Part shown: positions 1 to 64,000 of the stretch, in pieces
How positions within the stretch are numbered: the first letter of the stretch is position 1
Layout: each line of letters opens with the position of its first letter
DNA from: a virus
Length of the DNA stretch: 64,000 nucleotides
Strand: one strand, 5' to 3'
Virus record (IMG/VR): IMGVR_UViG_3300044984_003188
Notes under the pieces: generated by a model
What the model was told of the DNA's origin: nothing
Seen by the model: the letters and a program-made list of their open reading frames with translations, nothing else
Databases searched by the model: none
Program-made: the position numbers and the translations under genes

Positions 1-123
1 GTGGCTCTAGTCTCTGGTTTCAGCCCATCTATCCTCAAGTCTATTCTGGCTTCCGATCTAGAACAGTTTACACCAGAGGCAATGATGATGAAGACCCTTA
101 TGGCTGAAAGGTACAATTTCTAA
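1..123 (+). CDS. C-terminal end of a protein (partial), DUF2828/vWA-like tail
   Basis: Frame 1 reads VALVSGFSPSILKSIL...RYNF*; resembles the DUF2828-type C-terminus (from memory). Confidence 0.45.
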   Translation: MALVSGFSPSILKSILASDLEQFTPEAMMMKTLMAERYNF

Positions 124-305
124 TGAATATTGTACTTGTTGTCTCTATGTTAATCGGTGGGGTTCCTACGGGCTCCCCGATTAATCTACAGAGCACTAGC
201 CCTGATTGCAGAGATGAGATAAATATGGTTGAGCATATGAATAGCGTATTTCAGAAGCATAAGTCTGAAATTCAATATAAGATTATAGAGTGTAAAAAGA
301 CTTAA
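123..305 (+). CDS. small hypothetical protein with hydrophobic N-terminus
   Basis: TAATG coupling to upstream ORF; 60 aa. Confidence 0.6.
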   Translation: MNIVLVVSMLIGGVPTGSPINLQSTSPDCRDEINMVEHMNSVFQKHKSEIQYKIIECKKT

Positions 306-309
306 TACT

Positions 310-384
310 ATCAGTGTGGTGTAGCGGTAACATGCCGGTCTCCAAAACCGTGCGTCCTGGGTTCGAATCCTAGCACTGGTGCCA
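310..384 (+). tRNA. trnW: tRNA-Trp (CCA)
   Basis: Acceptor stem ATCAGTG/CACTGGT, anticodon loop CT-CCA-AA, T-loop GTTCGAATC, encoded 3' CCA. Confidence 0.93.
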
Positions 385-455
385 AACTTTTTGATTGACA
401 ACCACCACAGGTGGTATATAATATACATATAAATTGTTTCTTAGGAGTTAAGAAC

Positions 456-1451
456 ATGAAAACATTAGGCGTATTCATTGGGCGTTTTCAGCCCTTACAT
501 GAAGGTCATATTCAGGCAATCAAGGTTGCCGCTAAGCAAGTAGACCTTCTTCTGGTCCTTATCGGTTCGGCTAATCAGTGCCGTAGCATTAAAAATCCAT
601 GGACCTATTCAGAGCGAGTTCAGATGTTCCATTCAAAATGGGAACAGATTGACAATCTGATTGACATTCTTCCCCTTAATGACTATCAATACTCCCATAC
701 TCAGTGGATGGCAGATGTACGTGCAAGCGTAGAGTATACCCAAAAGAATTGGGGCATCTATTCACCACCGACTCTTTTTGGTCACACAAAAGATGGTAAT
801 GACTATCTTAACTGGTTTCCAGATTGGAACTTCAAAAATATTGAAGCCGAATATACAGTAAATGCTACATCTATTCGTGCAAAGATGTTTGCAGAACATG
901 ATAAGCGTATGCCGGAAACGGTCTATCAAGATCATCTGTTCTATAAGAAAGAACAAGAACTGTTTGCAAACTATCCATTCCCTGATACTCTCAACTTCAA
1001 CTGCTCTGATGCTGTTCTAGAATGTCAGGGTCATGTTCTTCTAATCCAACGTAAGTTTGCTCCAGGTGCTGGATGTTGGGCTCTACCAGGTGGATTTAGA
1101 AATAATAAAGAAACTTTTCTTGATTGTGCTATTCGTGAACTTCAAGAAGAAACAAATGTTCGAGTACCAGAAAAAGTTCTTCGTGGCTCTATTGTCAAGA
1201 CTCAACTTTTTGATTCACCGTCTCGATCATTTGGCTTGCTAAGGAATACATTAGCAGTCTATATGAGGATCAGTCCAAATCCAGACTATTCTCTACCACG
1301 AGCAAATGGCGCCGATGATGCTGCACTATGTAAATGGGTGCCACTCACTGATGCTCTTAATACATATGAGCTCTATGATGACCATGCTGCTATTATCTCT
1401 ACTATGACTGGTGTTATGCCAATGCCAGCTTTTACCAAACTTAAGAAATAA
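456..1451 (+). CDS. nadM: bifunctional NMN adenylyltransferase / Nudix hydrolase (NadM-Nudix)
   Basis: GRFQPLHEGH HIGH motif, SIKNPW, Nudix box PGG...RELQEET; AGGAG RBS before ATG 456. Confidence 0.93.
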   Translation: MKTLGVFIGRFQPLHEGHIQAIKVAAKQVDLLLVLIGSANQCRSIKNPWTYSERVQMFHSKWEQIDNLIDILPLNDYQYSHTQWMADVRASVEYTQKNWGIYSPPTLFGHTKDGNDYLNWFPDWNFKNIEAEYTVNATSIRAKMFAEHDKRMPETVYQDHLFYKKEQELFANYPFPDTLNFNCSDAVLECQGHVLLIQRKFAPGAGCWALPGGFRNNKETFLDCAIRELQEETNVRVPEKVLRGSIVKTQLFDSPSRSFGLLRNTLAVYMRISPNPDYSLPRANGADDAALCKWVPLTDALNTYELYDDHAAIISTMTGVMPMPAFTKLKK

Positions 1452-1468
1452 GATAAGGAGTTTATCTA

Positions 1469-2854
1469 ATGACTATTCTAAAAAATATTCTACTTAATGT
1501 TGACAGCTATAAAGTTTCAATGTTTGAACAATACCCAGAAGGGACTGAAATTGTTCACAGCTACATTGAATCACGAGGTGGTGAACATCTAGAAACTTTA
1601 TTCTTTGGTCTACAGGGTTTCATTAAAGATTATCTTCTAACGCCGGTGACAATGGCAGACATTGATCTAGCAGAAGAAATTATGCAAGCCCATGGTGAAC
1701 CATTTAATCGTGTTGGTTGGGAATATATTGTTACCAACCACGGTGGTAAACTACCAGTCCATATCCGTGCAGTTCCAGAAGGTACTATTGTTCCTGTAAG
1801 TAATGTTCTACTTACTATTGAAAATACAGATCCAAATTGTTTTTGGTTGACAACACATTTGGAAACAGCTCTGCTTCGTGCAATTTGGTATCCTACAACT
1901 GTAGCAACCAACAGCAAAGCCATCAAGAATCTAATTAAAGGATTCTTAGAAAAGAATGGTGATCCTGCTGGACTTAGCTTTAAACTTCATGACTTCGGTG
2001 CACGTGGTGTTTCAAGTCAAGAATCCGCTGGAATTGGTGGTGCTGCGCATCTAATTAATTTCATGGGTACTGATACCATTGCGGGTATTCTTTGGGCTCG
2101 TGAGCATTATAATGCAGGCATTGCTGGTTTCTCTATTCCAGCCGCAGAACACAGCACAATTACTAGTTGGGGTCGCCCATATGAAGTAAAAGCATATGAA
2201 AATATGCTGAATAAGTTTGCCAAGCCTGGTGCTATTCTTGCTGTTGTGAGTGATAGTTATGATGTATTCAATGCAGCAGAAAATCTCTGGGGTGGTGAGC
2301 TGAAACAAAAGATCATCGACTCTGGTGCTACTCTGGTTATTCGACCAGATTCTGGTGAACCGGTTGCTGTAAATTGTAAACTTATTCAGCTCCTAGATAA
2401 GAAATTTGGCTCTACAGTAAATGATAAGGGATACCGAGTCCTGAATAATGTTAGATTAATCCAGGGTGATGGGGTCAATTATAACACAGTCAAGGATATC
2501 CTTACTGTCTTTGATAATAACGGCTACTCTGCTGATAATATTGCTTTTGGTATGGGTGGTGCTCTTCTTCAACAGGTGAATAGGGATACACAGAAATTTG
2601 CAATGAAATGCTCTGCTGTGCGAATCGGTAAACATGATTGGAGAAAAGTTCTAAAGGATCCTATTACCGATTCAGGTAAGAAAAGCAAAGCAGGTCTACT
2701 TGAACTGTGGCGTAAAGATAATAAATTTGCCACAAGTGAAACAACACCTGAATTACTCAATGGTTGGAAACATGGACTTGAAACCGTTTACCTTAATGGT
2801 AAACTAATCCGTGATATGACTTTTGAGGAAATTAGGAACAATTCAAATAGCTAA
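1469..2854 (+). CDS. nadV: nicotinamide phosphoribosyltransferase
   Basis: DSYK, LHDFGARG, AAEHS, VVSDSYD, IRPDSG, QGDG motifs. Confidence 0.95.
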   Translation: MTILKNILLNVDSYKVSMFEQYPEGTEIVHSYIESRGGEHLETLFFGLQGFIKDYLLTPVTMADIDLAEEIMQAHGEPFNRVGWEYIVTNHGGKLPVHIRAVPEGTIVPVSNVLLTIENTDPNCFWLTTHLETALLRAIWYPTTVATNSKAIKNLIKGFLEKNGDPAGLSFKLHDFGARGVSSQESAGIGGAAHLINFMGTDTIAGILWAREHYNAGIAGFSIPAAEHSTITSWGRPYEVKAYENMLNKFAKPGAILAVVSDSYDVFNAAENLWGGELKQKIIDSGATLVIRPDSGEPVAVNCKLIQLLDKKFGSTVNDKGYRVLNNVRLIQGDGVNYNTVKDILTVFDNNGYSADNIAFGMGGALLQQVNRDTQKFAMKCSAVRIGKHDWRKVLKDPITDSGKKSKAGLLELWRKDNKFATSETTPELLNGWKHGLETVYLNGKLIRDMTFEEIRNNSNS

Positions 2855-2858
2855 ACTA

Positions 2859-2890
2859 AAAAGGGAGAACCTAGGTTCTCCCTTTATTTT
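2859..2890. terminator. bidirectional intrinsic terminator
   Basis: AAAAGGGAGAAC-CTAG-GTTCTCCCTTTATTTT between convergent genes. Confidence 0.85.
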
Positions 2891-3114
2891 TATGGTTCAT
2901 ATCCCATACGAAGCAAATCATGTATATATAATAAAGCGGTTTCCTTTGCTGAATCCAGAGAAAAATGCATCCCTTTTGAATTTACAACTTTATCTTTCCA
3001 CATTATAAAATAAACACCATAATTTGGTTGATATGCTATTGATACCTCAGTTGTGTTTAAATTTAAAACACCGGGTGAAGTTACTATCCATTCTGGTTCA
3101 AGATCAAAATTCAT
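2890..3114 (-). CDS. hypothetical protein, paralog of 7162..7389
   Basis: GGAG RBS before MNFDLEPEW; shared W..PG...TTE..I...W...DLLxMGxEP pattern. Confidence 0.75.
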   Translation of the reverse strand: MNFDLEPEWIVTSPGVLNLNTTEVSIAYQPNYGVYFIMWKDKVVNSKGMHFSLDSAKETALLYIHDLLRMGYEP

Positions 3115-3187
3115 TTCTTCTCCATACGAAAAACCCATGTGAACCTGATATTTATAATCAGACACATGGGTTTTTTTATATTATAGA

Positions 3188-3460
3188 CTATTCTGATAAG
3201 ATTCTATAATTGACAGTTACATATTCACCAAACTCATCTAAGATTTGTTTTCGAAGAACATTTCTTGCATTTTGGACCATAACACCATTTTCTTTTGTGT
3301 CATGCACAGTGATTGTTTTAGTTCCACAATTCTTAAGAACCTTAGCTTCAATGACATACTTTCTGTATTTACTTAAATCTTTCTTTTTTCGAAGATCTGT
3401 AAAGTAGCCATAAGGCTTATTGTTCCAGATATCTTCTAGTTCTTCTCGTGTAAAATTCAT
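3188..3460 (-). CDS. hypothetical protein
   Basis: 90-aa ORF, ATGA overlap with upstream gene. Confidence 0.7.
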   Translation of the reverse strand: MNFTREELEDIWNNKPYGYFTDLRKKKDLSKYRKYVIEAKVLKNCGTKTITVHDTKENGVMVQNARNVLRKQILDEFGEYVTVNYRILSE

Positions 3461-3822
3461 GATGCTTCCTTAATGTGTTTGCATGTACGCCTGAAACCAA
3501 ATCCAGTGCACGTACATGTGCTATGTTTACCGTCAATTGTAACGGTGTAAATTTCTCCTTTGGAGCCCTTTACATTAAATGTTTTGATGGGGTTTATTGG
3601 CTTAGCAACTACAGGCTTTTGTGTCGTATCATCAATAGAAACAATTAATCTTTTGGGGATGATGCGCATCTTGGATGGAATATCAGCCGTAATGCACAAT
3701 GAATCTGCTTCAGCCCAGGTTGGTATGGGTAGAAGTTCACCATAGAAAGTATCATATTGATCAATATGAAAGAAGCACAAATGCTTTCTATCCCACATTG
3801 GATTTTTAGCTACAATTTTCAT
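3457..3822 (-). CDS. SWIM zinc-finger protein
   Basis: GSKGEIYTV...CTCTGFGFRRTCKH (CxC...CxH). Confidence 0.8.
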   Translation of the reverse strand: MKIVAKNPMWDRKHLCFFHIDQYDTFYGELLPIPTWAEADSLCITADIPSKMRIIPKRLIVSIDDTTQKPVVAKPINPIKTFNVKGSKGEIYTVTIDGKHSTCTCTGFGFRRTCKHIKEAS

Positions 3823-3879
3823 CACAACACCAAAAACACAAAAATTAGAAAAGCAAAAACCAAAATCCAAGTAATTACA

Positions 3880-4194
3880 TCACTGAATTCCAAGCGCATT
3901 ATTGTTTTTCCTCCATATGATCCGTGCAGCCTGTTTTACAATACATACACCAGTCATTAATGACCAACCTTCTTGAGCTTCTATTAGGAGTTGGTCACAA
4001 ATTAGAGGCTTGAGATTATACACTAGCTTATCCCATTTACTAAGTTCAATATCCTTGAAGGTTTCATCCTTAGATAGGATAATATCATTTCCAAGCTTAG
4101 AGTCAACATAAGAAAGCACTTCTGGTGTTACAAATTGACTATAGTACTCATCAAATGTGCACCGAGTGTAAAGATAATCACGCCTAATATACAT
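3880..4194 (-). CDS. hypothetical protein
   Basis: Likely start MYIRRDYL; the longer track ORF reads the upstream repeat off-frame. Confidence 0.65.
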   Translation of the reverse strand: MYIRRDYLYTRCTFDEYYSQFVTPEVLSYVDSKLGNDIILSKDETFKDIELSKWDKLVYNLKPLICDQLLIEAQEGWSLMTGVCIVKQAARIIWRKNNNALGIQ

Positions 4195-4211
4195 TTTATT
4201 ATCCGTTTTAA

Positions 4212-4397
4212 TTATAAGTTTTGATCCAAGATTTGATCCCAGACTTGATCCAAGACTTGAATCCATACTTGATCCCCGACTTGATCCCCGACTTGATCCA
4301 TGACTTGATCCATGACTTGAACCTCGACTTGATCCATGACTTGAACCCTGACTTGAACCCTGACTTGAACCCTGACTTGACCCAAGACTTGCTTCAT
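4212..4397 (-). CDS. QVxD tetrapeptide-repeat microprotein
   Basis: MKQVLGQVRVQVRVQ...DQVWDQILDQNL; 12-bp repeat; TAATG-coupled to upstream ORF. Confidence 0.75.
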   Translation of the reverse strand: MKQVLGQVRVQVRVQVRVQVMDQVEVQVMDQVMDQVGDQVGDQVWIQVLDQVWDQILDQNL

Positions 4398-4603
4398 TAA
4401 ATTGGCTCCAGTTCCCAACGTTGGCTGATGACTTGCTCATGTGTAATCCAGCGCATATCAGCTTTAGGATCATCCTTAGGAACAATAAGAAGTTTAGATG
4501 TGTCTAAGAAATGGGATTGCACAATCCATTCCTCACCAAAGCGCTTAATTGCACCACGTTCTGTGTTTCGAGTAGGTTTCCATTTAACAAATTTAGTCGA
4601 CAT
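4397..4603 (-). CDS. hypothetical protein
   Basis: 68-aa ORF in a coupled operon. Confidence 0.7.
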   Translation of the reverse strand: MSTKFVKWKPTRNTERGAIKRFGEEWIVQSHFLDTSKLLIVPKDDPKADMRWITHEQVISQRWELEPI

Positions 4604-5036
4604 TTTTACTACCTACAGGTTCAGTAATTTCAAACGTATACCATCCACTACCATCTTTCTTAGGCTTAGGCATGGAAGGATCAGTGTAACCATATTTGGT
4701 CATAAGCATCTTAGCAAAGCGATGACAATTTGGGATATCAAAACTGGAGAATGAAACACGACGAATGCCAGATGGCACAACCACTGGCTTCTTGCGCTCG
4801 GTCAGCATTTCAGGAAGAAGAAACCTGGAGTTATCAAAGAATGCACGCTTGGCTGGAATAGCTGGCGCTACATTAGATGTTAGGGTTGCAGCATATTCAT
4901 CAGCCTTTTGAACTTCCTTGGGATGCCGTTTGGCATGAGCCTTCTGACGAGCAATTACTTCCTTCTCCACTGGAGCTGGGTTAACCGCATCGATCTTAGA
5001 CTTGTTCTTAGAACCCTTAGGGCGACCACGAGGCAT
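4593..5036 (-). CDS. hypothetical protein with N-terminal AT-hook-like motif
   Basis: MPRGRPKGSKNK; GGAG RBS; own sigma70 promoter. Confidence 0.75.
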   Translation of the reverse strand: MPRGRPKGSKNKSKIDAVNPAPVEKEVIARQKAHAKRHPKEVQKADEYAATLTSNVAPAIPAKRAFFDNSRFLLPEMLTERKKPVVVPSGIRRVSFSSFDIPNCHRFAKMLMTKYGYTDPSMPKPKKDGSGWYTFEITEPVGSKNVD

Positions 5037-5061
5037 GTTGCTCTCCTAGATTACGTACCGA

Positions 5062-5217
5062 TTATACCATACTCACAAAAAATGTCAAGGGTTCTTTCGG
5101 CGCCTTGACATTTTTTCGTGAATAGAGCTTTTTGCTCTTAACAACCCTTTTATGAAACTTCGGGTCAATAAGAACCCTAGCCATAGGGTTACGTTTTATC
5201 TGCTTTCGCTTTGACAT
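5062..5217 (-). CDS. ArfA-like small basic protein
   Basis: NPMARVLIDPKFHKRVVKSKKLYSRK resembles ArfA [21 protein letters not shown]...YMRK. Confidence 0.55.
   Translation of the reverse strand: MSKRKQIKRNPMARVLIDPKFHKRVVKSKKLYSRKNVKAPKEPLTFFVSMV
5077..5116 (-). terminator. 14-bp stem hairpin/terminator inside the ArfA-like ORF, overlapping the next -35 box
   Basis: AAAAAATGTCAAGG-N12-CCTTGACATTTTTT. Confidence 0.75.
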
Positions 5218-5650
5218 TCTTCCAGTGCTCCATGAATCGAACGTAAAGACCAAGTTCACGCCCGAATGCTTCGATTTCCCACGGTAGATCCCAATAGTCC
5301 ATGGTATTGGTATTTACCATCACGCCACGAAACTTAGTCACGTATGGCGTGCGCTCATATTGCCTTGACTCACCGGTGGCGTACTGCTTCACATGGACCA
5401 TCTCATGAGCCAGTGCAATCAGCATATCCTTAACCGAACGCTTCGGGTTGATATGCAAATTGAACTCACGAGGGCGAGCAATTTCGTCCGAATCACATTG
5501 ACCATCCACACCCTCACCCTTGAAAAAGACGTCGACAGTCAAGTTCTTGACAAGCTGACGGTTCATGAGCATTGATGCATAGAACCGAACCGCTTCGGTT
5601 ACCATGTCGGACGAGAGCTTGGGTGGGCACTTACAGACTGATACTTGCAT
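5189..5650 (-). CDS. HExxH zinc metallopeptidase-like protein
   Basis: LAHEMVHVKQY...YWDLPWEIEA. Confidence 0.85.
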   Translation of the reverse strand: MQVSVCKCPPKLSSDMVTEAVRFYASMLMNRQLVKNLTVDVFFKGEGVDGQCDSDEIARPREFNLHINPKRSVKDMLIALAHEMVHVKQYATGESRQYERTPYVTKFRGVMVNTNTMDYWDLPWEIEAFGRELGLYVRFMEHWKNVKAKADKT

Positions 5651-5676
5651 GATACCCTCAATTGATCATAGTCTGG

Positions 5677-5706
5677 TTATAATCCAACCTGGGATTAAAG
5701 TCAACC
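5677..5706 (-). promoter_or_regulatory. early promoter (repeated cassette promoter)
   Basis: GGTTGACTTTAATCCCAGGTTGGATTATAA, near-identical at 5978-6007 (-) and 6873-6903 (+). Confidence 0.85.
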
Positions 5707-5949
5707 AGAAATTTCTTCCACGTCTGCGTGCACGCTGGTGTAGCCCTCCACATAATATCCGTCGGTGCTGCGCTCCATGTCAAAGGCCTTCTGAATGGCA
5801 TCCAGCACATTGCGGGCCTGCACCGGAGGGTATACAGCCTTGTTGACGTGCGGACCCGGATCATCCGTAGGGTATACAAAGGTCAGCGTAACCCTGTAGG
5901 TCTTCATCGGGGCAGGCTTACGGAAAAAACCAAACAGCTTGCAGATCAT
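5701..5949 (-). CDS. hypothetical early protein
   Basis: GAGG RBS then MICKLFG; stop codon lies in the next -35 box. Confidence 0.7.
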   Translation of the reverse strand: MICKLFGFFRKPAPMKTYRVTLTFVYPTDDPGPHVNKAVYPPVQARNVLDAIQKAFDMERSTDGYYVEGYTSVHADVEEISG

Positions 5950-5977
5950 CTTTAGACCCTCATTCATCATAGTCTGG

Positions 5978-6007
5978 TTATAATCCAATCTGGGATTAAA
6001 GTCAACC
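5978..6007 (-). promoter_or_regulatory. early promoter (repeated cassette promoter)
   Basis: GGTTGACTTTAATCCCAGATTGGATTATAA followed by CCAGACTATGATGAATGAGG leader. Confidence 0.85.
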
Positions 6008-6181
6008 ATGGTCAGGTAAAAGGTCGAGCTTTTCACGGCGCCGGAGAGCTTCAGCCACGAGCTGTCCGATGCTGCCGCGGCAGTATGCTTCCCGCTGCAT
6101 CACACGGTCAAAAAGCACCCTTTCGTTATCAGTGAGTGTGCCGCGGATCGTATCAAAGATCAGCTTATCGTTGTCGGTCAT
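6002..6181 (-). CDS. hypothetical early protein (59 aa, not in ORF track)
   Basis: MTDNDKLIFDTIRG...LLPDHG*; GAGG RBS; promoter at 6208-6238. Confidence 0.7.
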   Translation of the reverse strand: MTDNDKLIFDTIRGTLTDNERVLFDRVMQREAYCRGSIGQLVAEALRRREKLDLLPDHG

Positions 6182-6239
6182 CTTTAACCCTCATTCATCA
6201 TAGTCCCTTTATACCATCACATGCTTTAAAAGTCAACCC

Positions 6240-6603
6240 CAACAAAATCAATAGGTTAGCCATGAATTGGTTCTAACCCATTGAAAAGATTACCAAAATT
6301 TTTTTCGGTGATCCGCAACTTTTTTGGGCATCAACCCTTACTTGGAACCAAAACCTAATCTTTTCAATGGGTTAGGCTTTCCAAGATGTCTAATCTTTTC
6401 AATGGGTTAGGTTCTAAAAACGTCCCTACCCGACCTAAGCCACTGTGGATGGGTTATCATACCGCTAGGATCACTTAGCACGATCTCAGACGTATTCTTA
6501 GCTAAGTGATTGATATGATTAGGCTTAAAAAAAATATAAGAAATATGTAGATTTTTTTGGTAATCTTTTCAATCACTTAGCCCTAACCCATTGATATCCT
6601 TAC
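6240..6603. repeat. non-coding locus 1: seven IHF-like boxes around a 49-bp core
   Basis: Boxes near 6246, 6274, 6362, 6397, 6503, 6567, 6584; core 6435-6483; homologous to 47866-48247. Confidence 0.85.
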
Positions 6604-6634
6604 GGTTGACTTTTATCCATCCTGGTGGTATAAA
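6604..6634 (+). promoter_or_regulatory. early promoter
   Basis: GGTTGACTTTTATCCATCCTGGTGGTATAAA plus GAGACTATGATGAATGAGG leader. Confidence 0.85.
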
Positions 6635-6661
6635 GAGACTATGATGAATGAGGAACGGAAG

Positions 6662-6868
6662 ATGCTCAAAGCCACCCCACTGATGATCCGATTCGTTAAG
6701 ATGCTCCCGGCTGATCAGCGGATCACTGCGGTCGTTCGAGCGGAGCGGGTCTATGCTGCTGCCCTGACTCAGCTGACTCGCTTTGATGACTTCGGGCACG
6801 AGCAGAATGTTGCCATGGCACTCGAGGCGGCTGAAGCCGAACTGGCTTATATGGCAAACCAGCCCTAA
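6662..6868 (+). CDS. hypothetical early protein
   Basis: GAGG RBS; GC-rich codon use; alternative in-frame start at 6641. Confidence 0.7.
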   Translation: MLKATPLMIRFVKMLPADQRITAVVRAERVYAAALTQLTRFDDFGHEQNVAMALEAAEAELAYMANQP

Positions 6869-6949
6869 TCAGGGGTTGACTTTAATCCCAGGTTGGATTA
6901 TAAAATGACTATGAACAAGGTGACCGATATGGAAAAGAAGGATAATGAT

Positions 6950-7162
6950 ATGAATAGACTGATTCCCGTTGCCCGCCACAATCCCACTGTATTTGTGCGG
7001 AGTGATCTTGTAGCCACCATGAATATTGTGATTCATAGCACACATGTAGAGTTGCAAATCCTTCTTACCCTTGGCACAACGGTGTGTGAGCGGTTTGACT
7101 CACTCACAGAGGCTTCTGATGCTGCGGTGCGCATCTGTAACCTATGCAATCAGGGCAAGTGA
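6950..7162 (+). CDS. hypothetical early protein
   Basis: Downstream of promoter 6873-6903; AAGGA RBS; start uncertain. Confidence 0.6.
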   Translation: MNRLIPVARHNPTVFVRSDLVATMNIVIHSTHVELQILLTLGTTVCERFDSLTEASDAAVRICNLCNQGK

Positions 7163-7389
7163 TGAACTCTTTTAATCCACAAACTGAATGGAAAGTTGTG
7201 CGGCCTGGTGAGATTACACTACCCACCACCGAGCTGACAATTCGTCTCCGGGCTGATTGGGAAGATGGCCATCGTTACCAAATCTTGTGGAAAGGTAAGG
7301 AGGTGGGTGAGAGCATGACTCTTAACTTTGCCAAAACTATAGCACATGATTGGGTGCGTGATCTTTTGACAATGGGAATTGAACCGTAA
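7162..7389 (+). CDS. hypothetical protein, paralog of 2890..3114
   Basis: EWKVVRPGEITLPTTELTI...DLLTMGIEP. Confidence 0.75.
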   Translation: MNSFNPQTEWKVVRPGEITLPTTELTIRLRADWEDGHRYQILWKGKEVGESMTLNFAKTIAHDWVRDLLTMGIEP

Positions 7390-7401
7390 GGGTGACTAAG
7401 A

Positions 7402-7596
7402 ATGACTCAAGATGAGTTTGAACAGAAGGAAGCAGAGATCCTTGAGCGCCTTCCGTACCAGCTTAGAAATGCAATCAGCTGGATGGCTTATGATCGAGGG
7501 CACAGCTGTGGATATGAAGAGATTCTTATCCATGTACGTGAAATGGTAGATGCTCTAGAGCAACCTATTCTTGATCTCATTGATAGTATGCGTTGA
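7402..7596 (+). CDS. hypothetical protein
   Basis: AYDRGHSCGYEEI motif seen in small phage proteins. Confidence 0.7.
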   Translation: MTQDEFEQKEAEILERLPYQLRNAISWMAYDRGHSCGYEEILIHVREMVDALEQPILDLIDSMR

Positions 7597-7647
7597 CTTT
7601 AATTCCAAGTTGGTGTATATATAATCCATAACCTATGGAATAATCTT

Positions 7648-7851
7648 ATGCTAAAAGCTCTATCACTCCTAACCATCTCTGTCACTCTTGCTGGGTGTGT
7701 CGCTGTGCCCGTCGATGACGTATATGGTGCACCATATACGTCATCGTCCGTGATTTATGTTCCACGACCTGTTTATATCCCTCAACCTTACTATAACTAT
7801 AATTCATATAATCCATATTATCGTCCCCGCTATTATAGGCACTATCGTTAA
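7648..7851 (+). CDS. putative lipoprotein, Pro/Tyr-rich
   Basis: Signal peptide with LAGC lipobox. Confidence 0.7.
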   Translation: MLKALSLLTISVTLAGCVAVPVDDVYGAPYTSSSVIYVPRPVYIPQPYYNYNSYNPYYRPRYYRHYR

Positions 7852-7854
7852 GTC

Positions 7855-8043
7855 ATGAATAATGTGAGGGATGAAGTTAGAGATGATTTGTGGAACTGGG
7901 TTTATGATAAAACTAATGAAGTTTGTGAGTATGGATATTCATTAGATGTTCTTGCTGCTACAGACTCTATTCTTTTTGGAATATTATTTCCACATGATGA
8001 GTTTGTTAGAATAGGATTATATAATTTAGATGACCATGGGTAA
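7855..8043 (+). CDS. hypothetical protein (possibly degenerate QVxD-family member)
   Basis: MNNVRDEVRDDLWNWVYDK; shares 21 bp with 8236..8418. Confidence 0.55.
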   Translation: MNNVRDEVRDDLWNWVYDKTNEVCEYGYSLDVLAATDSILFGILFPHDEFVRIGLYNLDDHG

Positions 8044-8235
8044 TAATATGCAATGTAATTGTGAAAAGCAAAGCATCACTCGTACCACAGCCTATCATAA
8101 TAAGGGTAAGGGAAAGACTTTTTGTTGCTTTAATTGTGATTCGTGGTTCTTCAGCCACAGACCTACCGCAAGTAAGCACAAGAAGCTTAAGAAGATGCGC
8201 CGTGTTAAGCCAGCTCATCGTGATTGGCAAGATTG

Positions 8236-8418
8236 ATGCTGTATACTAATATTGAAGTTAGAGATGATTTGTGGGATTCTGCATATGACATTGTTTATTC
8301 TAAAATCAAAACATCATTGACAAGAACAATTGCAGATGATACTTATCATACGATAACCTTCATTAATCATGGGATTAAAACTCCCATTATATGGGAACTA
8401 AAAGATGCAGTTGCTTAA
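8236..8418 (+). CDS. hypothetical protein (related to 7855..8043)
   Basis: EVRDDLWD motif shared. Confidence 0.55.
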   Translation: MLYTNIEVRDDLWDSAYDIVYSKIKTSLTRTIADDTYHTITFINHGIKTPIIWELKDAVA

Positions 8419-8785
8419 ACCGCATATCAATAATATCGGTTCAACTAAGTCTAAACCCTCTGCTAAACAACTTCAGGCTAAAGCAGAACATGAGGCTTGG
8501 CTTAAGCGTAATGGTGTTCATCCAGAACAACTGAAGCACAAGCCAAAAGCCAAGACTACTTTGCCTTCTTATAAAACAGAAAAAGTTCAACTTTCAAACA
8601 CAATTGTTGATGGTGGGCGGGATAGGTCCATTATGAGCAATCTCTATAAAGAATCTGTAGCGGTTCAACGTAAGATTCTTGAAAAAGCTAAGCGTACCGA
8701 GATTGCTTATAATAAGGGTGGTCTTGTGTATGTGACTGATGGAATGGATATTAAAACTATGGGAAGTAGGAGTCGACGACCGTGA
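8405..8785 (+). CDS. hypothetical basic protein
   Basis: C-terminal AYNKGGLVYV motif typical of T4-like hypotheticals. Confidence 0.7.
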   Translation: MQLLKPHINNIGSTKSKPSAKQLQAKAEHEAWLKRNGVHPEQLKHKPKAKTTLPSYKTEKVQLSNTIVDGGRDRSIMSNLYKESVAVQRKILEKAKRTEIAYNKGGLVYVTDGMDIKTMGSRSRRP

Positions 8786-9294
8786 GCACAACTTTTGTTA
8801 TCAGTGATACCCATTTTGGGCATGCTAACATTCTCAAGTTTCTAAATGAGGATGGTTCACGTGTTCGCCCAAACTGGGAAGATGTTGACGTGATGAATGA
8901 AGATATGATCAATCGCTGGAATCATATCGTGGCACCAAATGATAAGGTTTATCATCTTGGTGATGTTGTAATCAATCGACGTTATCTAAATCTAGTTGAT
9001 CGCTTGAACGGCAAGAAGGAACTGGTCTTAGGCAATCATGATATCTTTGAGACCACTGACTTCTTGAAGCACTTCAAGCGTGTTCATGGATCAGTGAAGT
9101 TTGATTCATTGGTGCTAACACATATTCCGGTTCATCCTACAATGCTACCGCGGTGGGCACTTGGGAATGTTCATGGGCATGTGCACTGCAATTCTCTTTC
9201 TGATCCACTCTATAAGAATGTATCAGTAGAGGTCATTGATTATGTACCAATGCCTATGGATAATATTTTAGAGGAAATGCGTAAAAATCTCTAA
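8782..9294 (+). CDS. calcineurin-like metallophosphoesterase
   Basis: SDTHFGH, HLGD, GNHD, HGHVH motifs. Confidence 0.92.
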   Translation: MSTTFVISDTHFGHANILKFLNEDGSRVRPNWEDVDVMNEDMINRWNHIVAPNDKVYHLGDVVINRRYLNLVDRLNGKKELVLGNHDIFETTDFLKHFKRVHGSVKFDSLVLTHIPVHPTMLPRWALGNVHGHVHCNSLSDPLYKNVSVEVIDYVPMPMDNILEEMRKNL

Positions 9295-9368
9295 AAAACT
9301 CCTAAATAAAATATTGACTTTTTCTTAAAGTCTGGTATAATCTCATTGAGGATAAAAGGATATATCTA

Positions 9369-9560
9369 ATGGCTACCGCTAAAAACAACCAATTTCTAGT
9401 GACCTTTACCCAAAAGATCACTGACTCGACATCACCAGACTATGGTTATGTTGTTGAGAACTCAATGAAATTTAAGTCGTTTGATGCGGCCCATACCTTT
9501 ATCCGTAGTCTGACTCGAGTCAATCTAATTGGTAAGCCCGTAATTGAGGAGATTAATTGA
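9369..9560 (+). CDS. hypothetical protein
   Basis: Promoter TTGACT-N16-TATAAT at 9315-9341; AAGGA RBS. Confidence 0.7.
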   Translation: MATAKNNQFLVTFTQKITDSTSPDYGYVVENSMKFKSFDAAHTFIRSLTRVNLIGKPVIEEIN

Positions 9561-9671
9561 TATGTCTAACGTGAAGATGATTACTCGCTATGATATTACA
9601 ACTCACACTTGGCTTCTAGGTTATTATTCTGGTTGGCGTTGGGTTACTGTGGGTTCCTGGAAGAATGCTGC

Positions 9672-9962
9672 TTAATCCAACTCTTCATTAGCTTCAGCGG
9701 TCGTCTTGGCTTTCTCAAGGAAAGCTTTGACGGCCGTTAAGCTATTTTTACATTCTAAATTATTGGTGTGTAGTTGAATTAAAAGCTTTGCTACTTGAAT
9801 ATCTGTGAGTGTTTGTGAATTTGGAAATAATGCTATTGTTGGGCATCTATACATTTTTTCATCTGGTAATACAACTAGTTGTTTTTGTTTAGTAATGAAC
9901 TGTTGTGGTTCAGAAGCACAACCAGATAAAAATATAACAATAGCAGCTAATAGGATTCTCAT
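9672..9962 (-). CDS. putative outer-membrane spanin (lipoprotein)
   Basis: LSGC lipobox, Pro/Cys, overlaps the upstream TM coiled-coil gene. Confidence 0.7.
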   Translation of the reverse strand: MRILLAAIVIFLSGCASEPQQFITKQKQLVVLPDEKMYRCPTIALFPNSQTLTDIQVAKLLIQLHTNNLECKNSLTAVKAFLEKAKTTAEANEELD

Positions 9963-10336
9963 TTATTCTTCTCCAAAGACTTTGCAAGTCCCTCAACTGT
10001 ATTTTTAAGAATATCAGAAGCAGGTCTATCATTTCTTTTAGCATCAGTTGATCCTAGATAAGTGGACACTGATTCAAGTTTTCTTGATATTTTTTGATTT
10101 TCTTCTAAAAGATCCCGTGCTGCTTCTTGTTGTACTTTTGATATTTTTTCTTGTTTTTCCAAGAAGTCTTGTTGATCTTTAAGTGATTGCTCCATTTGTT
10201 TTTGATTAAAATCCATTAGTGCTTGGCGCTCTATATCTCTTTTCCAAGCATAATAAATACCACAACCTGATCCAATTAGAGTAATTGCTATAAAAACATA
10301 TATTACTATTTTGCTTCCGCTGAATATCCCTAGCAT
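9959..10336 (-). CDS. putative inner-membrane spanin
   Basis: N-terminal TM helix followed by coiled coil. Confidence 0.7.
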   Translation of the reverse strand: MLGIFSGSKIVIYVFIAITLIGSGCGIYYAWKRDIERQALMDFNQKQMEQSLKDQQDFLEKQEKISKVQQEAARDLLEENQKISRKLESVSTYLGSTDAKRNDRPASDILKNTVEGLAKSLEKNK

Positions 10337-10358
10337 ATTTTTTTCCTTAGGAACTTAA

Positions 10359-10550
10359 ATGTATATTTTAGAAGAAGATTTTGTAAAGTTAGCATCTGAA
10401 GAATTTGAGTATGGAAGCTCATATGCCCATTTGTTGAGCATTGGTGAACTATTCAAAGAAGCTGGATTAACACCGATCTATATTTATGATCCTGAAGAAA
10501 ATAGTGTTTATATAACAACAAAAGAAAAAAGTGAAAATACTTTTCACTAA
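10359..10550 (+). CDS. hypothetical protein
   Basis: 63-aa acidic ORF with AGGA RBS. Confidence 0.6.
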   Translation: MYILEEDFVKLASEEFEYGSSYAHLLSIGELFKEAGLTPIYIYDPEENSVYITTKEKSENTFH

Positions 10551-10585
10551 TTGTTGACAAATGTTGATTGTGGTGTATAAATAAT

Positions 10586-10641
10586 CTTGGATTGCCTTAT
10601 GGGATCCAAATATCAATAACCTTGCTTTTAGGAGGTATCAC
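10586..10641 (+). promoter_or_regulatory. ROSE-like RNA thermometer leader of hsp20
   Basis: CCTTGCT-TTT-AGGAGG hairpin with bulged G over the SD; upstream TTGGAT/ATCCAA stem. Confidence 0.6.
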
Positions 10642-11115
10642 ATGACCTTATGGAAAACTTATAATTTCGACACATCTAATATTGACCGCTATTTTGTAGG
10701 CGTTGATACTATGATGAAAAAAATGGTGGATGGTGCGGCATTTGTCGCCAATACAGCAATGTCTAATTTCCCACCTTACAATATCAAAAAGATTCAAGAC
10801 AATAAGTATGTCATCGAGATGGCTGTTGCTGGATTTGGCAAACAGGATCTTGAGATTACTTTAGAAGATAATAAACTCTTAATTAAGGGTAACACTTCTT
10901 TAAACACAAAAGATAAAGAGGGAACGCAATATCTATACCAAGGCATTGCTGCACGTAATTTTGCTCGTGCATTCACTCTAGCTGATAATGTTGAGATTCA
11001 AAATGCTGAACTTATTAATGGCATGCTTCGTGTCTGGCTAGATACCATAACACAAAAACCAAATGTAAAAAATATTGAAGTGGTTGAAAAAACCGAGCAA
11101 AAAACAAAAGAATAA
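10642..11115 (+). CDS. hsp20: small heat shock protein Hsp20
   Basis: NFPPYNI, IEMAVAGF, YLYQGIAARNFARAFTL, NGML. Confidence 0.95.
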   Translation: MTLWKTYNFDTSNIDRYFVGVDTMMKKMVDGAAFVANTAMSNFPPYNIKKIQDNKYVIEMAVAGFGKQDLEITLEDNKLLIKGNTSLNTKDKEGTQYLYQGIAARNFARAFTLADNVEIQNAELINGMLRVWLDTITQKPNVKNIEVVEKTEQKTKE

Positions 11116-11124
11116 GAGAAAAAA

Positions 11125-11301
11125 ATGATTAAAAATATTTGGGGTCGCCTTGTTAGGCGACTCCGTGCTATTAATGCGTATTACAGTGTCCATAATGACC
11201 TGGGTCGCTTATCAAACAGAAGTTTAGCAGATATTGGTATATCTAGATGCCAAATTGACTATTTTGCAATTAGGGCATATTACAAAGCTAAGGAAGGTTA
11301 A
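11125..11301 (+). CDS. DUF1127-family small protein (58 aa, not in track)
   Basis: LGRLSNRSLADIGISRCQI. Confidence 0.75.
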   Translation: MIKNIWGRLVRRLRAINAYYSVHNDLGRLSNRSLADIGISRCQIDYFAIRAYYKAKEG

Positions 11302-11439
11302 CATGATTTATAAACTATTCGAATTATTTACAATTTACACTGAATCTTTAAATGTTAAGCCAACAGTAGATAATAGAGAAGCTAAAGCAATTAGACGTGA
11401 ACTAGAGTCTAAACAAACACCACATAACATCTAAATACT

Positions 11440-11466
11440 GGGGCATTTATTGCCCCTTTATTTTTT
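11440..11466 (+). terminator. hairpin / probable terminator before endolysin
   Basis: GGGGCA-TTTAT-TGCCCC followed by T-rich tract. Confidence 0.55.
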
Positions 11467-11477
11467 AGGAGAAAATA

Positions 11478-12089
11478 ATGATTACATTAGAATTGCTACA
11501 AGGAATGTTTCCGAGAACCAAGGCATTAGTTCTAGAAACATATGTTGATCCACTGAATGAAGTATGTGGTAAATTTGAAATCAACACAACAGAAAGAATT
11601 GCAATGTTTCTTGCTCAAGTTGGGCATGAATCAGGTGGTCTTAGTGTTATTCAAGAGAATTTAAACTATAGGGCTGAAAGATTAGCGGTTGTATTTCCAA
11701 AATATTTTAAAGATGTAAATACCTCAACCTATGCTCATAATCCAGAAAAGATTGCTAATAGAGTCTACGCTAGTAGAATGGGCAATGGCAATGAAGCATC
11801 TGGTGATGGTTATAAGTATCGTGGGCGTGGTTTGATTCAGCTCACTGGTCGCAATAACTATGCTTCTTTTGCTTCAGATATGGGTATGAGTATTGATGAA
11901 GCGGTTGAATATCTTTCCACACCCGAAGGTGCTACCATGTCGGCTGGCTGGTATTGGAATAAAAATAATCTTAACCAATGGGCAGATAATTCAGATGTAC
12001 TTACCGTCACTAAAAAGATTAATGGTGGTACTATTGGTCTAGCTGAAAGAGAACATCTTTTCCATTATGGTATGACTCTTTTGGGTTGA
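11478..12089 (+). CDS. glycoside hydrolase family 19 endolysin
   Basis: FLAQVGHES, ENLNY, YRGRGLIQLTGRNNY, KKINGG. Confidence 0.92.
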   Translation: MITLELLQGMFPRTKALVLETYVDPLNEVCGKFEINTTERIAMFLAQVGHESGGLSVIQENLNYRAERLAVVFPKYFKDVNTSTYAHNPEKIANRVYASRMGNGNEASGDGYKYRGRGLIQLTGRNNYASFASDMGMSIDEAVEYLSTPEGATMSAGWYWNKNNLNQWADNSDVLTVTKKINGGTIGLAEREHLFHYGMTLLG

Positions 12090-12140
12090 CATTTGGGATA
12101 GGGTGTAATAATATTACTCTTGGTATTCCTGGAGAAGCAT

Positions 12141-14651
12141 ATGTCGGTTTTTTATACTAATGTCTTTAGCCGTGGTGATCGTGTATTTGTTCGTGGCTAT
12201 CGTAATGGGCGCCGCTTTGCGGAAATTGTTAATTACAAACCCTATCTCTTTATTCCAGCTAGGAAAGAATCACGCACCGAGTTTCGAACTCTAGATGGTA
12301 AACCTGTCGAAAAACTAGAGTTCGACTCTATTTCTGATACCCGTGAATTTCTAAAGCGATACGATGGTGTGGATAATATGGAAATCCATGGGTTATCCAA
12401 TTTTCCATATCTCTATATCTACGATAATTATCGTGGTGAAATCAACTATGATTCATCCAAAATCAATATCATCTCTCTTGATATTGAAACACGTAGTGAT
12501 GATGGATTTCCAAATATTGAAACCGCAGATAAAGAAGTAACTGCTATTACAATTTCACGTCGTGGTGAAATGATCGTATTTGGTCTGAAGCCTTATAAGC
12601 CAAAATCAGATAAAATTACTTATATTCATTGTAAGGATGAGTGGGAACTATTGGATAAGTTCCTACATGTTTGGCAATCTGGTCGATTCCTCCCTGATGT
12701 TCTTACTGGATGGAATATTGAGTTCTTTGATATTCCCTACCTTGTGAATAGGATTACAAATATCCTAGGCAAGGAACAAGCTAAAAAACTATCTCCATGG
12801 GGAATCCTTGAGGAACGTAAAATTGTTTCACATGGTAAGGAAAATACTACCTACACTCCTGCCGGCATCAACGTTCTAGACTATCTTCAATTATACAAGA
12901 AGTTTTCATTTGGTAATGAGGAAAGCTATAAGCTTGATAACATTGCTGAAGTGGTTCTTGGTGAGCGCAAGGTGGATTATAAGTCCATGGGTTATGAATC
13001 ACTAGAGGATCTATATCAACGCAATCCGGAACTATTCTTTGATTATAACATTCAGGACACAGCACTGATTGATCGCTTTGAGGAAAAGCTTGGGTTCATT
13101 GAATTAGTCATGGCTTTTGCATATGATGCTAAAGTCAACTATGTTGATACCATGACCACAGTGAAGCCATGGGATATTATTGTTCATAATTATCTTATGG
13201 ATCGGTGTATTGTTGTTCCTCAGTTTAGTAAAAAAACAAATGATGTGCAACTTATGGGTGGTCACGTTAAGGAAATTAAGCCTGGTATGTATCGTTGGGT
13301 GGTTTCTTTTGACTTGACTTCACTTTACCCACATCTTATCATGCACTATAATATCTCACCAGAGACTAAGGTTGGGCGTGAACAATATTGGCCTGTTCTT
13401 AATTCCTTAATTAGTGGTCATGCAGTTGTAGAAGATCATGGATATTCATATGCGGCAAATGGTGTAAAATTTACCAAGCAAAAGCAGGGCTTTGCACCAG
13501 CACTTATGGAAAAGATGTTTAATGATCGTGCCAAGTATAAAGACAAAATGCTTGAAGCCAAAAAGAAACTAGAGACTACTGCTCTAGACTCTCTGGAACG
13601 AAAAATGACTACTAATGAAGTTGCTAGATATCATAATCTACAGCTTGCAAAAAAGATCCAATTGAACAGTTTCTATGGTGCTCTATCAAATCAATATTTC
13701 CGTTGGTTCGATTTTGATATGGCAGAGGCTATCACTTCCTCTGGTCAGCTTGCTATTCAGTGGGTTGAACGATATATCAATGAATATCTTAACACCGTTC
13801 TTAAAACCAAAGCAGTTGATTATGTGATTGCATCCGACACAGACTCACTCTATATTAATATGGAACCACTAGTAAATATTCTAGGGGTCGCCGATCCTCT
13901 AAAAATTGTAGAAGTGTTAGATAAGTTTTGCAATACAAAGATTCAAAATGTAATTAAAAAATCTTTTGATGATTTAGCAGATTACATGCATTCCTATGAT
14001 AAAAAGATGTTTATGAAGCGTGAAACAATTGCTGATAAGGGTATCTGGAAAGCAGCAAAGATGTACATTCTAAATGCCTGGAATATTGAGGGTGTTCAAT
14101 TTACTGAACCACAACTTAAAATTCAAGGTATTGAAGCCGTTCGATCCTCTACTCCTAAAGTATGCCGAGCACACATTAAAAAGTGTCTCAGTATTATTAT
14201 GAATAATGATGAGGAAACTCTACATCAATTCATTGATAGGTTTAGGAATGATTTCATGAAACTTCCATTTGAGGATGTTGCATTTCCACGTGGTATGAAT
14301 GGGATGGAAAAGTATCATGATCGTAATACTATCTATTCTAAAGGCACTCCAATTCATGTAAAGGGTGCTCTACTTTATAATAACTTGATTAAAAAACGTG
14401 AGCTTGATAAGAAATATCAACTCATTGGTGATGGTGACAAAATCAAGTTTGCCTATCTGAAATTACCAAATCCACTTATGGAGCACGTTATTTCTGTTCC
14501 TGATGAACTACCTGAGGAACTTGATTTCACAAAATATATTGACTATGATTCTCAGTTTAACAAGTCTTTTCTAGAACCAATCAAGGGCATTGTAGAAATT
14601 ATTGGTTGGGATGTAGAAAAGCGTAGCACATTGGAGTCGTTCTTTGGCTAA
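12141..14651 (+). CDS. gp43: DNA polymerase B (T4 gp43)
   Basis: DIET exonuclease motif, SFDLTSLYP, KIQLNSFYG, SDTDS. Confidence 0.97.
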   Translation: MSVFYTNVFSRGDRVFVRGYRNGRRFAEIVNYKPYLFIPARKESRTEFRTLDGKPVEKLEFDSISDTREFLKRYDGVDNMEIHGLSNFPYLYIYDNYRGEINYDSSKINIISLDIETRSDDGFPNIETADKEVTAITISRRGEMIVFGLKPYKPKSDKITYIHCKDEWELLDKFLHVWQSGRFLPDVLTGWNIEFFDIPYLVNRITNILGKEQAKKLSPWGILEERKIVSHGKENTTYTPAGINVLDYLQLYKKFSFGNEESYKLDNIAEVVLGERKVDYKSMGYESLEDLYQRNPELFFDYNIQDTALIDRFEEKLGFIELVMAFAYDAKVNYVDTMTTVKPWDIIVHNYLMDRCIVVPQFSKKTNDVQLMGGHVKEIKPGMYRWVVSFDLTSLYPHLIMHYNISPETKVGREQYWPVLNSLISGHAVVEDHGYSYAANGVKFTKQKQGFAPALMEKMFNDRAKYKDKMLEAKKKLETTALDSLERKMTTNEVARYHNLQLAKKIQLNSFYGALSNQYFRWFDFDMAEAITSSGQLAIQWVERYINEYLNTVLKTKAVDYVIASDTDSLYINMEPLVNILGVADPLKIVEVLDKFCNTKIQNVIKKSFDDLADYMHSYDKKMFMKRETIADKGIWKAAKMYILNAWNIEGVQFTEPQLKIQGIEAVRSSTPKVCRAHIKKCLSIIMNNDEETLHQFIDRFRNDFMKLPFEDVAFPRGMNGMEKYHDRNTIYSKGTPIHVKGALLYNNLIKKRELDKKYQLIGDGDKIKFAYLKLPNPLMEHVISVPDELPEELDFTKYIDYDSQFNKSFLEPIKGIVEIIGWDVEKRSTLESFFG

Positions 14652-14952
14652 GTACGATTATGGCGCTGGATGCCCATGTGGATTATATCGTGAATGTGAA
14701 CCAAATTGTGAATATAAGGAAATAAAAATGCAAGAGCATGACTTTGGATTCTCATTTGCAGATTCTACTGAACTTACAGCTGAAATTGATACCGCAACCG
14801 AAAAGCTCGAAAAGCTTAGGGCTATGATTTTACCATTCTTAAAAAATTTAAAGCAAAATCCTGAAAAGGATATTATTAAATGGAATGGTAAAGATAGAAT
14901 CAAGAAAATTGATGAGTTTATTGGAAAGATCAATGTTTTGGTTGACAGTTGA
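14644..14952 (+). CDS. hypothetical protein (conserved between pol and uvsX)
   Basis: DFGFSF...PFLKNLKQNPEKDIIKW; true start may be MQEHDF at 14728. Confidence 0.7.
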   Translation: MAKYDYGAGCPCGLYRECEPNCEYKEIKMQEHDFGFSFADSTELTAEIDTATEKLEKLRAMILPFLKNLKQNPEKDIIKWNGKDRIKKIDEFIGKINVLVDS

Positions 14953-14998
14953 CATTGACTAATATATAATTCATTATTGCAGATATATTGGAGAAATT

Positions 14999-16039
14999 AT
15001 GAACGATTTACGTTCTCGTCTTATTAAAAATAGCACAGTTGATTTTACTTCCACACTTACGGATTCAAAGATCTTTAATAAAAAGGATATGATCCACACA
15101 CCAGTTCCTGGCATTAATATTGCTCTGAGTGGTAATTTGGATGGTGGACTTACACCAGGCCTATTGGTTCTAGCGGCACCATCAAAACACTTTAAAACCG
15201 CTTTCAGTCTTCTTATGGCTTCTTCATTTATTAAGAAATACCCTGACGGTATAATTCTATTTTATGATTCAGAATTTGGCACACCAGAATCTTATTTTAC
15301 TTCATTTGGTGTTCCACTAGAATCCGTTGTCCACACACCAATTACGGATATTGAACAATTAAAGTTTGATATTATGCAACAATTGAGTGAACTTAAGCGT
15401 GAAGATAAAGTTATGATTGTGGTTGACTCCGTGGGCAATCTTGCTTCAAAGAAAGAAGTAGAGGATGCTCTAAAAGGAAGTTCTGCTGCTGATATGACTC
15501 GGGCTAAACAACTCAAGTCACTATTCAGAATGGTAACACCTCATCTAACGCTTAAAGACATTCCTATGGTTGTTGTAAATCATATCTATATGACACAGGA
15601 ACTATATTCTAAGGCAGTTGTCAGTGGTGGCACCGGTGTATATTATTCTGCCGATAACATTTGGATCATCGGTCGTCAACAAGATAAGGATGATAAAGAA
15701 CTTAAAGGTTATCACTTTATTATCAATGTTGAAAAATCTAGATATGTAAAAGAAAAATCTAAGATTCCCATTACAGTAAATTTTGATTCTGGTATCAATA
15801 AGTGGTCGGGATTCCTTGACTTAGCTCTGGAAGCAGGGTATATTACAAAACCAAAGCAAGGTTGGTATGCAACTTTGAATAAAGAAACTGGTGAACTAGG
15901 TCCAAATAAGCGTGCAGCAGATATTATTGATAACAATGATTTCTGGAAAACTCTTCTAGAAAACACAGACTTCTCAACTTGGATTAAAAACAAGTATAGT
16001 TTATCATCAACTGATATGATTGAAGAAGAAAATGAATGA
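14999..16039 (+). CDS. uvsX: UvsX RecA-like recombinase
   Basis: APSKHFKT, FYDSEFG, DSVGNLASKKE, VSGGTG. Confidence 0.95.
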   Translation: MNDLRSRLIKNSTVDFTSTLTDSKIFNKKDMIHTPVPGINIALSGNLDGGLTPGLLVLAAPSKHFKTAFSLLMASSFIKKYPDGIILFYDSEFGTPESYFTSFGVPLESVVHTPITDIEQLKFDIMQQLSELKREDKVMIVVDSVGNLASKKEVEDALKGSSAADMTRAKQLKSLFRMVTPHLTLKDIPMVVVNHIYMTQELYSKAVVSGGTGVYYSADNIWIIGRQQDKDDKELKGYHFIINVEKSRYVKEKSKIPITVNFDSGINKWSGFLDLALEAGYITKPKQGWYATLNKETGELGPNKRAADIIDNNDFWKTLLENTDFSTWIKNKYSLSSTDMIEEENE

Positions 16040-16289
16040 TAAAAATTGGCTGAATACATTCTATAGTACCGATGGTAGAAAATATGCTGTAATTAATTCT
16101 ATATCAAATTCAATTTATGTAGAATTTTATCAAGATGAAGTGATAGTGGGTGGTGTGGAAATCAAAGAGCATAACACCCACTATGCACAATCTATTGCCG
16201 AAAATTTCTGTAATGGTATACTTAAACTAAAGCCATGGAGCTCCAATGAGTCTATCAAATCTGATCTTTGCGAATCTAATAAACAGTGA
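16032..16289 (+). CDS. hypothetical protein
   Basis: Fills the uvsX-gp41 gap with overlaps. Confidence 0.65.
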   Translation: MNDKNWLNTFYSTDGRKYAVINSISNSIYVEFYQDEVIVGGVEIKEHNTHYAQSIAENFCNGILKLKPWSSNESIKSDLCESNKQ

Positions 16290-17646
16290 AGAATATGGTC
16301 GCAAAGTTCTTCCTTATATAAAAGAAGAATATTTTGAAACTTACTCAGACAAAGTATTATTCAATGTTATCAATGCATATGTTGAAAAATATAATAAATT
16401 TCCAAATGAACAAGCTATTAAATTTGATCTCGATTCAATGCAACTTGATGATCGAATTTTTAAAGAATGCAAGGAAAAACTTGGTGAGCTTGAATATGAT
16501 GCTACTAAGGATTTAGAGTGGGTAATTGACAAGACAGAAAAATTCTGTCAAGAGAGAGCAGTATATAATGCGATCATGTCTAGTATTCAAATTCTAGACA
16601 ATAAGGATCCAAAGAATAATCGTGGTTCAATCCCAAAGATCCTACAGGATGCTCTAGGTGTAAGCTTTGATACTCACATTGGACATGATTTCTTTGATGA
16701 TTCCGATCCTCGCTTTGAATACTATCATAGGACTGAAGATAGAGTCCCATTCCGTATTGATTATCTCAATAAAATTACTAAGGGTGGTCTTCCAAAAAAG
16801 ACTCTGAATGTAATTCTTGCAGGACCACATGTTGGTAAATCACTATTCATGTGTTCAACTGCTGCTGGTAATCTTCTTGATGGAAAGAATGTTCTCTACA
16901 TCACAATGGAAATGGCTGAGGAAGAAATTGCTCGGCGTATTGATGCTAATATTCTAGATATTCCCATTGAAGAACTAGATACTATTTCCAAAGAACTCTT
17001 TGATAAAAAGATAGCTCGAGTCAAGGGTAAGACTTCAGGTAAACTTATTATCAAAGAATATCCAACTTCTACAGCTGGTTCTGCAAACTTCCGTCATCTT
17101 TTGATGGAACTAAAGCTGAAAAAGAACTTCATTCCTGATATCATTTATATTGATTATCTAAACATCTGTGCAAGTTCAAGATTGAAAATGGGTTCCAATG
17201 TCAATAGTTATACGTATGTAAAAGCTATTGCTGAAGAATTAAGAGGTCTTGCTGTTGAATTTAATGTTCCAATTGTTTCAGCAACACAAACCACAAGGTC
17301 TGGTTTTGGAAATTCAGATGTTGATATCACTGATACATCAGAGTCTTTTGCTCTTCCAGCAACTGTAGACTTCATGCTTGCTCTAGTAAGTTCTGAAGAA
17401 CTTGAAGCGCTAGAACAAATCATGGCTAAACAGTTGAAAAACCGATATACCAATCTACATAAATGCAAGCGCTTTGTTTTAGGGGTTGACAAAATTAAAA
17501 TGAAGTTGTATAATGTGGAAGAATCTGCACAAGATCTGGTGGATGATTCACCTGTAATGGACAAAGGAAATTTCGGCGAGAGAGAAAAAGCTACTAACCG
17601 AAAAAAATCTAAGTTTGAACTGCAACAATTTGAGGATTTTAAGTGA
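16246..17646 (+). CDS. gp41: replicative helicase (T4 gp41)
   Basis: GPHVGKS Walker A, TMEMAEE, IDYLNIC, ATQTTRSG, KQLKNRY. Confidence 0.96.
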   Translation: MSLSNLIFANLINSEEYGRKVLPYIKEEYFETYSDKVLFNVINAYVEKYNKFPNEQAIKFDLDSMQLDDRIFKECKEKLGELEYDATKDLEWVIDKTEKFCQERAVYNAIMSSIQILDNKDPKNNRGSIPKILQDALGVSFDTHIGHDFFDDSDPRFEYYHRTEDRVPFRIDYLNKITKGGLPKKTLNVILAGPHVGKSLFMCSTAAGNLLDGKNVLYITMEMAEEEIARRIDANILDIPIEELDTISKELFDKKIARVKGKTSGKLIIKEYPTSTAGSANFRHLLMELKLKKNFIPDIIYIDYLNICASSRLKMGSNVNSYTYVKAIAEELRGLAVEFNVPIVSATQTTRSGFGNSDVDITDTSESFALPATVDFMLALVSSEELEALEQIMAKQLKNRYTNLHKCKRFVLGVDKIKMKLYNVEESAQDLVDDSPVMDKGNFGEREKATNRKKSKFELQQFEDFK

Positions 17647-17831
17647 TGAAAATGTATACTGTTAAGCAAGCAAATGATCAGTACTATGTCTTTGAAACAG
17701 CTAGTGAAAACTACATTCGACAGTTCAAGGATAAGAATGAAGCATGGAAGTACTGTAAGCTCATGAACCGAGGGCAACAAGGTTTCCAGGGGTGGACGCC
17801 AGCTTTTGTTGCTGGAATTAGCGCTCCATAA
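17646..17831 (+). CDS. hypothetical protein
   Basis: C-terminal GFQGWTP motif of small T4-like proteins. Confidence 0.65.
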   Translation: MKMYTVKQANDQYYVFETASENYIRQFKDKNEAWKYCKLMNRGQQGFQGWTPAFVAGISAP

Positions 17832-17857
17832 ATACATAAAAAATAAAAGTCTAACTC

Positions 17858-17890
17858 AAGAGCAGATCGAAAGGTCTGCTCTTTTTTTAT
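17858..17890 (+). terminator. intrinsic terminator
   Basis: AAGAGCAGATC-GAAA-GGTCTGCTCTT-TTTTT. Confidence 0.85.
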
Positions 17891-17892
17891 TT

Positions 17893-17900
17893 TATAAATA
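17893..17900 (+). promoter_or_regulatory. T4-type late promoter
   Basis: TATAAATA; others at 10576, 22409, 36459 (+) and 30084-30091 (-). Confidence 0.75.
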
Positions 17901-17931
17901 TAGAAAACATTTAATATTTTGGGAACCACAT

Positions 17932-19005
17932 ATGGCGGTTGATTCAAATACTTTTAAAAAGATAGGTGAAGTATTAGATTCTATCTCTTTAAAATACAAT
18001 TTTCAAGTAGCAAGAACAAGTCCTGCAGGAAAGCCAGCATCTGATAAACGTGGTGGCCGTGAATATAGAATGCAACTTATCAATTCTAATAATGATACAT
18101 CAGAATCATATAAAAAATATTTAATGAATTTAATATCTGTCTCAATAGAAGATGTTAAAAATATAAAATTTAATGAATTATCATCTAATAGTTCTAAGTA
18201 TTCATCAGTATCTTTTGATTTTGATGGGACTAGTTTTGATGTTATCATTTCAAAAGGTTCAAATAAAGGTGAAAATTTTGAAAAGAAAGTTGTATCAGAT
18301 CTACAAGGTGTTTTTCAAAATAAAGGTTTGGGTTCTGATTATAAAACTTTGGTAAAACAACTCACAACCGCAAATCCAAAATTTGCTAAAAATGAAATTA
18401 TTGATGTTAAACAAAGAACAGGATCAACTAAAAAAGAAGGCGTACCAATTGAAAATCTTGGTGAAATAATCGGAGATATTGTTTTGACCGATTCAATTGG
18501 TGAAAAATGGTATATTTCACTTAAAGATGTGAACGGTGATACATTCAGTTCATATTCTGGTGCCGCTAGTTTGATGGATAATAATGGTAATTTAGCACCT
18601 AAATCTGCTGGTGCTGAGTTTCTTAATGCATTCGGTGCTAATTTAAATTTAATTCAAGAAGGTTATGATCTTAGAGCCAAAAAGAAAATTGTTAGAAAAT
18701 CAATACCTATAGCTAAAATAAATTCATCAAAGATAAAAGCTATATTTGAACGTGCATGGGGTATGAATTATTTCTATGTAAGAAAAACATCTGGTGGTTG
18801 GAAAATATTTTGGTTGGATAGAAAAAAACTAGATAATCTTACTTCCAATATTAAAGTAACGGATATTAAATATCCTACTGCTTCATCCAAACAGATAACT
18901 ATTATGTGTTCAAATAATTATGCAGAATACTTAATAGAAATAAGAAATAGTAAGGGTGGGGAATATCCAAATGACACTAAATTTAAAATAAAAGCATTAA
19001 AATAA
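17932..19005 (+). CDS. hypothetical protein, PD-(D/E)XK-like nuclease fold possible
   Basis: GENFE...GDIVL...YISLK pattern; very AT-rich. Confidence 0.55.
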   Translation: MAVDSNTFKKIGEVLDSISLKYNFQVARTSPAGKPASDKRGGREYRMQLINSNNDTSESYKKYLMNLISVSIEDVKNIKFNELSSNSSKYSSVSFDFDGTSFDVIISKGSNKGENFEKKVVSDLQGVFQNKGLGSDYKTLVKQLTTANPKFAKNEIIDVKQRTGSTKKEGVPIENLGEIIGDIVLTDSIGEKWYISLKDVNGDTFSSYSGAASLMDNNGNLAPKSAGAEFLNAFGANLNLIQEGYDLRAKKKIVRKSIPIAKINSSKIKAIFERAWGMNYFYVRKTSGGWKIFWLDRKKLDNLTSNIKVTDIKYPTASSKQITIMCSNNYAEYLIEIRNSKGGEYPNDTKFKIKALK

Positions 19006-19017
19006 GAAAGCATAGCT

Positions 19018-21069
19018 ATGATTCAATTTTCAAACTTTCTAATAGAATCACTAGACGTTGATAAGCTCAAACACTTAGAGCATGCTGAGGATCATATCAT
19101 TCATGGTGGTGAAGAAGGATTAGTACATGCTGCTGATAATCTTGATGATCTTCATAATTTTCTTACTGGTGGTAAGTCTAAATCAAAAGTAACCACAAAA
19201 TACGATGGCAGCCCATCCGTAGCATTTGGGATTAATCCAGAGAACGGAAAGTTTTTTGTTGGTTCAAAATCTGTATTCAATGTGAATCCAAAGATTAACT
19301 ATACAGAAGCAGATATTGACAAGAATCATGGGCATGCGCCAGGGCTTGCCCAGAAACTTAAAATAGCACTAAAACACTTACCTAAGATTATGCCTACTGA
19401 TACTAAAGGGAATCCTACTGGTGTATATCAGGGTGATTTCCTTTATGATAAAAATGATCTTGAAGATGAGGATGGTAAGTATAAGTTTGCACCAAATACA
19501 ATTACGTATTCTGCGCCAAAAGATTCAGGTATGGGCAGAAAAATGAATGCATCAGAAATGGGCTTTGTTGTTCATACCAAATACAATGGTAAAAATCTGA
19601 CTGATATGAAAGCTGGATTTGATGTGGATCATTCTAAATTTAAACAAGATCCAGATGTAAATTTAGTCAATCCAGAAATTAATGATACTTCTAAATCGGT
19701 CTATTCACCTATTCAGCAAAGTATATACAAAAAACATATTGAAGCCGCCACTGAAAATTTTAGAAATACATCTTCCGATACTTTAAAGAACTTAGGTAAG
19801 CATGATGCTTATATTAAACCTTATATAAATCAAACTGTTCGAGATGGAACCACTCCATCAGTAGATGATTATAAGTCATCACTTGAAAGTAAAAGGGATA
19901 AAGAAGTTGCAAAAGTCAAAACCGAAGCTGCAAAGCAAAAGAAGGCTTCTGTTTATGATGAGCTTATTAATGACCTTAATAGCAACAAGCAAGACTACTC
20001 CCGAGCGTTTGCGATACATCATCATTTACAGAAAGCTAAGGATACTTTGGTTTCAGCTTTAGGTAATCCTACGGAATTTGAGCACACAGTTGGTGGTAAA
20101 AAAGTAAAACCAGAAGGGTTTGTTTCAATCCGTAATGGTAGACCTACAAAACTAGTTGATAGAGCAGAATTTAGTCGCTTGAATTTTGCTAATAATAGAG
20201 GTCGTGGTGAAGATACACCAGCAGAACCGGATGCTGTAAAGCCAAACGAAAGGGATACTAAGAACCCACATGTATTGGCATTTGGTAGAATGAATCCACC
20301 AACAATAGGTCACGGTGCTTTAGTTGATAAGGTGAAAGAATTGGCTTCTGCTAATAAAGCAAAGCACACTGTAGTATTATCGCACTCACAAGATCCGGAA
20401 AAGAATCCACTATCAGCTGAACAAAAGATAAAGCACGCCAAAAGATTCTTTCCAAATACCAATATTGAAGCAGCATCTGATGAAGCACCAACATTTATCC
20501 ATCATGCAAAAAAGCTTCATAAGCAAGGTGTAGACCATCTCATTATGGTGGGTGGATCTGATAGAGTTGATGAATATAAAAAGATTCTGGATAAGTATAA
20601 TGGACCAGGCAAAGACTTCAACTTCAAAAGAATAGACGTGGTTTCCGCTGGTGAAAGAGATCCTGATGCCGAAGGTGTATCTGGTATGTCGGCATCAAAA
20701 ATGCGTGGTCATGCTATGGGTAGAAATTTCTCTGAGTTCAAAAAGGGAATACCTAGTCATGTGCACCCAGAACATGCTAAGGAACTTTATGATGAAGTTC
20801 GTAAAGCAATGCATATTGAAATTGGACCTCAAACTTCTGGTATTTCTCTTGCTAGATATGCCAAGAGAAATGATGAAATTGGACACAGAGCTAAGGTGGA
20901 ACAGAAGCGAAGAGAAGAAACCAAGACTGCTACAAAAGTAAAAAATATCAATAAAGCTCCAAAAATTATAAAAGCAAAAGATATTAAAGAAGAAGTTACT
21001 GCTGATTCATCCAATGACAATTTAAAAAAGTTTGTTAAGCTTTGGCACGGAAGCTTGCATAGAAAATAA
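19018..21069 (+). CDS. DUF6267-like (ligase-like) domain fused to cytidyltransferase-like HIGH domain
   Basis: HLEHAED, TTKYDGSP, YQGD, PEGFV, KLVDRAEFS; then FGRMNPPTIGH, GSDRV, GMSASKMR. Confidence 0.8.
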   Translation: MIQFSNFLIESLDVDKLKHLEHAEDHIIHGGEEGLVHAADNLDDLHNFLTGGKSKSKVTTKYDGSPSVAFGINPENGKFFVGSKSVFNVNPKINYTEADIDKNHGHAPGLAQKLKIALKHLPKIMPTDTKGNPTGVYQGDFLYDKNDLEDEDGKYKFAPNTITYSAPKDSGMGRKMNASEMGFVVHTKYNGKNLTDMKAGFDVDHSKFKQDPDVNLVNPEINDTSKSVYSPIQQSIYKKHIEAATENFRNTSSDTLKNLGKHDAYIKPYINQTVRDGTTPSVDDYKSSLESKRDKEVAKVKTEAAKQKKASVYDELINDLNSNKQDYSRAFAIHHHLQKAKDTLVSALGNPTEFEHTVGGKKVKPEGFVSIRNGRPTKLVDRAEFSRLNFANNRGRGEDTPAEPDAVKPNERDTKNPHVLAFGRMNPPTIGHGALVDKVKELASANKAKHTVVLSHSQDPEKNPLSAEQKIKHAKRFFPNTNIEAASDEAPTFIHHAKKLHKQGVDHLIMVGGSDRVDEYKKILDKYNGPGKDFNFKRIDVVSAGERDPDAEGVSGMSASKMRGHAMGRNFSEFKKGIPSHVHPEHAKELYDEVRKAMHIEIGPQTSGISLARYAKRNDEIGHRAKVEQKRREETKTATKVKNINKAPKIIKAKDIKEEVTADSSNDNLKKFVKLWHGSLHRK

Positions 21070-21087
21070 AGTAAGGAATTAAATTAA

Positions 21088-22401
21088 ATGGCACAGTTTC
21101 GTAAAGATAGACACGAATATCTTGCTGATGGTAAAACTATCTTTGAAGTAGTAATGCTTGCCGATCAGTACGGTAGTCTAGTCGGTCCCGCAAATCCTTC
21201 TGGTACTGCGGTTGATGCTTTTGGTAGAGCAAGAATGTCGCTACCCTTGACATTGTTTGATTCCTCCCATCGTTATAAAGATAATGGTCTTTGGTCCACT
21301 TCTAATACAGCAGGTTCAACATATGCACATAATGCAAATGCCGGTTTAATTGAACTAAATTTACCCACTACAACAAATGCCGAGATTGTGCGTGAAACAA
21401 CAAAGGTGTTTTCTTATCAACCTGGTAAGTCTTTGCAGATAATGAGTACATTTGTATTCAATGCAGCTAAAGCAAATCTCCGCCAGCGTGTTGGTTATTT
21501 TGGCGCACAAAATGGCATTTACGTTGAACTTGATGGAACAACTCTTAATTTTGTTGAAAGATCATATATTAGTGGTGCAGTAAATGAAACACGTGTTGCT
21601 CAAGCTGATTGGAATATAGATACTCTTCTAGGTTCCGTTGACTCAAGCCCTTCTCAGATTACTCTTGACATTTCAAAAGCACAAATTCTATTCATTGATA
21701 TTGAATGGTTAGGTTTAGGGACCGTTAGATGTGGATTTGTAATTGATGGTAAAATGGTTCACTGTCATTCATTTCATCACGCAAATAAAGTTACGTCAAC
21801 ATATATGACAACAGCATCACTTCCGTTGCGTTATGAGATTAAAAATACCGGAACAACAGCATCTTCAAGCACTATGAAGCAAGTGTGTTCAACCGTTATT
21901 AGTGAAGGTGGTTATGAACTCCGTGGTGAACAGTGGGCGGTTGGGACTCCAGTTCAAACACCTAAAGCATTAACAACAGCTGGTACTTATTATCCTGTTG
22001 TTTCTATTCGGTTGAAATCTGATCGTCTTGAAGCAATTGCTATTTTGACGGCACTTTCTATTCTGGGTATCAATTCCAATCCATGTTCCGTTGCTTGGAG
22101 AGTTTATAGAGGAGCAACATTAACTTCACCATCTTGGAGCCCAGGTAGTTCTGATAGTTCCGTTGAATATGATATGACAGCAACAGGTTTAAGTGGTGGG
22201 ACTGTATTAGCACAAGGATATATTGGCATCACAAACCAAGCATCGCAGACAATTGACGTTCTAAAAGAAGCATTATTTAAGTTTCAATTGCAACGAAATG
22301 GTTTAACAGGTGTTCCAGAACCAATTACAATTGCTATGGCAGCATCAGTTAATAATGTCAATGCACTTGCTTCTATGGACTGGGAAGAAATTACGAGATA
22401 A
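21088..22401 (+). CDS. putative virion structural protein (beta-rich)
   Basis: DAFGRAR, YQPGKS, EWLGLGTVRCGF; in the late cluster. Confidence 0.65.
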   Translation: MAQFRKDRHEYLADGKTIFEVVMLADQYGSLVGPANPSGTAVDAFGRARMSLPLTLFDSSHRYKDNGLWSTSNTAGSTYAHNANAGLIELNLPTTTNAEIVRETTKVFSYQPGKSLQIMSTFVFNAAKANLRQRVGYFGAQNGIYVELDGTTLNFVERSYISGAVNETRVAQADWNIDTLLGSVDSSPSQITLDISKAQILFIDIEWLGLGTVRCGFVIDGKMVHCHSFHHANKVTSTYMTTASLPLRYEIKNTGTTASSSTMKQVCSTVISEGGYELRGEQWAVGTPVQTPKALTTAGTYYPVVSIRLKSDRLEAIAILTALSILGINSNPCSVAWRVYRGATLTSPSWSPGSSDSSVEYDMTATGLSGGTVLAQGYIGITNQASQTIDVLKEALFKFQLQRNGLTGVPEPITIAMAASVNNVNALASMDWEEITR

Positions 22402-22436
22402 CTTTTTTTATAAATATAAAAAAATTGGAGATTTCT

Positions 22437-23027
22437 ATGTTAGACGAAAAAAGAGGACTCTGGGATAATATCCATGCCAAGAGAAAAAGAATAGCGTCTG
22501 GTTCTGGTGAACGCATGCGTAAGCCAGGTGAAAAGGGTGCACCTACTGCTGCTGATCTTAAAGCTTCACAAGTGAAAGAAGATGCAGAAAAGCATTCTAA
22601 TGACCCAAGAAAACCAGCATCTAGATTTGATGCTTCTAATGAATTGGTAAAGACCTATAAAGACGAAACACCAGGTCAATCTAAGAATCCTTCCAAGACT
22701 CTTCGTATTCTCAAAAAGGTTGTTGAAGAAGCTCTTTATGAATGCAATGGAAATTGCACATGTGGTAAACATCAACCACCTGTTACTGAAGCTGAATATC
22801 AAGGTCGCTCGGTTCCTATTGGTAAGCCTATGAAGGGTGACGTCAAGAAATCCAAAGTTTATGTGAAGAATGAAAAGGGAAATACCATTAAGGTCAATTT
22901 TGGTGATCCTAATATGACAATTAAAAAGAATATTCCAGCTCGTAGAAAAAGTTTTAGAGCACGTCACAACTGTGATAATCCAGGACCTCGCACAAAAGCA
23001 AGATATTGGAGCTGCAGAGCATGGTAA
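22437..23027 (+). CDS. hypothetical late protein (DUF6321-like C-terminus)
   Basis: GLWDNIHAKRKR; RRKSFRARHNC...ARYWSC. Confidence 0.7.
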   Translation: MLDEKRGLWDNIHAKRKRIASGSGERMRKPGEKGAPTAADLKASQVKEDAEKHSNDPRKPASRFDASNELVKTYKDETPGQSKNPSKTLRILKKVVEEALYECNGNCTCGKHQPPVTEAEYQGRSVPIGKPMKGDVKKSKVYVKNEKGNTIKVNFGDPNMTIKKNIPARRKSFRARHNCDNPGPRTKARYWSCRAW

Positions 23028-23129
23028 AGTTTAAAGTGGTAGATCCGGTGAAAAAAATGGTTCGTAAAATATTAAATTATCTCAAGTGCACATTTATATG
23101 CCGCCAGAGATGCTTAAAAGGTAAATAAT

Positions 23130-23567
23130 ATGACGGAATTAGTTGATCAGATGAAAGTTGTGCTAGCTAGCACATTTGCTTTATATCTAAAGACTCATAA
23201 CTTTCATTGGAATGTAGAAGGATCTAACTTTGTTCAGTATCACACATATTTTGGCGACTTGTATGGTGAACTCTGGGGTGCAGTTGATACTATAGCTGAA
23301 CATATCAGAATACTTGGTGTTTATGCACCAGGAAGTTTATTAAGATTCTCACAATTATCAGTTATTGATGATCAAATTAATATTCCAACATCATTAAATA
23401 TGATTAAAGAACTTGAAGCTGATAACAGTAAGCTTAAAAATGAAATAGTAAAAGCTTATTTACTAGCAGAAAAAGCTAATGAAGCCGGTCTTTCCAATTT
23501 TCTACAGGATAGAATAGACATTCATGCTAAGCACGGATGGTTCCTAAAGTCAATGGGTAAGTCATGA
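23130..23567 (+). CDS. dps: Dps / ferritin-like protein
   Basis: KTHNFHWNVEG, H..F...Y, DTIAEHIR, HAKHGWFL. Confidence 0.92.
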   Translation: MTELVDQMKVVLASTFALYLKTHNFHWNVEGSNFVQYHTYFGDLYGELWGAVDTIAEHIRILGVYAPGSLLRFSQLSVIDDQINIPTSLNMIKELEADNSKLKNEIVKAYLLAEKANEAGLSNFLQDRIDIHAKHGWFLKSMGKS

Positions 23568-24280
23568 AAGAAGCAGCCATAATTTCTCAGGGTAGAATTA
23601 TAGGTGCTAGAGATGGCGCTTTTCGTCAATCCTCAAAATCTTCTGGTAGAGGAAGACATGATCATGGACTAGATGTTGGAGCAAGACGTAATACTGCTCA
23701 TGAAAAAGCATCAAAGGAACAAGATGCGGAACGTAAAGCAGAAAAAGAAAAAGAAATAGCTAAACGTAAAAAAGAATCTGAAAAGAGAATCAATCAAATG
23801 GAAGAAACTGAATCATCTGGTACCAAAATAAGAACCAAGATCAAAAATGTTAGTCGCCCAGATGATGTAGTTCCAACTTCAGGTAAGTCAAAGCTATCAA
23901 AGACCGCTGAAATTATCAGAAAAATAGTTGAGGAACGTATACTATTTGAGTCTGAGCATTTAAAGTCTTATAAAAAAGTATCATCATCTGAAAATTATAC
24001 TACATTTAAACACCCCGATGGTGATACTTTAAGTATTAAGAACAGTGGTTTTTTTCATGCCATTCATAAGGATTCAAATGGCAAAACCCACGCTTTTCAT
24101 GATCAAATGAGTTTATCATCTCATTTAAATAAATCTCATGGTGATAAACCAGTAGTTAAAGCTAAAGGTAAGTTATTGGATAAGCCAAAACTTAGAAGAA
24201 TATCGGATTATAAACCAGTAGAAAAACCACCCATCAAACATGGTTGGGTATCAACATTTCAGAAACAGGAGAAAACTTAA
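23564..24280 (+). CDS. hypothetical, probable internal head protein
   Basis: Charged, modular; late cluster. Confidence 0.55.
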   Translation: MKEAAIISQGRIIGARDGAFRQSSKSSGRGRHDHGLDVGARRNTAHEKASKEQDAERKAEKEKEIAKRKKESEKRINQMEETESSGTKIRTKIKNVSRPDDVVPTSGKSKLSKTAEIIRKIVEERILFESEHLKSYKKVSSSENYTTFKHPDGDTLSIKNSGFFHAIHKDSNGKTHAFHDQMSLSSHLNKSHGDKPVVKAKGKLLDKPKLRRISDYKPVEKPPIKHGWVSTFQKQEKT

Positions 24281-25635
24281 TGTTCAGCGATAAGCGATTT
24301 GGACTTTCAAGCAGCTTAATTGCTGCATCACGTGGTATCTTAGGTGAAGAAAAAGAAGATAAAGATAAAATCGACCCTAAAATGATGAAGGGTGGAAAAA
24401 CTAAAGTAGAACTAGAACCAAAAACTGATGATGATACTAGAGACTATGATGACAAAAAGAAGTCTATGAAAGAAGGTAAAGAGCATACCGTTCCAAAGAC
24501 TGATAAAGAAAAGAAGCTTGCCGCTCTTGCTTCACCAAAGGATAAGATCACTCATAAAGATGTGATGGTTGGTCGTGGTGTTATTGCTAAGGAAGAAGTT
24601 GATCTAGAGTCTCTGACTGAAGAAGATCTTGAAGAAGCATTAAAGAAGTCACAACCTGCAGGTGAATGGATTAAAGACTTTGTTAAGTCTGATAATCCAA
24701 AGTTTGCTGGCAAGTCAAAGAAGAAGCGTATGCAAATGGCTCTCGGTGCATACTATGCTAAGCAACGCAATGAAGAAGTTGAACTATCTGATGAAGAACT
24801 TGCACGTCTAGATGCTATTGCTCAATCTCTAGATGAAGCAAAGCCAACTATTGTTTCAGCTCCTATCCGTGGTGCTAATCAAGATCAGTCTGGTGAAAAC
24901 ACCAAGAGCACATCTACTGATTATACCATTTCCGATTCAAAGAAGATGAAGAAAGAAGAACTTGAACTAGATGAAGATAAAATATATTTTAAACACACAT
25001 CTGGCGTAAAAGGTGAAATTGAAAAATTAGGTAGAAATTATGTTACCAAAATAAAAGGCGCTATTCCTGGATATGGTCATATTTCACAAAAACATCATAA
25101 TACTAGAATTGATGCTGAAAACCATATGAAAAAAATTGGTTTTCATAAAGAAGAACTTGAACTAGATGAAGATAAAATATATTTTAAACACACATCTGGC
25201 GTAAAAGGTGAAATTGAAAAATTAGGTAGAAATTATGTTACCAAAATAAAAGGCGCTATTCCTGGATATGGTCATATTTCACAAAAACATCATAATACTA
25301 GAATTGATGCTGAAAACCATATGAAAAAAATTGGTTTTCATAAAGAAGAACTTGAACTAGATGAAGCAAAGCGTGGGCGCCCAAAGAAGAACCCAACACC
25401 AGATGATGAACAAGAAGAACATGAACATGTTATTATGCAGCTTCGTAAAGTTGTCTCAACTCATGGTGCTTTATCAGTCAAGCATCTTGATGGTAAATCC
25501 ACAAAGATTACACCACAACTTGCTCAGCATGCTTTGAATAAACACTCCGCCATGAAGACTGCCGCTGAAAAACAAGACTTCGAATCCAAGATGCACAAGA
25601 GTCATGATTCTATGAAAAGTGCTCTTGGTCAATAA
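24280..25635 (+). CDS. probable internal head polyprotein with EE(V/L)EL(D/S)E linkers
   Basis: GGAG RBS before MFSDKRFG; DFVKSDNPKFAGKSKKKR module; internal 65-aa duplication. Confidence 0.65.
   Translation: MFSDKRFGLSSSLIAASRGILGEEKEDKDKIDPKMMKGGKTKVELEPKTDDDTRDYDDKKKSMKEGKEHTVPKTDKEKKLAALASPKDKITHKDVMVGRGVIAKEEVDLESLTEEDLEEALKKSQPAGEWIKDFVKSDNPKFAGKSKKKRMQMALGAYYAKQRNEEVELSDEELARLDAIAQSLDEAKPTIVSAPIRGANQDQSGENTKSTSTDYTISDSKKMKKEELELDEDKIYFKHTSGVKGEIEKLGRNYVTKIKGAIPGYGHISQKHHNTRIDAENHMKKIGFHKEELELDEDKIYFKHTSGVKGEIEKLGRNYVTKIKGAIPGYGHISQKHHNTRIDAENHMKKIGFHKEELELDEAKRGRPKKNPTPDDEQEEHEHVIMQLRKVVSTHGALSVKHLDGKSTKITPQLAQHALNKHSAMKTAAEKQDFESKMHKSHDSMKSALGQ
24952..25366 (+). repeat. 195-bp tandem duplication bounded by three 25-bp AAAGAAGAACTTGAACTAGATGAAG linkers
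   Basis: CTTGAACTAG at 24961, 25156, 25351. Confidence 0.92.
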
Positions 25636-25667
25636 TAAATAAAAGAAACTTTTCAAAGGATATTAAA

Positions 25668-26297
25668 ATGTCAGTGGCATATACATATAGGGTAAAATGG
25701 AGTGCTACTGATATGTCTTATTATGGTATAAGATATGCTAAAGGTTGCAGTCCCAGTGAATTATGGAAAACATATTTTACGTCATCAAAATATGTTAATG
25801 CATATAGAAAAGAATATGGTGAACCAGATATAATACAAATTAGAAAACAATTTAATTGTATTAAAGAAGCTAGATCCTGGGAGCAAAAGGTGATAACAAA
25901 ACTAAATGCCCATAAAAGAAAAGATTATCTTAATAAAACAAATAATATAGCAATTATTAATACAGATGAAACAAATAAAAAAACATCTGAGAGAATGAAA
26001 ATAATCCGAAAAGGTGTTAAAAATATAAAATTATCTGAATTGAATAAATTAAAGGTTGGTGATTTAAATCCCTCAAGAAAATCTGAAGTAAGAATTAAAT
26101 TATCAATTGTTAATTCGGGTGCAAATAATGCTATGTATGGTGTTAAGGGTAGTCTTCATCCAAGATATGGTAAAATAGGGGCTTCAATAGGTAAAAAATG
26201 GTACCATGACCCTATAAATAATAAAGAATTTTATTTTTTTGAAAATGAAAAACCAAATAATTATCTCCCAGGAAGATTAAAAAAGAGAAAAGGATAA
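25668..26297 (+). mobile_element. free-standing GIY-YIG (Seg-like) homing endonuclease
   Basis: YTY...YYGIR, YFTSSK, EQKVI...LNK, NUMOD-like NNAMYG and GKKWYHD. Confidence 0.8.
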
Positions 26298-26302
26298 ATC
26301 AT

Positions 26303-27019
26303 ATGCTTTGGGGAAGAAACGATCAATCCGTAACAGCTAATTCCACAACAACAAGGGAGTCCTCAAACGGGGCTCCAATTGGAACTTATGTACTAGTAAA
26401 AGGCGACCAAGTTGGGCGTACTTCTGGTGCCAATGCTCACTTTGGTAATACCTCAGCACAATCACGTGCAAACGTTGATGTAAGAATGTTCAATAATACC
26501 ACACCTGGCGCATTTATAACAGGTCAGGCAGTAGGTATTTTTGGTGCTGATGCTGCCGAAGCCGCTTTTACTAAATTAACCCATGCCGGTTGGCTTGTCC
26601 GTAGAGCCGGAACAGGTTCACTTGCTTCATTCACAATTAATACTTCAGTAACAGCTACTGCATATAATAATGCTGACATTATTACCGTTAGATCTCTACA
26701 AGCTGGTGGTAATGCTACCGTAACCTTTACAACAAATTCAACCGGTGGTAATCTTGTATTTACCGTGTCAAATGTTGGTGCAGGTTTCACTTCGGCTACT
26801 ATTCCAACTTCAAATATTTCTGTGACAAATTCAACTGGTGGTACTGCTGCTGGTAATACAACCGTCACAAACTTTATTGCAAGAGCTGGTGGTAGAGCAG
26901 GAAGAGTTCACTTTGAAACTCTTGTAGCTATGGGAAGCCTTGGTGCACAGACAGCGCCATATGGAACACCAGCACTTGTTGCTGATGCTTCCGATGACAC
27001 AATTCTACCTGATTCCTAA
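26303..27019 (+). CDS. putative virion structural protein
   Basis: MLWG start, HAGW, GRVHFETLVAM; Gly/Thr/Ala-rich. Confidence 0.7.
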   Translation: MLWGRNDQSVTANSTTTRESSNGAPIGTYVLVKGDQVGRTSGANAHFGNTSAQSRANVDVRMFNNTTPGAFITGQAVGIFGADAAEAAFTKLTHAGWLVRRAGTGSLASFTINTSVTATAYNNADIITVRSLQAGGNATVTFTTNSTGGNLVFTVSNVGAGFTSATIPTSNISVTNSTGGTAAGNTTVTNFIARAGGRAGRVHFETLVAMGSLGAQTAPYGTPALVADASDDTILPDS

Positions 27020-27034
27020 TATTAGGTCAATATA

Positions 27035-27319
27035 ATGGCAAATGACGCTAAGAAAATTTCTGAACTAGCCGTCGCCACCACTCTATCTGCAAATGATAGA
27101 GTGGTGGTACTTGTGAGTCCCTCTACCACAGCAAATGTTAAGACTATTACAACATCAAATTTTGCTAATAGTGTGGCAGCTAAATTTATTTCAAATGTAG
27201 TGCCAACTAGTAATACATCCAATGGTAGCCCAGGGCAAATTGCTTATAACAACAATTATGTCTTTGTTTGTGTAGCCAATAATACATGGGGAAGAGCATC
27301 ACTTACTCTTTCTTGGTAA
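27035..27319 (+). CDS. putative structural protein
   Basis: KKISEL; GQIAYNNNYVFVCVANNTWGR. Confidence 0.65.
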   Translation: MANDAKKISELAVATTLSANDRVVVLVSPSTTANVKTITTSNFANSVAAKFISNVVPTSNTSNGSPGQIAYNNNYVFVCVANNTWGRASLTLSW

Positions 27320-27720
27320 TGATTCACGAAAAATTAACTGAAGATAATTTTCTAATATATTGTGCTAAGATATATGATAATCCTCAGATGTTAACATCTG
27401 AGGAATTTCTTGAAGATCTTCATAGAATAAAGTATATTAAAAAACTTATAACAAGATATAGTGAATCAAAAGATATTAATGAAAGATTGATTTTAAATCA
27501 CATCATAACTCTTCATAATTGTTTTGGTGTTTACTTGGCAAAAATCCTCTATTTAAAAATGAAAAAACAATTTCATTTTGTAAAACCTTTTCTTGTTTTA
27601 ATTGATGCTTTACCAGCTATTATACACAATGTTGGTGATGAAATCATTGTATATACGGACTCAATTCCAATGGATCTAAATATTATAAAAGCACTTAGAA
27701 AGATTAACAATGAAGGTTAA
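27319..27720 (+). CDS. conserved T4-like hypothetical protein
   Basis: YDNP...EFLEDL.RIKYIKKL...ERLILNHII. Confidence 0.8.
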   Translation: MIHEKLTEDNFLIYCAKIYDNPQMLTSEEFLEDLHRIKYIKKLITRYSESKDINERLILNHIITLHNCFGVYLAKILYLKMKKQFHFVKPFLVLIDALPAIIHNVGDEIIVYTDSIPMDLNIIKALRKINNEG

Positions 27721-27877
27721 AGAACAAGTAGCAACACCTGCAAATGCAGCTGGGTCTGGTTCTGTTGCTGGTATTGGTGTTGGATCTCAAGGTGAGCCTG
27801 GTGTTTATCCTAAGAAAAAGCTACGTCAAGTTATTTTAACAAAAACACCACTTAAAAGATTAACTCCAATTAAATAG
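27710..27877 (+). CDS. small conserved hypothetical protein (55 aa, not in track)
   Basis: PANAAGSGSVAGIG...EPGV. Confidence 0.65.
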   Translation: MKVKEQVATPANAAGSGSVAGIGVGSQGEPGVYPKKKLRQVILTKTPLKRLTPIK

Positions 27878-27885
27878 GTAAGAAT

Positions 27886-28278
27886 ATGGCACCGTCAGAA
27901 GATCAGCGATTTGATAAAATAGAAGAAGCAATATCAAGGTTATCTTCTGTTGCATCCGACATGTCCAGAATGCTTGCTGTGCATGATCAAAGACTTCAGC
28001 AACAAGAAAAAATGTCTGATACTATTGGTGCCCAACTTGAAAAAAGAAAAGATGAAGTAGACAAAAAATTTGATTTGGTCTATGAAACTATAAAATCCGG
28101 CGATGAATCCATAAAGCAAGAAATTAAAAAAATAGTTGATGCCAGAGATAAACAAATAGATGGCGCAAATGAAAAAATTTCAAGACTAGAAAAATGGCAG
28201 TGGATGGTCATGGGTGGTTCAGCTGTAATTGGATACCTCATTCACTTAGGGCTAAATGCAGCAAAAATATTGCAATAA
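27886..28278 (+). CDS. coiled-coil protein with C-terminal TM helix
   Basis: MLAVHDQRL...LEKWQWMVMGG. Confidence 0.7.
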   Translation: MAPSEDQRFDKIEEAISRLSSVASDMSRMLAVHDQRLQQQEKMSDTIGAQLEKRKDEVDKKFDLVYETIKSGDESIKQEIKKIVDARDKQIDGANEKISRLEKWQWMVMGGSAVIGYLIHLGLNAAKILQ

Positions 28279-28344
28279 ACCTATTGACATTTTTGCCAAC
28301 CATGGTATAATCAGGATTGACACAACAATGATGGTAATAAGATT

Positions 28345-29370
28345 ATGTTATGGCTTGAACAAAAATATATTGGACTTTTGTCAAATCGACTAAGGAACTT
28401 CAAAAGGAAGTCCTCTGGTTTATATAATTTCTCATGCCCAATTTGCAATGACTCTGAGTCCGATAAAAGGAAAGCCAGAGGTTATATCTATGAAAAGCAA
28501 AGTAAAACCCTATTCCATTGCCATAATTGTAATGCAACAAAAGGGTTTGAAAATTTTTTAAAATTAATTGATGAATCCATTTTCAATGAATATGCACTTG
28601 AAAAGTTAAAGGACAGCAAGTCCCCGCAACAAGTTGATCTAGAAGAATTTGTTGCAAAAATGAAGAAGCCAAACTTTATGAAGACTGAGCCACTCAAGGG
28701 TCTTCGGAAAATTAGTCAACTAGATCCTGATGATCCTATTAAGCTTCTTGTATCAAAACGCAAAATCCCAAATCCATATCATGCAAAGATGTTTAAAGTA
28801 CCTAAGTTCTTTTCATGGGTAAATAGTTTTATCCCTGATAAGTTTGATGATGAGTCTTTACTCTATGACGAACCACGACTTCTTATCCCTTTCTTAAATA
28901 AGAATGGTGAAATGCATGCTTTTCAAGGTAGGTCACTAGACTCAAAATCTAAAACTAAGTATATTACTATTGTTCTAGATGAAAGTCAACCAAAGGTATA
29001 TGGACTAGATACAGTTGATTCTTCAAAAAAGACTTATGTTACAGAAGGTGTTTTAGATGCAATTTTTCTACCAAATGCTATTGCAACTGCAGGTGGGGAT
29101 ATAGTATCAGGAATTAAAGATATGACCAAAACCAATATGATTATTGTTTATGACAATGAAAATAGAAACAAGCACACAATTAATAAAATTGAAAAGGCCA
29201 TATACAATGGTTATAAAGTATGTATATGGCCTGAGAATTTTACATATAAAGATATTAATGAAGCTATTATAGCAGGGTTAAGTACAGAATTTATTAAACA
29301 TATTATAGATACAAATACTTATCATGATCTTAATGCTAAACTTAAATTAACTATGTGGAAGAAAATTTAA
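28345..29370 (+). CDS. gp61: DNA primase (T4 gp61)
   Basis: CPICNDS/CHNC zinc finger, FQGR, TEG, YDNE, KDINE; promoter at 28285-28311. Confidence 0.95.
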
Positions 29371-30022
29371 ATTTTCTAGGTACCATACCCTCCTTCCAGA
29401 AAATTTTAGCTTCAGAAGGTAAACATATATAGTTTTTTACGCCGTCATTGTAATATTTTTTACCGATTCTCCCTGAAGGTACACTATTCTTTTTTCTTGA
29501 CTTTTTTAATCTACCAAGAAAAGTGCCTTCAGGTAATTTTCTAACAAAATATTCATTTGTGCCATCATTACACCAAAATTTACCTGTTCTATCAACTATC
29601 ATTTTTAGTTTAGTTTCTTCGGTAATAATTTGATATGATCTAGCTATTTGAATTTTTTTTAAAGATTCTTTTGAGTGTTTTTTACCATAAAATGGATTTT
29701 TTTCACCAAATCTGGCTGAACCATACATAGGATTATCTTCCCCAGCAGCCCCTTCTCCACCATCTGTCATATTATGTAATATACCGGTATTTCTATCTTT
29801 TCGACCATACCAACGTATTAGTCTTCTTTCTAATGCCAATGCACCAATATTAGATAAATTATTTTCACAAATAATAATTTTTGACTTATCCTTTGGTGCT
29901 GTTATTCTGTGTTTATCCCATGCTCTATTACCTGTTCCTTTACCTATATAATATGGTGTTCCATTTTTTCTAAGATAAGCATATACATAATATCTAAATT
30001 CAGTCTTTAATTGTTTTTGCAT
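29351..30022 (-). mobile_element. GIY-YIG homing endonuclease with NUMOD3 motifs
   Basis: YYVYAY...[28 protein letters not shown]; own late promoter. Confidence 0.9.
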
Positions 30023-30106
30023 GCTGTGTTTCCCTTCTTAAGCATAGAGTCCATGGGAATTGCCGTTCCGTGATGGACAATACTATTTATAAAATAAATT
30101 AATTTA

Positions 30107-30436
30107 GGACCAATCGACTCCATGTTTATTCCAAATGCTATTGCAACCGCAGGTGGTGATCTTGTTTCTGGTATTACTGGATTTGAAAAGAAAAATTTTG
30201 TCATCATTTATGACAATGAACCACGTAATCGTGACACCGTAAAAAAGATTGACAAAGCCATTATGAATGGATATAATGTTTGTATATGGCCATCCAATCT
30301 AGATTCAAAAGATGTGAACGAGATGATTTTATCTGGTCTTAGTTCAGATTTTGTTAGGTATGTCATTGACACTCACACATTTTGTGATCTAAGAGCAAAG
30401 ATGGAGTTAAATAATTGGAAAAAAATAACCGCTTAA
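30107..30436 (+). pseudogene. orphaned duplicate 3' third of primase
   Basis: [18 protein letters not shown]...YDNE...KDVNE parallels 29047-29370. Confidence 0.88.
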
Positions 30437-30616
30437 AATGCGATGCATGTAATGATACCAGGGTTCATGCATATGATGAACATCACAACACCTGGTGTAA
30501 AAAATGTTGTCTCCATGAGAATGGTTATTATCTGGTGACCACCGATCATTGGGGTGAAGATTTGATCGGTCAATATCTTTGCAAGAAATGTGGTTGGATT
30601 AGGAAAGGTTTAAATT

Positions 30617-30958
30617 ATGGGGATTGATACTTATTTTTACACAATTTACGGTGTAAAGACTGAGTGGGATGATGAGTTCCATGATAAGTATGATTTAGTT
30701 TATGATGATAAAGATACACCATGGATTCTAGTAGACGGAATGAGTGGTAAATATAATATTTTCGGTATTCCATTATTTGAGTCTGGTAATCTTAGGTGGG
30801 GATTTGATGATGGAGATTTCTTCAAGGAAATCAATGTAGATAATCTTAAAGAACTTGAAACCAAGTACCGTGAAGAATTTGGTAAAAAGTTTCCCGAGCA
30901 TGTGCATCTTCTAGGATCAGAACCTTTTAAGCTTGTCAGCTTAATCCACTTCTCATAA
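30617..30958 (+). CDS. hypothetical protein
   Basis: 113-aa ORF with RBS. Confidence 0.7.
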   Translation: MGIDTYFYTIYGVKTEWDDEFHDKYDLVYDDKDTPWILVDGMSGKYNIFGIPLFESGNLRWGFDDGDFFKEINVDNLKELETKYREEFGKKFPEHVHLLGSEPFKLVSLIHFS

Positions 30959-30970
30959 AAGATTTAAATT

Positions 30971-31402
30971 ATGAATAATCTCAGTATCCTGATTTATTTT
31001 GCTGGTGCTGTAAGTAATCTTGGTGCTTTTTTTGCTACCATTACAGCATTACTAATGGTACCAATGATTGGTTCTATTATTTTTTGGCTTGTTTATCATG
31101 ATGAAACAGATTCATCATTCCGTTCGTACACAGGTGATGCGCTAGTTGAATGCAGGAAAACACGTGAACTTTGGCGTAAACGTGCTGTTAAGTTTGCTTT
31201 GCTTGCTGTTTTTACAGGTTTAATTTGTAATTTTATTCCTACCCGTCAAACTGTTCTTCTCATTGCTGGATCTGAAATGGGTGAAAAGGTTCTTAATAGT
31301 GAAAAAGTAACTAATGTTGTGGATCCAGGTATTGAACTTATTACCACTTGGATGAAGAATGAAACCGCTGAAATCAAGAAAAAGATGGAAACAAAACAAT
31401 GA
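30971..31402 (+). CDS. membrane protein
   Basis: Two hydrophobic helices. Confidence 0.7.
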   Translation: MNNLSILIYFAGAVSNLGAFFATITALLMVPMIGSIIFWLVYHDETDSSFRSYTGDALVECRKTRELWRKRAVKFALLAVFTGLICNFIPTRQTVLLIAGSEMGEKVLNSEKVTNVVDPGIELITTWMKNETAEIKKKMETKQ

Positions 31403-31770
31403 TTCTAGAAGTACTAAACATTGAAGATAATGATGACGGTTCTGCCACTCTTACGGTGGATATGGATCAAGAAACTCTAAAGAAATTTGCTAGCGTTGGT
31501 ATTATCAAAGTGCTTAAAGATAGTGTTGAAGATATTATTATTGATGATGTTGATCAATTTATTGAAGATGTTAAAGATACTCCACCGGAGCCAATGTATG
31601 ATGTTGCAGTTGCATATATTGATGATGCAATTAAAGTTCTAGAAGATAGAATGACTGAGTTTCCAATATCATATAATGATAAACTTATTATTGACACGCT
31701 ATCCGATACGTGTCATGATGCACTACAAATTCTTATTGTGGCTAGGTCATTTTTTGATAATAAAGCTTGA
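31399..31770 (+). CDS. hypothetical acidic protein
   Basis: EDNDDGSA motif; ATGA overlap. Confidence 0.65.
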   Translation: MILEVLNIEDNDDGSATLTVDMDQETLKKFASVGIIKVLKDSVEDIIIDDVDQFIEDVKDTPPEPMYDVAVAYIDDAIKVLEDRMTEFPISYNDKLIIDTLSDTCHDALQILIVARSFFDNKA

Positions 31771-31886
31771 TAAGTTTACACAACTTCCTTGCCATCTTTG
31801 GTGTGGTGATCTGTGTAATTGTTATCCATATAGGATCGACAATAAAAATAAAGTCAAAGAGACAAAAGAGACATTGAAAAGATTAA

Positions 31887-32540
31887 ATGATGAATAATGC
31901 AAAAATTATAGCCATAACTAATCCACTCGTCGACGGAGTAAAATCTGCCGACGAGTTTATTGCCTATACTGCCAGAGTTTCAAATCCATCCAATCAGATG
32001 AATACGGATACATCAGAAAAACTTTTAAAATACTGCATTCGGAATAAGCATTTCAGCATCTTTGAAATGATAAATGTAGTAATGGAAGTTAATACATCTA
32101 GGGATATTGCTCGACAAATCCTACGTCATCGTTCATTTTCATTCCAAGAATTTTCACAACGATATGCTGATCCTACTAAGGACCTTGGGTTTGTGACTCG
32201 TGAAGCACGACTTCAAGATAAAAAGAACCGACAAAATAGCATTGAAAATGTTGATGTACTTCTAAGTATGGAATGGCTCAATAGACAAAATTATATTTTA
32301 GATATTGTAGAAGATAACTATAAATGGGCTATTGACAACGGCATTGCTAAAGAACAAGCACGTGCTATTCTTCCAGAAGGTCTTACAATTTCACGAATGT
32401 ATATGAATGGCACACTTCGTAGCTGGATTCATTATTGTGAATTGCGAATGTCCAATGGCACACAGAAAGAACATCAACTAGTTGCAGAATCTGCTTGGGC
32501 AGAGATTGGTAAATACTTCACATTTTTAACAAAAGAATAG
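31887..32540 (+). CDS. thyX: flavin-dependent thymidylate synthase
   Basis: RHRSFSFQEFSQRY, AKEQAR, TQKEH. Confidence 0.96.
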   Translation: MMNNAKIIAITNPLVDGVKSADEFIAYTARVSNPSNQMNTDTSEKLLKYCIRNKHFSIFEMINVVMEVNTSRDIARQILRHRSFSFQEFSQRYADPTKDLGFVTREARLQDKKNRQNSIENVDVLLSMEWLNRQNYILDIVEDNYKWAIDNGIAKEQARAILPEGLTISRMYMNGTLRSWIHYCELRMSNGTQKEHQLVAESAWAEIGKYFTFLTKE

Positions 32541-32548
32541 AGGACTAT

Positions 32549-34837
32549 ATGGTAATCAATGTAATAAAAAGAGATGGTACTGTTGAACCACTAAATTTAG
32601 AAAAATTTCATAGGGTTGTGCGTTGGGCATGTGAAGGGTTATCAAATGTTTCCGAGTCTGAAGTAGAAATTAAATCACAAATTCAATTCTATAATAATAT
32701 CAAAACATCTGATATTCAAGAAACACTTATTAAAGCCACTTCAGAACTAATCACAGAAGCAACTCCAAACTATCAGTATGTTGCTTCACGGCTTATCAAC
32801 TATCACCTACGCAAGCAAGTCTATAATGGTCCAAACCCATGTTCTCTTTTTCAACATGTTGTAAATGTAGTTTCTGATGGATATTATGAACAAAATCTAT
32901 TATCATGGTACGATGATGACGAATACAAAATCCTGAATGGTTATCTAGTACATGATAGAGATTTCAATATCCCATATGCAGGAATGGAACAACTTCGTGG
33001 TAAGTATCTAATCAGAAACCGTGCCACAAATAAATATTATGAAACACCACAGATGAGTTATATGCTCATTGCTATGGTTCTGTTTCACAAATATCCAAAG
33101 AATGAACGTCTGAAGTGGGTAAAGGACTTTTATGATGCAACCTCGACTTTCGAAATCTCTCTGCCGACTCCTATCATGGCTGGTCTACGCAGTCCACAAA
33201 AGCAATTTAGTTCTTGTGTGTTGGTGGATTCGGATGATTCTCTAGATTCTATTAATGCTACTACATCATCTATTGTAAAGTATGTTTCACAGAAGGCAGG
33301 TATTGGTATCAATGCAGGCCGAATTCGTGCTATTGGATCTCCAATCCGTAATGGTGATGCAACTCACACCGGTGTGATTCCATTCTACAAGATGTTTCAA
33401 GCTGCTGTTCGTTCCTGCTCTCAAGGTGGCGTACGAAACGGTGCCGCAACTCTTTATTATCCGGTTTGGCACTATGAGGTGGAAGATCTTCTAGTCCTAA
33501 AGAATAATAAAGGTACTGAGGATAATAGAATCAGAAATGTAGATTATGGCGTTCAATTTAATAAACTTATGTATGAACGTCTACTATCTGGTGGTAATAT
33601 TACACTATTTTCACCACATGATGTTCCAGGTCTATATGAGGCATTCTTTGTAAATTATGACAAGTTCAAAGATCTTTATGAAGAAGCTGAGCAAAACCCA
33701 AATATTCGTAAAAAGAGTATTTCAGCTTTAACTTTATTTGGTTCATTCATCCAGGAACGTAAAGATACTGGTAGAATTTATCTAATGAATGTGGATCATG
33801 CAAATGATCATGGAGCTTTTATTAAAGAAGTTGCACCTGTTTATCAAAGTAATTTGTGTGCAGAAATAGCACTTCCTACAAAACCATTACGAGATGTTTT
33901 TGATCCGGATGGTGAAATTAGTCTATGCACACTTGCTGCAATCAACTGGGGTAAAATTCGTGCTACTTCTGACTTTGAGCGTCCTGCTAAACTTATTGTC
34001 CGTGCTCTTGATGAGTTGCTTGATTATCAAGATTACCCTGTTTTGGCAGCAAAAAACTCTACCATGGCACGTCGCCCTCTCGGTGTTGGCATTATCAATT
34101 TTGCTTACTGGCTTGCTAAAAATGATCTTACTTATTCTAATATAGGGTCAGAAGGTCTAAAGAAAGTCCATGAGTTTGCTGAAGCCTGGTCGTATTACCT
34201 AATTAAGGCTTCTGCTGATCTAGCAAAGGAAAAAGGTGCTTGCCCTAAGTCAACTGAAACTAAGTACTCTTTGGGTGTTCTGCCGATTGATACTTACAAG
34301 AAAAATGTTGACAATTTGGTGGATCCGGTTTATAAATTGGATTGGAACTCTCTGCGTATTCAACTATCAGAATGTGGAATCCGTAATTCCACACTGATGG
34401 CTCTGATGCCTGCCGAGACCTCTGCACAGATTAGTAACTCAACGAATGGTATTGAACCAGTACGATCACTTATTTCCATTAAACAAAGTAAGGATGGAGT
34501 GCTCAAGCAGGTTGTACCAGACATTAAAAGACTTAAAAATAAATATGATCTTCTATGGGATCAGAAGTCTCCGGAAGGTTATCTGCAAATTTGTGCAGTA
34601 CTACAAAAGTTTATCGACCAAGCTATCTCGGTAAATACTAGTTATAATCCTAAGCATTATGACAGTGATCAAATTCCAATGTCAGTCCTAATGAAGGATA
34701 TCATTCAATTCTATCAAATGGGTGGTAAAAATCTATATTACTTCAATACATTTGATGGTGCTGGTGAACAAGAAGTACTACCAGAGTTAGAACAATCCAA
34801 AATTCAAGATGAAACTTGTGATAGTTGTACCATATGA
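32549..34837 (+). CDS. nrdA: ribonucleotide reductase class Ia alpha subunit
   Basis: ATP cone, PTP, FSSC, SNLCAE, MPAETS, C-terminal CDSC. Confidence 0.97.
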   Translation: MVINVIKRDGTVEPLNLEKFHRVVRWACEGLSNVSESEVEIKSQIQFYNNIKTSDIQETLIKATSELITEATPNYQYVASRLINYHLRKQVYNGPNPCSLFQHVVNVVSDGYYEQNLLSWYDDDEYKILNGYLVHDRDFNIPYAGMEQLRGKYLIRNRATNKYYETPQMSYMLIAMVLFHKYPKNERLKWVKDFYDATSTFEISLPTPIMAGLRSPQKQFSSCVLVDSDDSLDSINATTSSIVKYVSQKAGIGINAGRIRAIGSPIRNGDATHTGVIPFYKMFQAAVRSCSQGGVRNGAATLYYPVWHYEVEDLLVLKNNKGTEDNRIRNVDYGVQFNKLMYERLLSGGNITLFSPHDVPGLYEAFFVNYDKFKDLYEEAEQNPNIRKKSISALTLFGSFIQERKDTGRIYLMNVDHANDHGAFIKEVAPVYQSNLCAEIALPTKPLRDVFDPDGEISLCTLAAINWGKIRATSDFERPAKLIVRALDELLDYQDYPVLAAKNSTMARRPLGVGIINFAYWLAKNDLTYSNIGSEGLKKVHEFAEAWSYYLIKASADLAKEKGACPKSTETKYSLGVLPIDTYKKNVDNLVDPVYKLDWNSLRIQLSECGIRNSTLMALMPAETSAQISNSTNGIEPVRSLISIKQSKDGVLKQVVPDIKRLKNKYDLLWDQKSPEGYLQICAVLQKFIDQAISVNTSYNPKHYDSDQIPMSVLMKDIIQFYQMGGKNLYYFNTFDGAGEQEVLPELEQSKIQDETCDSCTI

Positions 34838-35022
34838 TACTTCAACTTAATCCACCACTTCCCCTTGAAACACCTCAAGGTAAAGCATGGGCACATTTTA
34901 TGATAGATTATGGACTTGAGCATGATCTACTTTGGGTGTGTTTTCAAGATGAAACAAGTGAATGTTGGACTTGGTCTAATAGACAAATAAAGATACAAAA
35001 AAACATTACTATAGGTAGGTAA
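34834..35022 (+). CDS. hypothetical protein
   Basis: QLNPPLPLETPQG...IDYG. Confidence 0.7.
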   Translation: MILQLNPPLPLETPQGKAWAHFMIDYGLEHDLLWVCFQDETSECWTWSNRQIKIQKNITIGR

Positions 35023-35025
35023 AAA

Positions 35026-36126
35026 ATGGCTTATAATGTATTTGATTCTTCAAATAAAAAGAGTCATCTTAAATCTCGACTTTTCTTTGATGAACCTCCT
35101 ACTATTGCTAGGTTTGACAAACAAAAGTATCCTTTTCTAGAAAAACTAACTCGACAGCAAATGAGTTTCTTTTGGGTTCCGGAGGAAGTTGATCTTCTAA
35201 AGGACTCAAAAGACTTTCGTGAACTATCAAAGCATGAACAACATATTTTTACCAGTAATCTAAAGCGCCAAATTCTGCTTGATTCTGTGCAAGGTCGAGC
35301 ACCAACTGCAGCATTTGGTCCGATCTGTTCTTTACCTGAACTTGAAAACTGGATTGTGGCATGGACATTTAGTGAAACTGTTCATTCACGATCCTATACG
35401 CATATCATTCGTAATGTATATTCCGATCCATCAAAGATTCTGGATGATATTCTAGATATGCAGGAAATTGTTGATTGTGCCAAAGATATCAGCAAGAACT
35501 ATAATGCGCTAATTGAACTCAATAGTACACTTAGCCCACTTTCAAGTTTTTCAATGGATCCTTATGATCATAAGAAAGCCCTCTGGTTGACTCTCATGTC
35601 AGTCAATATTCTTGAGGGTATCCGTTTTTATGTCAGTTTTGCTTGTTCATGGGCATTTGCTGAGTTGAAGAAGATGGAAGGTAATGCTAAAATTATCAAG
35701 CTTATCTGCCGTGATGAAAATCTACATCTAGCTAGTACACAACAACTTCTAAAAGTACTTCCGCTAGATGATCCTGATTTCAAGAAAATTCAAGAAGAAA
35801 CAAAAGCAGAATGCCTTGAAATGTTTAAAGATGCAGCAGAACAAGAAAAAGCATGGGCTGAATATCTATTTAAAGATGGATCAATGATTGGTCTGAATAA
35901 GCAACTTCTAAATGAATATGTAGAGTGGATTACCAACCGTCGTTTGACTGCAGTTGGTCTTCCAAATCTATATAAGACTGGTTCTAATCCATTACCATGG
36001 ACAAGCAAATGGATTTCTGGTGGAGAAGTACAAGTTGCACCTCAGCAAACACAAATAACTTCCTACATTATCGGTGGAGTGAAGAATGATGTTTCAACTG
36101 AATCATTAAAAGATTTTAAACTGTAA
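35026..36126 (+). CDS. nrdB: ribonucleotide reductase class Ia beta subunit
   Basis: FWVPEE, DSVQ, ETVHSRSY, EGIRFY, RDENLH. Confidence 0.96.
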   Translation: MAYNVFDSSNKKSHLKSRLFFDEPPTIARFDKQKYPFLEKLTRQQMSFFWVPEEVDLLKDSKDFRELSKHEQHIFTSNLKRQILLDSVQGRAPTAAFGPICSLPELENWIVAWTFSETVHSRSYTHIIRNVYSDPSKILDDILDMQEIVDCAKDISKNYNALIELNSTLSPLSSFSMDPYDHKKALWLTLMSVNILEGIRFYVSFACSWAFAELKKMEGNAKIIKLICRDENLHLASTQQLLKVLPLDDPDFKKIQEETKAECLEMFKDAAEQEKAWAEYLFKDGSMIGLNKQLLNEYVEWITNRRLTAVGLPNLYKTGSNPLPWTSKWISGGEVQVAPQQTQITSYIIGGVKNDVSTESLKDFKL

Positions 36127-37505
36127 TGTTTATAACACCAAAACTAGAAGAGTGTCTTGATTTTGCTAAAAATATGGGTTGTAATGAACTAGTTCAAGTT
36201 TCTATTGAACCCAGAGAGTTTGATTTACCTTATAGGTGCCACGATAACTGTTCATATAATCCTGTTCTTGGATATTATTTTATCAAAGATTATAATACTA
36301 ATATATTATATGCTTATAAACACAGTGTTTTAAATCTAGGCGAAAAACTTATAGATGTAACACCCACTTTTGATAATAGAACATATAATATATTTGGTTA
36401 TGGTCCAGATTTAAAATATTCTTTTGAGTCTATTATGTATCTTGAAAACCAAGTTTTTATAAATAAAGAAAAACTTGGAGATCAAGATATGTATTACGTT
36501 TATGGATTAATAGACTCTAGAACAAATCTACCTTTTTATATAGGTAAAGGTAAAGGCGATCGTTGGAAATACCATTATAGCAATAAATGTTTTGAAAAAG
36601 AAATATCAACAAAAAAAGTTGATATGATTAAAGAGCTTAAATCTTTAGGATATGAACCAAGCGTAATATTTTATGCTCAAAATATTGATGATGAACATAT
36701 AGCATATGATATAGAAGCATCACTTATTAAAAAATACGGTAGAAAATATTATGAAGAAAACGGTATACTAACCAATATTACTATAGATTCTAGACCGCCT
36801 AACTGGAAAGATAAAACTTATGAAGAAATATATGGTTACGAAAAAGGTAAGGAAATAAAAGAATATAAAGCCAAACAACAAAGAGCACGTGGCGGATATT
36901 TTAAAGGACAAAAGCATACAGAAGAAAGTAAAAGAAAAATAGGTGTTGCTTCTGCTGCGCAAGCTTTAACCGAAGAAATAGTTTTAGAATATGGTAAAAA
37001 CTTTTGTGATTTTTTTAATGGCCAAATAAGTAGAACAAAATGGAACTGGTGGACAAAAAATAATAATATACAAACAAATATTTTAAAACAGGGTATTAGA
37101 TTTTCCGGAAGATATGCATTAGAAGTTTTTGTAGAGAGGTTCAATGCAAATCTTATAACAAGTCCTTTGTTATGGTTTCATCATCCTGAAACTAAAGAAA
37201 CATTTAGATGTCAAGATTGGGAACTAGAACACAAAGTAAAAATAGTTCCAAAAGGGTTTATTAAGGGGCGAGGAATAAGTACTTTTGGTGATAATAAAGG
37301 TTTTATAATAGTAAGCGATAAAGAAAAAAATACAACAACAAGAATGAAAAAAGATGATCCAAGATATATCTCTGGTGAATACATATCAGTAAATAAAGAT
37401 TATGTTATTGTAGAAGATAATAATCATAATATTTTTAGGGTAAAAAAGAACGATCCAAGATATATTTCGGGTGAACTTGTATTTAAAAATCCCGCAAAAG
37501 GATAA
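36126..37505 (+). mobile_element. GIY-YIG (LEM-3-like) endonuclease with unrelated N-terminal domain; nested start at 36489
   Basis: YYVYGLID...PFYIGKG, EASLI, NUMOD-like KGQKHTEESKRKI, duplicated DPRYISGE. Confidence 0.8.
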
Positions 37506-37507
37506 GA

Positions 37508-37588
37508 AAACACAGATAACTTCATATATTATCGGTGGTGTAAAAAATGATGTTTCAACTGAATCACTAAAAGATTTTAAATTGTAAG
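37508..37588 (+). pseudogene. duplicate 3' end of nrdB
   Basis: TQITSYIIGGVKNDVSTESLKDFKL*, same peptide as 36049-36126 with synonymous changes. Confidence 0.9.
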
Positions 37589-37597
37589 GAGAATTAA

Positions 37598-37861
37598 ATG
37601 GGTTGGGCAACAGGAAGTAAATTATTTTCTGAAATAGCAGAAAGTATTGAACGACATGTACATGATGAACAGACTAAAATAAATGTTTATTATGAAATGA
37701 TATCATCATTTGAAGATTTTGATGCTGATACCTTAGATGAATGCTTAGGTATTAGTGATGCTTTAGATGCTGTTCTCAAAGAAGTTTATAATATTGATGA
37801 CCCGGATGAAGATCCAGATGAAGAAATTTGGGACGACGGCGGCAGAGAAAACTTTAGATAA
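37598..37861 (+). CDS. hypothetical acidic protein
   Basis: MGWATGS; AGGAG RBS. Confidence 0.75.
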   Translation: MGWATGSKLFSEIAESIERHVHDEQTKINVYYEMISSFEDFDADTLDECLGISDALDAVLKEVYNIDDPDEDPDEEIWDDGGRENFR

Positions 37862-37893
37862 GTAGTATAAGTATGGGGGAAGGAGACTCCCCC

Positions 37894-38316
37894 ATGAATA
37901 CTTGGCTTTATAATGATAAACCTATAGAATTGGAAAATATAGAAAATTATATAGGATTTGTGTATTTAATAACAAATACACTAAATGATAAAAAATATAT
38001 TGGTAAAAAGCTTTTAAAATTTAAAAAAACAAAAACACTCAAGGGTAAAAAGAAAAAGATACTTGTTGAGTCTGATTGGCAAACCTATTATGGTTCAAAT
38101 GATGTTCTGAAAAAAGAAGTTCAAGAACATGGATCCAAAAATTTTAAACGTGAAATAATCCGATTTTGCAAAAATAAAAGTGAATTAACATACTTTGAGC
38201 TTAAAGAGCAAATTATAAGAGGCGCTTTAGAATCTGATAAGTATTATAATTCTTGGATATATGTTAGAGTCAGAAAAGAACATTTAAAAAGTGTTGACTT
38301 TTCTACATACATATGA
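37894..38316 (+). CDS. GIY-YIG endonuclease, T4 endonuclease II-like
   Basis: GFVYLITN...KYIGKK, SDWQTYYGS, FKREII, YYNSWI. Confidence 0.8.
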   Translation: MNTWLYNDKPIELENIENYIGFVYLITNTLNDKKYIGKKLLKFKKTKTLKGKKKKILVESDWQTYYGSNDVLKKEVQEHGSKNFKREIIRFCKNKSELTYFELKEQIIRGALESDKYYNSWIYVRVRKEHLKSVDFSTYI

Positions 38317-38439
38317 TATATAATAGTATAGGAGAAGTGCACATGCCTTGGGCACATAAATCTAAATCAGGTAAAGGCCGAAGAAAAATCGGTTCAAGTA
38401 AACGAAAAAAACGTCGTTTAAATAGAAAGAGGTAGTGTT

Positions 38440-38910
38440 GTGCAAAAGTTTGACCTTGAAAAAGTGAAGCAATTTATTTCAGATTCTTCACTTGAGTCAA
38501 AAATTTACATCGGATCAGACTCCGAACGCTTTAAGCATTTTGGAGTCTGGCATGCTGACTACTGTGTTGCCGTAATCATTCACAAAGACGGCAAACATGG
38601 ATGTAAAGTCTTTGGTGAGGTCACTAGACAAAAAGACTTTGATGCAAAAGTCGGTCGACCTGCTATGAGATTGATGAATGAAGTTTATCTAGTACATGAC
38701 ATGTATGAAAAACTTGTTGATGCTATTGGTTCTAGATATGTAGAACTTCATTTGGATATCAATCCATCAGAAAGATATGGATCCTCATGTGTAGTAAATC
38801 AAGCTATAGGCTATATTAGAGGTGCGTGTAATATTACACCTCGAGTAAAACCTCAGGCATTTGCTGCATCAATATGCGCCGATAGGCTCAAGGAACTTAT
38901 CGCAGCTTAA
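38440..38910 (+). CDS. RNase H-like YkuK family protein
   Basis: IYIGSDS, RLMNEV, HLDIN, KPQAFAASICAD. Confidence 0.85.
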   Translation: MQKFDLEKVKQFISDSSLESKIYIGSDSERFKHFGVWHADYCVAVIIHKDGKHGCKVFGEVTRQKDFDAKVGRPAMRLMNEVYLVHDMYEKLVDAIGSRYVELHLDINPSERYGSSCVVNQAIGYIRGACNITPRVKPQAFAASICADRLKELIAA

Positions 38911-38934
38911 AAAAACAATAAAGGAGTATGAACG

Positions 38935-39315
38935 GTGAGAAAACGCATGTTTGGTGTGTTTCTTGCACTAGGGCTATTATCGCCGATGATAGCCAATGCG
39001 CACGATCAACAACATACTGCGGTCAAAATCGTGAAATCTTATAAAGCTAAAGTTTCATGGTATAAGTACGGTCGTGTGACCGCTAATGGTGAAGAATTTA
39101 ATCCAAATAAATACACAGTAGCTCATCGAACTTTACCGTTCGGAACACTTGTTAGGTTCACTAATCTCGAAACAAATGCTAGATTAATAGCTAGGGTCAA
39201 TGACCGCGGTCCTTTTATTAAAGGTAGAGAATTTGATATGACTGTAAAATGTGCTTATGTTCTTGGTGTAAAAAAGAATGGTGTTGCAACTGTTAAAATA
39301 GAAATACTAGGGTAA
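38935..39315 (+). CDS. rlpA: RlpA-like (double-psi beta-barrel) lytic transglycosylase
   Basis: SWY, TANGE, AHRTLPFGT, RVNDRGPF. Confidence 0.9.
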   Translation: MRKRMFGVFLALGLLSPMIANAHDQQHTAVKIVKSYKAKVSWYKYGRVTANGEEFNPNKYTVAHRTLPFGTLVRFTNLETNARLIARVNDRGPFIKGREFDMTVKCAYVLGVKKNGVATVKIEILG

Positions 39316-39851
39316 TGATTTTAAAATGGTTAAAGGAAAAATTTATGGATGAAGCAACACGAGCCAAGTTAGGCGGTTTTCAGTGGTATACTAATGGAGT
39401 TGTAGATATTCGTGTCGATAAAGATGAAGTGGAAGAATTTCTGAAGAATAATTCTGATTATCGACGTGGGCGTAGTAATGCAAGACCTAAAAAGAAAGAA
39501 AATGTAATGGAACAAAAGCCTTATGACTATGAACAGGAACTAGTTGAGCAGGGATTAGGACCAAATTGGATCGAGCCGGGAAAAGAAAATACTATTACAG
39601 CTGGACCAATGCATGTAATGACTGTTGGATCAGTGGATCAATTCCTGAAGCTCTACTTAGTAGAGGGTGTTGTTCAGATGAGACCAAATCAGCCAGGTAG
39701 TGGAATGGCTCAATCCGATCAACGTAGAATTGTTTGGGCACACAGTGGTAATGAAGCAATTCAAAAGTTTTCAACGTATTTTTCAAGTTTAAATACATCA
39801 ACTGAAACTTATATTGTTGCATATGCATCTGTATCGGAAGAAATTCGATAA
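39315..39851 (+). CDS. hypothetical protein
   Basis: 178-aa ORF; WYTNG motif. Confidence 0.65.
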   Translation: MILKWLKEKFMDEATRAKLGGFQWYTNGVVDIRVDKDEVEEFLKNNSDYRRGRSNARPKKKENVMEQKPYDYEQELVEQGLGPNWIEPGKENTITAGPMHVMTVGSVDQFLKLYLVEGVVQMRPNQPGSGMAQSDQRRIVWAHSGNEAIQKFSTYFSSLNTSTETYIVAYASVSEEIR

Positions 39852-39992
39852 TGAAAAATTTATTTTACGGTAATTTTGAACAAATTATTGTTGATGAAAT
39901 GTTGAAAGAAAATCTTAATCCCTTAAATAAGGATGATATCAACTTTTTTTGGGCAAATAAATTACCAGAAGAAATGCAGGACACCTTACTTT

Positions 39993-40250
39993 ATGATAGT
40001 TGAACTATACACAAAAGCTAATTGCTCATATTGCTCTTTAGCTAAACAAATTCTTCTTAGTAATCAGATTCAATATACAGAAAATATGCTTGATCGGGAT
40101 TTTACTAAAGAGATTTTAAAAGAAAAATTTCCAACCGCTGTAACTTTTCCTGTAATAGTCCTTGACGGATATTTCATTGGCGGATATAATCAACTTAAGA
40201 TTATTATTGAAGAAAAAAATAATAATTCTCAACAACTATTAAATGAATAG
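39993..40250 (+). CDS. glutaredoxin
   Basis: CSYC, TFPVI, IGGY. Confidence 0.9.
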   Translation: MIVELYTKANCSYCSLAKQILLSNQIQYTENMLDRDFTKEILKEKFPTAVTFPVIVLDGYFIGGYNQLKIIIEEKNNNSQQLLNE

Positions 40251-40264
40251 TAAAAGGATATATA

Positions 40265-40534
40265 ATGTATACTCGTGATACTTTACTAAGAGACCTACGA
40301 CAGAGTATTCTAGATGTAACATTTACAAAGGTAAATGGCGAGGAACGTAAAATGCGTTGCACTCTAGTCCCATCACTACTACCAGAAACCTATCGTGCTA
40401 GTCTTGAAGAACAAACCGCTGAAAAGCAATTTCATCAAGTTAATCAAGATGTGATTGCATGTTGGGATCTAGAAAACAATGGCTGGCGTTCCTTCCGGAT
40501 TGATTCCGTCATTTATACACAAGCTATTCAATAG
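40265..40534 (+). CDS. SH3/WYL-like beta-barrel protein
   Basis: VTFTKVNGEERKMRCT...WDLENNGWRSFR. Confidence 0.85.
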   Translation: MYTRDTLLRDLRQSILDVTFTKVNGEERKMRCTLVPSLLPETYRASLEEQTAEKQFHQVNQDVIACWDLENNGWRSFRIDSVIYTQAIQ

Positions 40535-40552
40535 TTATTAAGGAATAAAATA

Positions 40553-40915
40553 ATGGGTAAATATTGGGGTTATCATTTTCATCTAGATGCTTCTGGTTGT
40601 GATCCAAAAGCAATTAAAACACGAAAAGTAATTAAGAATTTTATTACAGAACTAGTCCCTGCAATTGATATGATTCCGTATAAGGATCCAAAAATTGTCA
40701 AATTTGGTACGGATGATAAAGCTGGTTATACACTAGTTCAACTTATTGAAACTTCAAATATCTGCGCTCATTTTGTGGATGAAACAAATGCAGTTTATCT
40801 AGATGTATTTTCATGCAAGGAATATGATCCGCAAATTGTAGAAGATTTAGTGGTAAAATATTTTGGTGCTCAAAGGTTTAATAAATTCTTTATGCATCGT
40901 CAGGCGCCAGAATAA
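40553..40915 (+). CDS. speD: S-adenosylmethionine decarboxylase proenzyme-like
   Basis: GYH...D, IETSNICAH, YLDVFSCK. Confidence 0.85.
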   Translation: MGKYWGYHFHLDASGCDPKAIKTRKVIKNFITELVPAIDMIPYKDPKIVKFGTDDKAGYTLVQLIETSNICAHFVDETNAVYLDVFSCKEYDPQIVEDLVVKYFGAQRFNKFFMHRQAPE

Positions 40916-40925
40916 AGGTTAGTTA

Positions 40926-41930
40926 ATGACAGCTTTTGAAGAGAATGAAGTTTCACTAAAAGCAAATGGTGGGACAGAGATTGCTAAAAGAAAACTGGGA
41001 TCAATAATTGATCCCTCACTTCTAGATCATTTTCAAATTATAAGTTCTCGACCAAGAGAACTAGATGAGTCTAAGATAAGGGTTCTGTGGTTTCATGATC
41101 TACCAAATGACAATGAAATTGCAAAACTTCGTGAACCAGGATTTAGAGATAAATTCCATAAGTTTGTTTATATTTCAAATTGGCAAATGAGTCAATTTCA
41201 ACTATTCCATGGTATTCCATACGACAATAGATCAATTGTTCTAGAACATGGGATTGAACCAGCAGACCCACTAGCAAGATGGTCACATGGTGATGATAAA
41301 ATTCGGATTGTATATACTTCTACCCCACAAAGAGGTCTAGATATTCTAGTTGATGTTTTTGAACATCTAGCGCAAACTGATCTAGATATTCATTTAGACG
41401 TGTTTTCTAGCTTCAAGATTTATGGATGGGATGAAGCAGATAAACAATTTGAGCCACTATATGATAGAATTAGAAATCATCCTAATATGACCTACCATGG
41501 TTTTAAACCAAATGATGAATTAAAAAATCATCTAAACTCATGTGATATTTTTGCCTATCCATCTACTTGGATGGAAACTAGTTGTAGAGCAATGCTTGAA
41601 GCAATGTCGGCACAATTAGTATGTGTGCACCCAAATTACGGTGCTCTTCCGGATACATCTGGTTCTTTAAATTTAATGTATCAAGGTTCTTCGAATAGAT
41701 CAGAGCATGCTACAACCTTTGCGGCACATTTAAAAGGCGCCATTCAGTTTGTAAAAGATAAGAAGCACACTGATATTACCAGATTTAATAAAATCTATAT
41801 TGATAATAGGTATAATCTAGGTAGAATTAAATTTCAATGGGAAGTCATGCTAAAAGAATTGCTAGAAAAATATCCCACACCAGAAAGTAGAAAACTTATT
41901 AAACAGATGTTTGTTTATAAAACATCATGA
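40926..41930 (+). CDS. GT-B (GT4-like) glycosyltransferase
   Basis: GGTE, YTSTPQRGL, YPS.WMETSC...LEAM. Confidence 0.88.
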   Translation: MTAFEENEVSLKANGGTEIAKRKLGSIIDPSLLDHFQIISSRPRELDESKIRVLWFHDLPNDNEIAKLREPGFRDKFHKFVYISNWQMSQFQLFHGIPYDNRSIVLEHGIEPADPLARWSHGDDKIRIVYTSTPQRGLDILVDVFEHLAQTDLDIHLDVFSSFKIYGWDEADKQFEPLYDRIRNHPNMTYHGFKPNDELKNHLNSCDIFAYPSTWMETSCRAMLEAMSAQLVCVHPNYGALPDTSGSLNLMYQGSSNRSEHATTFAAHLKGAIQFVKDKKHTDITRFNKIYIDNRYNLGRIKFQWEVMLKELLEKYPTPESRKLIKQMFVYKTS

Positions 41931-41973
41931 CTAAAAATGTTGACAAACATCCTAATATGTGGTATTATAAACT

Positions 41974-42351
41974 ATGAATACCTCTAATAATGTTATCCTA
42001 TTCCCAACCAAAAATAACAAATACAATGGTCCGCAAACACTTGAAGAAGTGGATGAGACCATTGATTTGGTGAAACAGTTTCATATTCAAGAGACAATTG
42101 AGACTATTGTGCCGTCATTATTTGACCAACTAAATATTGCAGGGTTTCTTCCTGATGAAGATGATGAAGAAATCCTTAAACATTCGGCAATGGTGGTGGA
42201 ATCTATTAGATCACTACTTTGTATGGTTCGAGGGATCAATCATCCTCTCCAATTAATTGCTGATAATTTATTTGTTCAAACCGATGACGGTTTAGCTGTA
42301 TCCGATAAAGTTAAAATCATTATAACTCCAAAGGAAGGTAAGGGCGAATAG
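41974..42351 (+). CDS. hypothetical protein
   Basis: NVILFP start; promoter at 41941. Confidence 0.7.
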   Translation: MNTSNNVILFPTKNNKYNGPQTLEEVDETIDLVKQFHIQETIETIVPSLFDQLNIAGFLPDEDDEEILKHSAMVVESIRSLLCMVRGINHPLQLIADNLFVQTDDGLAVSDKVKIIITPKEGKGE

Positions 42352-42362
42352 CCCATTATATC

Positions 42363-43223
42363 ATGATCATCATAGATTTTTCCCAGGTTATGCTATCAAA
42401 TATTATGGTTCAGCTGGGCAATCATACAAATGCCCAAGTTGATGAAAACATGTGCCGCCATATGGTATTAAACTCTCTTCGGTTATATAAAACCAAGTTT
42501 GGTGCTGAATATGGTAAAATTGTAATTGCCTGTGATGCTACAAATTATTGGCGTCGTCAAGTCTTTCCGTATTATAAAGCTAATAGAAAGAAATCACAAG
42601 CTGCTTCCGAACTTGATTGGAAAGCTATCTTTGAGTGCCTGAATAAGATTCGTGATGAACTTTTAGAATATTTTCCATATGCTGTTGTTCGTGTTGATAC
42701 AGCAGAAGCGGATGATATTATTGCTACACTTTGTCATGAATATGGAAATACATCAGAAAAGCTTATGATTATTTCTGGTGATAAGGACTTTCAACAACTG
42801 CAGCACTATATGAACGTTCATCAATATAGTCCAGTTCTTAAAAAGTCAATTGTTTGTAATGATCCGGATAAGTTCCTTAAGGAACATATTATCAAAGGTG
42901 ATGCTGGTGATGGCGTGCCTAATTTTCTTTCACCAGATAATTCCTTTGTTCTGAGTATTCGCCAAAAGCCTGTAACACAAAAAAGGCTAGAAGAATATCT
43001 AAAAAAGACACCACATGAATTTTGTTGCACACTAGAACAACTGCGTAATTATAAGCGCAATGAGCAACTCATTGATCTATCTAAAATTCCTGTAGAAGTC
43101 TCTACAAAGATCATGGAGACCTACCATGATCAAGCGGCTAAAGCCTCATCTTCAAATTTAATGAACTATTTTATTGCTAATCGACTAAAGAATTTAATGG
43201 AGCATATTAATGAATTTATTTAA
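42363..43223 (+). CDS. rnh: T4 RNase H (5'-3' flap exonuclease)
   Basis: YWRR...YKANR, EADD, SGDKDF, GDAGDGVPN. Confidence 0.94.
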   Translation: MIIIDFSQVMLSNIMVQLGNHTNAQVDENMCRHMVLNSLRLYKTKFGAEYGKIVIACDATNYWRRQVFPYYKANRKKSQAASELDWKAIFECLNKIRDELLEYFPYAVVRVDTAEADDIIATLCHEYGNTSEKLMIISGDKDFQQLQHYMNVHQYSPVLKKSIVCNDPDKFLKEHIIKGDAGDGVPNFLSPDNSFVLSIRQKPVTQKRLEEYLKKTPHEFCCTLEQLRNYKRNEQLIDLSKIPVEVSTKIMETYHDQAAKASSSNLMNYFIANRLKNLMEHINEFI

Positions 43224-43235
43224 TGGAGACACTAA

Positions 43236-43649
43236 GTGAAACTAGGTGTCTCCGAAGTCCTCGAAGCAGCTTCCCAGATAACTGATAGAAATGAAAGAAT
43301 CAGATATCTACAAGTCAACAGTTCAGTTCCTTTGCATACGGTTTTTCAAGGAGCATTTGATCCCAAAATTAAGTGGCTTCTTCCGGAAGGTGCACCACCA
43401 TATAAACCAAATGATTTAGTGGATCAACAACATGTATTTTTTTCTGAATGTAGAAAAATGTATCTGTTTATTGAAGGTGGTAATAATGATCTAAAACCAC
43501 TCCGTCGAGAAGCATTATTTGTTCAGATGCTTGAACGTCTTGATCCAAAAGATGCTAAACTACTGTTGGCTATAAAAGATAAACATATCCCATATCCCGG
43601 GATTACCGAGGATGTTATTAAGGAGGCTTTTCCAGGTCTACTTCCATGA
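43236..43649 (+). CDS. conserved T4-like hypothetical protein (DUF6433-like)
   Basis: LPEGAPPY, RREALFVQMLE. Confidence 0.75.
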   Translation: MKLGVSEVLEAASQITDRNERIRYLQVNSSVPLHTVFQGAFDPKIKWLLPEGAPPYKPNDLVDQQHVFFSECRKMYLFIEGGNNDLKPLRREALFVQMLERLDPKDAKLLLAIKDKHIPYPGITEDVIKEAFPGLLP

Positions 43650-43818
43650 GTAAAAATAAGAAAAATTATATAGACCAGCTTGATGGTTATGATGAGGATG
43701 AATATCGTAAAAATGTTCTTAGGGATCAGGAACGTAGAAAAAATAAGCGACTTGCTAATGCACTTCGATCTAAAAATATCAAAGATTTAATGTATCTCGA
43801 AGAAGACGAGGAAGACTG

Positions 43819-44067
43819 ATGCCCACTTATCTTTTTAAAAATATAAATACCGACGAAGAGGTTGAACTCTTCATGTCAATAACAGAGAGGGACAAGTATC
43901 TAGAAGATAATCCAAATATCACACAACTTGTTCACGGTGCACCAAGTATAGGCGATCCAATTCGTCTGGGACTCCGTAAACCCGATGATGGCTTCAGAGA
44001 TCGCCTTAGAGAGATAAAGAAGCACCATAGTCGTGGTATATCCAAGAGTACCGTAAATACTTTTTAA
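43819..44067 (+). CDS. conserved hypothetical protein
   Basis: MPTYLF...YLEDNP...KPDDGF. Confidence 0.75.
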   Translation: MPTYLFKNINTDEEVELFMSITERDKYLEDNPNITQLVHGAPSIGDPIRLGLRKPDDGFRDRLREIKKHHSRGISKSTVNTF

Positions 44068-44097
44068 ATGCTCGTGAACCAAAAAAGGTTTCACTTA

Positions 44098-44841
44098 ATG
44101 TCAGCACCACCGAAAAAAAGACTATCTCGTAGAGAAAAAAGACAAAATAAAGAGAGCAATGGAGCAGTAGGAGATAAAATAAATTTTAATCTTCAGGAAG
44201 TTTTTCCTTTAACAGAGAATCAAAAACTAACGTTTAATTCTTATGATCAAGGAAAAAATTTAATGCTTCATGGTATTGCAGGTACTGGGAAAAGTTATAT
44301 TTCTATGTACCTAGCACTCAATCAAATACTCAGTGAAGATTCTCCTTATAAAAAATTATATATTGTAAGATCAGTTGTGCCTACAAGAGATATGGGATTT
44401 CTTCCTGGCAACAACAAAGAAAAATCTAAAGTATATGAAGCACCATATTATGCTATATGTTCAGAACTTTTTAAGCGTGGTGATGCTTATGATTATCTAA
44501 AACAAAAAAATATAATTGAATTTATATCAACCTCATTTATTAGAGGCATAACTCTAAACGATTGTATTATTATTTTAGATGAGATGCAAAATGCTTCTCT
44601 TCATGAATTAGATTCTGTTATTACACGTGTTGGTAAAAATTGTAAAATTATATTCTCTGGTGACTTTACCCAAAGTGATTTCACCAATGAAAAAGAAAGA
44701 AATGGTCTTCCACAATTTATGAAAATCATTCGTGGTATAAAAAGCTTTAAATTTGTTGAATTTAATAAGAATGATATTTTGAGGAGTGATTTAGTTCGTG
44801 ACTACATCATTGAAAAAGACAGACTTGGGATTGCCGCTTAA
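44098..44841 (+). CDS. phoH: PhoH-like ATPase
   Basis: GIAGTGKS, GFLPG, RGITL, DEMQN, GDFTQSD. Confidence 0.94.
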   Translation: MSAPPKKRLSRREKRQNKESNGAVGDKINFNLQEVFPLTENQKLTFNSYDQGKNLMLHGIAGTGKSYISMYLALNQILSEDSPYKKLYIVRSVVPTRDMGFLPGNNKEKSKVYEAPYYAICSELFKRGDAYDYLKQKNIIEFISTSFIRGITLNDCIIILDEMQNASLHELDSVITRVGKNCKIIFSGDFTQSDFTNEKERNGLPQFMKIIRGIKSFKFVEFNKNDILRSDLVRDYIIEKDRLGIAA

Positions 44842-45055
44842 TTGGCAATCAATTGAAGATTATAATCCTAAAGAACATGGATTTGTTGTAGTTGCAAATA
44901 AGCATAAAAAATGGATTAGATTTGGTAGATTATATCCTGGGTTAAATCGGTGGTACTATTCAGGTACCACCGAAAACGCTCAATATTCAGAAGGTCATAA
45001 TGATAGTGATAAACCTACACATTGGGCTCCAATGTTTAAAGCACCATGGGATTAA
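44831..45055 (+). CDS. hypothetical protein (DUF551-like)
   Basis: WQSIE...PTHWAP. Confidence 0.6.
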   Translation: MPLNWQSIEDYNPKEHGFVVVANKHKKWIRFGRLYPGLNRWYYSGTTENAQYSEGHNDSDKPTHWAPMFKAPWD

Positions 45056-45058
45056 ATA

Positions 45059-45697
45059 ATGTTCATTCATGAATTACTAAATCTAGCTACACTAGAGCGT
45101 ACTGAAAAAGACGGAAAGAGATACTACATCACACCAGATGGAGTATTTCCTTCCGTCACTACAGTATTAGGTGAAAAGTTAGATAAATCCGGATTAGAAC
45201 TCTGGAAAGCAAAAGTTGGTGTAGAAAAAGCCGAACAGATTTCCAGACAAGCAGCCACAAGAGGTTCTGCCGTACACAAACTTTGTGAAGACTACTTAAT
45301 GAATGACGTCATTGATTCTCGTAAAGTCATGCCATTTAATATGATGACCTTTAATACCATTAAGCCAATTCTTGATAAAAATATCAATAAAGTATATGGA
45401 GTTGAAGCGGCATTATATTCAAAGAAACTAAACACAGCTGGTACTTCAGATTTATTAGCAGAATATAATGGCGTAAATTCTATTGTAGATTTTAAGACTT
45501 CTAGAAAAGAGAAGAAAGAAGAGTGGATTCAAAACTATTTTCTACAAGCAACCATTTACTCTATGATGGCTGAAGAGTTGACCAATTTAAAGTTCCCGCA
45601 AATAGTCATTATTATATCAAATGATGACTATGAAGTTCAAACTTTTATAAAGAATCGAGATGACTATAAGGATAAAGTTCTAGAACTTTTCAACTAA
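45059..45697 (+). CDS. PD-(D/E)XK exonuclease
   Basis: PSVTTV, RGSAVH, AGTSD, DFKTS, Q...Y. Confidence 0.9.
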   Translation: MFIHELLNLATLERTEKDGKRYYITPDGVFPSVTTVLGEKLDKSGLELWKAKVGVEKAEQISRQAATRGSAVHKLCEDYLMNDVIDSRKVMPFNMMTFNTIKPILDKNINKVYGVEAALYSKKLNTAGTSDLLAEYNGVNSIVDFKTSRKEKKEEWIQNYFLQATIYSMMAEELTNLKFPQIVIIISNDDYEVQTFIKNRDDYKDKVLELFN

Positions 45698-45724
45698 AAA
45701 AAGGGGAAGCATTGCTTCCCCTTA
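45696..45724. terminator. bidirectional terminator
   Basis: AAGGGGAAGC-ATT-GCTTCCCCTT between convergent genes. Confidence 0.85.
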
Positions 45725-45997
45725 CTTGTTTAAGTTTCTTTTTAGTACTTCAAGTTCTTCCTTACTAAGTTTACTCATAGCGCTGTTTAACAATGTTTTC
45801 TCTGCTTCTTCTTTAGCTTTTTTAGATGCATTTAAAGTATATGATCCTTCATATAAGTCACGTGATTTGGGTATTTTTACACGTGGTCTTTTTGTATACT
45901 CATGATTAATCTTACTAGAATTGGATGCAGAAGTAGGCGCTATGCATCCACGATCTCTGCAATCCATTCTATCACAATCTTGACATTCATTGTACAC
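45722..45997 (-). CDS. hypothetical protein
   Basis: Cys-rich N-terminus; SKLSKEE C-terminus. Confidence 0.6.
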   Translation of the reverse strand: MYNECQDCDRMDCRDRGCIAPTSASNSSKINHEYTKRPRVKIPKSRDLYEGSYTLNASKKAKEEAEKTLLNSAMSKLSKEELEVLKRNLNK

Positions 45998-45999
45998 TT

Positions 46000-46296
46000 T
46001 TAATTCCTAATTTGATAATAAACTTCAAGTGAAATTTGATTCAAAAAAAATGGTGAGACATTATTTCGAATCTCAACCCTAAGACGTCTTGAAGAGTGAT
46101 TTTCAATTTCATCCCATACTTCATCATATATTTGATCATAGACTTGATTCCTGACTTGATGCCAGATTTGATTCCAGGCTTGATCACTGATTTGATTGTC
46201 GACTTGATTCCTGACTTGATGCCAGATTTGATTCCAGGCTTGATCACTGATTTGATCTTCGACTTGGCGCAAGACTTGATCCGAGACTCTATTCAT
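46000..46296 (-). CDS. QVxD tetrapeptide-repeat microprotein
   Basis: DQVLRQVEDQISDQAWNQIWHQVRNQV; internal 60-bp duplication 46141-46260. Confidence 0.75.
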   Translation of the reverse strand: MNRVSDQVLRQVEDQISDQAWNQIWHQVRNQVDNQISDQAWNQIWHQVRNQVYDQIYDEVWDEIENHSSRRLRVEIRNNVSPFFLNQISLEVYYQIRN

Positions 46297-46521
46297 TTAA
46301 ATTATCAATGGCGTTTGTCATGATGATGCCGACATCATTCTCGTTCATTTATTTCACCCTTTATAAGATGTGCAATCTGATTTTGGAATATAGACCAAGT
46401 TATATCATATGTTTTATCGGCGACATCACGCATACATCGTTGACTTACATTCATATATATTTTATTGCCAGCACTCATTAAAAGTTTAGTTTTAAGATTA
46501 TATTTAGCTCCAACCATAGGT

Positions 46522-47397
46522 TTAGTTTTTGCAGCAAGTGACAATGGCACGCTTCATCCAATTGGCATCATTCTTACGGCGAAGGATACCAATCTTAAGA
46601 GCCACACGGAGAGAGAGCTCACGGAGTCGGGTTGCATTCTTTTCGATGAAGTTGAGCACATCGGCCTGAGCAGTAGCATCCAGGCCGATATTCTGCAGCA
46701 GACCACCACGTACCACCTGACGGATACGGATGAGGTAGTCACGCTGATTCTTCATTGCCAGGTCGATATAATGAGCACGAGACACAAGAGCCGAAAGATG
46801 CGGCGCAAGCCGGGACCCACGGTCAATCATGGCGTCAAAATCGTAGTTGGTAATAAAGATCACGGTACCATCGAACTGAAAGCTCTTGGGCATGCGCTCG
46901 GCCGACTCATCGTCAATCAGCGTACCCTCGGTCATATACGAGATGATGCGCTTGTCGGTAGTGTCCAGAGCGGCCTTGAGCAGACCGATGGCAGTCTCGT
47001 CAAGGAACACATCGTCGGCATCGTCAAACACGAGCACCGAACCAGCAGTACGATGCTGATACAGCAGCTTGTAAAGTGCCGGAGCCTTGACGTAGCCCTT
47101 CACGATACGATGGGAGGTGGCATTGGGATCCCATGCCTCGAGCGCCTTCTCGACGGTGAACGACTTGCCGAGACCGGCAGGACCGGACACGATCAGCGCA
47201 CGAACGTCACCGTCGATGGCTGCATTTGCCATGTCGGAGAGGATTTCAAAACGGTCGTTGAGCTTCTGCTCAATTTCCTCGTCAGTCTCAACGATAACGG
47301 GCTCAGAGGGCTGAACCACGTTCATGATCTTGTCCATCTTGTCCGTCTTAGCGGTGCGGGTCTTACGGTAGCCATTTTTCGGAACGCCACGGGGCAT
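46522..47397 (-). CDS. AAA+/P-loop ATPase, early, GC-rich
   Basis: GPAGLGKS, VLVFDDAD, LKAALD, IFITN, ALVSR. Confidence 0.9.
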   Translation of the reverse strand: MPRGVPKNGYRKTRTAKTDKMDKIMNVVQPSEPVIVETDEEIEQKLNDRFEILSDMANAAIDGDVRALIVSGPAGLGKSFTVEKALEAWDPNATSHRIVKGYVKAPALYKLLYQHRTAGSVLVFDDADDVFLDETAIGLLKAALDTTDKRIISYMTEGTLIDDESAERMPKSFQFDGTVIFITNYDFDAMIDRGSRLAPHLSALVSRAHYIDLAMKNQRDYLIRIRQVVRGGLLQNIGLDATAQADVLNFIEKNATRLRELSLRVALKIGILRRKNDANWMKRAIVTCCKN

Positions 47398-47448
47398 GTC
47401 AGTGTCCTTTTGTGTATAAGCAAACCTTATCCCAGATTGGGATTAAAG

Positions 47449-47571
47449 TCAACCGTTATTTTCGATGGTGGAGAGGTATTCTTCGTATTCAGCAAGGTCG
47501 GCAGCGGTCGGCTCGTAAGCTTCCTCACAGGAAACCTCGAGGTCAAAATCGTCGGGATAGGATATGTTCAT
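47449..47571 (-). CDS. small acidic hypothetical protein
   Basis: MNISYPDDFDLEV; AAGG RBS; stop in next -35. Confidence 0.6.
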   Translation of the reverse strand: MNISYPDDFDLEVSCEEAYEPTAADLAEYEEYLSTIENNG

Positions 47572-47578
47572 TAACCTT

Positions 47579-47809
47579 TCAGTCATTCCAGATTGTGAGG
47601 GTGATGCAACCCATGCTCTGCTGATACAGCATAGCGCCGAGGTCGCCACCAGGTGTCATCTTAGCGCTTATACGGAGAAAGGGCTGCTTGTTACCCAGAG
47701 TGGTCCTGATGCTGTTGGGCCATTCACCCGGGCGCATGCGCAGCTCAGAGGCTTCAGCGCTGAAGCAGTGCACCTTGTGTTCGGTCACGTCGGAGGCGGT
47801 AATGATCAT
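47579..47809 (-). CDS. hypothetical early protein
   Basis: AEASEL motif; GAGG RBS; promoter 47835-47863. Confidence 0.7.
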   Translation of the reverse strand: MIITASDVTEHKVHCFSAEASELRMRPGEWPNSIRTTLGNKQPFLRISAKMTPGGDLGAMLYQQSMGCITLTIWND

Positions 47810-47865
47810 GTCTACCTCATTCATCATAGTCTCTTTATACCACCACCCAAGATAAAAGTCAATCC

Positions 47866-48247
47866 TAAGGATATCAATGGGTTAGCCAGGTAGACGCCTT
47901 AACCTATTGAAAAGATTATAAAAACTTTTTTCGGTGCACCAAAACTTTTTTCGATCGACCATCGGTCATGGACCTGCTCACCGCACTCAAGATGGTAAAA
48001 CCTAATCTTTTCAATAGGTTAGCAGTTTTATAAAAGTCAATGATATCAATGGGTTAGGTGCTCACGACGGTTCTCGGCAGTCTAAGCCACTGTGGATGGG
48101 TTATCATACCGCTAGGACCACCTAGCACGACTAGAGCACGGTTGCCATCCTAACCCATTGATATCATTAGGACTCAAACTTTTTTCAAAAAAATGCAATT
48201 TTTTTCCTCAATCATATCAATGACTTAAGCCTAACCCATTGACAAAG
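47866..48247. repeat. non-coding locus 2: seven IHF-like boxes around a 49-bp core
   Basis: Boxes near 47872, 47900, 48009, 48044, 48151, 48215, 48232; core 48082-48130. Confidence 0.85.
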
Positions 48248-48307
48248 CAGGGGTTTACTTTTATCTCATATGGGGTTATAAAGAGACTATGATGAAGGAA
48301 ACGAACA

Positions 48308-48552
48308 TGACCATCACGGTCTATGACCTCAGAAACAAATCTTTCTCACATGGTAACCTTGACTATAAAGTGTATGTGGTTATGGCCGATGGTAAAGAAC
48401 CCAAAGTTTATAGCAGTTACTTTAGAATCAACGCCATTCGTGTGCTTAAAGATCTTGGTCATGATGTAACTGAGATTGATATCTATACCAAGCGTGATGC
48501 TAAAAAAGCTCTCGGCAAAGATCTTTTTGACAAAATTTACAACCCTCGCTAA
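48308..48552 (+). CDS. hypothetical early protein
   Basis: Promoter 48253-48282; track ORF 48289-48552; start approximate. Confidence 0.6.
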
Positions 48553-48625
48553 ATTACCTATTGACTTTAATCTCAGATTAAGATATAAGTTAAGTCATAC
48601 CAACAACACCAACGAAAGACCTACA

Positions 48626-48850
48626 ATGACCGAATTTTCCGGCGACAAGGCCAAGACCAACGTGACCATGGCATCCGATGGGCGCTACCACACCTCCCGT
48701 GACAAGTACCGCAAGGGCGATCTGCGGAAGACCAATCTTGAGGAGTACGGCTCCACATCGTTCGGCACCGATGGGTACTACGACGGTGCTCCCGGCCGCA
48801 AGAAGCATAAGAAGTGGAGCCGGACGGAAAAGCCGTCCTATCTCGACTGA
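48626..48850 (+). CDS. hypothetical early protein
   Basis: Promoter TTGACTTTAATCTCAGATTAAGATATAAG at 48561. Confidence 0.65.
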   Translation: MTEFSGDKAKTNVTMASDGRYHTSRDKYRKGDLRKTNLEEYGSTSFGTDGYYDGAPGRKKHKKWSRTEKPSYLD

Positions 48851-48911
48851 GTGGGTTGACTTTAATTCCAGATTAAGATATAAGTTAAGTTATAACAAGG
48901 AGACTACCAAC

Positions 48912-49085
48912 ATGGATATCTCGACCGTTCTGTCCCGTATGTACGCCTTCGCCAAGACCACCAAGGACGATGTGGCCTCTAATGAGGTTGCCCGGGCCGC
49001 CGACCGTCTGGCGCACCAAGGGCCGTTTGAGGCTCAGCTGACCTCAGAGGAAGTCTCGGTGATTTCCCGCTTTGTCGGTGCATAA
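48912..49085 (+). CDS. hypothetical early protein
   Basis: Promoter at 48857; AGGAG RBS. Confidence 0.7.
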   Translation: MDISTVLSRMYAFAKTTKDDVASNEVARAADRLAHQGPFEAQLTSEEVSVISRFVGA

Positions 49086-49150
49086 GCCTATTGACTTTTT
49101 TCCATAACCTGGTATAATGGTTAGTGACCAAATAATGATGGTATAAGGTT

Positions 49151-49324
49151 ATGGAAAAAGTTAAGAATCAAGTCTTGGGTTCAGTCATGGGTCAAGTGGA
49201 TAAAAAAGTTTATAATCAAGCCTTGAATCAAGTCCAGGATCAAATCTTTGATCAAGTCTATAATCAAGTCTATAATCAAGTCTGGAATGAAATCTGTTAT
49301 CAAGTCTTGATGGAGATAGAATGA
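49151..49324 (+). CDS. QVxD tetrapeptide-repeat microprotein (57 aa, not in track)
   Basis: MEKVKNQVLGSVMGQVDKKVYNQALNQVQDQIFDQVYNQVYNQVWNEI; own promoter at 49091. Confidence 0.75.
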   Translation: MEKVKNQVLGSVMGQVDKKVYNQALNQVQDQIFDQVYNQVYNQVWNEICYQVLMEIE

Positions 49325-49497
49325 TGTATCTGGTTAGTTTTACCAACTTTGGTTATACTAAGGACTTTTCCAATAAGGAACAAGCTCTGACTTATATGGA
49401 GAGGGCATGCCTTGAGGCACTGCTGATGACCGAGAAGGGTGAAGTCCTTGCTGGATTCTCTCCTATCACTGGCTTCAAAACCGAAAAAAGTGGTTGA
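49321..49497 (+). CDS. hypothetical protein (58 aa, not in track)
   Basis: MMYLVSFTNFGY...FSPITG; ATGA overlap; stop in next -35. Confidence 0.65.
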   Translation: MMYLVSFTNFGYTKDFSNKEQALTYMERACLEALLMTEKGEVLAGFSPITGFKTEKSG

Positions 49498-49553
49498 CTT
49501 TAAACCTAGTTAAGATATAATCCTACTATCAAAACAAACACGGAGACTTAAAA

Positions 49554-50507
49554 ATGGCTCACAACATTGAAATGGTTGACGGCAAGGCTCAGATGGCATA
49601 TGTGGGTGAAACCCCGTGGCATGGTCTGGGCCGTGAGGTTCCTGCTGATCTTACTCCAGATCAGATGCTTGAGGCTGCTGGTATCAACTGGGAAGTTGAG
49701 AAGATCAAGGCCTATGCTAAGGTCGGTGGTAAGAACATCGACGTGGGTCGTTCGGCTCTTGTCCGTAAGAGTGACAACAAGATTCTAGACATCGTGTCGA
49801 ACGACTGGAATCCGGTGCAGAACGCTGAAGCGTTTGAATTCTTCAACGACTTCATCGCCGAGGGTGACATGGAAATGCACACCGCTGGCTCTCTGGCTGA
49901 TGGTCAGATTGTCTGGGCTCTGGCTAAGGTCAAGGACGGCTTTGACCTGTTCGGTGGTGATGAGGTCGAATCGTATCTGCACTTCACCAACTTCCACAAG
50001 TATGGCTTCTCCACTGACGTTCGGTTCACTCCGATTCGTGTGGTCTGCAATAACACCCTAACGCTTTCTCTTAACACCAAGGTCGAGCGCTTTGTCAAGA
50101 TTAGTCATCGCCGTGAGTTCAACGGTGACAACGTAAAGCTCATGCTTGGTATTGCTCAAGAGAAGCTTGCTAAGTATAAGGAAATGGCTGCTTTCCTCGG
50201 CACCAAGCGCTACACCAACGAGAATATGGTCGACTACTTCAAGCGTGTGTTCCCTGTTGCTGGTGGTCCGGATGCTAAGAAGGAACTTAGCAAGAATGCT
50301 AAGGTTGCTCTGTCCGTGGTCGATACTCAGCCCGGTGCAGACTTTGCTCGTGGATCCTTCTGGCAGCTCTTCAATACGGTGACCTATACTGCTGATCATC
50401 TGATGGGTCGCACTCAAGACTCTCGTCTAACCTCTGCTTGGTACGGCAATGGTCGTAACATGAAGACCCGGGCGCTAGAGACTGCCATCGAAATGGCAAA
50501 CGCCTAA
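49554..50507 (+). CDS. DUF932 family protein
   Basis: MAHNIE...ETPWHGLG, PVQN, TAGSL, TPIRVVCNNTL. Confidence 0.9.
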   Translation: MAHNIEMVDGKAQMAYVGETPWHGLGREVPADLTPDQMLEAAGINWEVEKIKAYAKVGGKNIDVGRSALVRKSDNKILDIVSNDWNPVQNAEAFEFFNDFIAEGDMEMHTAGSLADGQIVWALAKVKDGFDLFGGDEVESYLHFTNFHKYGFSTDVRFTPIRVVCNNTLTLSLNTKVERFVKISHRREFNGDNVKLMLGIAQEKLAKYKEMAAFLGTKRYTNENMVDYFKRVFPVAGGPDAKKELSKNAKVALSVVDTQPGADFARGSFWQLFNTVTYTADHLMGRTQDSRLTSAWYGNGRNMKTRALETAIEMANA

Positions 50508-50665
50508 AAAAACGGTTGACAAAACTTACTACCTGATATATAAGTAACTTATCAAAACATAGAAAAGGACTAAAATAATATGAGCGAATTTCATTCTGTG
50601 CTGTTGGCATCACTTCTACTATTTGTGTTGTGTGGTGTTGTGGCATTGGTGAACTAATAGACAGC

Positions 50666-50705
50666 GTCATCTCTATACAACTGAAGTCATCTCTATACAA
50701 CTGAA
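50666..50705 (+). repeat. 20-bp perfect tandem repeat
   Basis: GTCATCTCTATACAACTGAA x2. Confidence 0.9.
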
Positions 50706-50725
50706 AAACACAAGGAAAAACAACT

Positions 50726-51079
50726 ATGAAAACTTTTACTCGTATGGCTGCCCAGGGCGATTTCATCATTCTGCGGATTAATGATATTCCCGCAAATGTC
50801 GAGCGCCTCGCACCAAATGACCGTAACCACATTGTGGTTGCACATTCCGAAACCGGTCATGACCACGTGATGGTTGCCGACCGTGTAACCGCCTACAAGA
50901 CTACTGGTACCAAGGACGTTGATCTTTATGAGATGTTCCTCTCCGTTGAGGCTCCTACAGAGATCAATCATCTTCGTACCTTTGATACCCACGAGACTCT
51001 TCTGGTTCCTCCTGGTAACTATACTGTTCGCCGCCAGCGTGAATATGTTGCCGAGGGTTTCCGTCGGGCTCAGGACTAA
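50726..51079 (+). CDS. His-rich partner protein typically upstream of DUF6745 genes
   Basis: AQGD...HSETGHDH...H....H...PPGNYTVRRQREY. Confidence 0.75.
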   Translation: MKTFTRMAAQGDFIILRINDIPANVERLAPNDRNHIVVAHSETGHDHVMVADRVTAYKTTGTKDVDLYEMFLSVEAPTEINHLRTFDTHETLLVPPGNYTVRRQREYVAEGFRRAQD

Positions 51080-51118
51080 TCTTTCTTACTCTGTGAATCC
51101 ATAAAAGGGAATTATATT

Positions 51119-51964
51119 ATGAAGAAGATCGACAAGCTTACTGCAGAACAGACCGCTCAGCTCGAGGTGTATCGTGACAAGTGGATCAAGATCGGTCTTT
51201 CCACCGACCGAGTTGATCCAGATGCAGCTAAGGCTGCTGTAGAACTTCTGTATAAGTGCGGTGGTCTTAACGCACCTGATGAGATCGTGTTTGCTAACGG
51301 TCCTCTGCATGCTAAGAAGCTTCTAGGTAGCCGATCGGTTACGGAGAGTTGTGTATACGGCTCTCATGAGGCCGCTTGGCTTTCCTTTTATGACTTCATG
51401 CAGAATGAAGTTGGTATTGACCTTGATGGTAAGCTTGATGGTCTCTGGGCTGTTGCCAAAACTTGTGGTTGGGTATCCTGCTACGATACTCTTGCAGTAG
51501 TGCAGGATCGCCCAGTCCATATCAAGATGGATGAGGACAACCGACTCCATTGTGAAACTGGTCCTGCCATTCTATATGCCGATGGTTTTGCTGTCTATGC
51601 TTGGCATGGCGTTCGAATTCCTTCCGAATGGATTGAGGATAAGACTAGTCTGACTGCTCAGAAGGCTCTTACCTGGGAAAACATGGAGCAGCGTCGAGCC
51701 GCTTGTGAAATCCTTGGTTGGGTCAATATCCTTGGTGCACTAAACGCCAAGGTAATTGATGAGGATGAAGATCCCCAGATTGGTACTCTTCTGGAGGTTG
51801 ATATTCCCGAGATTGGTCGGGAGAAGTTCCTCAAGGTTCTTTGCGGTACTGGTCGTGAGTTTGCCATTCCGGTCCCACCGGATATGACTACAGCACTTGG
51901 TGCTAATGCATGGACCTACGATATTGATCCTGATCTTCTTAAGACACTTGAGGTCCGGACCTAA
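51119..51964 (+). CDS. DUF6745-like protein lacking the internal repeat tract
   Basis: KLTAEQ...KWIKIGLST; GSHEAAWLSFYDF; RLHCETGPAILYADGFAVYAWHGV; NMEQRRA; ANAWTY. Confidence 0.75.
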   Translation: MKKIDKLTAEQTAQLEVYRDKWIKIGLSTDRVDPDAAKAAVELLYKCGGLNAPDEIVFANGPLHAKKLLGSRSVTESCVYGSHEAAWLSFYDFMQNEVGIDLDGKLDGLWAVAKTCGWVSCYDTLAVVQDRPVHIKMDEDNRLHCETGPAILYADGFAVYAWHGVRIPSEWIEDKTSLTAQKALTWENMEQRRAACEILGWVNILGALNAKVIDEDEDPQIGTLLEVDIPEIGREKFLKVLCGTGREFAIPVPPDMTTALGANAWTYDIDPDLLKTLEVRT

Positions 51965-51982
51965 AAAGTCCGGACTACCTTT

Positions 51983-52156
51983 ATGAATGGGATTATGGAT
52001 CAAGTTTGGGATCAAGTCTATGGTCAAATCCGGCGTCAAGTCTATGATCAAGTCTTGCGCCAAGTCGAAGATCAAATCAGACTTCAAGTTTGGAATCAAG
52101 TTTGGGATCAAGTCTATCGTCAAGTTTATGATCAAGTCATAAATTCAAATGAATAA
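51983..52156 (+). CDS. QVxD tetrapeptide-repeat microprotein (57 aa, not in track)
   Basis: MNGIMDQVWDQVYGQIRRQVYDQVLRQVEDQIRLQVWNQVWDQVYRQVYDQV. Confidence 0.78.
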   Translation: MNGIMDQVWDQVYGQIRRQVYDQVLRQVEDQIRLQVWNQVWDQVYRQVYDQVINSNE

Positions 52157-52189
52157 AAAAGTTTATAATCAAGTCAAGTTAGAGAACAA

Positions 52190-52306
52190 ATGAAAAAAGA
52201 TGTATTTACTCGATCCATAAACTTGATAAGTTATAGAATTTATGATCAAATTATAGCACAAATAGAAGATCAAATCTATTCTAAAATTTTAGAAGATAAT
52301 CTGTGA
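52190..52306 (+). CDS. degenerate QIxD-repeat microprotein (38 aa)
   Basis: RIYDQIIAQIEDQIYSKI. Confidence 0.55.
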   Translation: MKKDVFTRSINLISYRIYDQIIAQIEDQIYSKILEDNL

Positions 52307-52311
52307 TACAA

Positions 52312-52488
52312 ATGCGTAAAGTTTCCACTCAATGTCTTGATAAATTCTATATACAACTCTGGCATCAAGTTTGTATTAAAATTGACAATGAATCCGTAAA
52401 TTATATTTGGGAACAATCTAGTATTTTTAGTATAGTCTGGGATCAAGTTCAGATGCCTATCAAGGATCAATTGACTGAATTAAATTAA
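52312..52488 (+). CDS. degenerate QVxD-repeat microprotein
   Basis: QLWHQV...IWEQ...VWDQV...IKDQL. Confidence 0.6.
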   Translation: MRKVSTQCLDKFYIQLWHQVCIKIDNESVNYIWEQSSIFSIVWDQVQMPIKDQLTELN

Positions 52489-52497
52489 GGAATAAAA

Positions 52498-52752
52498 ATG
52501 GATAATATTCAAATCACACTATCTTATAATCGCTTTCCTGAAAATCAAAATCCAAATACTGTAATGGGTGAATCATATCAACATACTTTTACCATTACTG
52601 ATGAAGCCACTTATTTTTCTGTTTTAGAAAAAGTTGAAGTGATGCTTAAGAGTCTAGGTTATGAGTTCAATGGTCATCTAGAATTTAGTGGTCTGGTAAC
52701 TGATGATGCCGTTCAGAGTGATAATGTTGTAGTTCTTCGCCCTGAGGAATAA
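52498..52752 (+). CDS. hypothetical protein
   Basis: AAGGA RBS; LKSLGYEF. Confidence 0.7.
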   Translation: MDNIQITLSYNRFPENQNPNTVMGESYQHTFTITDEATYFSVLEKVEVMLKSLGYEFNGHLEFSGLVTDDAVQSDNVVVLRPEE

Positions 52753-52794
52753 GTACTATAAACCATATTAGCGTCAAGTCAAAGATCAAAACCT

Positions 52795-52956
52795 ATGAAA
52801 CAAGTCTGGGAACAAATTTGTGGTCAAATTTGGGAACATGTCTGGGATCAAGTAGAAAATCAAATCAGTGATCAAGTCAGGAGTCAAGTATGGGGTCAAG
52901 TCAGACTTCAAGTCAGAAGTCAAATCTGGGATCAAGTAGAAGATCAAGCCCTATGA
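52795..52956 (+). CDS. QVxD tetrapeptide-repeat microprotein (53 aa, not in track)
   Basis: MKQVWEQICGQIWEHVWDQVENQISDQVRSQVWGQVRLQVRSQIWDQVEDQAL. Confidence 0.78.
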   Translation: MKQVWEQICGQIWEHVWDQVENQISDQVRSQVWGQVRLQVRSQIWDQVEDQAL

Positions 52957-53132
52957 ATTATGTTCAAGATCAAGTTGTGAGCTTTGTTAGGGGTCAAGTC
53001 TGGACTAAAATTATGAAACAAGTCATGGTTCAAATCGAGAGACAAACCCGAAATCAGGTCGTGGATCCAGTCTGGGATCAAGTCTCGGATCAAGTCCGCC
53101 GTCAAGTCCGAAGTCAAGTACTGAATCCATGA
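52953..53132 (+). CDS. QVxD tetrapeptide-repeat microprotein
   Basis: MNYVQDQVVSFVRGQVW...VWDQVSDQVRRQVRSQV; ATGA coupled. Confidence 0.78.
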   Translation: MNYVQDQVVSFVRGQVWTKIMKQVMVQIERQTRNQVVDPVWDQVSDQVRRQVRSQVLNP

Positions 53133-53311
53133 ATAGTATTCGAGATAAGATCTTAGCTAATATTTGGCATCAAGTTTATAATAAGGTTTATTATCAAGTT
53201 AGTAATCAAATTTGGGATAAAACTACCGATCAAGTTTTGGATAAAGTTTATTCTGAAGTAACGATTGAAACTAGGATTCAAGTCAAGGATCAAATATGGG
53301 ACATGTCATGA
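53129..53311 (+). CDS. QVxD tetrapeptide-repeat microprotein
   Basis: IWHQVYNKVYYQVSNQIWDK; ATGA coupled. Confidence 0.75.
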   Translation: MNSIRDKILANIWHQVYNKVYYQVSNQIWDKTTDQVLDKVYSEVTIETRIQVKDQIWDMS

Positions 53312-53508
53312 ACCAAGTCAGGGGTCAAGTCTGGAATCAAATCAGATTTCAAGTATGGGATCAAATCTGGGATCAAATAGAAGATCAAGTCCGGAATCAA
53401 ATCTGGGATCAAGTAGAAGATCAAGTCAGATTTCAAGTCTGTGATCAAGTCAGATTTCAAGTCTGTGATCAAGTCTGTGATGAATTCTATGTTCAAACCC
53501 GAAATTAA
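53308..53508 (+). CDS. QVxD tetrapeptide-repeat microprotein
   Basis: MNQVRGQVWNQIRFQVWDQIWDQIEDQVRNQIWDQV; ATGA coupled. Confidence 0.78.
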   Translation: MNQVRGQVWNQIRFQVWDQIWDQIEDQVRNQIWDQVEDQVRFQVCDQVRFQVCDQVCDEFYVQTRN

Positions 53509-53522
53509 ATTATGGGTAAATT

Positions 53523-53699
53523 ATGAAAACTGTTATTTCAGATATTCGTAGTTGTCAATATTCACACGCTTTTAATAAAGTTCAAGATACTACTTCTGCA
53601 GATACCCAAAATAAAGTTGCAATGCTTATTTGGGATAAAGTTTTCATCTCTACTTTATATAAGTATATTAGCACATTTGACGAAGATTTAGGAAATTAA
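53523..53699 (+). CDS. hypothetical protein (58 aa), possibly degenerate repeat-family member
   Basis: NKVQD...NKVAMLIWDKV. Confidence 0.5.
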   Translation: MKTVISDIRSCQYSHAFNKVQDTTSADTQNKVAMLIWDKVFISTLYKYISTFDEDLGN

Positions 53700-53700
53700 T

Positions 53701-54843
53701 ATGGCACGTGCTGCAGCAACACCAAAGTCCTTAAAGGTAAAAAAGTCTGTCAAAGTCAAGACGACTAGGACAGAGCAATATCTGATTAATATCAAGTATA
53801 TGGGTGAAGAACCAACTTTTTCTACTGATAGGCAATTAACTGACCAAGAGTACAGTTCTGCTTTATCTTGGTATAATTACATGTGTTCTAGATCTGATTC
53901 ACGTGAATATCTAGAAACCTATCTAAAGAATACCAATCGACTGATTGATCTTAAAAATTTAAAGTCGGTACCGGATAACAAGTTTATTGAGCATGCCGGT
54001 TGGATTGCTCGTATGCTTTCTCGTGGCGTACCGCTTACCAAGCGTTCATATAATCATATGAACCTCAAGCTGGTAGAAATGCTCAAGCACTCTACTGGGA
54101 AAGAGGAAAAGGTTGAGACTAAAAAAGTAATTAATATCCAAGATCGCATCAAAGAAAAAGTGTCAAACTTCATTGGTCTATTTGATGAAGAAATTGATAA
54201 GTGTGGATATACAATTTCAATGTATGAAATGCTTGAAAAGCATGAAATTCAACCTACCCTAGCCAATCGAGTAGCAGAATTTTTCAAACCTATTGCTGAT
54301 GAAGCGCAGGAACTCCTTAAAAAAGATTGCAATCCTCAACTCAAAGAGGGTTTCAATCATCTAACCAAGGAACAGATCAAGCAAAGGGCTGCTTTTTATA
54401 GATCCATTTTGGATGATTGTGATCGTTATGCAGGCAACGTCAAGAAGCAAAAGCAACAACGCACCCCGAAGCCCATGACAGCAGAAAAGAAATTAAAGCA
54501 TTTTAAATTTATGCGTGAAAGCAAAGAACACAAGCTAGTTTCCATCAATCCAGAAAAAGTCCTTGGTTGTCAAGAACTATGGGCATTCAATATTAAGTAT
54601 AATACACTCACAAGGTTTATTGCGCTTGATCGTGGTGGATTAGATGTTGACAGAATGACTATTACCAAGTATAATGGTGATACCAAAACATATAAACTTA
54701 CATCAAAGAAAGTCAAGGATACACTTGAAACCATCCTGTCTGGTGGTAAAAGGGTTTTATCCAAAACACTTGCAGAACTCAAAGAGTTTCCTATTCTGCA
54801 GGAACGTATCAATGAAAATGTAATTCTACTGAAGGTGGTATAA
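53701..54843 (+). CDS. conserved T4-like hypothetical protein
   Basis: 380 aa; ALSWYNY, QLKEGF, LVSINP, RINENVILL. Confidence 0.8.
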   Translation: MARAAATPKSLKVKKSVKVKTTRTEQYLINIKYMGEEPTFSTDRQLTDQEYSSALSWYNYMCSRSDSREYLETYLKNTNRLIDLKNLKSVPDNKFIEHAGWIARMLSRGVPLTKRSYNHMNLKLVEMLKHSTGKEEKVETKKVINIQDRIKEKVSNFIGLFDEEIDKCGYTISMYEMLEKHEIQPTLANRVAEFFKPIADEAQELLKKDCNPQLKEGFNHLTKEQIKQRAAFYRSILDDCDRYAGNVKKQKQQRTPKPMTAEKKLKHFKFMRESKEHKLVSINPEKVLGCQELWAFNIKYNTLTRFIALDRGGLDVDRMTITKYNGDTKTYKLTSKKVKDTLETILSGGKRVLSKTLAELKEFPILQERINENVILLKVV

Positions 54844-55070
54844 TGCAAATCGAAGTCAAAAAGCCTCTAGATGCTCCAATCGGAAAAGCAGAGATGGTGA
54901 AAACTCCATGGGGTACTGAAGAATTGGCTCAAGTATTTAAAGTGATTGATTATATCAGTGGCGATATTAAGTATGCTGTAATTAATAATCCTGTTGGCAA
55001 CTTTAAAGTTCGTTGTAGTGCATTTAGAGTCCGATAAATATATTGACATTTTTAAGATATAGGATATATT

Positions 55071-55742
55071 ATGAAGGTAAATATCGGACCACATATTGGA
55101 TACCTTACCCCTTTTCATATAGCAGAAAAGATCCTCTTTTGGAAAGATAAGTATAAACCAAACGAAACCAATCCATTAGATGTGCACAAAGATTATGATG
55201 ATATTCATAACTTTGGATTGCTTTTGGAAAAGATTCCAGGGTTATTAAAACTATGTGAATGGTATAGTAATCGAGTTCGTAAAGTCAATGTACGGGTTGA
55301 TCCATATGATACATGGTCAGCCGATAATACTATTGCACTGTTAGTTGTTCCAATTTTAAAGCAGCTAAAAGAAAATAAACACAGTGCAGGTGGCGTTGAT
55401 GATGTAGATGTTCCAGAAGAACTAAAGTCAACCAGTGCTAAACCATTGACTGAAGAAGAAAAGAATTCCGGATCAGTTGACGATAATTACTTCAAGCGAT
55501 GGGATTGGGTTCTAGATGAAATGATCTGGGCTTTTGAACAAAGCACTTTTGATTGGGAAGCTGAATATTACTCTGGAAAATCTGATATTCAATTTGAAAA
55601 GACGGATGGTGGGTTATCTAAAATGATCCAGGGGCCTAATCATACATTTAAAGTAAATCGTGAAGGTGTATTGCAACATCAAGAACGAATGTATAAGGGG
55701 AGGATGCTTTTTGCAAAGTATTATGAATCTCTATGGTCATGA
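55071..55742 (+). CDS. conserved hypothetical protein
   Basis: MKVNIG, DPYDTWS.D, RWDWVLDEMIWAF, FAKYYESLW. Confidence 0.8.
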   Translation: MKVNIGPHIGYLTPFHIAEKILFWKDKYKPNETNPLDVHKDYDDIHNFGLLLEKIPGLLKLCEWYSNRVRKVNVRVDPYDTWSADNTIALLVVPILKQLKENKHSAGGVDDVDVPEELKSTSAKPLTEEEKNSGSVDDNYFKRWDWVLDEMIWAFEQSTFDWEAEYYSGKSDIQFEKTDGGLSKMIQGPNHTFKVNREGVLQHQERMYKGRMLFAKYYESLWS

Positions 55743-55773
55743 ATTATTCAACGTATAGTGTGGAGTTTTCCAA

Positions 55774-56004
55774 ATGCAAGATGGATCTAGCAACAATGCA
55801 CAATGGGCCACACGAAAAAAGCCCAAACGTGACATTACCCTCGGAACACTTTGGTTTGTCATCAGTTTATACTGCATCATTCCACTTATTCAAATCTTAT
55901 CCGCTCCCCTTACCGGATTTATGTCATTTGTTTTCTGCATAATGTGTTTTTTAAGTGCTAAATTTTGGATTGATAAGGCTAAGAAATGTTGGTTCCCGAC
56001 ATAG
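55774..56004 (+). CDS. small membrane protein
   Basis: Two hydrophobic segments. Confidence 0.55.
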   Translation: MQDGSSNNAQWATRKKPKRDITLGTLWFVISLYCIIPLIQILSAPLTGFMSFVFCIMCFLSAKFWIDKAKKCWFPT

Positions 56005-56142
56005 AAAAAAAGCTTTTAGAAATTGAAATAGGTATGCTAAGGAGTGCTTTTAGAATAAATTTTCTTAGGCATGGGTATTCAGGCACAGAAATTGATGAGA
56101 TGCTTGATAATATTAATAGAAGAGCCAAGGGAACCTTAGAAA

Positions 56143-56367
56143 ATGATTTTGAATAAAATGAATAACTTTAATATTGAAATTGAAGTTCTTATTAGTGAAA
56201 AGAAGATCAACTACATTGATGCTGTTGTGATGTGGTGCGAAGACAATAATATTGAAGTTGAATATGCAGCAGATTTAATTAAAAAAGATATGGTTTTACA
56301 TTCCAAAATTAAAGCGGATGCTGAGAGTCTTAATATTCTAAAAAGAACAGCGCAACTTCCAGTATGA
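56143..56367 (+). CDS. gp33: late transcription coactivator (T4 gp33)
   Basis: YIDAVVMWCEDNNIEVE...KIKADAESLN; position before gp59. Confidence 0.9.
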   Translation: MILNKMNNFNIEIEVLISEKKINYIDAVVMWCEDNNIEVEYAADLIKKDMVLHSKIKADAESLNILKRTAQLPV

Positions 56368-56942
56368 CACCGTATGAGTGCTATGTTGACTATTTAGCGC
56401 TTAAAAGACATTTTACCACAGAGTCATATGATTATTTTAAATATAATGGTAAAGTTAGTGCTAAAAGAGATACATTTGAAAAGCGAAAAGATAAATTCTT
56501 CTTTGAAAAACTTTCAAAACACCGTGACCCACACGGTGTTATACTTGCTAATCTATTAAAATCCAAAGATATATGGATAAAAGAATTAGTTAGTGATAAG
56601 GCACAAGAAAACTATAACTTATGGATCAAAAAAACACAATCAATAACAAGACTTGTTGAATCTGAGCTTTGGTTGTTGGATGATAATTTTGATTCAAACT
56701 TTAAAGTAGTTTCAGGTAATCATCCTCCATTACTAAAACTATTTTTATCGGATAAACTTTCATTAGAAAGTCTTATTATTTTAACTACAATTTCTGGATG
56801 CATTCCACATTGGTGCAAAAAAATGAAGGATGATTTTATCTGGGATGATGTAAACAAAAAGATAATTAAGACCAAACCGTTTATTCATTACGATGTTGAG
56901 AAAATAAAGAAAATATGCCTTGACAGATTCTCTACTTCGTGA
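56364..56942 (+). CDS. gp59: helicase loader (T4 gp59)
   Basis: YLALKRHF...YDYFKYNGK...FEKRKD. Confidence 0.92.
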   Translation: MTPYECYVDYLALKRHFTTESYDYFKYNGKVSAKRDTFEKRKDKFFFEKLSKHRDPHGVILANLLKSKDIWIKELVSDKAQENYNLWIKKTQSITRLVESELWLLDDNFDSNFKVVSGNHPPLLKLFLSDKLSLESLIILTTISGCIPHWCKKMKDDFIWDDVNKKIIKTKPFIHYDVEKIKKICLDRFSTS

Positions 56943-57018
56943 TAAATAAGTATAGAGGTAAGACCCTCTGTAAAAATATACAAATATACTATACATACAA
57001 AATATAAGGAATATATAA

Positions 57019-57930
57019 ATGGACTTTTCTGCACTAAAAAAGACTTCTGGTAAAAGCTCACTAGAAAAGCTTACACAGGAACTTGCTAAGATTTCTACCC
57101 AGAGTGATTCTAAGGGTGACGCCCGTTTTTGGTATCCGAATGTGGACAAGGCTGGTAATGGTTATGCTGTTATTCGTTTTCTCCCTGCTCCTCCAAATGA
57201 AGATGTCCCATTTGTTCGAATCTTTGAACATGGTTTCAAGGGTCCAACAGGTCTCTGGTATATTGAAAACTCTCTGACTACTATTGGTCAAACAGACCCT
57301 GTCGGTGAAATGAATTCCCGTCTGTGGAATTCCACAACCGATGACGAGTCTCCTGCTCGAAAACAAGCCCGAGCCCAAAAGCGTAAGCTAACTTATGTAT
57401 CAAATATCTATGTGATCCAGGATCAACAGAATCCTGAGAATAACGGAAAGGTATTTCTATTCAAGTTTGGTAAGAAGATTTTTGATAAACTTAATGAAGC
57501 TATGAACCCACAGTTTCAGGATGAAGATCCACTAAACCCATTTGATCTCTGGAGTGGTGCAAACTTCAAACTCAAGATCAGAAATGTTGAGGGTTATCGT
57601 AATTACGATAAGTCTGAATTTGCTTCACCAGGATCACTTGCAGATGATGATTCTGCCATGGAAACTATCTGGAAGCAAGAACATTCTATTCAATCCTTCC
57701 TTTCTCCTTCCAATTTCAAGAGCTATGAAGAGCTTTCCAAGAGGCTTGCAGTTGTTCTTGGTACGGACAAGACTGCGGCTCGAACATCGAAGCCTAAGGT
57801 TGAAGATGATGCCCCATGGGTTGAACCAAAGGAAGCTAAGTCTGCACCCGCACGTGAGCCAATGATGACTCAGTCTGATGGTGGAGATGATGAAGATCTA
57901 GAGTTCTTCCGAAATCTTGCTAAGAACTAA
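57019..57930 (+). CDS. gp32: single-stranded DNA-binding protein (T4 gp32)
   Basis: GNGYAVIRFLP, WYIENSLTT, FGKKIFDK, GANFKLK, acidic tail. Confidence 0.96.
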   Translation: MDFSALKKTSGKSSLEKLTQELAKISTQSDSKGDARFWYPNVDKAGNGYAVIRFLPAPPNEDVPFVRIFEHGFKGPTGLWYIENSLTTIGQTDPVGEMNSRLWNSTTDDESPARKQARAQKRKLTYVSNIYVIQDQQNPENNGKVFLFKFGKKIFDKLNEAMNPQFQDEDPLNPFDLWSGANFKLKIRNVEGYRNYDKSEFASPGSLADDDSAMETIWKQEHSIQSFLSPSNFKSYEELSKRLAVVLGTDKTAARTSKPKVEDDAPWVEPKEAKSAPAREPMMTQSDGGDDEDLEFFRNLAKN

Positions 57931-57934
57931 TATT

Positions 57935-57963
57935 AAGGGGAGCAATATTGCTCCCCTTTTTTT
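57935..57963. terminator. bidirectional terminator
   Basis: AAGGGGAGCA-ATAT-TGCTCCCCTT-TTTT. Confidence 0.88.
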
Positions 57964-57964
57964 A

Positions 57965-59596
57965 TTACATTAATTCACTGAAAAATTCTCTCATAGTTGC
58001 AGCATCTATTCCAACAGGCCCGGGATCATTTGGGTCAATTGGTGTTTGTATAGCACCAATACCTGAGGCAGGTGCTTCTTGACTACCTTGTTCCATACTT
58101 ACTGATACTTGTGGTGGTGCAGATTCCGCTACTATATTTTGGGTTGATGCATCATTAATTACAGAACCCATGCTAGATGCAGATGCACCTAATTCCATTG
58201 ATGCAGATTGCCCTTCACTACCAGACATTTGAGCCTGACCAGATGATGGTTCACCGGGCATTTCATTTGCTCCACCAGGTGTTTGTGCAGCAGAGCCAAG
58301 CATTGTCTTTGGATCAATTGGTGTACCACCTTTTCTTACTTCAAAATGAAGATGTGGTCCGGTTGACAAACCTGTATTGCCAGATTTTGCTATTTCTTGC
58401 CCTGCAGTTACGGCATCGCCTTTTGCTACATTTAATGCACTAAGATGAGCATATCTAGTTTCTATACCATCTGGGCTTTGGATAGTTACCAAATTTCCAT
58501 AATTACCTCTTTCTCCTGCATAAACAACAACACCACCAGTTGAAGCCAAAACTGGGGTTCCTACTGGTACTGCAAAATCAATGCCTTCGTGATTACCTCT
58601 TGCTCTTTGACCAAAACCAGATGAAACTCTACCATTAACAGGTGGTACTAATCCTCCACTGGATTGCTCTGATTGTGCACCTGAAACCGATGAAGAGAAT
58701 TGTGCTGCAGGTGGTGCTGCCATTGAAGAAGAATCTGTCATCTGAAATGAAACTTTAGACATACCTGTTGCTGATGGAGCACCTGCCGAATCGCCTTGAT
58801 CAATAACAAAATTATCAGATGAAAATACTATGCTTCTAGCACTTATTTTTAAATCTTTATTTTGATCTGGTGTTTCATCAGAGTTTGATTGTGACGTTAA
58901 AGATGGTGTTCTTATTCTTTGTGAGTCTACTGGTTTTATTGCTGATCCACTTTGAGTTCTAGAACTTATAGGTTTAGCTAAACCACCAACCGCTGGCGCT
59001 CCGGAACTTACAGGTTTAGCTAAACCACCAACAGATTGTGCACCTTGCTCTGATTCTGAATCTTGTGTGTTTTCTAATTCATTATTTACTGGTTGAATAT
59101 CTTCTGGTTCAACGTCTTCTAGTTGTTGTGCTTGATTTGCTTCCTCTGGGGTAACATCCACGGGTTGTTCACTATCACTTGTCGACGTTGATGCCATAGA
59201 GAACATGCCCATAGCACCAAGAGCCATTGCAGCACCAATAAATCCAATTTTATATTTGCCTGGTACCTTTGAAGCAACTTGTTTTAATTTGGCTGGCATC
59301 CCTGGTATATCCATGGATTTTGAATCCGAATTGGACATATTATGTAAAATTTTACCAAGTAATTCATTTGATTTTACATTTTGTTCCAGATTATCAAGCA
59401 TAAATGAATTACTTAATTGTAAAATATCACTCATTGAAGTTAAAGATTTAGTATATTTTTCAATGGGTTTTGATGCTAATGGATTGACTGCTTCTGCTTG
59501 TTCCTCAGTTTTTCTCTGACCACGTAAAAGCAAAGGTGAACCAAATGAGGATGATGCTTCATTTGAAGCCATGGATCTAATGTTTAACTGATTCAT
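57965..59596 (-). CDS. baseplate hub/tail protein with M23 peptidase domain
   Basis: HEGID, YGN, YAHL, GNTGLSTGPHLHFE. Confidence 0.85.
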   Translation of the reverse strand: MNQLNIRSMASNEASSSFGSPLLLRGQRKTEEQAEAVNPLASKPIEKYTKSLTSMSDILQLSNSFMLDNLEQNVKSNELLGKILHNMSNSDSKSMDIPGMPAKLKQVASKVPGKYKIGFIGAAMALGAMGMFSMASTSTSDSEQPVDVTPEEANQAQQLEDVEPEDIQPVNNELENTQDSESEQGAQSVGGLAKPVSSGAPAVGGLAKPISSRTQSGSAIKPVDSQRIRTPSLTSQSNSDETPDQNKDLKISARSIVFSSDNFVIDQGDSAGAPSATGMSKVSFQMTDSSSMAAPPAAQFSSSVSGAQSEQSSGGLVPPVNGRVSSGFGQRARGNHEGIDFAVPVGTPVLASTGGVVVYAGERGNYGNLVTIQSPDGIETRYAHLSALNVAKGDAVTAGQEIAKSGNTGLSTGPHLHFEVRKGGTPIDPKTMLGSAAQTPGGANEMPGEPSSGQAQMSGSEGQSASMELGASASSMGSVINDASTQNIVAESAPPQVSVSMEQGSQEAPASGIGAIQTPIDPNDPGPVGIDAATMREFFSELM

Positions 59597-59603
59597 TGTG
59601 CAC

Positions 59604-61463
59604 CTAAGCTAGAGAAGATATAAGTTGTGATAGAGGAACCTCAGCTGATCTATCATCCTGAGATGCCATGGCTTGATATTGTCTACCACCTTGTGCCGCA
59701 GGTTGTGGAACCGTAATATTCATTGGTGTTCTAGCTGGTCTAGCAGCCAATGATTGTTCATTTAGAGCTTGCCCGCCAGTTCTTTGCTCTTGTTGCATTT
59801 GTGGTCCTGCTGATTGAGCATAACTTAAAGCTAATTGCATTCTACGTGCTGTTGTAGTACCAGATGATCTTTCATAAAACTTATCAAATAGCATTGCTGC
59901 TTCGTCTGGTGTTTTGGCACCCATAAGGGCTTTTCGTGCTCTAGATTCCGGTCCAGATAGTTCCCAATTTATAAATTCTAATTGTTCTTTAAATGTAGAT
60001 TGTTTTATATCTTTACCAAAAAATTTAGTAAAATTGGCTTGTCTGTCTGGATGCCACTGTGCTAATCCATAAGCTTTGCCACTATCACCAACAGCATCAG
60101 TTTTAAAATCACTTTCATATTTTATGTTTGCTGCAATACCTGCTGCTTGTTCTCTTGTATATCCTTTTTCAACAAAGAAGCTCATTACTTCTTCAGCAGA
60201 ACCTGAGCCAGCAGCACCTGGTGTTCTTGCTCCTGCTATTGGTTCTGATGATGTTTGTTGAGCTGCAGCGGCACCAAAATCATAAGTTTCAACTTGTGTT
60301 CCAGGTGTCATATCACTAATTGCTGTGGAACTACTTGCAGCACCCGATGAACTAGGTGGTGCGGATGATGCACCTGCTGATGTTCTTTGTGCACCAGTTG
60401 AAGAAACTGATCGTACATTTGGTGCATTATTTTGACCTGATAATTCTGCAGGTCCGACAAAATTATCAGTCATAATAGCTATTGTACCAGCATCAAATAC
60501 AAGTGAATTATAATCATATTCACCGGTACTAGTGCTTGGTTTGCTTTCCATTCTTTGTGCAAATGAAACTGAGCGCACCATTGGATTCTGTTGTGGTGAT
60601 GTTTGTTGTGAAGCTACTTTAATATATCCACCATCATGAAGTTGTTTTACTACTTCAAAGAATTGATTTTCAGGATATTCAAGTTCATCAACAATTAATT
60701 TACGTGCTGGCATCAAAGTACCAGCCTTGATATCCCCAATGTCTTTTAAAAGTTCTAATTGTGTATCATTGGATATATCTTGAGGGCCTAATCTACGAAC
60801 ACTGGGTCCAGGGCCATATTTCTCACTTAGTTCAAATGCTGATTTAGCACCAGCAACTACACCCAAAACACCAGTTGCAGTAGTTGATAGACCTATACCA
60901 AGAGCACTCATAGAATCTTGTTTACCGGTAAGTTTTTCCAGAAAAGTGCCTGCAGCAGCTGTTGTTGCAGCACCTTTCAGCATTTGCTTTGGACTTACTA
61001 GACTTGCAGCAGAGCGCCCAATGGATTTAGCTACATCTTTACCTTTTTCTAAAACTTTTCCAAGTGTTCCACTTACACGTTGTTTTAATCTTTGTAGATT
61101 TGAAGGTCTTGCTCTAGCTTGAGCCCTTGTTCTTGGTCTTCTTCTAGGCTTTTCTGGTGTAAAATCAGAAAGATTTGGCATGCCATTATCTTTAGATTCA
61201 GAAACATTTAGTATTTTTCCTAGTGTTTCATTTACTTTAATAAGTTCCTGCTCAGCTTGACCAAGAACATTATTGTTGTTTAATAATGAATTTGTAACAT
61301 TTTCAACACCTAAATCAAGTCTTGTTGTTTGACTTTTATATTCTCTAGTTACATTTTGCTGTTCATTATCATCTTTATTTTGTATACTAGCTATCACAGG
61401 CGCTGCTCTGGAAAGATTAGCGCCTGTTGCTTTAAAGTATTGCTGTGTTTTACTTATCGGCAT
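59604..61463 (-). CDS. baseplate hub/tape-measure-like protein with phage tail lysozyme domain
   Basis: QAAGIAANIKYES...AYGLAQW...QLEFINWEL...YER. Confidence 0.8.
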   Translation of the reverse strand: MPISKTQQYFKATGANLSRAAPVIASIQNKDDNEQQNVTREYKSQTTRLDLGVENVTNSLLNNNNVLGQAEQELIKVNETLGKILNVSESKDNGMPNLSDFTPEKPRRRPRTRAQARARPSNLQRLKQRVSGTLGKVLEKGKDVAKSIGRSAASLVSPKQMLKGAATTAAAGTFLEKLTGKQDSMSALGIGLSTTATGVLGVVAGAKSAFELSEKYGPGPSVRRLGPQDISNDTQLELLKDIGDIKAGTLMPARKLIVDELEYPENQFFEVVKQLHDGGYIKVASQQTSPQQNPMVRSVSFAQRMESKPSTSTGEYDYNSLVFDAGTIAIMTDNFVGPAELSGQNNAPNVRSVSSTGAQRTSAGASSAPPSSSGAASSSTAISDMTPGTQVETYDFGAAAAQQTSSEPIAGARTPGAAGSGSAEEVMSFFVEKGYTREQAAGIAANIKYESDFKTDAVGDSGKAYGLAQWHPDRQANFTKFFGKDIKQSTFKEQLEFINWELSGPESRARKALMGAKTPDEAAMLFDKFYERSSGTTTARRMQLALSYAQSAGPQMQQEQRTGGQALNEQSLAARPARTPMNITVPQPAAQGGRQYQAMASQDDRSAEVPLSQLISSLA

Positions 61464-61737
61464 CTATTTTTGAAATCTTTTCCTGACCTCTAGTCCATGC
61501 TGCAATACCTAAAATTGCACCAAAAGCTAAATGAACCATCCCACCGTTTTGCAATGTCAAACTTTCCCATGCACTATAGTCTATAGATAGTCCTGCAATT
61601 AATTTATAAAATACAGGCATAATCATGGTAACTGCAGGGAATAAAACAAAGTCGACAAAACATATAATCATGTAGAGATAACCCATGAGAGGTCTCCAAT
61701 ATGACTTTAGCCAACTTTCATGATTTTGTTTACGCAT
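61450..61737 (-). CDS. membrane protein, holin-like
   Basis: WRPLMGYLY...DF; HLAFGAILGIAAWTRGQEK. Confidence 0.65.
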   Translation of the reverse strand: MRKQNHESWLKSYWRPLMGYLYMIICFVDFVLFPAVTMIMPVFYKLIAGLSIDYSAWESLTLQNGGMVHLAFGAILGIAAWTRGQEKISKIDADK

Positions 61738-61906
61738 TATTCCTATTCCTTTGCTCTTCAAGTTCTCTAAGATGTTGCAGAAGCATTTCTATATAAAGAT
61801 CACGCTCAAAAGGTATAAGATTTTCAATTTCTGCAAGTGAATATTTGTGATGCTGAGCCAAAGAAAATACAGTAGTATAATAATTTTCTAAGGAGTTATG
61901 ACTCAG
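61730..61906 (-). CDS. gp51-like baseplate assembly segment (no own ATG; -1 frame of upstream gene)
   Basis: LSHNSLENYYTTVFSLAQHHKYSLAEIENLIPFERDLYIEML. Confidence 0.75.
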   Translation of the reverse strand: MSHNSLENYYTTVFSLAQHHKYSLAEIENLIPFERDLYIEMLLQHLRELEEQRNRNNA

Positions 61907-62610
61907 CCCAACGTAAAAAAATCTGCAAGACTCCTTAGTTCTATTTTTCTTTCCGTGCCGTTTTTATTTTTATATTCTATTTTATAGTATAATTTTGGAG
62001 TTGATTCCATAAATTTAACTATTTTTTGATATGTAGCAATATCTAGATTATCCAAAAATTCTTCTATTTCTTTTCTAGAAAAAGTTTTCAAATCATAAAC
62101 ATCTTCATCTTGATAAACTTGATGCATGGATCTAATAACCAATTCATAGAATGCATTCTCCCCACTATTGAAATATTCTTGATCATCAAATATCTGCGCT
62201 CTTGGGTATTTCATTACTATACCAGATGCATCATTTATTTTAATAATAGCATCAACTCCTTCTGGGAATTGAACTTCAATAGAATTTAAATCAATATCAA
62301 ATGTATAGATTTCATTATCTTCATTGTCTCGATAGGATACTGAAGCTATATTATTTATAGAAAATGCTCTGATTCGGATAAAGATATACTCAATGTCAAA
62401 TATTGCTATGTCATCTACATCAAACTTTTCATCAAGACAACAATTGTTAACAACTTGTTTTATTGCTCTAAGTATTTCTGATGGATCATCAGATGTTTTT
62501 GCCATGAGAAGAAGCTTTTCCTCTTTTACAAGAAAAGGTCTAAACATGAATTTTTCTTTTGTTGAAGGTATTGTCAATTCATGGATTGGATAAGAAATTT
62601 TAGGTAGCAT
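61903..62610 (-). CDS. gp26: baseplate hub assembly protein (T4 gp26-like)
   Basis: LPKI.YP, FRPFLVKEEKLLL, FDIEYIFIRIR, MKYP, LADFF. Confidence 0.88.
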   Translation of the reverse strand: MLPKISYPIHELTIPSTKEKFMFRPFLVKEEKLLLMAKTSDDPSEILRAIKQVVNNCCLDEKFDVDDIAIFDIEYIFIRIRAFSINNIASVSYRDNEDNEIYTFDIDLNSIEVQFPEGVDAIIKINDASGIVMKYPRAQIFDDQEYFNSGENAFYELVIRSMHQVYQDEDVYDLKTFSRKEIEEFLDNLDIATYQKIVKFMESTPKLYYKIEYKNKNGTERKIELRSLADFFTLG

Positions 62611-62627
62611 AATTTAAAAGCCTTTAT

Positions 62628-63284
62628 TTAAGTTACAAATTGTGTTGCTAATGGTGAATCTGTATACCAATTTTTAAATGTAAATGTTGTTGTTACTTTG
62701 AATAAAGAATTGTTATTATCCCAATTTAAACTGTTATAATTTAAAGCAATTGGATATGCTTCATTTAACATTACTTTGCAAACTGGGTTTGCTTCTCTGT
62801 ATGCATTCTTTATAAAAGTTTCATTATTTGTTATATCAGCACCTTTATTATTAAAAATGTTTATTTCTATAGAAGTGGAATAATCTTTCATATATTCTAA
62901 AGTATACTTTGGGACGTATCTACCAGCATTTACACCCTGAAAATCAAATATTCCAAAAGACATCCATTCGCTTATCAGATGCCAAATTACCAAATCTTTA
63001 GTATCTATAAATGAAATTGTAATATCATTAAATGATGCATTAATTGGAAATTTTTGTGATGGGCCAATACCATATCTATTTGTATTCATGGTATCTAAAT
63101 TTACACCAGGCCATTGAACAGAGTCTGCTCTGAATGAAATAAGTTCAGAATCTTGTCTGGACGTTAAAGTACTTCTACCATCACGTAGTTTATAAGATCC
63201 AATTCTAACAAAAAATTTATTACTTTGAATTGTTCCAAAAGTATCTAAATTAGATTTAAATCTATCTATATTGAAACTTGCCAT
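62628..63284 (-). CDS. tail tube / baseplate tube initiator-like protein (gp54/gp19 family)
   Basis: NKFFV, WPG, EAYPI, VTTTFTFKNW; position next to gp2. Confidence 0.7.
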   Translation of the reverse strand: MASFNIDRFKSNLDTFGTIQSNKFFVRIGSYKLRDGRSTLTSRQDSELISFRADSVQWPGVNLDTMNTNRYGIGPSQKFPINASFNDITISFIDTKDLVIWHLISEWMSFGIFDFQGVNAGRYVPKYTLEYMKDYSTSIEINIFNNKGADITNNETFIKNAYREANPVCKVMLNEAYPIALNYNSLNWDNNNSLFKVTTTFTFKNWYTDSPLATQFVT

Positions 63285-63883
63285 TAAACCGTATTCCTTG
63301 ATTCTCTATAAATTCTCTCTGTCGTAGCTTTTTTGAAGTTTTCTGATGGGAGCATGAGAGCAGCATCCCAATACATTGGCTCTACATTCAAATACCTACT
63401 TCTTACATGAGCAAAAAGATATCTTTTTACACACGGTTTGAAATATTTAAAGCGTGCTGCACTTTTAAGAATTTTATAAGATATATTTAATTTAGTATTT
63501 TCATTATATTTGTTATCGGATGAAATTGAATATAATGAATCCATAAGTTTGGCTCTGAGTATCGGAGGCAAGTAATGAAGATTGATCCCAAGGAAGCCGT
63601 CGGTATAAGATTCAACTACAAATATAAGTGGAAAAGCATCATAATAAGGAAGTTCATCTTTCCATTTTGGATCATAAAAGAACATAAACATTTTACCGAT
63701 ATCATCAGATGCTATTTTAGTCACTGTATTCTTTTTATCACGCATCAATCTATTACGATCGACTTGGGTTAAAGATCTTGCTGCTTCTCTGAACCAAGTA
63801 CGAGTATCTCTTTGGCGCACTGATTGGTCAATGCCCTGAGTTTTACCCTGCTTTGAAAGCTGTTGAAATATATAAGCAACCAA
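63284..63883 (-). CDS. gp2: DNA end protector (T4 gp2)
   Basis: YDPKWK.ELPYYDAFPL, GINLHYLP, KPCVKRYL. Confidence 0.93.
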   Translation of the reverse strand: MVAYIFQQLSKQGKTQGIDQSVRQRDTRTWFREAARSLTQVDRNRLMRDKKNTVTKIASDDIGKMFMFFYDPKWKDELPYYDAFPLIFVVESYTDGFLGINLHYLPPILRAKLMDSLYSISSDNKYNENTKLNISYKILKSAARFKYFKPCVKRYLFAHVRSRYLNVEPMYWDAALMLPSENFKKATTERIYRESRNTV

Positions 63884-64000
63884 CTATTTTATCCCTAAAT
63901 GATCTTCTGTCATGATTTGAAATTTCCATCCACGATCAGCACAATAATTTTCTGCTGCATTCCATTTTGCTTTATTAACGCCCCATGTAAAAACTTCATT
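63884..64000 (-). CDS. gp4: head completion nuclease (T4 gp4), partial
   Basis: WGVNKAKWNAAENYCADRGWKFQIMTEDHL. Confidence 0.88.
   Translation of the reverse strand, partial: NEVFTWGVNKAKWNAAENYCADRGWKFQIMTEDHLGIK

Follow-up and report, generated by a model that had tools for sequence, protein, structure and literature searches.

We found two homologous, gene-free loci of ~400 bp, here called hubs, in a 64,000-nucleotide stretch of viral DNA (the window). Each holds seven boxes that resemble IHF sites, arranged in a fixed order around a shared core and enclosed by two outward-facing promoters. Our best reading, to which we give a probability of about 45%, is that each hub is folded by an IHF-type protein and controls the divergent early promoters beside it. 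The source of the window is a T4-like phage from lake water that has not been cultured. Among its genes are those for gp43 DNA polymerase, gp41, gp32, gp59, UvsX, gp33 and baseplate proteins, and the metagenomes whose runs contain window sequence were sampled from lake water. Its polymerase shares only ~48% identity with that of the nearest sequenced phages, the cyanomyoviruses, and a search of genome contigs for a clue to the host returned no match.

As listed in Table 1, the first hub contains seven matches to the pattern TCAATNNNTTAG in the order > < > > core < > <, exactly as the initial annotation had described, and the second hub likewise contains seven. The pattern was matched 14 times in the window against 1.65 times expected from shuffled sequence, and 12 of these 14 matches fell within the two loci. 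Three boxes of copy 1 match the IHF consensus WATCAANNNNTTR without error, at 6246 (+), 6503 (-) and 6584 (-), again in agreement with the initial annotation. We found four further exact matches in copy 2 (47872, 48044, 48151 (-) and 48215), and 7 of the 15 WATCAANNNNTTR matches of the window thereby lie within the ~0.75 kb that the two loci make up. The remaining seven boxes mostly read TTTCAA, which is one mismatch to WATCAANNNNTTR. We know of no precedent for seven IHF sites within 360 bp. The 49-nucleotide segment of the core was correctly reported to recur with 2 mismatches at a distance of 41,647 bp in direct orientation, and the A/T tracts between the boxes of copy 1 and the divergent promoters at both of its ends were found where they had been placed. 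The homology between the two copies is more extensive, spanning the entire intergenic region of ~480 bp with promoters and leaders included, and it is distributed as a mosaic: identity amounted to 96% in the core, 89% in the boxes, 76% in the promoters, 68% in the A/T tracts and 45% in the remainder. Because conservation is so unevenly distributed, the two loci appear to be old paralogues in which only particular elements have been maintained.

Table 1. Positions of hub elements in the window, followed by the layout of the boxes relative to inner box 2.
Feature	Position	Strand	Details
Copy 1 leftward hub promoter	6208-6236	-	-35 TTGACT 6236-6231, 17-bp spacer, TG-extended -10 TATAAA 6213-6208, then leader ACTATGATGAATGAGG
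Copy 1 outer-left convergent box pair	6248-6284	+ and -	TCAATAGGTTAG 6248-6259 (+), TCAATGGGTTAG 6273-6284 (-); 25 bp start to start
Copy 1 left A/T tracts	6295-6325		A4T7 6295-6305, T6 6320-6325; same place in relatives; A/T-rich at -22 to -11 from boxes
Copy 1 inner boxes 1 and 2	6364-6410	+	Both TCAATGGGTTAG; starts 6364 and 6399, 35 bp apart
Copy 1 core	6411-6501		Between inner boxes 2 and 3; contains 49-mer 6435-6483
Copy 1 inner box 3	6502-6513	-	TCAATCACTTAG; 103 bp from inner box 2
Copy 1 right A/T tracts	6527-6558		A8 6527-6534, T7 6552-6558; a 30-bp window here ranks within the lowest 0.25% of the 64 kb for duplex stability
Copy 1 outer-right convergent box pair	6569-6594	+ and -	6569-6580 (+), 6583-6594 (-); starts 14 bp apart; promoter-proximal box stops 8-9 bp short of -35
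Copy 1 rightward hub promoter	6606-6634	+	TTGACT 6606-6611, 17-bp spacer, TATAAA 6629-6634, then shared leader
Copy 2 leftward hub promoter	47834-47862	-	-35 47862-47857, -10 47839-47834
Copy 2 outer-left box pair	47874-47910	+ and -	47874-47885 (+), 47899-47910 (-)
Copy 2 inner boxes 1 and 2	48011-48057	+	Starts 48011 and 48046, 35 bp apart
Copy 2 core	48058-48149		49-mer 48082-48130, 47/49 positions as in copy 1
Copy 2 inner box 3	48150-48161	-	104 bp from inner box 2
Copy 2 outer-right box pair	48217-48242	+ and -	TCAATGACTTAA 48217-48228 (+), TCAATGGGTTAG 48231-48242 (-)
Copy 2 rightward hub promoter	48254-48282	+	Variant -35 TTTACT 48254-48259, 17-bp spacer, TATAAA 48277-48282; read from the sequence and aligned with copy 1
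Layout: outer-left first box	~-161 from inner box 2	+	
Layout: outer-left second box	~-136 from inner box 2	-	
Layout: inner box 1	~-35 from inner box 2	+	
Layout: inner box 2	0 (reference)	+	
Layout: inner box 3	~+103/104 from inner box 2	-	
Layout: outer-right first box	~+170 from inner box 2	+	
Layout: outer-right second box	~+184 from inner box 2	-	

The initial annotation had suggested looking among relatives for further copies, and the element is indeed not confined to two. Queries with the polymerase, the neighbouring AAA+ protein and two box patterns recovered 23 distinct hub versions from IMG/VR and JGI lake metagenomes. Up to three were present on one contig: G001, of 60.9 kb, carries three hubs spaced ~16-17 kb apart, all of them bracketed by outward promoters, and two other contigs carry two hubs each. 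Sigma70-like, outward promoter-like sites were found on both sides in 16 of the 19 hubs with full flanks. The architecture is conserved in relatives: boxes, core and promoters are kept, and the spacings between them are either fixed or stepped. In a search for cultured relatives, region 6000-6900 around hub 1 gave no blastn match among 50,697 phage records, and the exact core sequence had no match in IMG/VR or in the fetched loci.

Where the spacing of the boxes varies, it follows the helical repeat of DNA. A distance of 35 bp separated inner boxes 1 and 2 in 22 of 22 hubs, the two boxes of each outer pair, left or right, stood 14 or 25 bp apart in all hubs, and the stretch between the outer-left pair and inner box 1 measured 90-91, 101-103 or 111-112 bp in 16 of 17. 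Spacings that vary among hubs do so by steps of ~10.5 bp, although Rayleigh p-values for this phasing overstate the independence of the observations, because the hubs are related to one another. Since spacer lengths are quantised where the spacer sequence itself is not conserved, the rotational setting of the boxes appears to be under selection. Judged from sequence, helically phased boxes of this kind indicate one higher-order, stereospecific protein-DNA complex, of which they would be the signature. The proposal that the loci are nucleoprotein sites folded by a host protein thus gained in its structural part, from the conservation in relatives, the quantised spacers and the selective retention of boxes, core and promoters; the folding protein would presumably be supplied by the host.

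The boxes themselves have several properties expected of IHF sites. In extended form a box spans ~33 bp and consists of an A/T tract, SS, TAATC, WWW, TCAAT, GGG and TTAG. Among 140 distinct boxes picked by a position-neutral rule, we counted 5.9 mismatches per position at TCAA/TTA and 17.8, or ~3 times as many, at the positions that IHF leaves unspecified together with G11. Upstream of the boxes lies an A/T-rich stretch at a distance of 11-22 bp: the A/T fraction of the 140 boxes was 0.61-0.87 over -22 to -11, with peaks of 0.77-0.87 at several positions, and ~8 bp separate the tract from WWTCAA. An example is the unit at 6273-6305 on the minus strand, which reads A7T4-GGTAATCT-TTTCAA. The H' site of phage lambda reportedly has the layout A6-N8-TATCAA, in which the A tract lies at the same distance 5' of the box as the A/T tract of the hub boxes. 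In more distant relatives AATCAA and TTAG are retained, with TGAC, GGAC, CGAC or TAAC in the middle, and in the promoter-proximal boxes of relatives W was found at 92% and A at 85%. The description of the boxes as IHF-like is upheld by the consensus match and by an A/T tract at the H' distance, which make IHF a plausible binder. The concentration of variation at positions where IHF is indifferent fits it in part, as TGGG still prevails at the NNNN positions in 27 of 39 promoter-proximal boxes. The description is strained by T4, GGG, the final G (G11) and the upstream TAATC, which are conserved beyond what IHF requires.

If the boxes were instead operators of a dedicated phage or host regulator, exerting the same promoter control, then the IHF match would be coincidental. 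We regard this as unlikely, but it would account for the surplus conservation of GGG, T4, G11 and TAATC just described. Moreover, the extended box reads as a weak palindrome of 23 bp (CCTAAYC-N9-GRTTAGG), a possible sign of a dedicated dimeric protein, and words of the type TTAG/CTAAG are repeated within the core and next to the -35 element. A phage that supplies its own binder has a precedent in SPO1, whose TF1 is an HU/IHF-family bending protein that binds and represses early promoters and prefers hmU DNA. Like the hub phage, SPO1 is lytic, and TF1 has several preferred sites overlapping early promoters; TF1 is however phage-encoded, whereas no HU/IHF-family gene was found among the top 25 of the 46 Pfam families matched in the window or in the contigs of five relatives, all of which are fragments. 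Against a dedicated regulator we also count the strong asymmetry of the box, which draws most of its information from the right arm and from TCAAT at the centre, in contrast to the usual dimer operator, and the fact that no gene is consistently linked to the hubs.

Both hubs of the window are flanked by outward TTGACT-17-(TG)TATAAA promoters with the common leader ACTATGATGAATGAGG. These were catalogued by regular expression, since a consensus promoter scanner misses them on account of the final A of their -10 element. The resulting window catalogue comprises 32 promoter-like cassettes and holds three of the four hub promoters, the rightward promoter of copy 2 having been left out because of its variant -35 TTTACT; boxes accompany hub promoters only, and do so at a fixed offset. 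Because the -10 element ends in A (TATAAA), the strength of the hub promoters is something we infer. In a wider set of 301 distinct promoter-like sites, a complete IHF consensus preceded the -35 element (TTGAC) at an interval of 8-9 bp in 32, and the promoter-proximal box directs its WATCAA end to the promoter. In a sister lineage (L023, L024, L028 and L033) the hubs are short and lack the core, consisting of a pair of boxes, phased T tracts and a second pair, and in distant relatives (L035 and L040) a single box lies upstream of single unidirectional promoters. Since core-less hubs and units of a single box and a single promoter both occur in related lineages, the boxes belong to the promoters. 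Of the four functions that had been offered for these loci, namely origin, early-transcription hub, DNA entry or packaging signal and recombination site, the early-transcription hub is thus favoured, by the fixed distance between box and -35 element and by the existence of these reduced forms.

Two further features of the hub promoters were observed. All four have a TG-extended -10 element ending in A, TGGTATAAA (6629-6660, 48277-48310, 6213-6180 and 47839-47805). In the shared leader, a transcript starting 7 nt past the -10 element would coincide with the first ATG of ATGATGAATGAGG.

We propose that each locus would act as a non-transcribed control hub between two outward early promoters of the host sigma70 type. 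The 12-bp boxes, or ~33 bp in extended form, would be sites for an IHF-type DNA-bending protein, for which host IHF would be the most economical candidate. Seven or more such sites on fixed helical faces would fold ~360 bp into a compact complex that couples both promoters. An IHF-sized footprint of 35 bp, centred just 5' of WATCAA at the proximal box, would cover the -35 hexamer, which with its T run would sit exactly where H' has its A tract. If the footprint covers the -35 element in this way, then occupancy of the proximal box should repress, damp or time the promoter. The distal boxes and A/T tracts could return upstream DNA to RNA polymerase, as at lambda pL, or could redistribute the supercoiling generated by divergent transcription. 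Both the identity of the binder and the choice between activation and repression are predicted here from sequence features.

Precedents exist for most of the ingredients. In phage Mu an IHF site lies between the divergent phage promoters Pe and Pc. At lambda pL, IHF acts together with a distant UP element (Giladi 1998, pmid 9791187), and at ilvPG it acts within an A/T-rich upstream activating sequence (Parekh, Sheridan and Hatfield 1996, pmid 8702758). In all three systems, as in the hubs, a strong promoter of host type is preceded by A/T-rich DNA and a site matching the IHF consensus. The outcome there is governed by bending and by helical face, to which the phasing of the hub sites would correspond. 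The hubs differ in having seven phased sites rather than one or two, convergent pairs, a proximal site that abuts the -35 element, an added quasi-palindromic core and several repeats per genome, and in belonging to a lytic T4-type phage. Dispersed repeats that unite an IHF consensus with inverted repeats also recall the RIP/RIB elements of E. coli, which are repetitive extragenic palindromes with a central IHF site; these differ in being bacterial, in lying at the 3' ends of operons and in having a single IHF site and no promoters. By analogy, the hub would be classed as IHF-type architectural control of phage promoters, a known principle, in a new form. For a T4-type phage, the seven phased sites, the paired layout, the added core and the multi-copy state are unusual, and in the literature searched on IHF in T4-like phages or at early promoters of lytic phages we found no such hub described, nor any role of IHF reported for the T4-type group.

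Early-gene control is poorly understood in T4-type phages that lack the MotA/AsiA circuit. If the proposed promoter control is correct, a repeated, phased IHF-type array between each pair of divergent early promoters would be a new link, in a lytic phage, between the first wave of transcription and a host nucleoid protein. The hub could then also tie infection to host physiology, since the level of IHF tracks the growth phase.

The position and copy number of the hubs also bear on replication. IHF is a known origin cofactor, at oriC, pSC101 and R6K. On the gene strand map of the window, hubs 1 and 2 are the sole divergent strand switches. Hubs occur in multiple copies, should themselves remain untranscribed and contain A/T tracts as well as a quasi-palindromic core. 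These features would fit a set of homologous replication origins of this T4-like lineage, folded by an IHF-like protein and opened through negative supercoiling from the outward promoters, with the core as entry site, or alternatively a dual role as promoter and origin. T4 itself has at least five origins, of which oriE, oriF and oriG lie at points of transcription divergence, and oriE contains 12-nt repeats and depends on an early promoter (PMC3016281). The assertion in the initial annotation that T4-type origins are not known to look like this therefore calls for qualification in view of the repeats and early promoter of oriE and the divergence points of all three. The resemblance is that T4 origins, like the hubs, occur several to a genome and at divergence points (PMC3016281). 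The differences are that the hubs are homologous to one another, whereas the T4 origins have no common motif, that their boxes form inverted pairs where the oriE repeats are evenly spaced and direct, and that they lack the MotA-type promoter and downstream unwinding element of oriF and oriG.

We nonetheless consider an origin improbable, alone or in the dual role. The layout of oriF and oriG, in which a MotA-box promoter is followed by an A+T-rich unwinding element, was not seen in the hubs, whose promoters are of early type and outward; since they fire away from the hub, an R-loop of the T4 type would form outside it. Nor did we see the layout of an iteron origin, with even direct repeats, an unwinding element and an initiator gene, as the boxes are mostly inverted pairs and are not evenly spaced direct iterons. 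The distance between box and -35 element is moreover fixed, and in related lineages boxes accompany promoters even where no core is present. In terms of duplex stability, hub 1 contains sequence in the lowest 0.25-0.9% of the window, whereas hub 2 reaches only the least stable 2.5-9%. Without an exceptional unwinding element in copy 2 and without an initiator beside the hub, the suggestion of an origin gained no positive support. GC skew, which had been put forward as a check, tracks gene direction only.

No hub-linked initiator gene was found, and the genes flanking the hubs vary. The first genes on either side fell into 28 clusters, 15 of them singletons, and no constant partner gene emerged across the hubs from this comparison. 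A candidate initiator that we considered was the conserved AAA+ ATPase at 46522-47397 (-), of 291 aa and assigned to phrog_1250, which is the first gene of the leftward block at hub 2. Relatives of it occur in 74 IMG/VR loci, and the PDB contained no sequence match. Its structural model (pLDDT 84.5) shows a generic likeness to NorQ/MoxR, RuvB and NSF at a TM score of ~0.5; with a predicted fold that is generic and bears no initiator-specific likeness, we rejected this candidate. Even so, the hub is, at ~400 bp, a synthesisable and testable candidate for the unmapped origins of T4-like phages of hosts other than coli, and if it were an origin, the choice of origin in T4-type phages would become readable from sequence.

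The diversity of flanking genes can also be viewed in terms of recombination. The hubs might be recombination or mobile regulatory modules, either attP-like or comparable with the PeSLs that shuffle early genes, with the boxes serving recombination. PeSLs occupy the hyperplastic regions of T4-type phages as unidirectional units of ~50-70 bp composed of a terminator stem-loop and a promoter, and their repeats mediate shuffling in these phages (PMC2839356, PMC4122927). Both PeSLs and hubs are repeated regulatory DNA among small, variable early genes. Besides the highly diverse neighbours, this explanation could draw on the GC-rich surroundings of the hubs (44-47% compared with ~35%), on a central segment of ~25 bp that is flipped between otherwise near-identical hubs, and on the attP-like placement of a core between inverted IHF sites. 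We hold it to be very unlikely. A PeSL combines promoter and terminator stem-loop, whereas no terminator-like site was found in either hub, and the hubs, at ~400 bp, are bidirectional and carry phased boxes for predicted protein binding. No integrase or recombinase was found among the best 25 Pfam families of the 99 window ORFs, and the direct repeats flank essential genes, including the DNA polymerase, so that active site-specific recombination would be lethal. The phasing relative to promoters would moreover be left unexplained. With no integrase in those families and with essential genes that would be deleted, the suggestion of a packaging or recombination site likewise found no positive support. 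Homologous exchange at the hubs may well occur as a by-product. As a separate observation, the single-gene promoter cassettes that adjoin the hubs resemble PeSLs.

The core is the best conserved part between the two copies, and its function lies outside what the promoter-control hub explains. It occupies an interval of 83-92 bp between inner boxes 2 and 3. Its left arm is conserved: CTAAG, invariant in 22 of 23 hubs, starts at a distance of 24 nt from box 2, or 25 in two hubs, and ends 29-30 nt after that box. The centre reads GATGGGT and resembles the middle of a box, and on the right side CTAGG/CTTAG words recur at 10-bp steps. One possibility is that the core closes the fold as a cluster of weak boxes; another is that it forms the working part of an origin.

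As a whole, the core forms an imperfect palindrome with weak dyad symmetry. DNA-fold z-scores ranged from -8.0 in L096, which has an 18-bp perfect inverted repeat around the core centre, to -0.8, and those of the two window cores were -2.9 and -3.7. An obligatory cruciform was rejected, because dyad symmetry decays in several lineages and is not a conserved requirement. We also rejected an RNA gene: Rfam gave no match at gathering level, and RNAalifold on 23 cores yielded -4.8 kcal/mol with a covariation term of 0.05. At E<=1 the only Rfam matches were spurious ones to plant miRNA hairpins, caused by the inverted boxes, and there was no tRNA in the hubs. Co-evolution of the core with a genome-specific factor was not supported, since the two window cores match each other but cores differ within G001 and within G003.

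Comparison of the window core at 48082-48130 with L093:1833-1946, L096:4650-4765 and L009:2136-2251 revealed that the central ~25 bp (GGATGGGTTATCATACCGC) are inverted in these three hubs relative to the window while the arms are unflipped; both arms of L093 are near-identical to those of copy 2. Because the centre is inverted while the arms keep their orientation, the core centre appears to work in either orientation. In L097 the centre looks inverted by eye, but alignment scores do not favour the reverse orientation. The inversion resembles the small flips that occur at hairpin loops. By eye, L025 (in the reverse complement of the 1100 bp upstream of 4001) appears to contain two modules of the form box > core < box in tandem.

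Several further observations were made on transcripts, copy number and surroundings. The sole RNA-library contig over 6232-6385 derives from a relative and may be DNA, and is therefore uninformative on transcription. In run X9, a lake metagenome, contig depths summed to 27-41 across the hub (6337-6670) and to 9-11 in the flanks, a 3-4x difference, and assemblies broke within the hub. The contig joints and the raised depth reflect paralogous hubs. Both the depth and the breaks fit several near-identical hub copies per genome or population. The GC content around both hubs (4000-7000 and 46000-51000) was 44-47%, against ~35% elsewhere, where most values lay at 30-38%. The hub-linked blocks of small early genes are thus compositionally distinct islands, possibly as a result of horizontal exchange. 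Small ORFs with a four-residue repeat of the type Q-V/I-x-D/N were found on both sides of hub 2, at 46000-46296 (-) and 49151-49324 (+).

Follow-up and report, generated by a model that had tools for sequence, protein, structure and literature searches.

A DUF6745 gene without its repeat tract, and free tetrapeptide-repeat mini-genes predicted to act with it in trans, in a T4-like phage

The window, that is, the whole 64,000-nt stretch of viral DNA analysed here (IMG/VR record IMGVR_UViG_3300044984_003188), comes from a phage of a T4-like lineage. It holds a DUF6745 gene that lacks the repeat tract of most of its relatives and about eleven mini-genes of 38–98 aa built from a period-4 repeat of the same kind, eight of them beside DUF6745. 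Such mini-genes are associated with repeat-less DUF6745 genes in other viruses and turn over rapidly. The best explanation, to which about an even chance is given, is that the mini-ORFs are early phage genes and the free counterpart of the DUF6745 tract, and that their products would bind the tract-less DUF6745 protein in trans, as the structural model predicts, providing several versions of one complex per phage.

An earlier note on this DNA, made from the letters alone, had described the gene as DUF6745-like, and a profile search bears this out with 121.3 bits against PF20530 (gathering cut-off 27), residues 73–272 falling on profile positions 3–198 of 206. The N-terminal domain (LTxEQ, W, GLST) is present upstream of the Pfam domain; in an alignment of residues 1–70 with 55 homologues, L7, Q11, W22, G26, L27, T29 and Y45 are invariant or near-invariant. 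Homologues carry, between this N-terminal region and the GxH(D/E)AxWL motif, a period-4 tract of about 100–200 aa of the types DQVx, DSVx, SQLx and DQLx (reading, e.g., DQVWDQVGAQV), a position that the note had given and the alignment verifies. In the window's protein no such tract separates the N- and C-domains; the 12-aa linker KKLLGSRSVTESC occupies its exact position, and no period-12 DNA is found inside the gene. The monomer model (AF2) has a pLDDT of 92.9. Searching the PDB by sequence gave nothing usable, and wide Foldseek and VIA-align searches with the model gave no convincing fold match (best Z 4.3, rmsd 4.4 Å, 68 aligned).

Table 1. Positions of the DUF6745 module, the mini-ORFs and neighbouring features in the window
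Feature	Position	Strand	Remarks
ORF N, free QVxD microprotein, 61 aa from ATG	4212–4397	-	47 kb from DUF6745
ORF M, free QVxD/N microprotein, 98 aa	46000–46296	-	beside AAA-like gene 46522–47397 (-)
Sigma-70-type (T4 early-like) promoter	49091–49118	+	5' of ORF U; TTGACT, 16-nt spacer, TG, TATAAT; 11/12 matches
ORF U, free QVxD/N microprotein, 57 aa	49151–49324	+	upstream of module; period-12 region 49192–49319
Second strong sigma-70-type promoter	49494–49521	+	5' of DUF932 gene; 11/12 matches
DUF932 protein, context gene	49554–50507	+	PF06067 E 6e-37, phrog_1221
His-motif partner, 117 aa	50726–51079	+	AQGD, HSETGHxH, DTHE, RQREY; phrog_27831 E 4.3e-7
Repeat-less DUF6745 protein, 281 aa	51119–51964	+	PF20530 E 4.4e-35
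ORF A, free QVxD microprotein, 57 aa	51983–52156	+	collinear with L008 4296–4484
14-codon remnant (MNKKVYNQVK...)	52149–52193	+	ATGA overlap into ORF B
ORF B, degenerate repeat microprotein, 38 aa	52190–52306	+	
ORF C, degenerate repeat microprotein, 58 aa from ATG	52312–52488	+	
Non-repeat gene within array, 84 aa	52498–52752	+	kept in close relatives
Start-less remnant	directly 5' of 52795		
ORF D, free QVxD microprotein, 53 aa	52795–52956	+	
ORF E, free QVxD microprotein, 59 aa	52953–53132	+	ATGA-coupled to D
ORF F, partly degenerate microprotein, 60 aa	53129–53311	+	ATGA-coupled to E
ORF G, cleanest QV/IxD microprotein, 66 aa	53308–53508	+	ATGA-coupled to F; docked on DUF6745
ORF H, degenerate microprotein, 58 aa	53523–53699	+	

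The eight small ORFs that had been listed downstream of DUF6745 are all present on the plus strand (A to H, Table 1), four of them (D-E-F-G) chained by start/stop overlaps as described. For comparison an informal class was used: an ORF of 40–120 aa with its own start and mostly [Q/S][V/I/L]xx units, occurring together with a tract-less DUF6745 in one genome. ORFs A, D, E, G, U, M and N clearly belong to it; B, C, F and H are degenerate. In the QV frame an ATG and a non-repeat head and tail are present in every case, and the frame follows its neighbours' strand at four of four sites; Shine-Dalgarno sequences 5' of the chained ORFs are weak. In other phages the frame has genome-specific conserved heads (MNSVK, MKSVK, MISVK) and tails, and the head of the 14-codon remnant resembles the MNKV heads of ORFs in locus L003. 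Tandem Repeats Finder and a period-12 detector of our own marked 51979–52149, 52788–52955, 53036–53250 and 53295–53510, and across the whole 64-kb window nothing further except three extra copies, ORFs U, M and N, which lie 2–47 kb away from DUF6745. U is collinear with a 60-aa QV ORF in L008, M has a counterpart in matching position at the start of L003 and L004, and the start of N overlaps the stop of an upstream ORF (4397–4603, minus strand). Searched against Pfam and PHROG, the mini-proteins returned sub-threshold noise only.

The relation between the two kinds of gene was surveyed in 69 non-redundant viral or phage loci and 53 untruncated bacterial-genome loci. Free repeats accompany 29 of the 43 repeat-less viral genes and 2 of the 26 tract-bearing ones, the remaining 14 and 24 being without them (Fisher p 9e-7), so that the co-occurrence anticipated from the window is found in the wider sample. 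Only two of the bacterial-genome loci are repeat-less (L205, L216), each with free QV arrays; in the repeat-less L058 and L062 the free ORFs are of the Q-L type, and the nearest relatives of these two have SQL tracts. Independent origins of the split are suggested, but a single clade uniting every repeat-less form survives the AU test (p 0.31), and an independent-pairs test rests on just 2–4 independent contrasts. The one complete record without DUF6745 (G005) holds unrelated repeats only and no arrays of the family type. A short DUF6745-like gene in G008 was missed by the PF20530 search and found by our own DUF6745 profile. A scan of IMG/VR for a DNA pattern of four CAAGTC units was rejected as an unbiased census, since its matches included many simple repeats of other kinds (QVQG, QVAP, giant-virus contigs).

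A model of the complex between ORF G and DUF6745 scored 0.81, with the best of three controls at 0.01; among reference cases, 58 of 80 solved complexes reach the mark applied to such models, as do 2 of 110 mismatched pairs. Contact agreement between runs was at least 96% and partner pLDDT at least 85. The confident contacts of ORF G comprise 14 of 14 Q, 14 of 14 V/I, 11 of 14 first variable (x1) and 4 of 14 second variable (x2) positions (p 7e-7); in the model all 28 anchors touch a conserved groove adjoining the missing tract, and the D/N positions mostly face outward. On the side of DUF6745 the modelled interface includes linker residues 73–80 and the conserved L7, W22, G26, L27, Y45, P62 and W87, and the groove is made up of residues 15–27, 44–50 and 73–94. 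As DUF6745 has no solved relative, the pass is not the recall of a solved complex; the docking may however reflect the likeness of the peptide to the in-cis tract of fused homologues, with which language models are familiar. Groove residues show no clear co-variation with anchor type (QV, SV, QL) in 19 rows. Together with its controls the model supports action of the mini-proteins in trans on DUF6745, one of the roles that the earlier note proposed for its library of interchangeable peptides.

The alternative that survives best is that the mini-proteins are real and tract-derived but now autonomous (e.g., self-assembling helical proteins or decoys) and do not bind DUF6745, adjacency reflecting only where they came from and their joint early expression. 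Copies away from DUF6745 at 4212, 46000 and 49151 would be expected under this explanation, as would the QV ORFs distant from DUF6745 in large contigs such as G001 and the repeat-less genes without nearby arrays (L006, L013–L015, L045–L052); no clear array lies within about 6 kb in 14 of the 43 repeat-less loci, including the close relatives L013–L015, in which DUF6745 is 80% identical. Free ORFs track repeat-less genes and also occur outside the surroundings of DUF6745. Autonomy is nevertheless rated as rather unlikely: the complex model stands far above its controls and brings the ladder onto conserved groove residues, free arrays are almost missing beside tract-bearing genes in two independent collections, and arrays often begin less than 100 nt from the DUF6745 stop or else separate that gene from its partner.

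Codon usage bears on whether the repeats matter as protein or as nucleic acid. Within the window Q is CAA in 93 of 94 units and V is GTC in 49 of 67 (73%), in comparison to 13% GTC in the window's long ORFs, and overall GTC/ATC is in strong excess against the codon preference of the genome. It had been argued that Q and V/I persist although their codons differ, pointing to protein-level selection; inside the window the premise is only weakly true and the argument fails, and it holds only between genomes, the anchor codons being CAA GTC here and CAG GTC, CAG CTC, CAG CTT, CAG TTG, CAA GTG or AGC GTC elsewhere. They are invariant or nearly so within each array and differ between genomes, a pattern that would fit protein-level constraint plus concerted evolution, and within one genome a DNA-level constraint may operate as well, given codon use so far from that of the genome. 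Variation at the x positions is not adenine-specific. One could suppose that the 12-bp repeats function at the DNA or RNA level (as protein-binding iterons, as a hotspot of recombination or slippage, or as GATC-rich sites) and that the ORFs are by-products of a stop-free repeat, as the near-invariance of CAA and the GTC/ATC excess would allow; the repeats are free of stops in every forward frame and on the opposite strand, and many units contain GATC. This is improbable, however, as the [Q/S][V/L] pattern is retained elsewhere with different nucleotides, the repeat is read in frame within thousands of DUF6745 proteins, and starts, heads, tails and stop-start coupling are found in the QV frame only, along the local gene direction.

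Turnover is evident from comparison with L008, in which DUF6745 is 89% identical: A and U are collinear, and B, C and D–H are missing or reduced. Such variation of array content among close relatives, together with the degenerate ORFs B, C, F and H and the remnants without starts, is what would be left by decaying junk, that is, functionless remains that an unstable repeat left behind in a hyperplastic early region. Against this, intact coupled arrays are retained in lineages with DUF6745 just 41–60% identical and GC from 0.37 to 0.57, and the periodic Q-V ladder is kept as the x positions change, making junk very unlikely. The other proposal of the earlier note, that the ORFs are silent cassettes, recombination donors diversifying the tract of DUF6745 or of a co-infecting relative, is the least probable of all, for although copy similarity would permit exchange (the inverted pair 46118–46271 and 53297–53450 is 71% identical over 154 nt) and tract-bearing L065 nests inside the repeat-less clade, the resident DUF6745 has no recipient tract and every copy comes with a start, head and tail of its own and with translational coupling.

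The phrog_27831-type partner adjoins DUF6745 in nearly every locus whose flanks permit the check. Its residues H40, S41, E42, T43, H47, H82, R84 and H89 are invariant, and the HSETGHxH and DTHE motifs are kept throughout. The model of the partner is all-beta (pLDDT 88.9); a sequence search of the PDB returned nothing usable, and wide Foldseek and VIA-align searches no convincing match (best Z 2.9, rmsd 4.8 Å, 80 aligned). The DUF932 gene is syntenic in close relatives (L003–L016 and others), and the 84-aa gene within the array, which has no family in Pfam or PHROG, has tblastn matches in L003, L008, L010, L013 and others. PADLOC at E 0.01 gave no match for DUF6745, the partner, DUF932, the AAA-like protein or a 380-aa protein. 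The strong sigma-70 promoters at 49091 and 49494 make early expression of the array plausible. Between the latter and 54647 there is no comparably strong plus-strand promoter (at least 10/12, outside repeats), nor any plus-strand terminator-like site outside coding sequence; a single early transcript is therefore probable. The 49091 promoter belongs to the same element family as D8/D18.

Each mini-protein is a ladder of four-residue units, with an invariant Gln, an invariant Val or Ile and two variable residues, and under the best explanation a stand-alone version of the hypervariable tetrapeptide tract seen in most DUF6745 proteins between the N- and C-terminal domains. The Q-V/I ladder is predicted to be seated in the conserved groove, which the N-domain forms with the first helix downstream of the former insertion site, leaving most D/N and some W/R/Y positions facing outward. 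Arrays would expand, contract and homogenise through slippage or unequal exchange of 12-bp units, thereby giving each phage several alternative complexes of DUF6745, the His-motif partner and one mini-protein. We infer that the variable face would recognise targets that change in the conflict between phage and host, and that the partner's His cluster might form, with the conserved D/H/E residues of DUF6745, an enzyme acting on that target. Putative active-site positions are D138, H144, E146, D155 and H163 of DUF6745 and H40, E42, H47, H82 and H89 of the partner. A more tentative proposal, possible rather than probable, is that DUF6745 and its partner are an undescribed enzyme or effector whose target-recognition surface, the tetrapeptide ladder, has been made a plug-in library in T4-like phages; the mini-proteins would compete for one groove and offer a panel of specificities against variable host targets, e.g., defence proteins, renewed quickly by slippage.

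DUF6745 (PF20530, phrog_31813) is found in phages, prophage-like regions and bacterial genome assemblies, and a profile search returned 13,104 clusters at 50% identity. Tract-bearing examples include prophiGD102-1 gp38 (QSM05137.1), Caudoviricetes sp. cta39025 (UOF77368.1) and the Microcystis phage Ma-LMM01/MaMV group. The ORF at L067 6001–7194 is a further fused homologue. The first two of the named examples share the N- and C-domains of the window's protein at 32–45% identity over 68–281 and 84–280, and the Microcystis phage proteins are about 30% identical over residues 86–213 only. Tract-bearing forms have the same adjoining His-motif partner and a period-4 [Q/S][V/L]xx repeat of the same kind as the free ORFs; however, theirs is one covalent insert of about 100–200 aa, whereas separate mini-genes are present here.

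Among better-known systems, pentapeptide-repeat proteins (Qnr, MfpA) are stand-alone beta-helices of period 5 that mimic DNA. They resemble the mini-proteins in their very short period, conserved hydrophobic anchor and variable exposed positions, but lack a scaffold partner and gene arrays; the period here is 12 nt, or 4 aa, in place of the period-5 A(D/N)LXX of PF00805, and no Pfam match is obtained. The hsdS shufflons of type I R-M systems work by inversion and diversity-generating retroelements by mutagenic reverse transcription, in both cases with one expressed locus. The concept of a constant core with variable target-recognition parts encoded nearby is shared, but in this phage each variant is a coupled ORF of its own, and presumably all are expressed. 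Split (fission) genes are similar in that a segment which most relatives have in cis is supplied by a separate gene and predicted to re-dock, and reassembling pairs of this sort tend to pass complex prediction by likeness; here, in contrast, the detached piece is the hypervariable part, multiplied into a diverging family.

The hypervariable tetrapeptide tract is the most striking feature of DUF6745, and whole lineages of large freshwater phages carry it detached and in multiple copies. Should the predicted docking be real, this would be a natural scaffold-plus-library design, swapping of mini-proteins would offer a direct handle on what the tract recognises, and some of the so far unexplained small ORFs in T4-like early regions would be accounted for. 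Literature searches for DUF6745 and for repeat motif strings returned no paper on either, and megablast of 49000–54900 against GenBank phages gave no match. Gene callers mostly skip the mini-genes or assign them to the incorrect strand. With ORF G as query, a word-indexed search of 5.8 billion proteins scored nothing, which is attributable to uncalled genes and low complexity rather than to absence; in tblastn against GenBank phages, the sole match of ORF G is the internal tract of prophiGD102-1 gp38.

The eight small ORFs (A-H) that the earlier note had described 3' of the DUF6745 gene are all present with the starts given there, and the D-E-F-G overlaps are ATGA. The protein encoded at 51119-51964 does belong to DUF6745 (PF20530, scoring 121 bits where the cut-off is 27), and the tract was rightly said to be missing from it, its 12-residue linker aligning exactly at the position where homologues carry their repeats. 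A period-12 detector applied to the whole 64 kb marks only these arrays and three more sites, ORFs U, M and N, each of which is a QV frame with an ATG on the same strand as the flanking genes. The two remnants included in the table are signs of both decay and rebirth of units.

Free period-4 ORFs and remnants in the window
Feature	Coordinates	Strand	Detected by
ORF A	51983 (start)	+	
ORF B	52190 (start)	+	
ORF C	52312 (start)	+	
ORF D	52795 (start)	+	
ORF E	52953 (start)	+	
ORF F	53129 (start)	+	
ORF G	53308 (start)	+	
ORF H	53523 (start)	+	
Extra period-12 site, ORF U	49151-49324	+	period-12 detector
Extra period-12 site, ORF M	46000-46296	-	period-12 detector
Extra period-12 site, ORF N	4212-4397	-	period-12 detector
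14-codon remnant	52149-52193		
Start-less remnant	just 5' of 52795		

The tract is usual in the family, and it is not the case that most homologues lack it, judged on GenBank, IMG/VR and bacterial loci and a profile search together. Two GenBank phage homologues have SSLx and DQLx over ~130-190 residues at the linker position, and DQVx, DSVx, SQLx or DQLx repeats are seen in 27 IMG/VR homologues. A tract or other long insert is present in 51 of the 53 untruncated loci from bacterial genome assemblies (ORFs of 318-579 aa), the tracts of which add the types DAAT, NAT, SAA and SAV. The profile search of 1.84 billion representatives gave 13,104 DUF6745 clusters. The top 150 divide into 58 that are short with no tract, 46 in which a period-4 tract is clear, and 46 whose insert is longer, degenerate or non-periodic. 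The tract is absent from a large clade of DUF6745 proteins of T4-like phages, which are 280-295 aa long. A second family of 171-237 aa (L084:2419-2934, L218:5203-5916), with an N-terminal domain starting M..TTLN.IR.H.PC, is found within a few kb of DUF6745 genes that bear a tract, on two unrelated contigs; as it ends in a similar period-4 tract (DAAR/DAAW), tetrapeptide tracts of such style may not be exclusive to DUF6745.

The suspected pairing of repeat-less DUF6745 with free repeats holds in a sample of 80 IMG/VR loci centred on DUF6745 plus seven others, with identical C-domains removed. Period-12 DNA lies outside the gene at 29 of 43 repeat-less loci (none outside at 14) versus 2 of 26 tract-bearing loci (none outside at 24), with a Fisher p of 9e-7, the states being clustered on the tree with only 2-4 independent contrasts. 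The tract-bearing exceptions are the unrelated DAAR/DAAW repeat protein at L084 and an acidic low-complexity run at L086. Arrays often start <100 nt past the DUF6745 stop, are just upstream, or lie between DUF6745 and its His-motif partner; their members are ORFs of 45-120 aa whose heads (MNSVK, MKSVK, MISVK) and tails are particular to each genome and which are coupled by stop/start codon overlap, and >17 such ORFs occur at one locus. The bacterial-assembly set replicates this pattern, its only repeat-less genes being L205 and L216 (the latter of GC 0.57), with free QV ORFs around both. Repeat-less loci without a clear array within their flanks number 14; in L013-L015 the order is DUF6745, 84-aa gene, 380-aa gene with nothing intervening, and in L045 small ORFs have array-like tails and have lost periodicity. 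Three such L045 ORFs (3667-4193; 57-63 aa), 3' of a repeat-less DUF6745, have tails of QLRDDLED and similar but no longer show the four-residue period; they may belong to the mini-protein family as old members that have diverged. At L035:5737-6855 the partner and DUF6745 occupy a single 373-codon open frame, and they are separate in the nearly identical L038; the joined frame is a natural fusion or else comes from a difference in assembly.

Scanning by pattern for free ORFs returned mostly unrelated simple repeats, and among the poorly sampled records searchable whole no clear case of free ORFs without DUF6745 was found. A complete 197-kb genome and a 98-kb contig with family-type ORFs each have a repeat-less DUF6745. 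A 58-kb record with terminal repeats has a short DUF6745-like gene, missed by a first Pfam-model look, for a 190-aa protein comprising the N-domain and just the beginning of the C-domain (L204:1504-2076), as well as free ORFs of SQV type, 122 and 71 aa long (L142:1406-1774, 3863-4078). The other family-type cases are fragments, estimated as 14-29% complete. Two assemblies have QV arrays at L003:4766-5485 and L004:4733-5147; in public gene calls one is left uncalled and the other is covered by opposite-strand ORFs, so protein databases systematically lack the QV mini-genes or have them wrong.

On the best tree a second repeat-less lineage (L058, L062) lies beside SQL-tract proteins (SH-aLRT 92), and L216 is nearest to DQV-tract proteins; a single clade for all repeat-less forms is not rejected by the AU test (p 0.31). 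The free ORFs of L058/L062 are of Q-L type, as in their nearest relatives' tracts, and those of the main clade are of Q-V type, a matching that would fit either repeated fission or co-evolution.

Codon use had been taken to argue for protein-level selection. Inside the window that argument is weak: in its arrays the Q anchor is CAA in 93/94 units, V is GTC in 49/67 and I is ATC in 15/25, versus 71-73%, 13% and 21%, respectively, in the window's long ORFs. Between genomes it stands; every array or tract uses nearly one anchor codon pair, and the pair varies between genomes synonymously and conservatively (CAA GTC, CAG GTC, CAA GTG, CAG CTC, CAG CTT, CAG TTG, AGC GTC, AGC CTC), therefore what is conserved across genomes is the protein-level pattern [Q/S][V/L/I]. 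Units are homogenised within any one genome, with both x codons variable; where tracts are high in GC, the x1 position usually holds W, R or G (NGG, one base apart) and x2 has D, A or G (GNC). This points to a frozen unit that varies by point changes, with slippage shuffling the results. Relative to L008, with a DUF6745 89% identical, ORFs A and U are collinear, and B, C and D-H were lost or gained.

DUF6745 is modelled with a confident fold (pLDDT 92.9), and no solved relative was found by sequence or fold (the best match, of Z 4.3, aligns 68 residues at an rmsd of 4.4 A). The partner model is all-beta (pLDDT 88.9) with an invariant His/Glu cluster, and again nothing matched its fold (the best hit, of Z 2.9, aligns 80 residues at an rmsd of 4.8 A); neither protein has a match in PADLOC. 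Complex prediction of DUF6745 (own alignment, A2) with ORF G scored 0.81, the best of three controls scoring 0.01, a mark reached by 58/80 solved complexes and 2/110 mismatched pairs, counts that apply only approximately, as own alignment was used. In three runs at least 96% of contacts agree and the partner chain has pLDDT of at least 85, a prediction that supports binding of ORF G to DUF6745. The model does not reproduce a known structure, since no related complex is solved; the score may still reflect the likeness of ORF G to the in-cis tract of fused homologues, common for split-gene halves. The confident contact set of ORF G takes in Gln 14/14, Val/Ile 14/14, the first variable position 11/14 and the D/N position 4/14 (p 7e-7). 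On DUF6745 the modelled interface comprises N-domain helices, linker 73-80, helix 82-94 and strands that lie close to the cluster of conserved residues D138, H144, D155 and H163, and its residues L7, W22, G26, L27, Y45, P62 and W87 are conserved in fused and split forms alike.

The window is from a T4-like phage, with gp59 and gp32 just downstream at 56364-57930; 3' of these, on the other strand, are baseplate and lysozyme-type genes, all of them read from syntenic relatives' genes bearing those Pfam families. No GenBank isolated phage matches the array/DUF6745 region. Sigma-70-type promoter elements are scattered over 46-52 kb, the strongest two at 49091-49118 and 49494-49521. One early transcript probably runs through DUF932, the partner, DUF6745, the array and the 380-aa gene, because between 49521 and 54647 the + strand has neither a promoter of 10/12 or better outside repeats nor, in non-coding sequence, a terminator-like site.

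Four points make up the most economical account: the mini-genes would be translated early genes; they would represent the DUF6745 tract, detached and multiplied; the mini-proteins are predicted to rejoin repeat-less DUF6745 via an invariant ladder; and they would expose a fast-changing face with many W, R, Y, D, N and G residues. From the hypervariability, early position and multiplicity we infer that the three-part complex may recognise variable host targets. No paper mentioning DUF6745 or the repeat motif strings was found.

G+C is 0.45-0.47 across 46-52 kb versus 0.33-0.37 in the flanks, and the window has two such islands (4000-8000 and 46000-52000; 0.44-0.47 versus 0.33-0.37), both containing QV mini-genes. 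Sigma-70-like repeated elements, GTTGACTTTAATCC...TATAA, occur in both (6875, 7592, 48253, 48560, 48855, 49493; in reverse orientation at 5661, 5962, 6193), and the islands look like early-gene modules of common origin. Each also holds one of two non-coding loci, 6189-6600 and 47815-48242, which are ~41.6 kb apart with 78-80% identity, a nearly identical ~49-bp core (6435-6483, 48082-48130) and several short inverted boxes; Rfam gave no match in either. Elsewhere, 24952-25341 is a perfect 195-nt tandem duplication, with a third, partial unit from 25342 and a diverged unit at 24769. A 461-aa ORF at 1469-2854 is presumably, by eye from its sequence, a nicotinamide phosphoribosyltransferase, and a tRNA-Trp with a CCA anticodon is located at 310-384.
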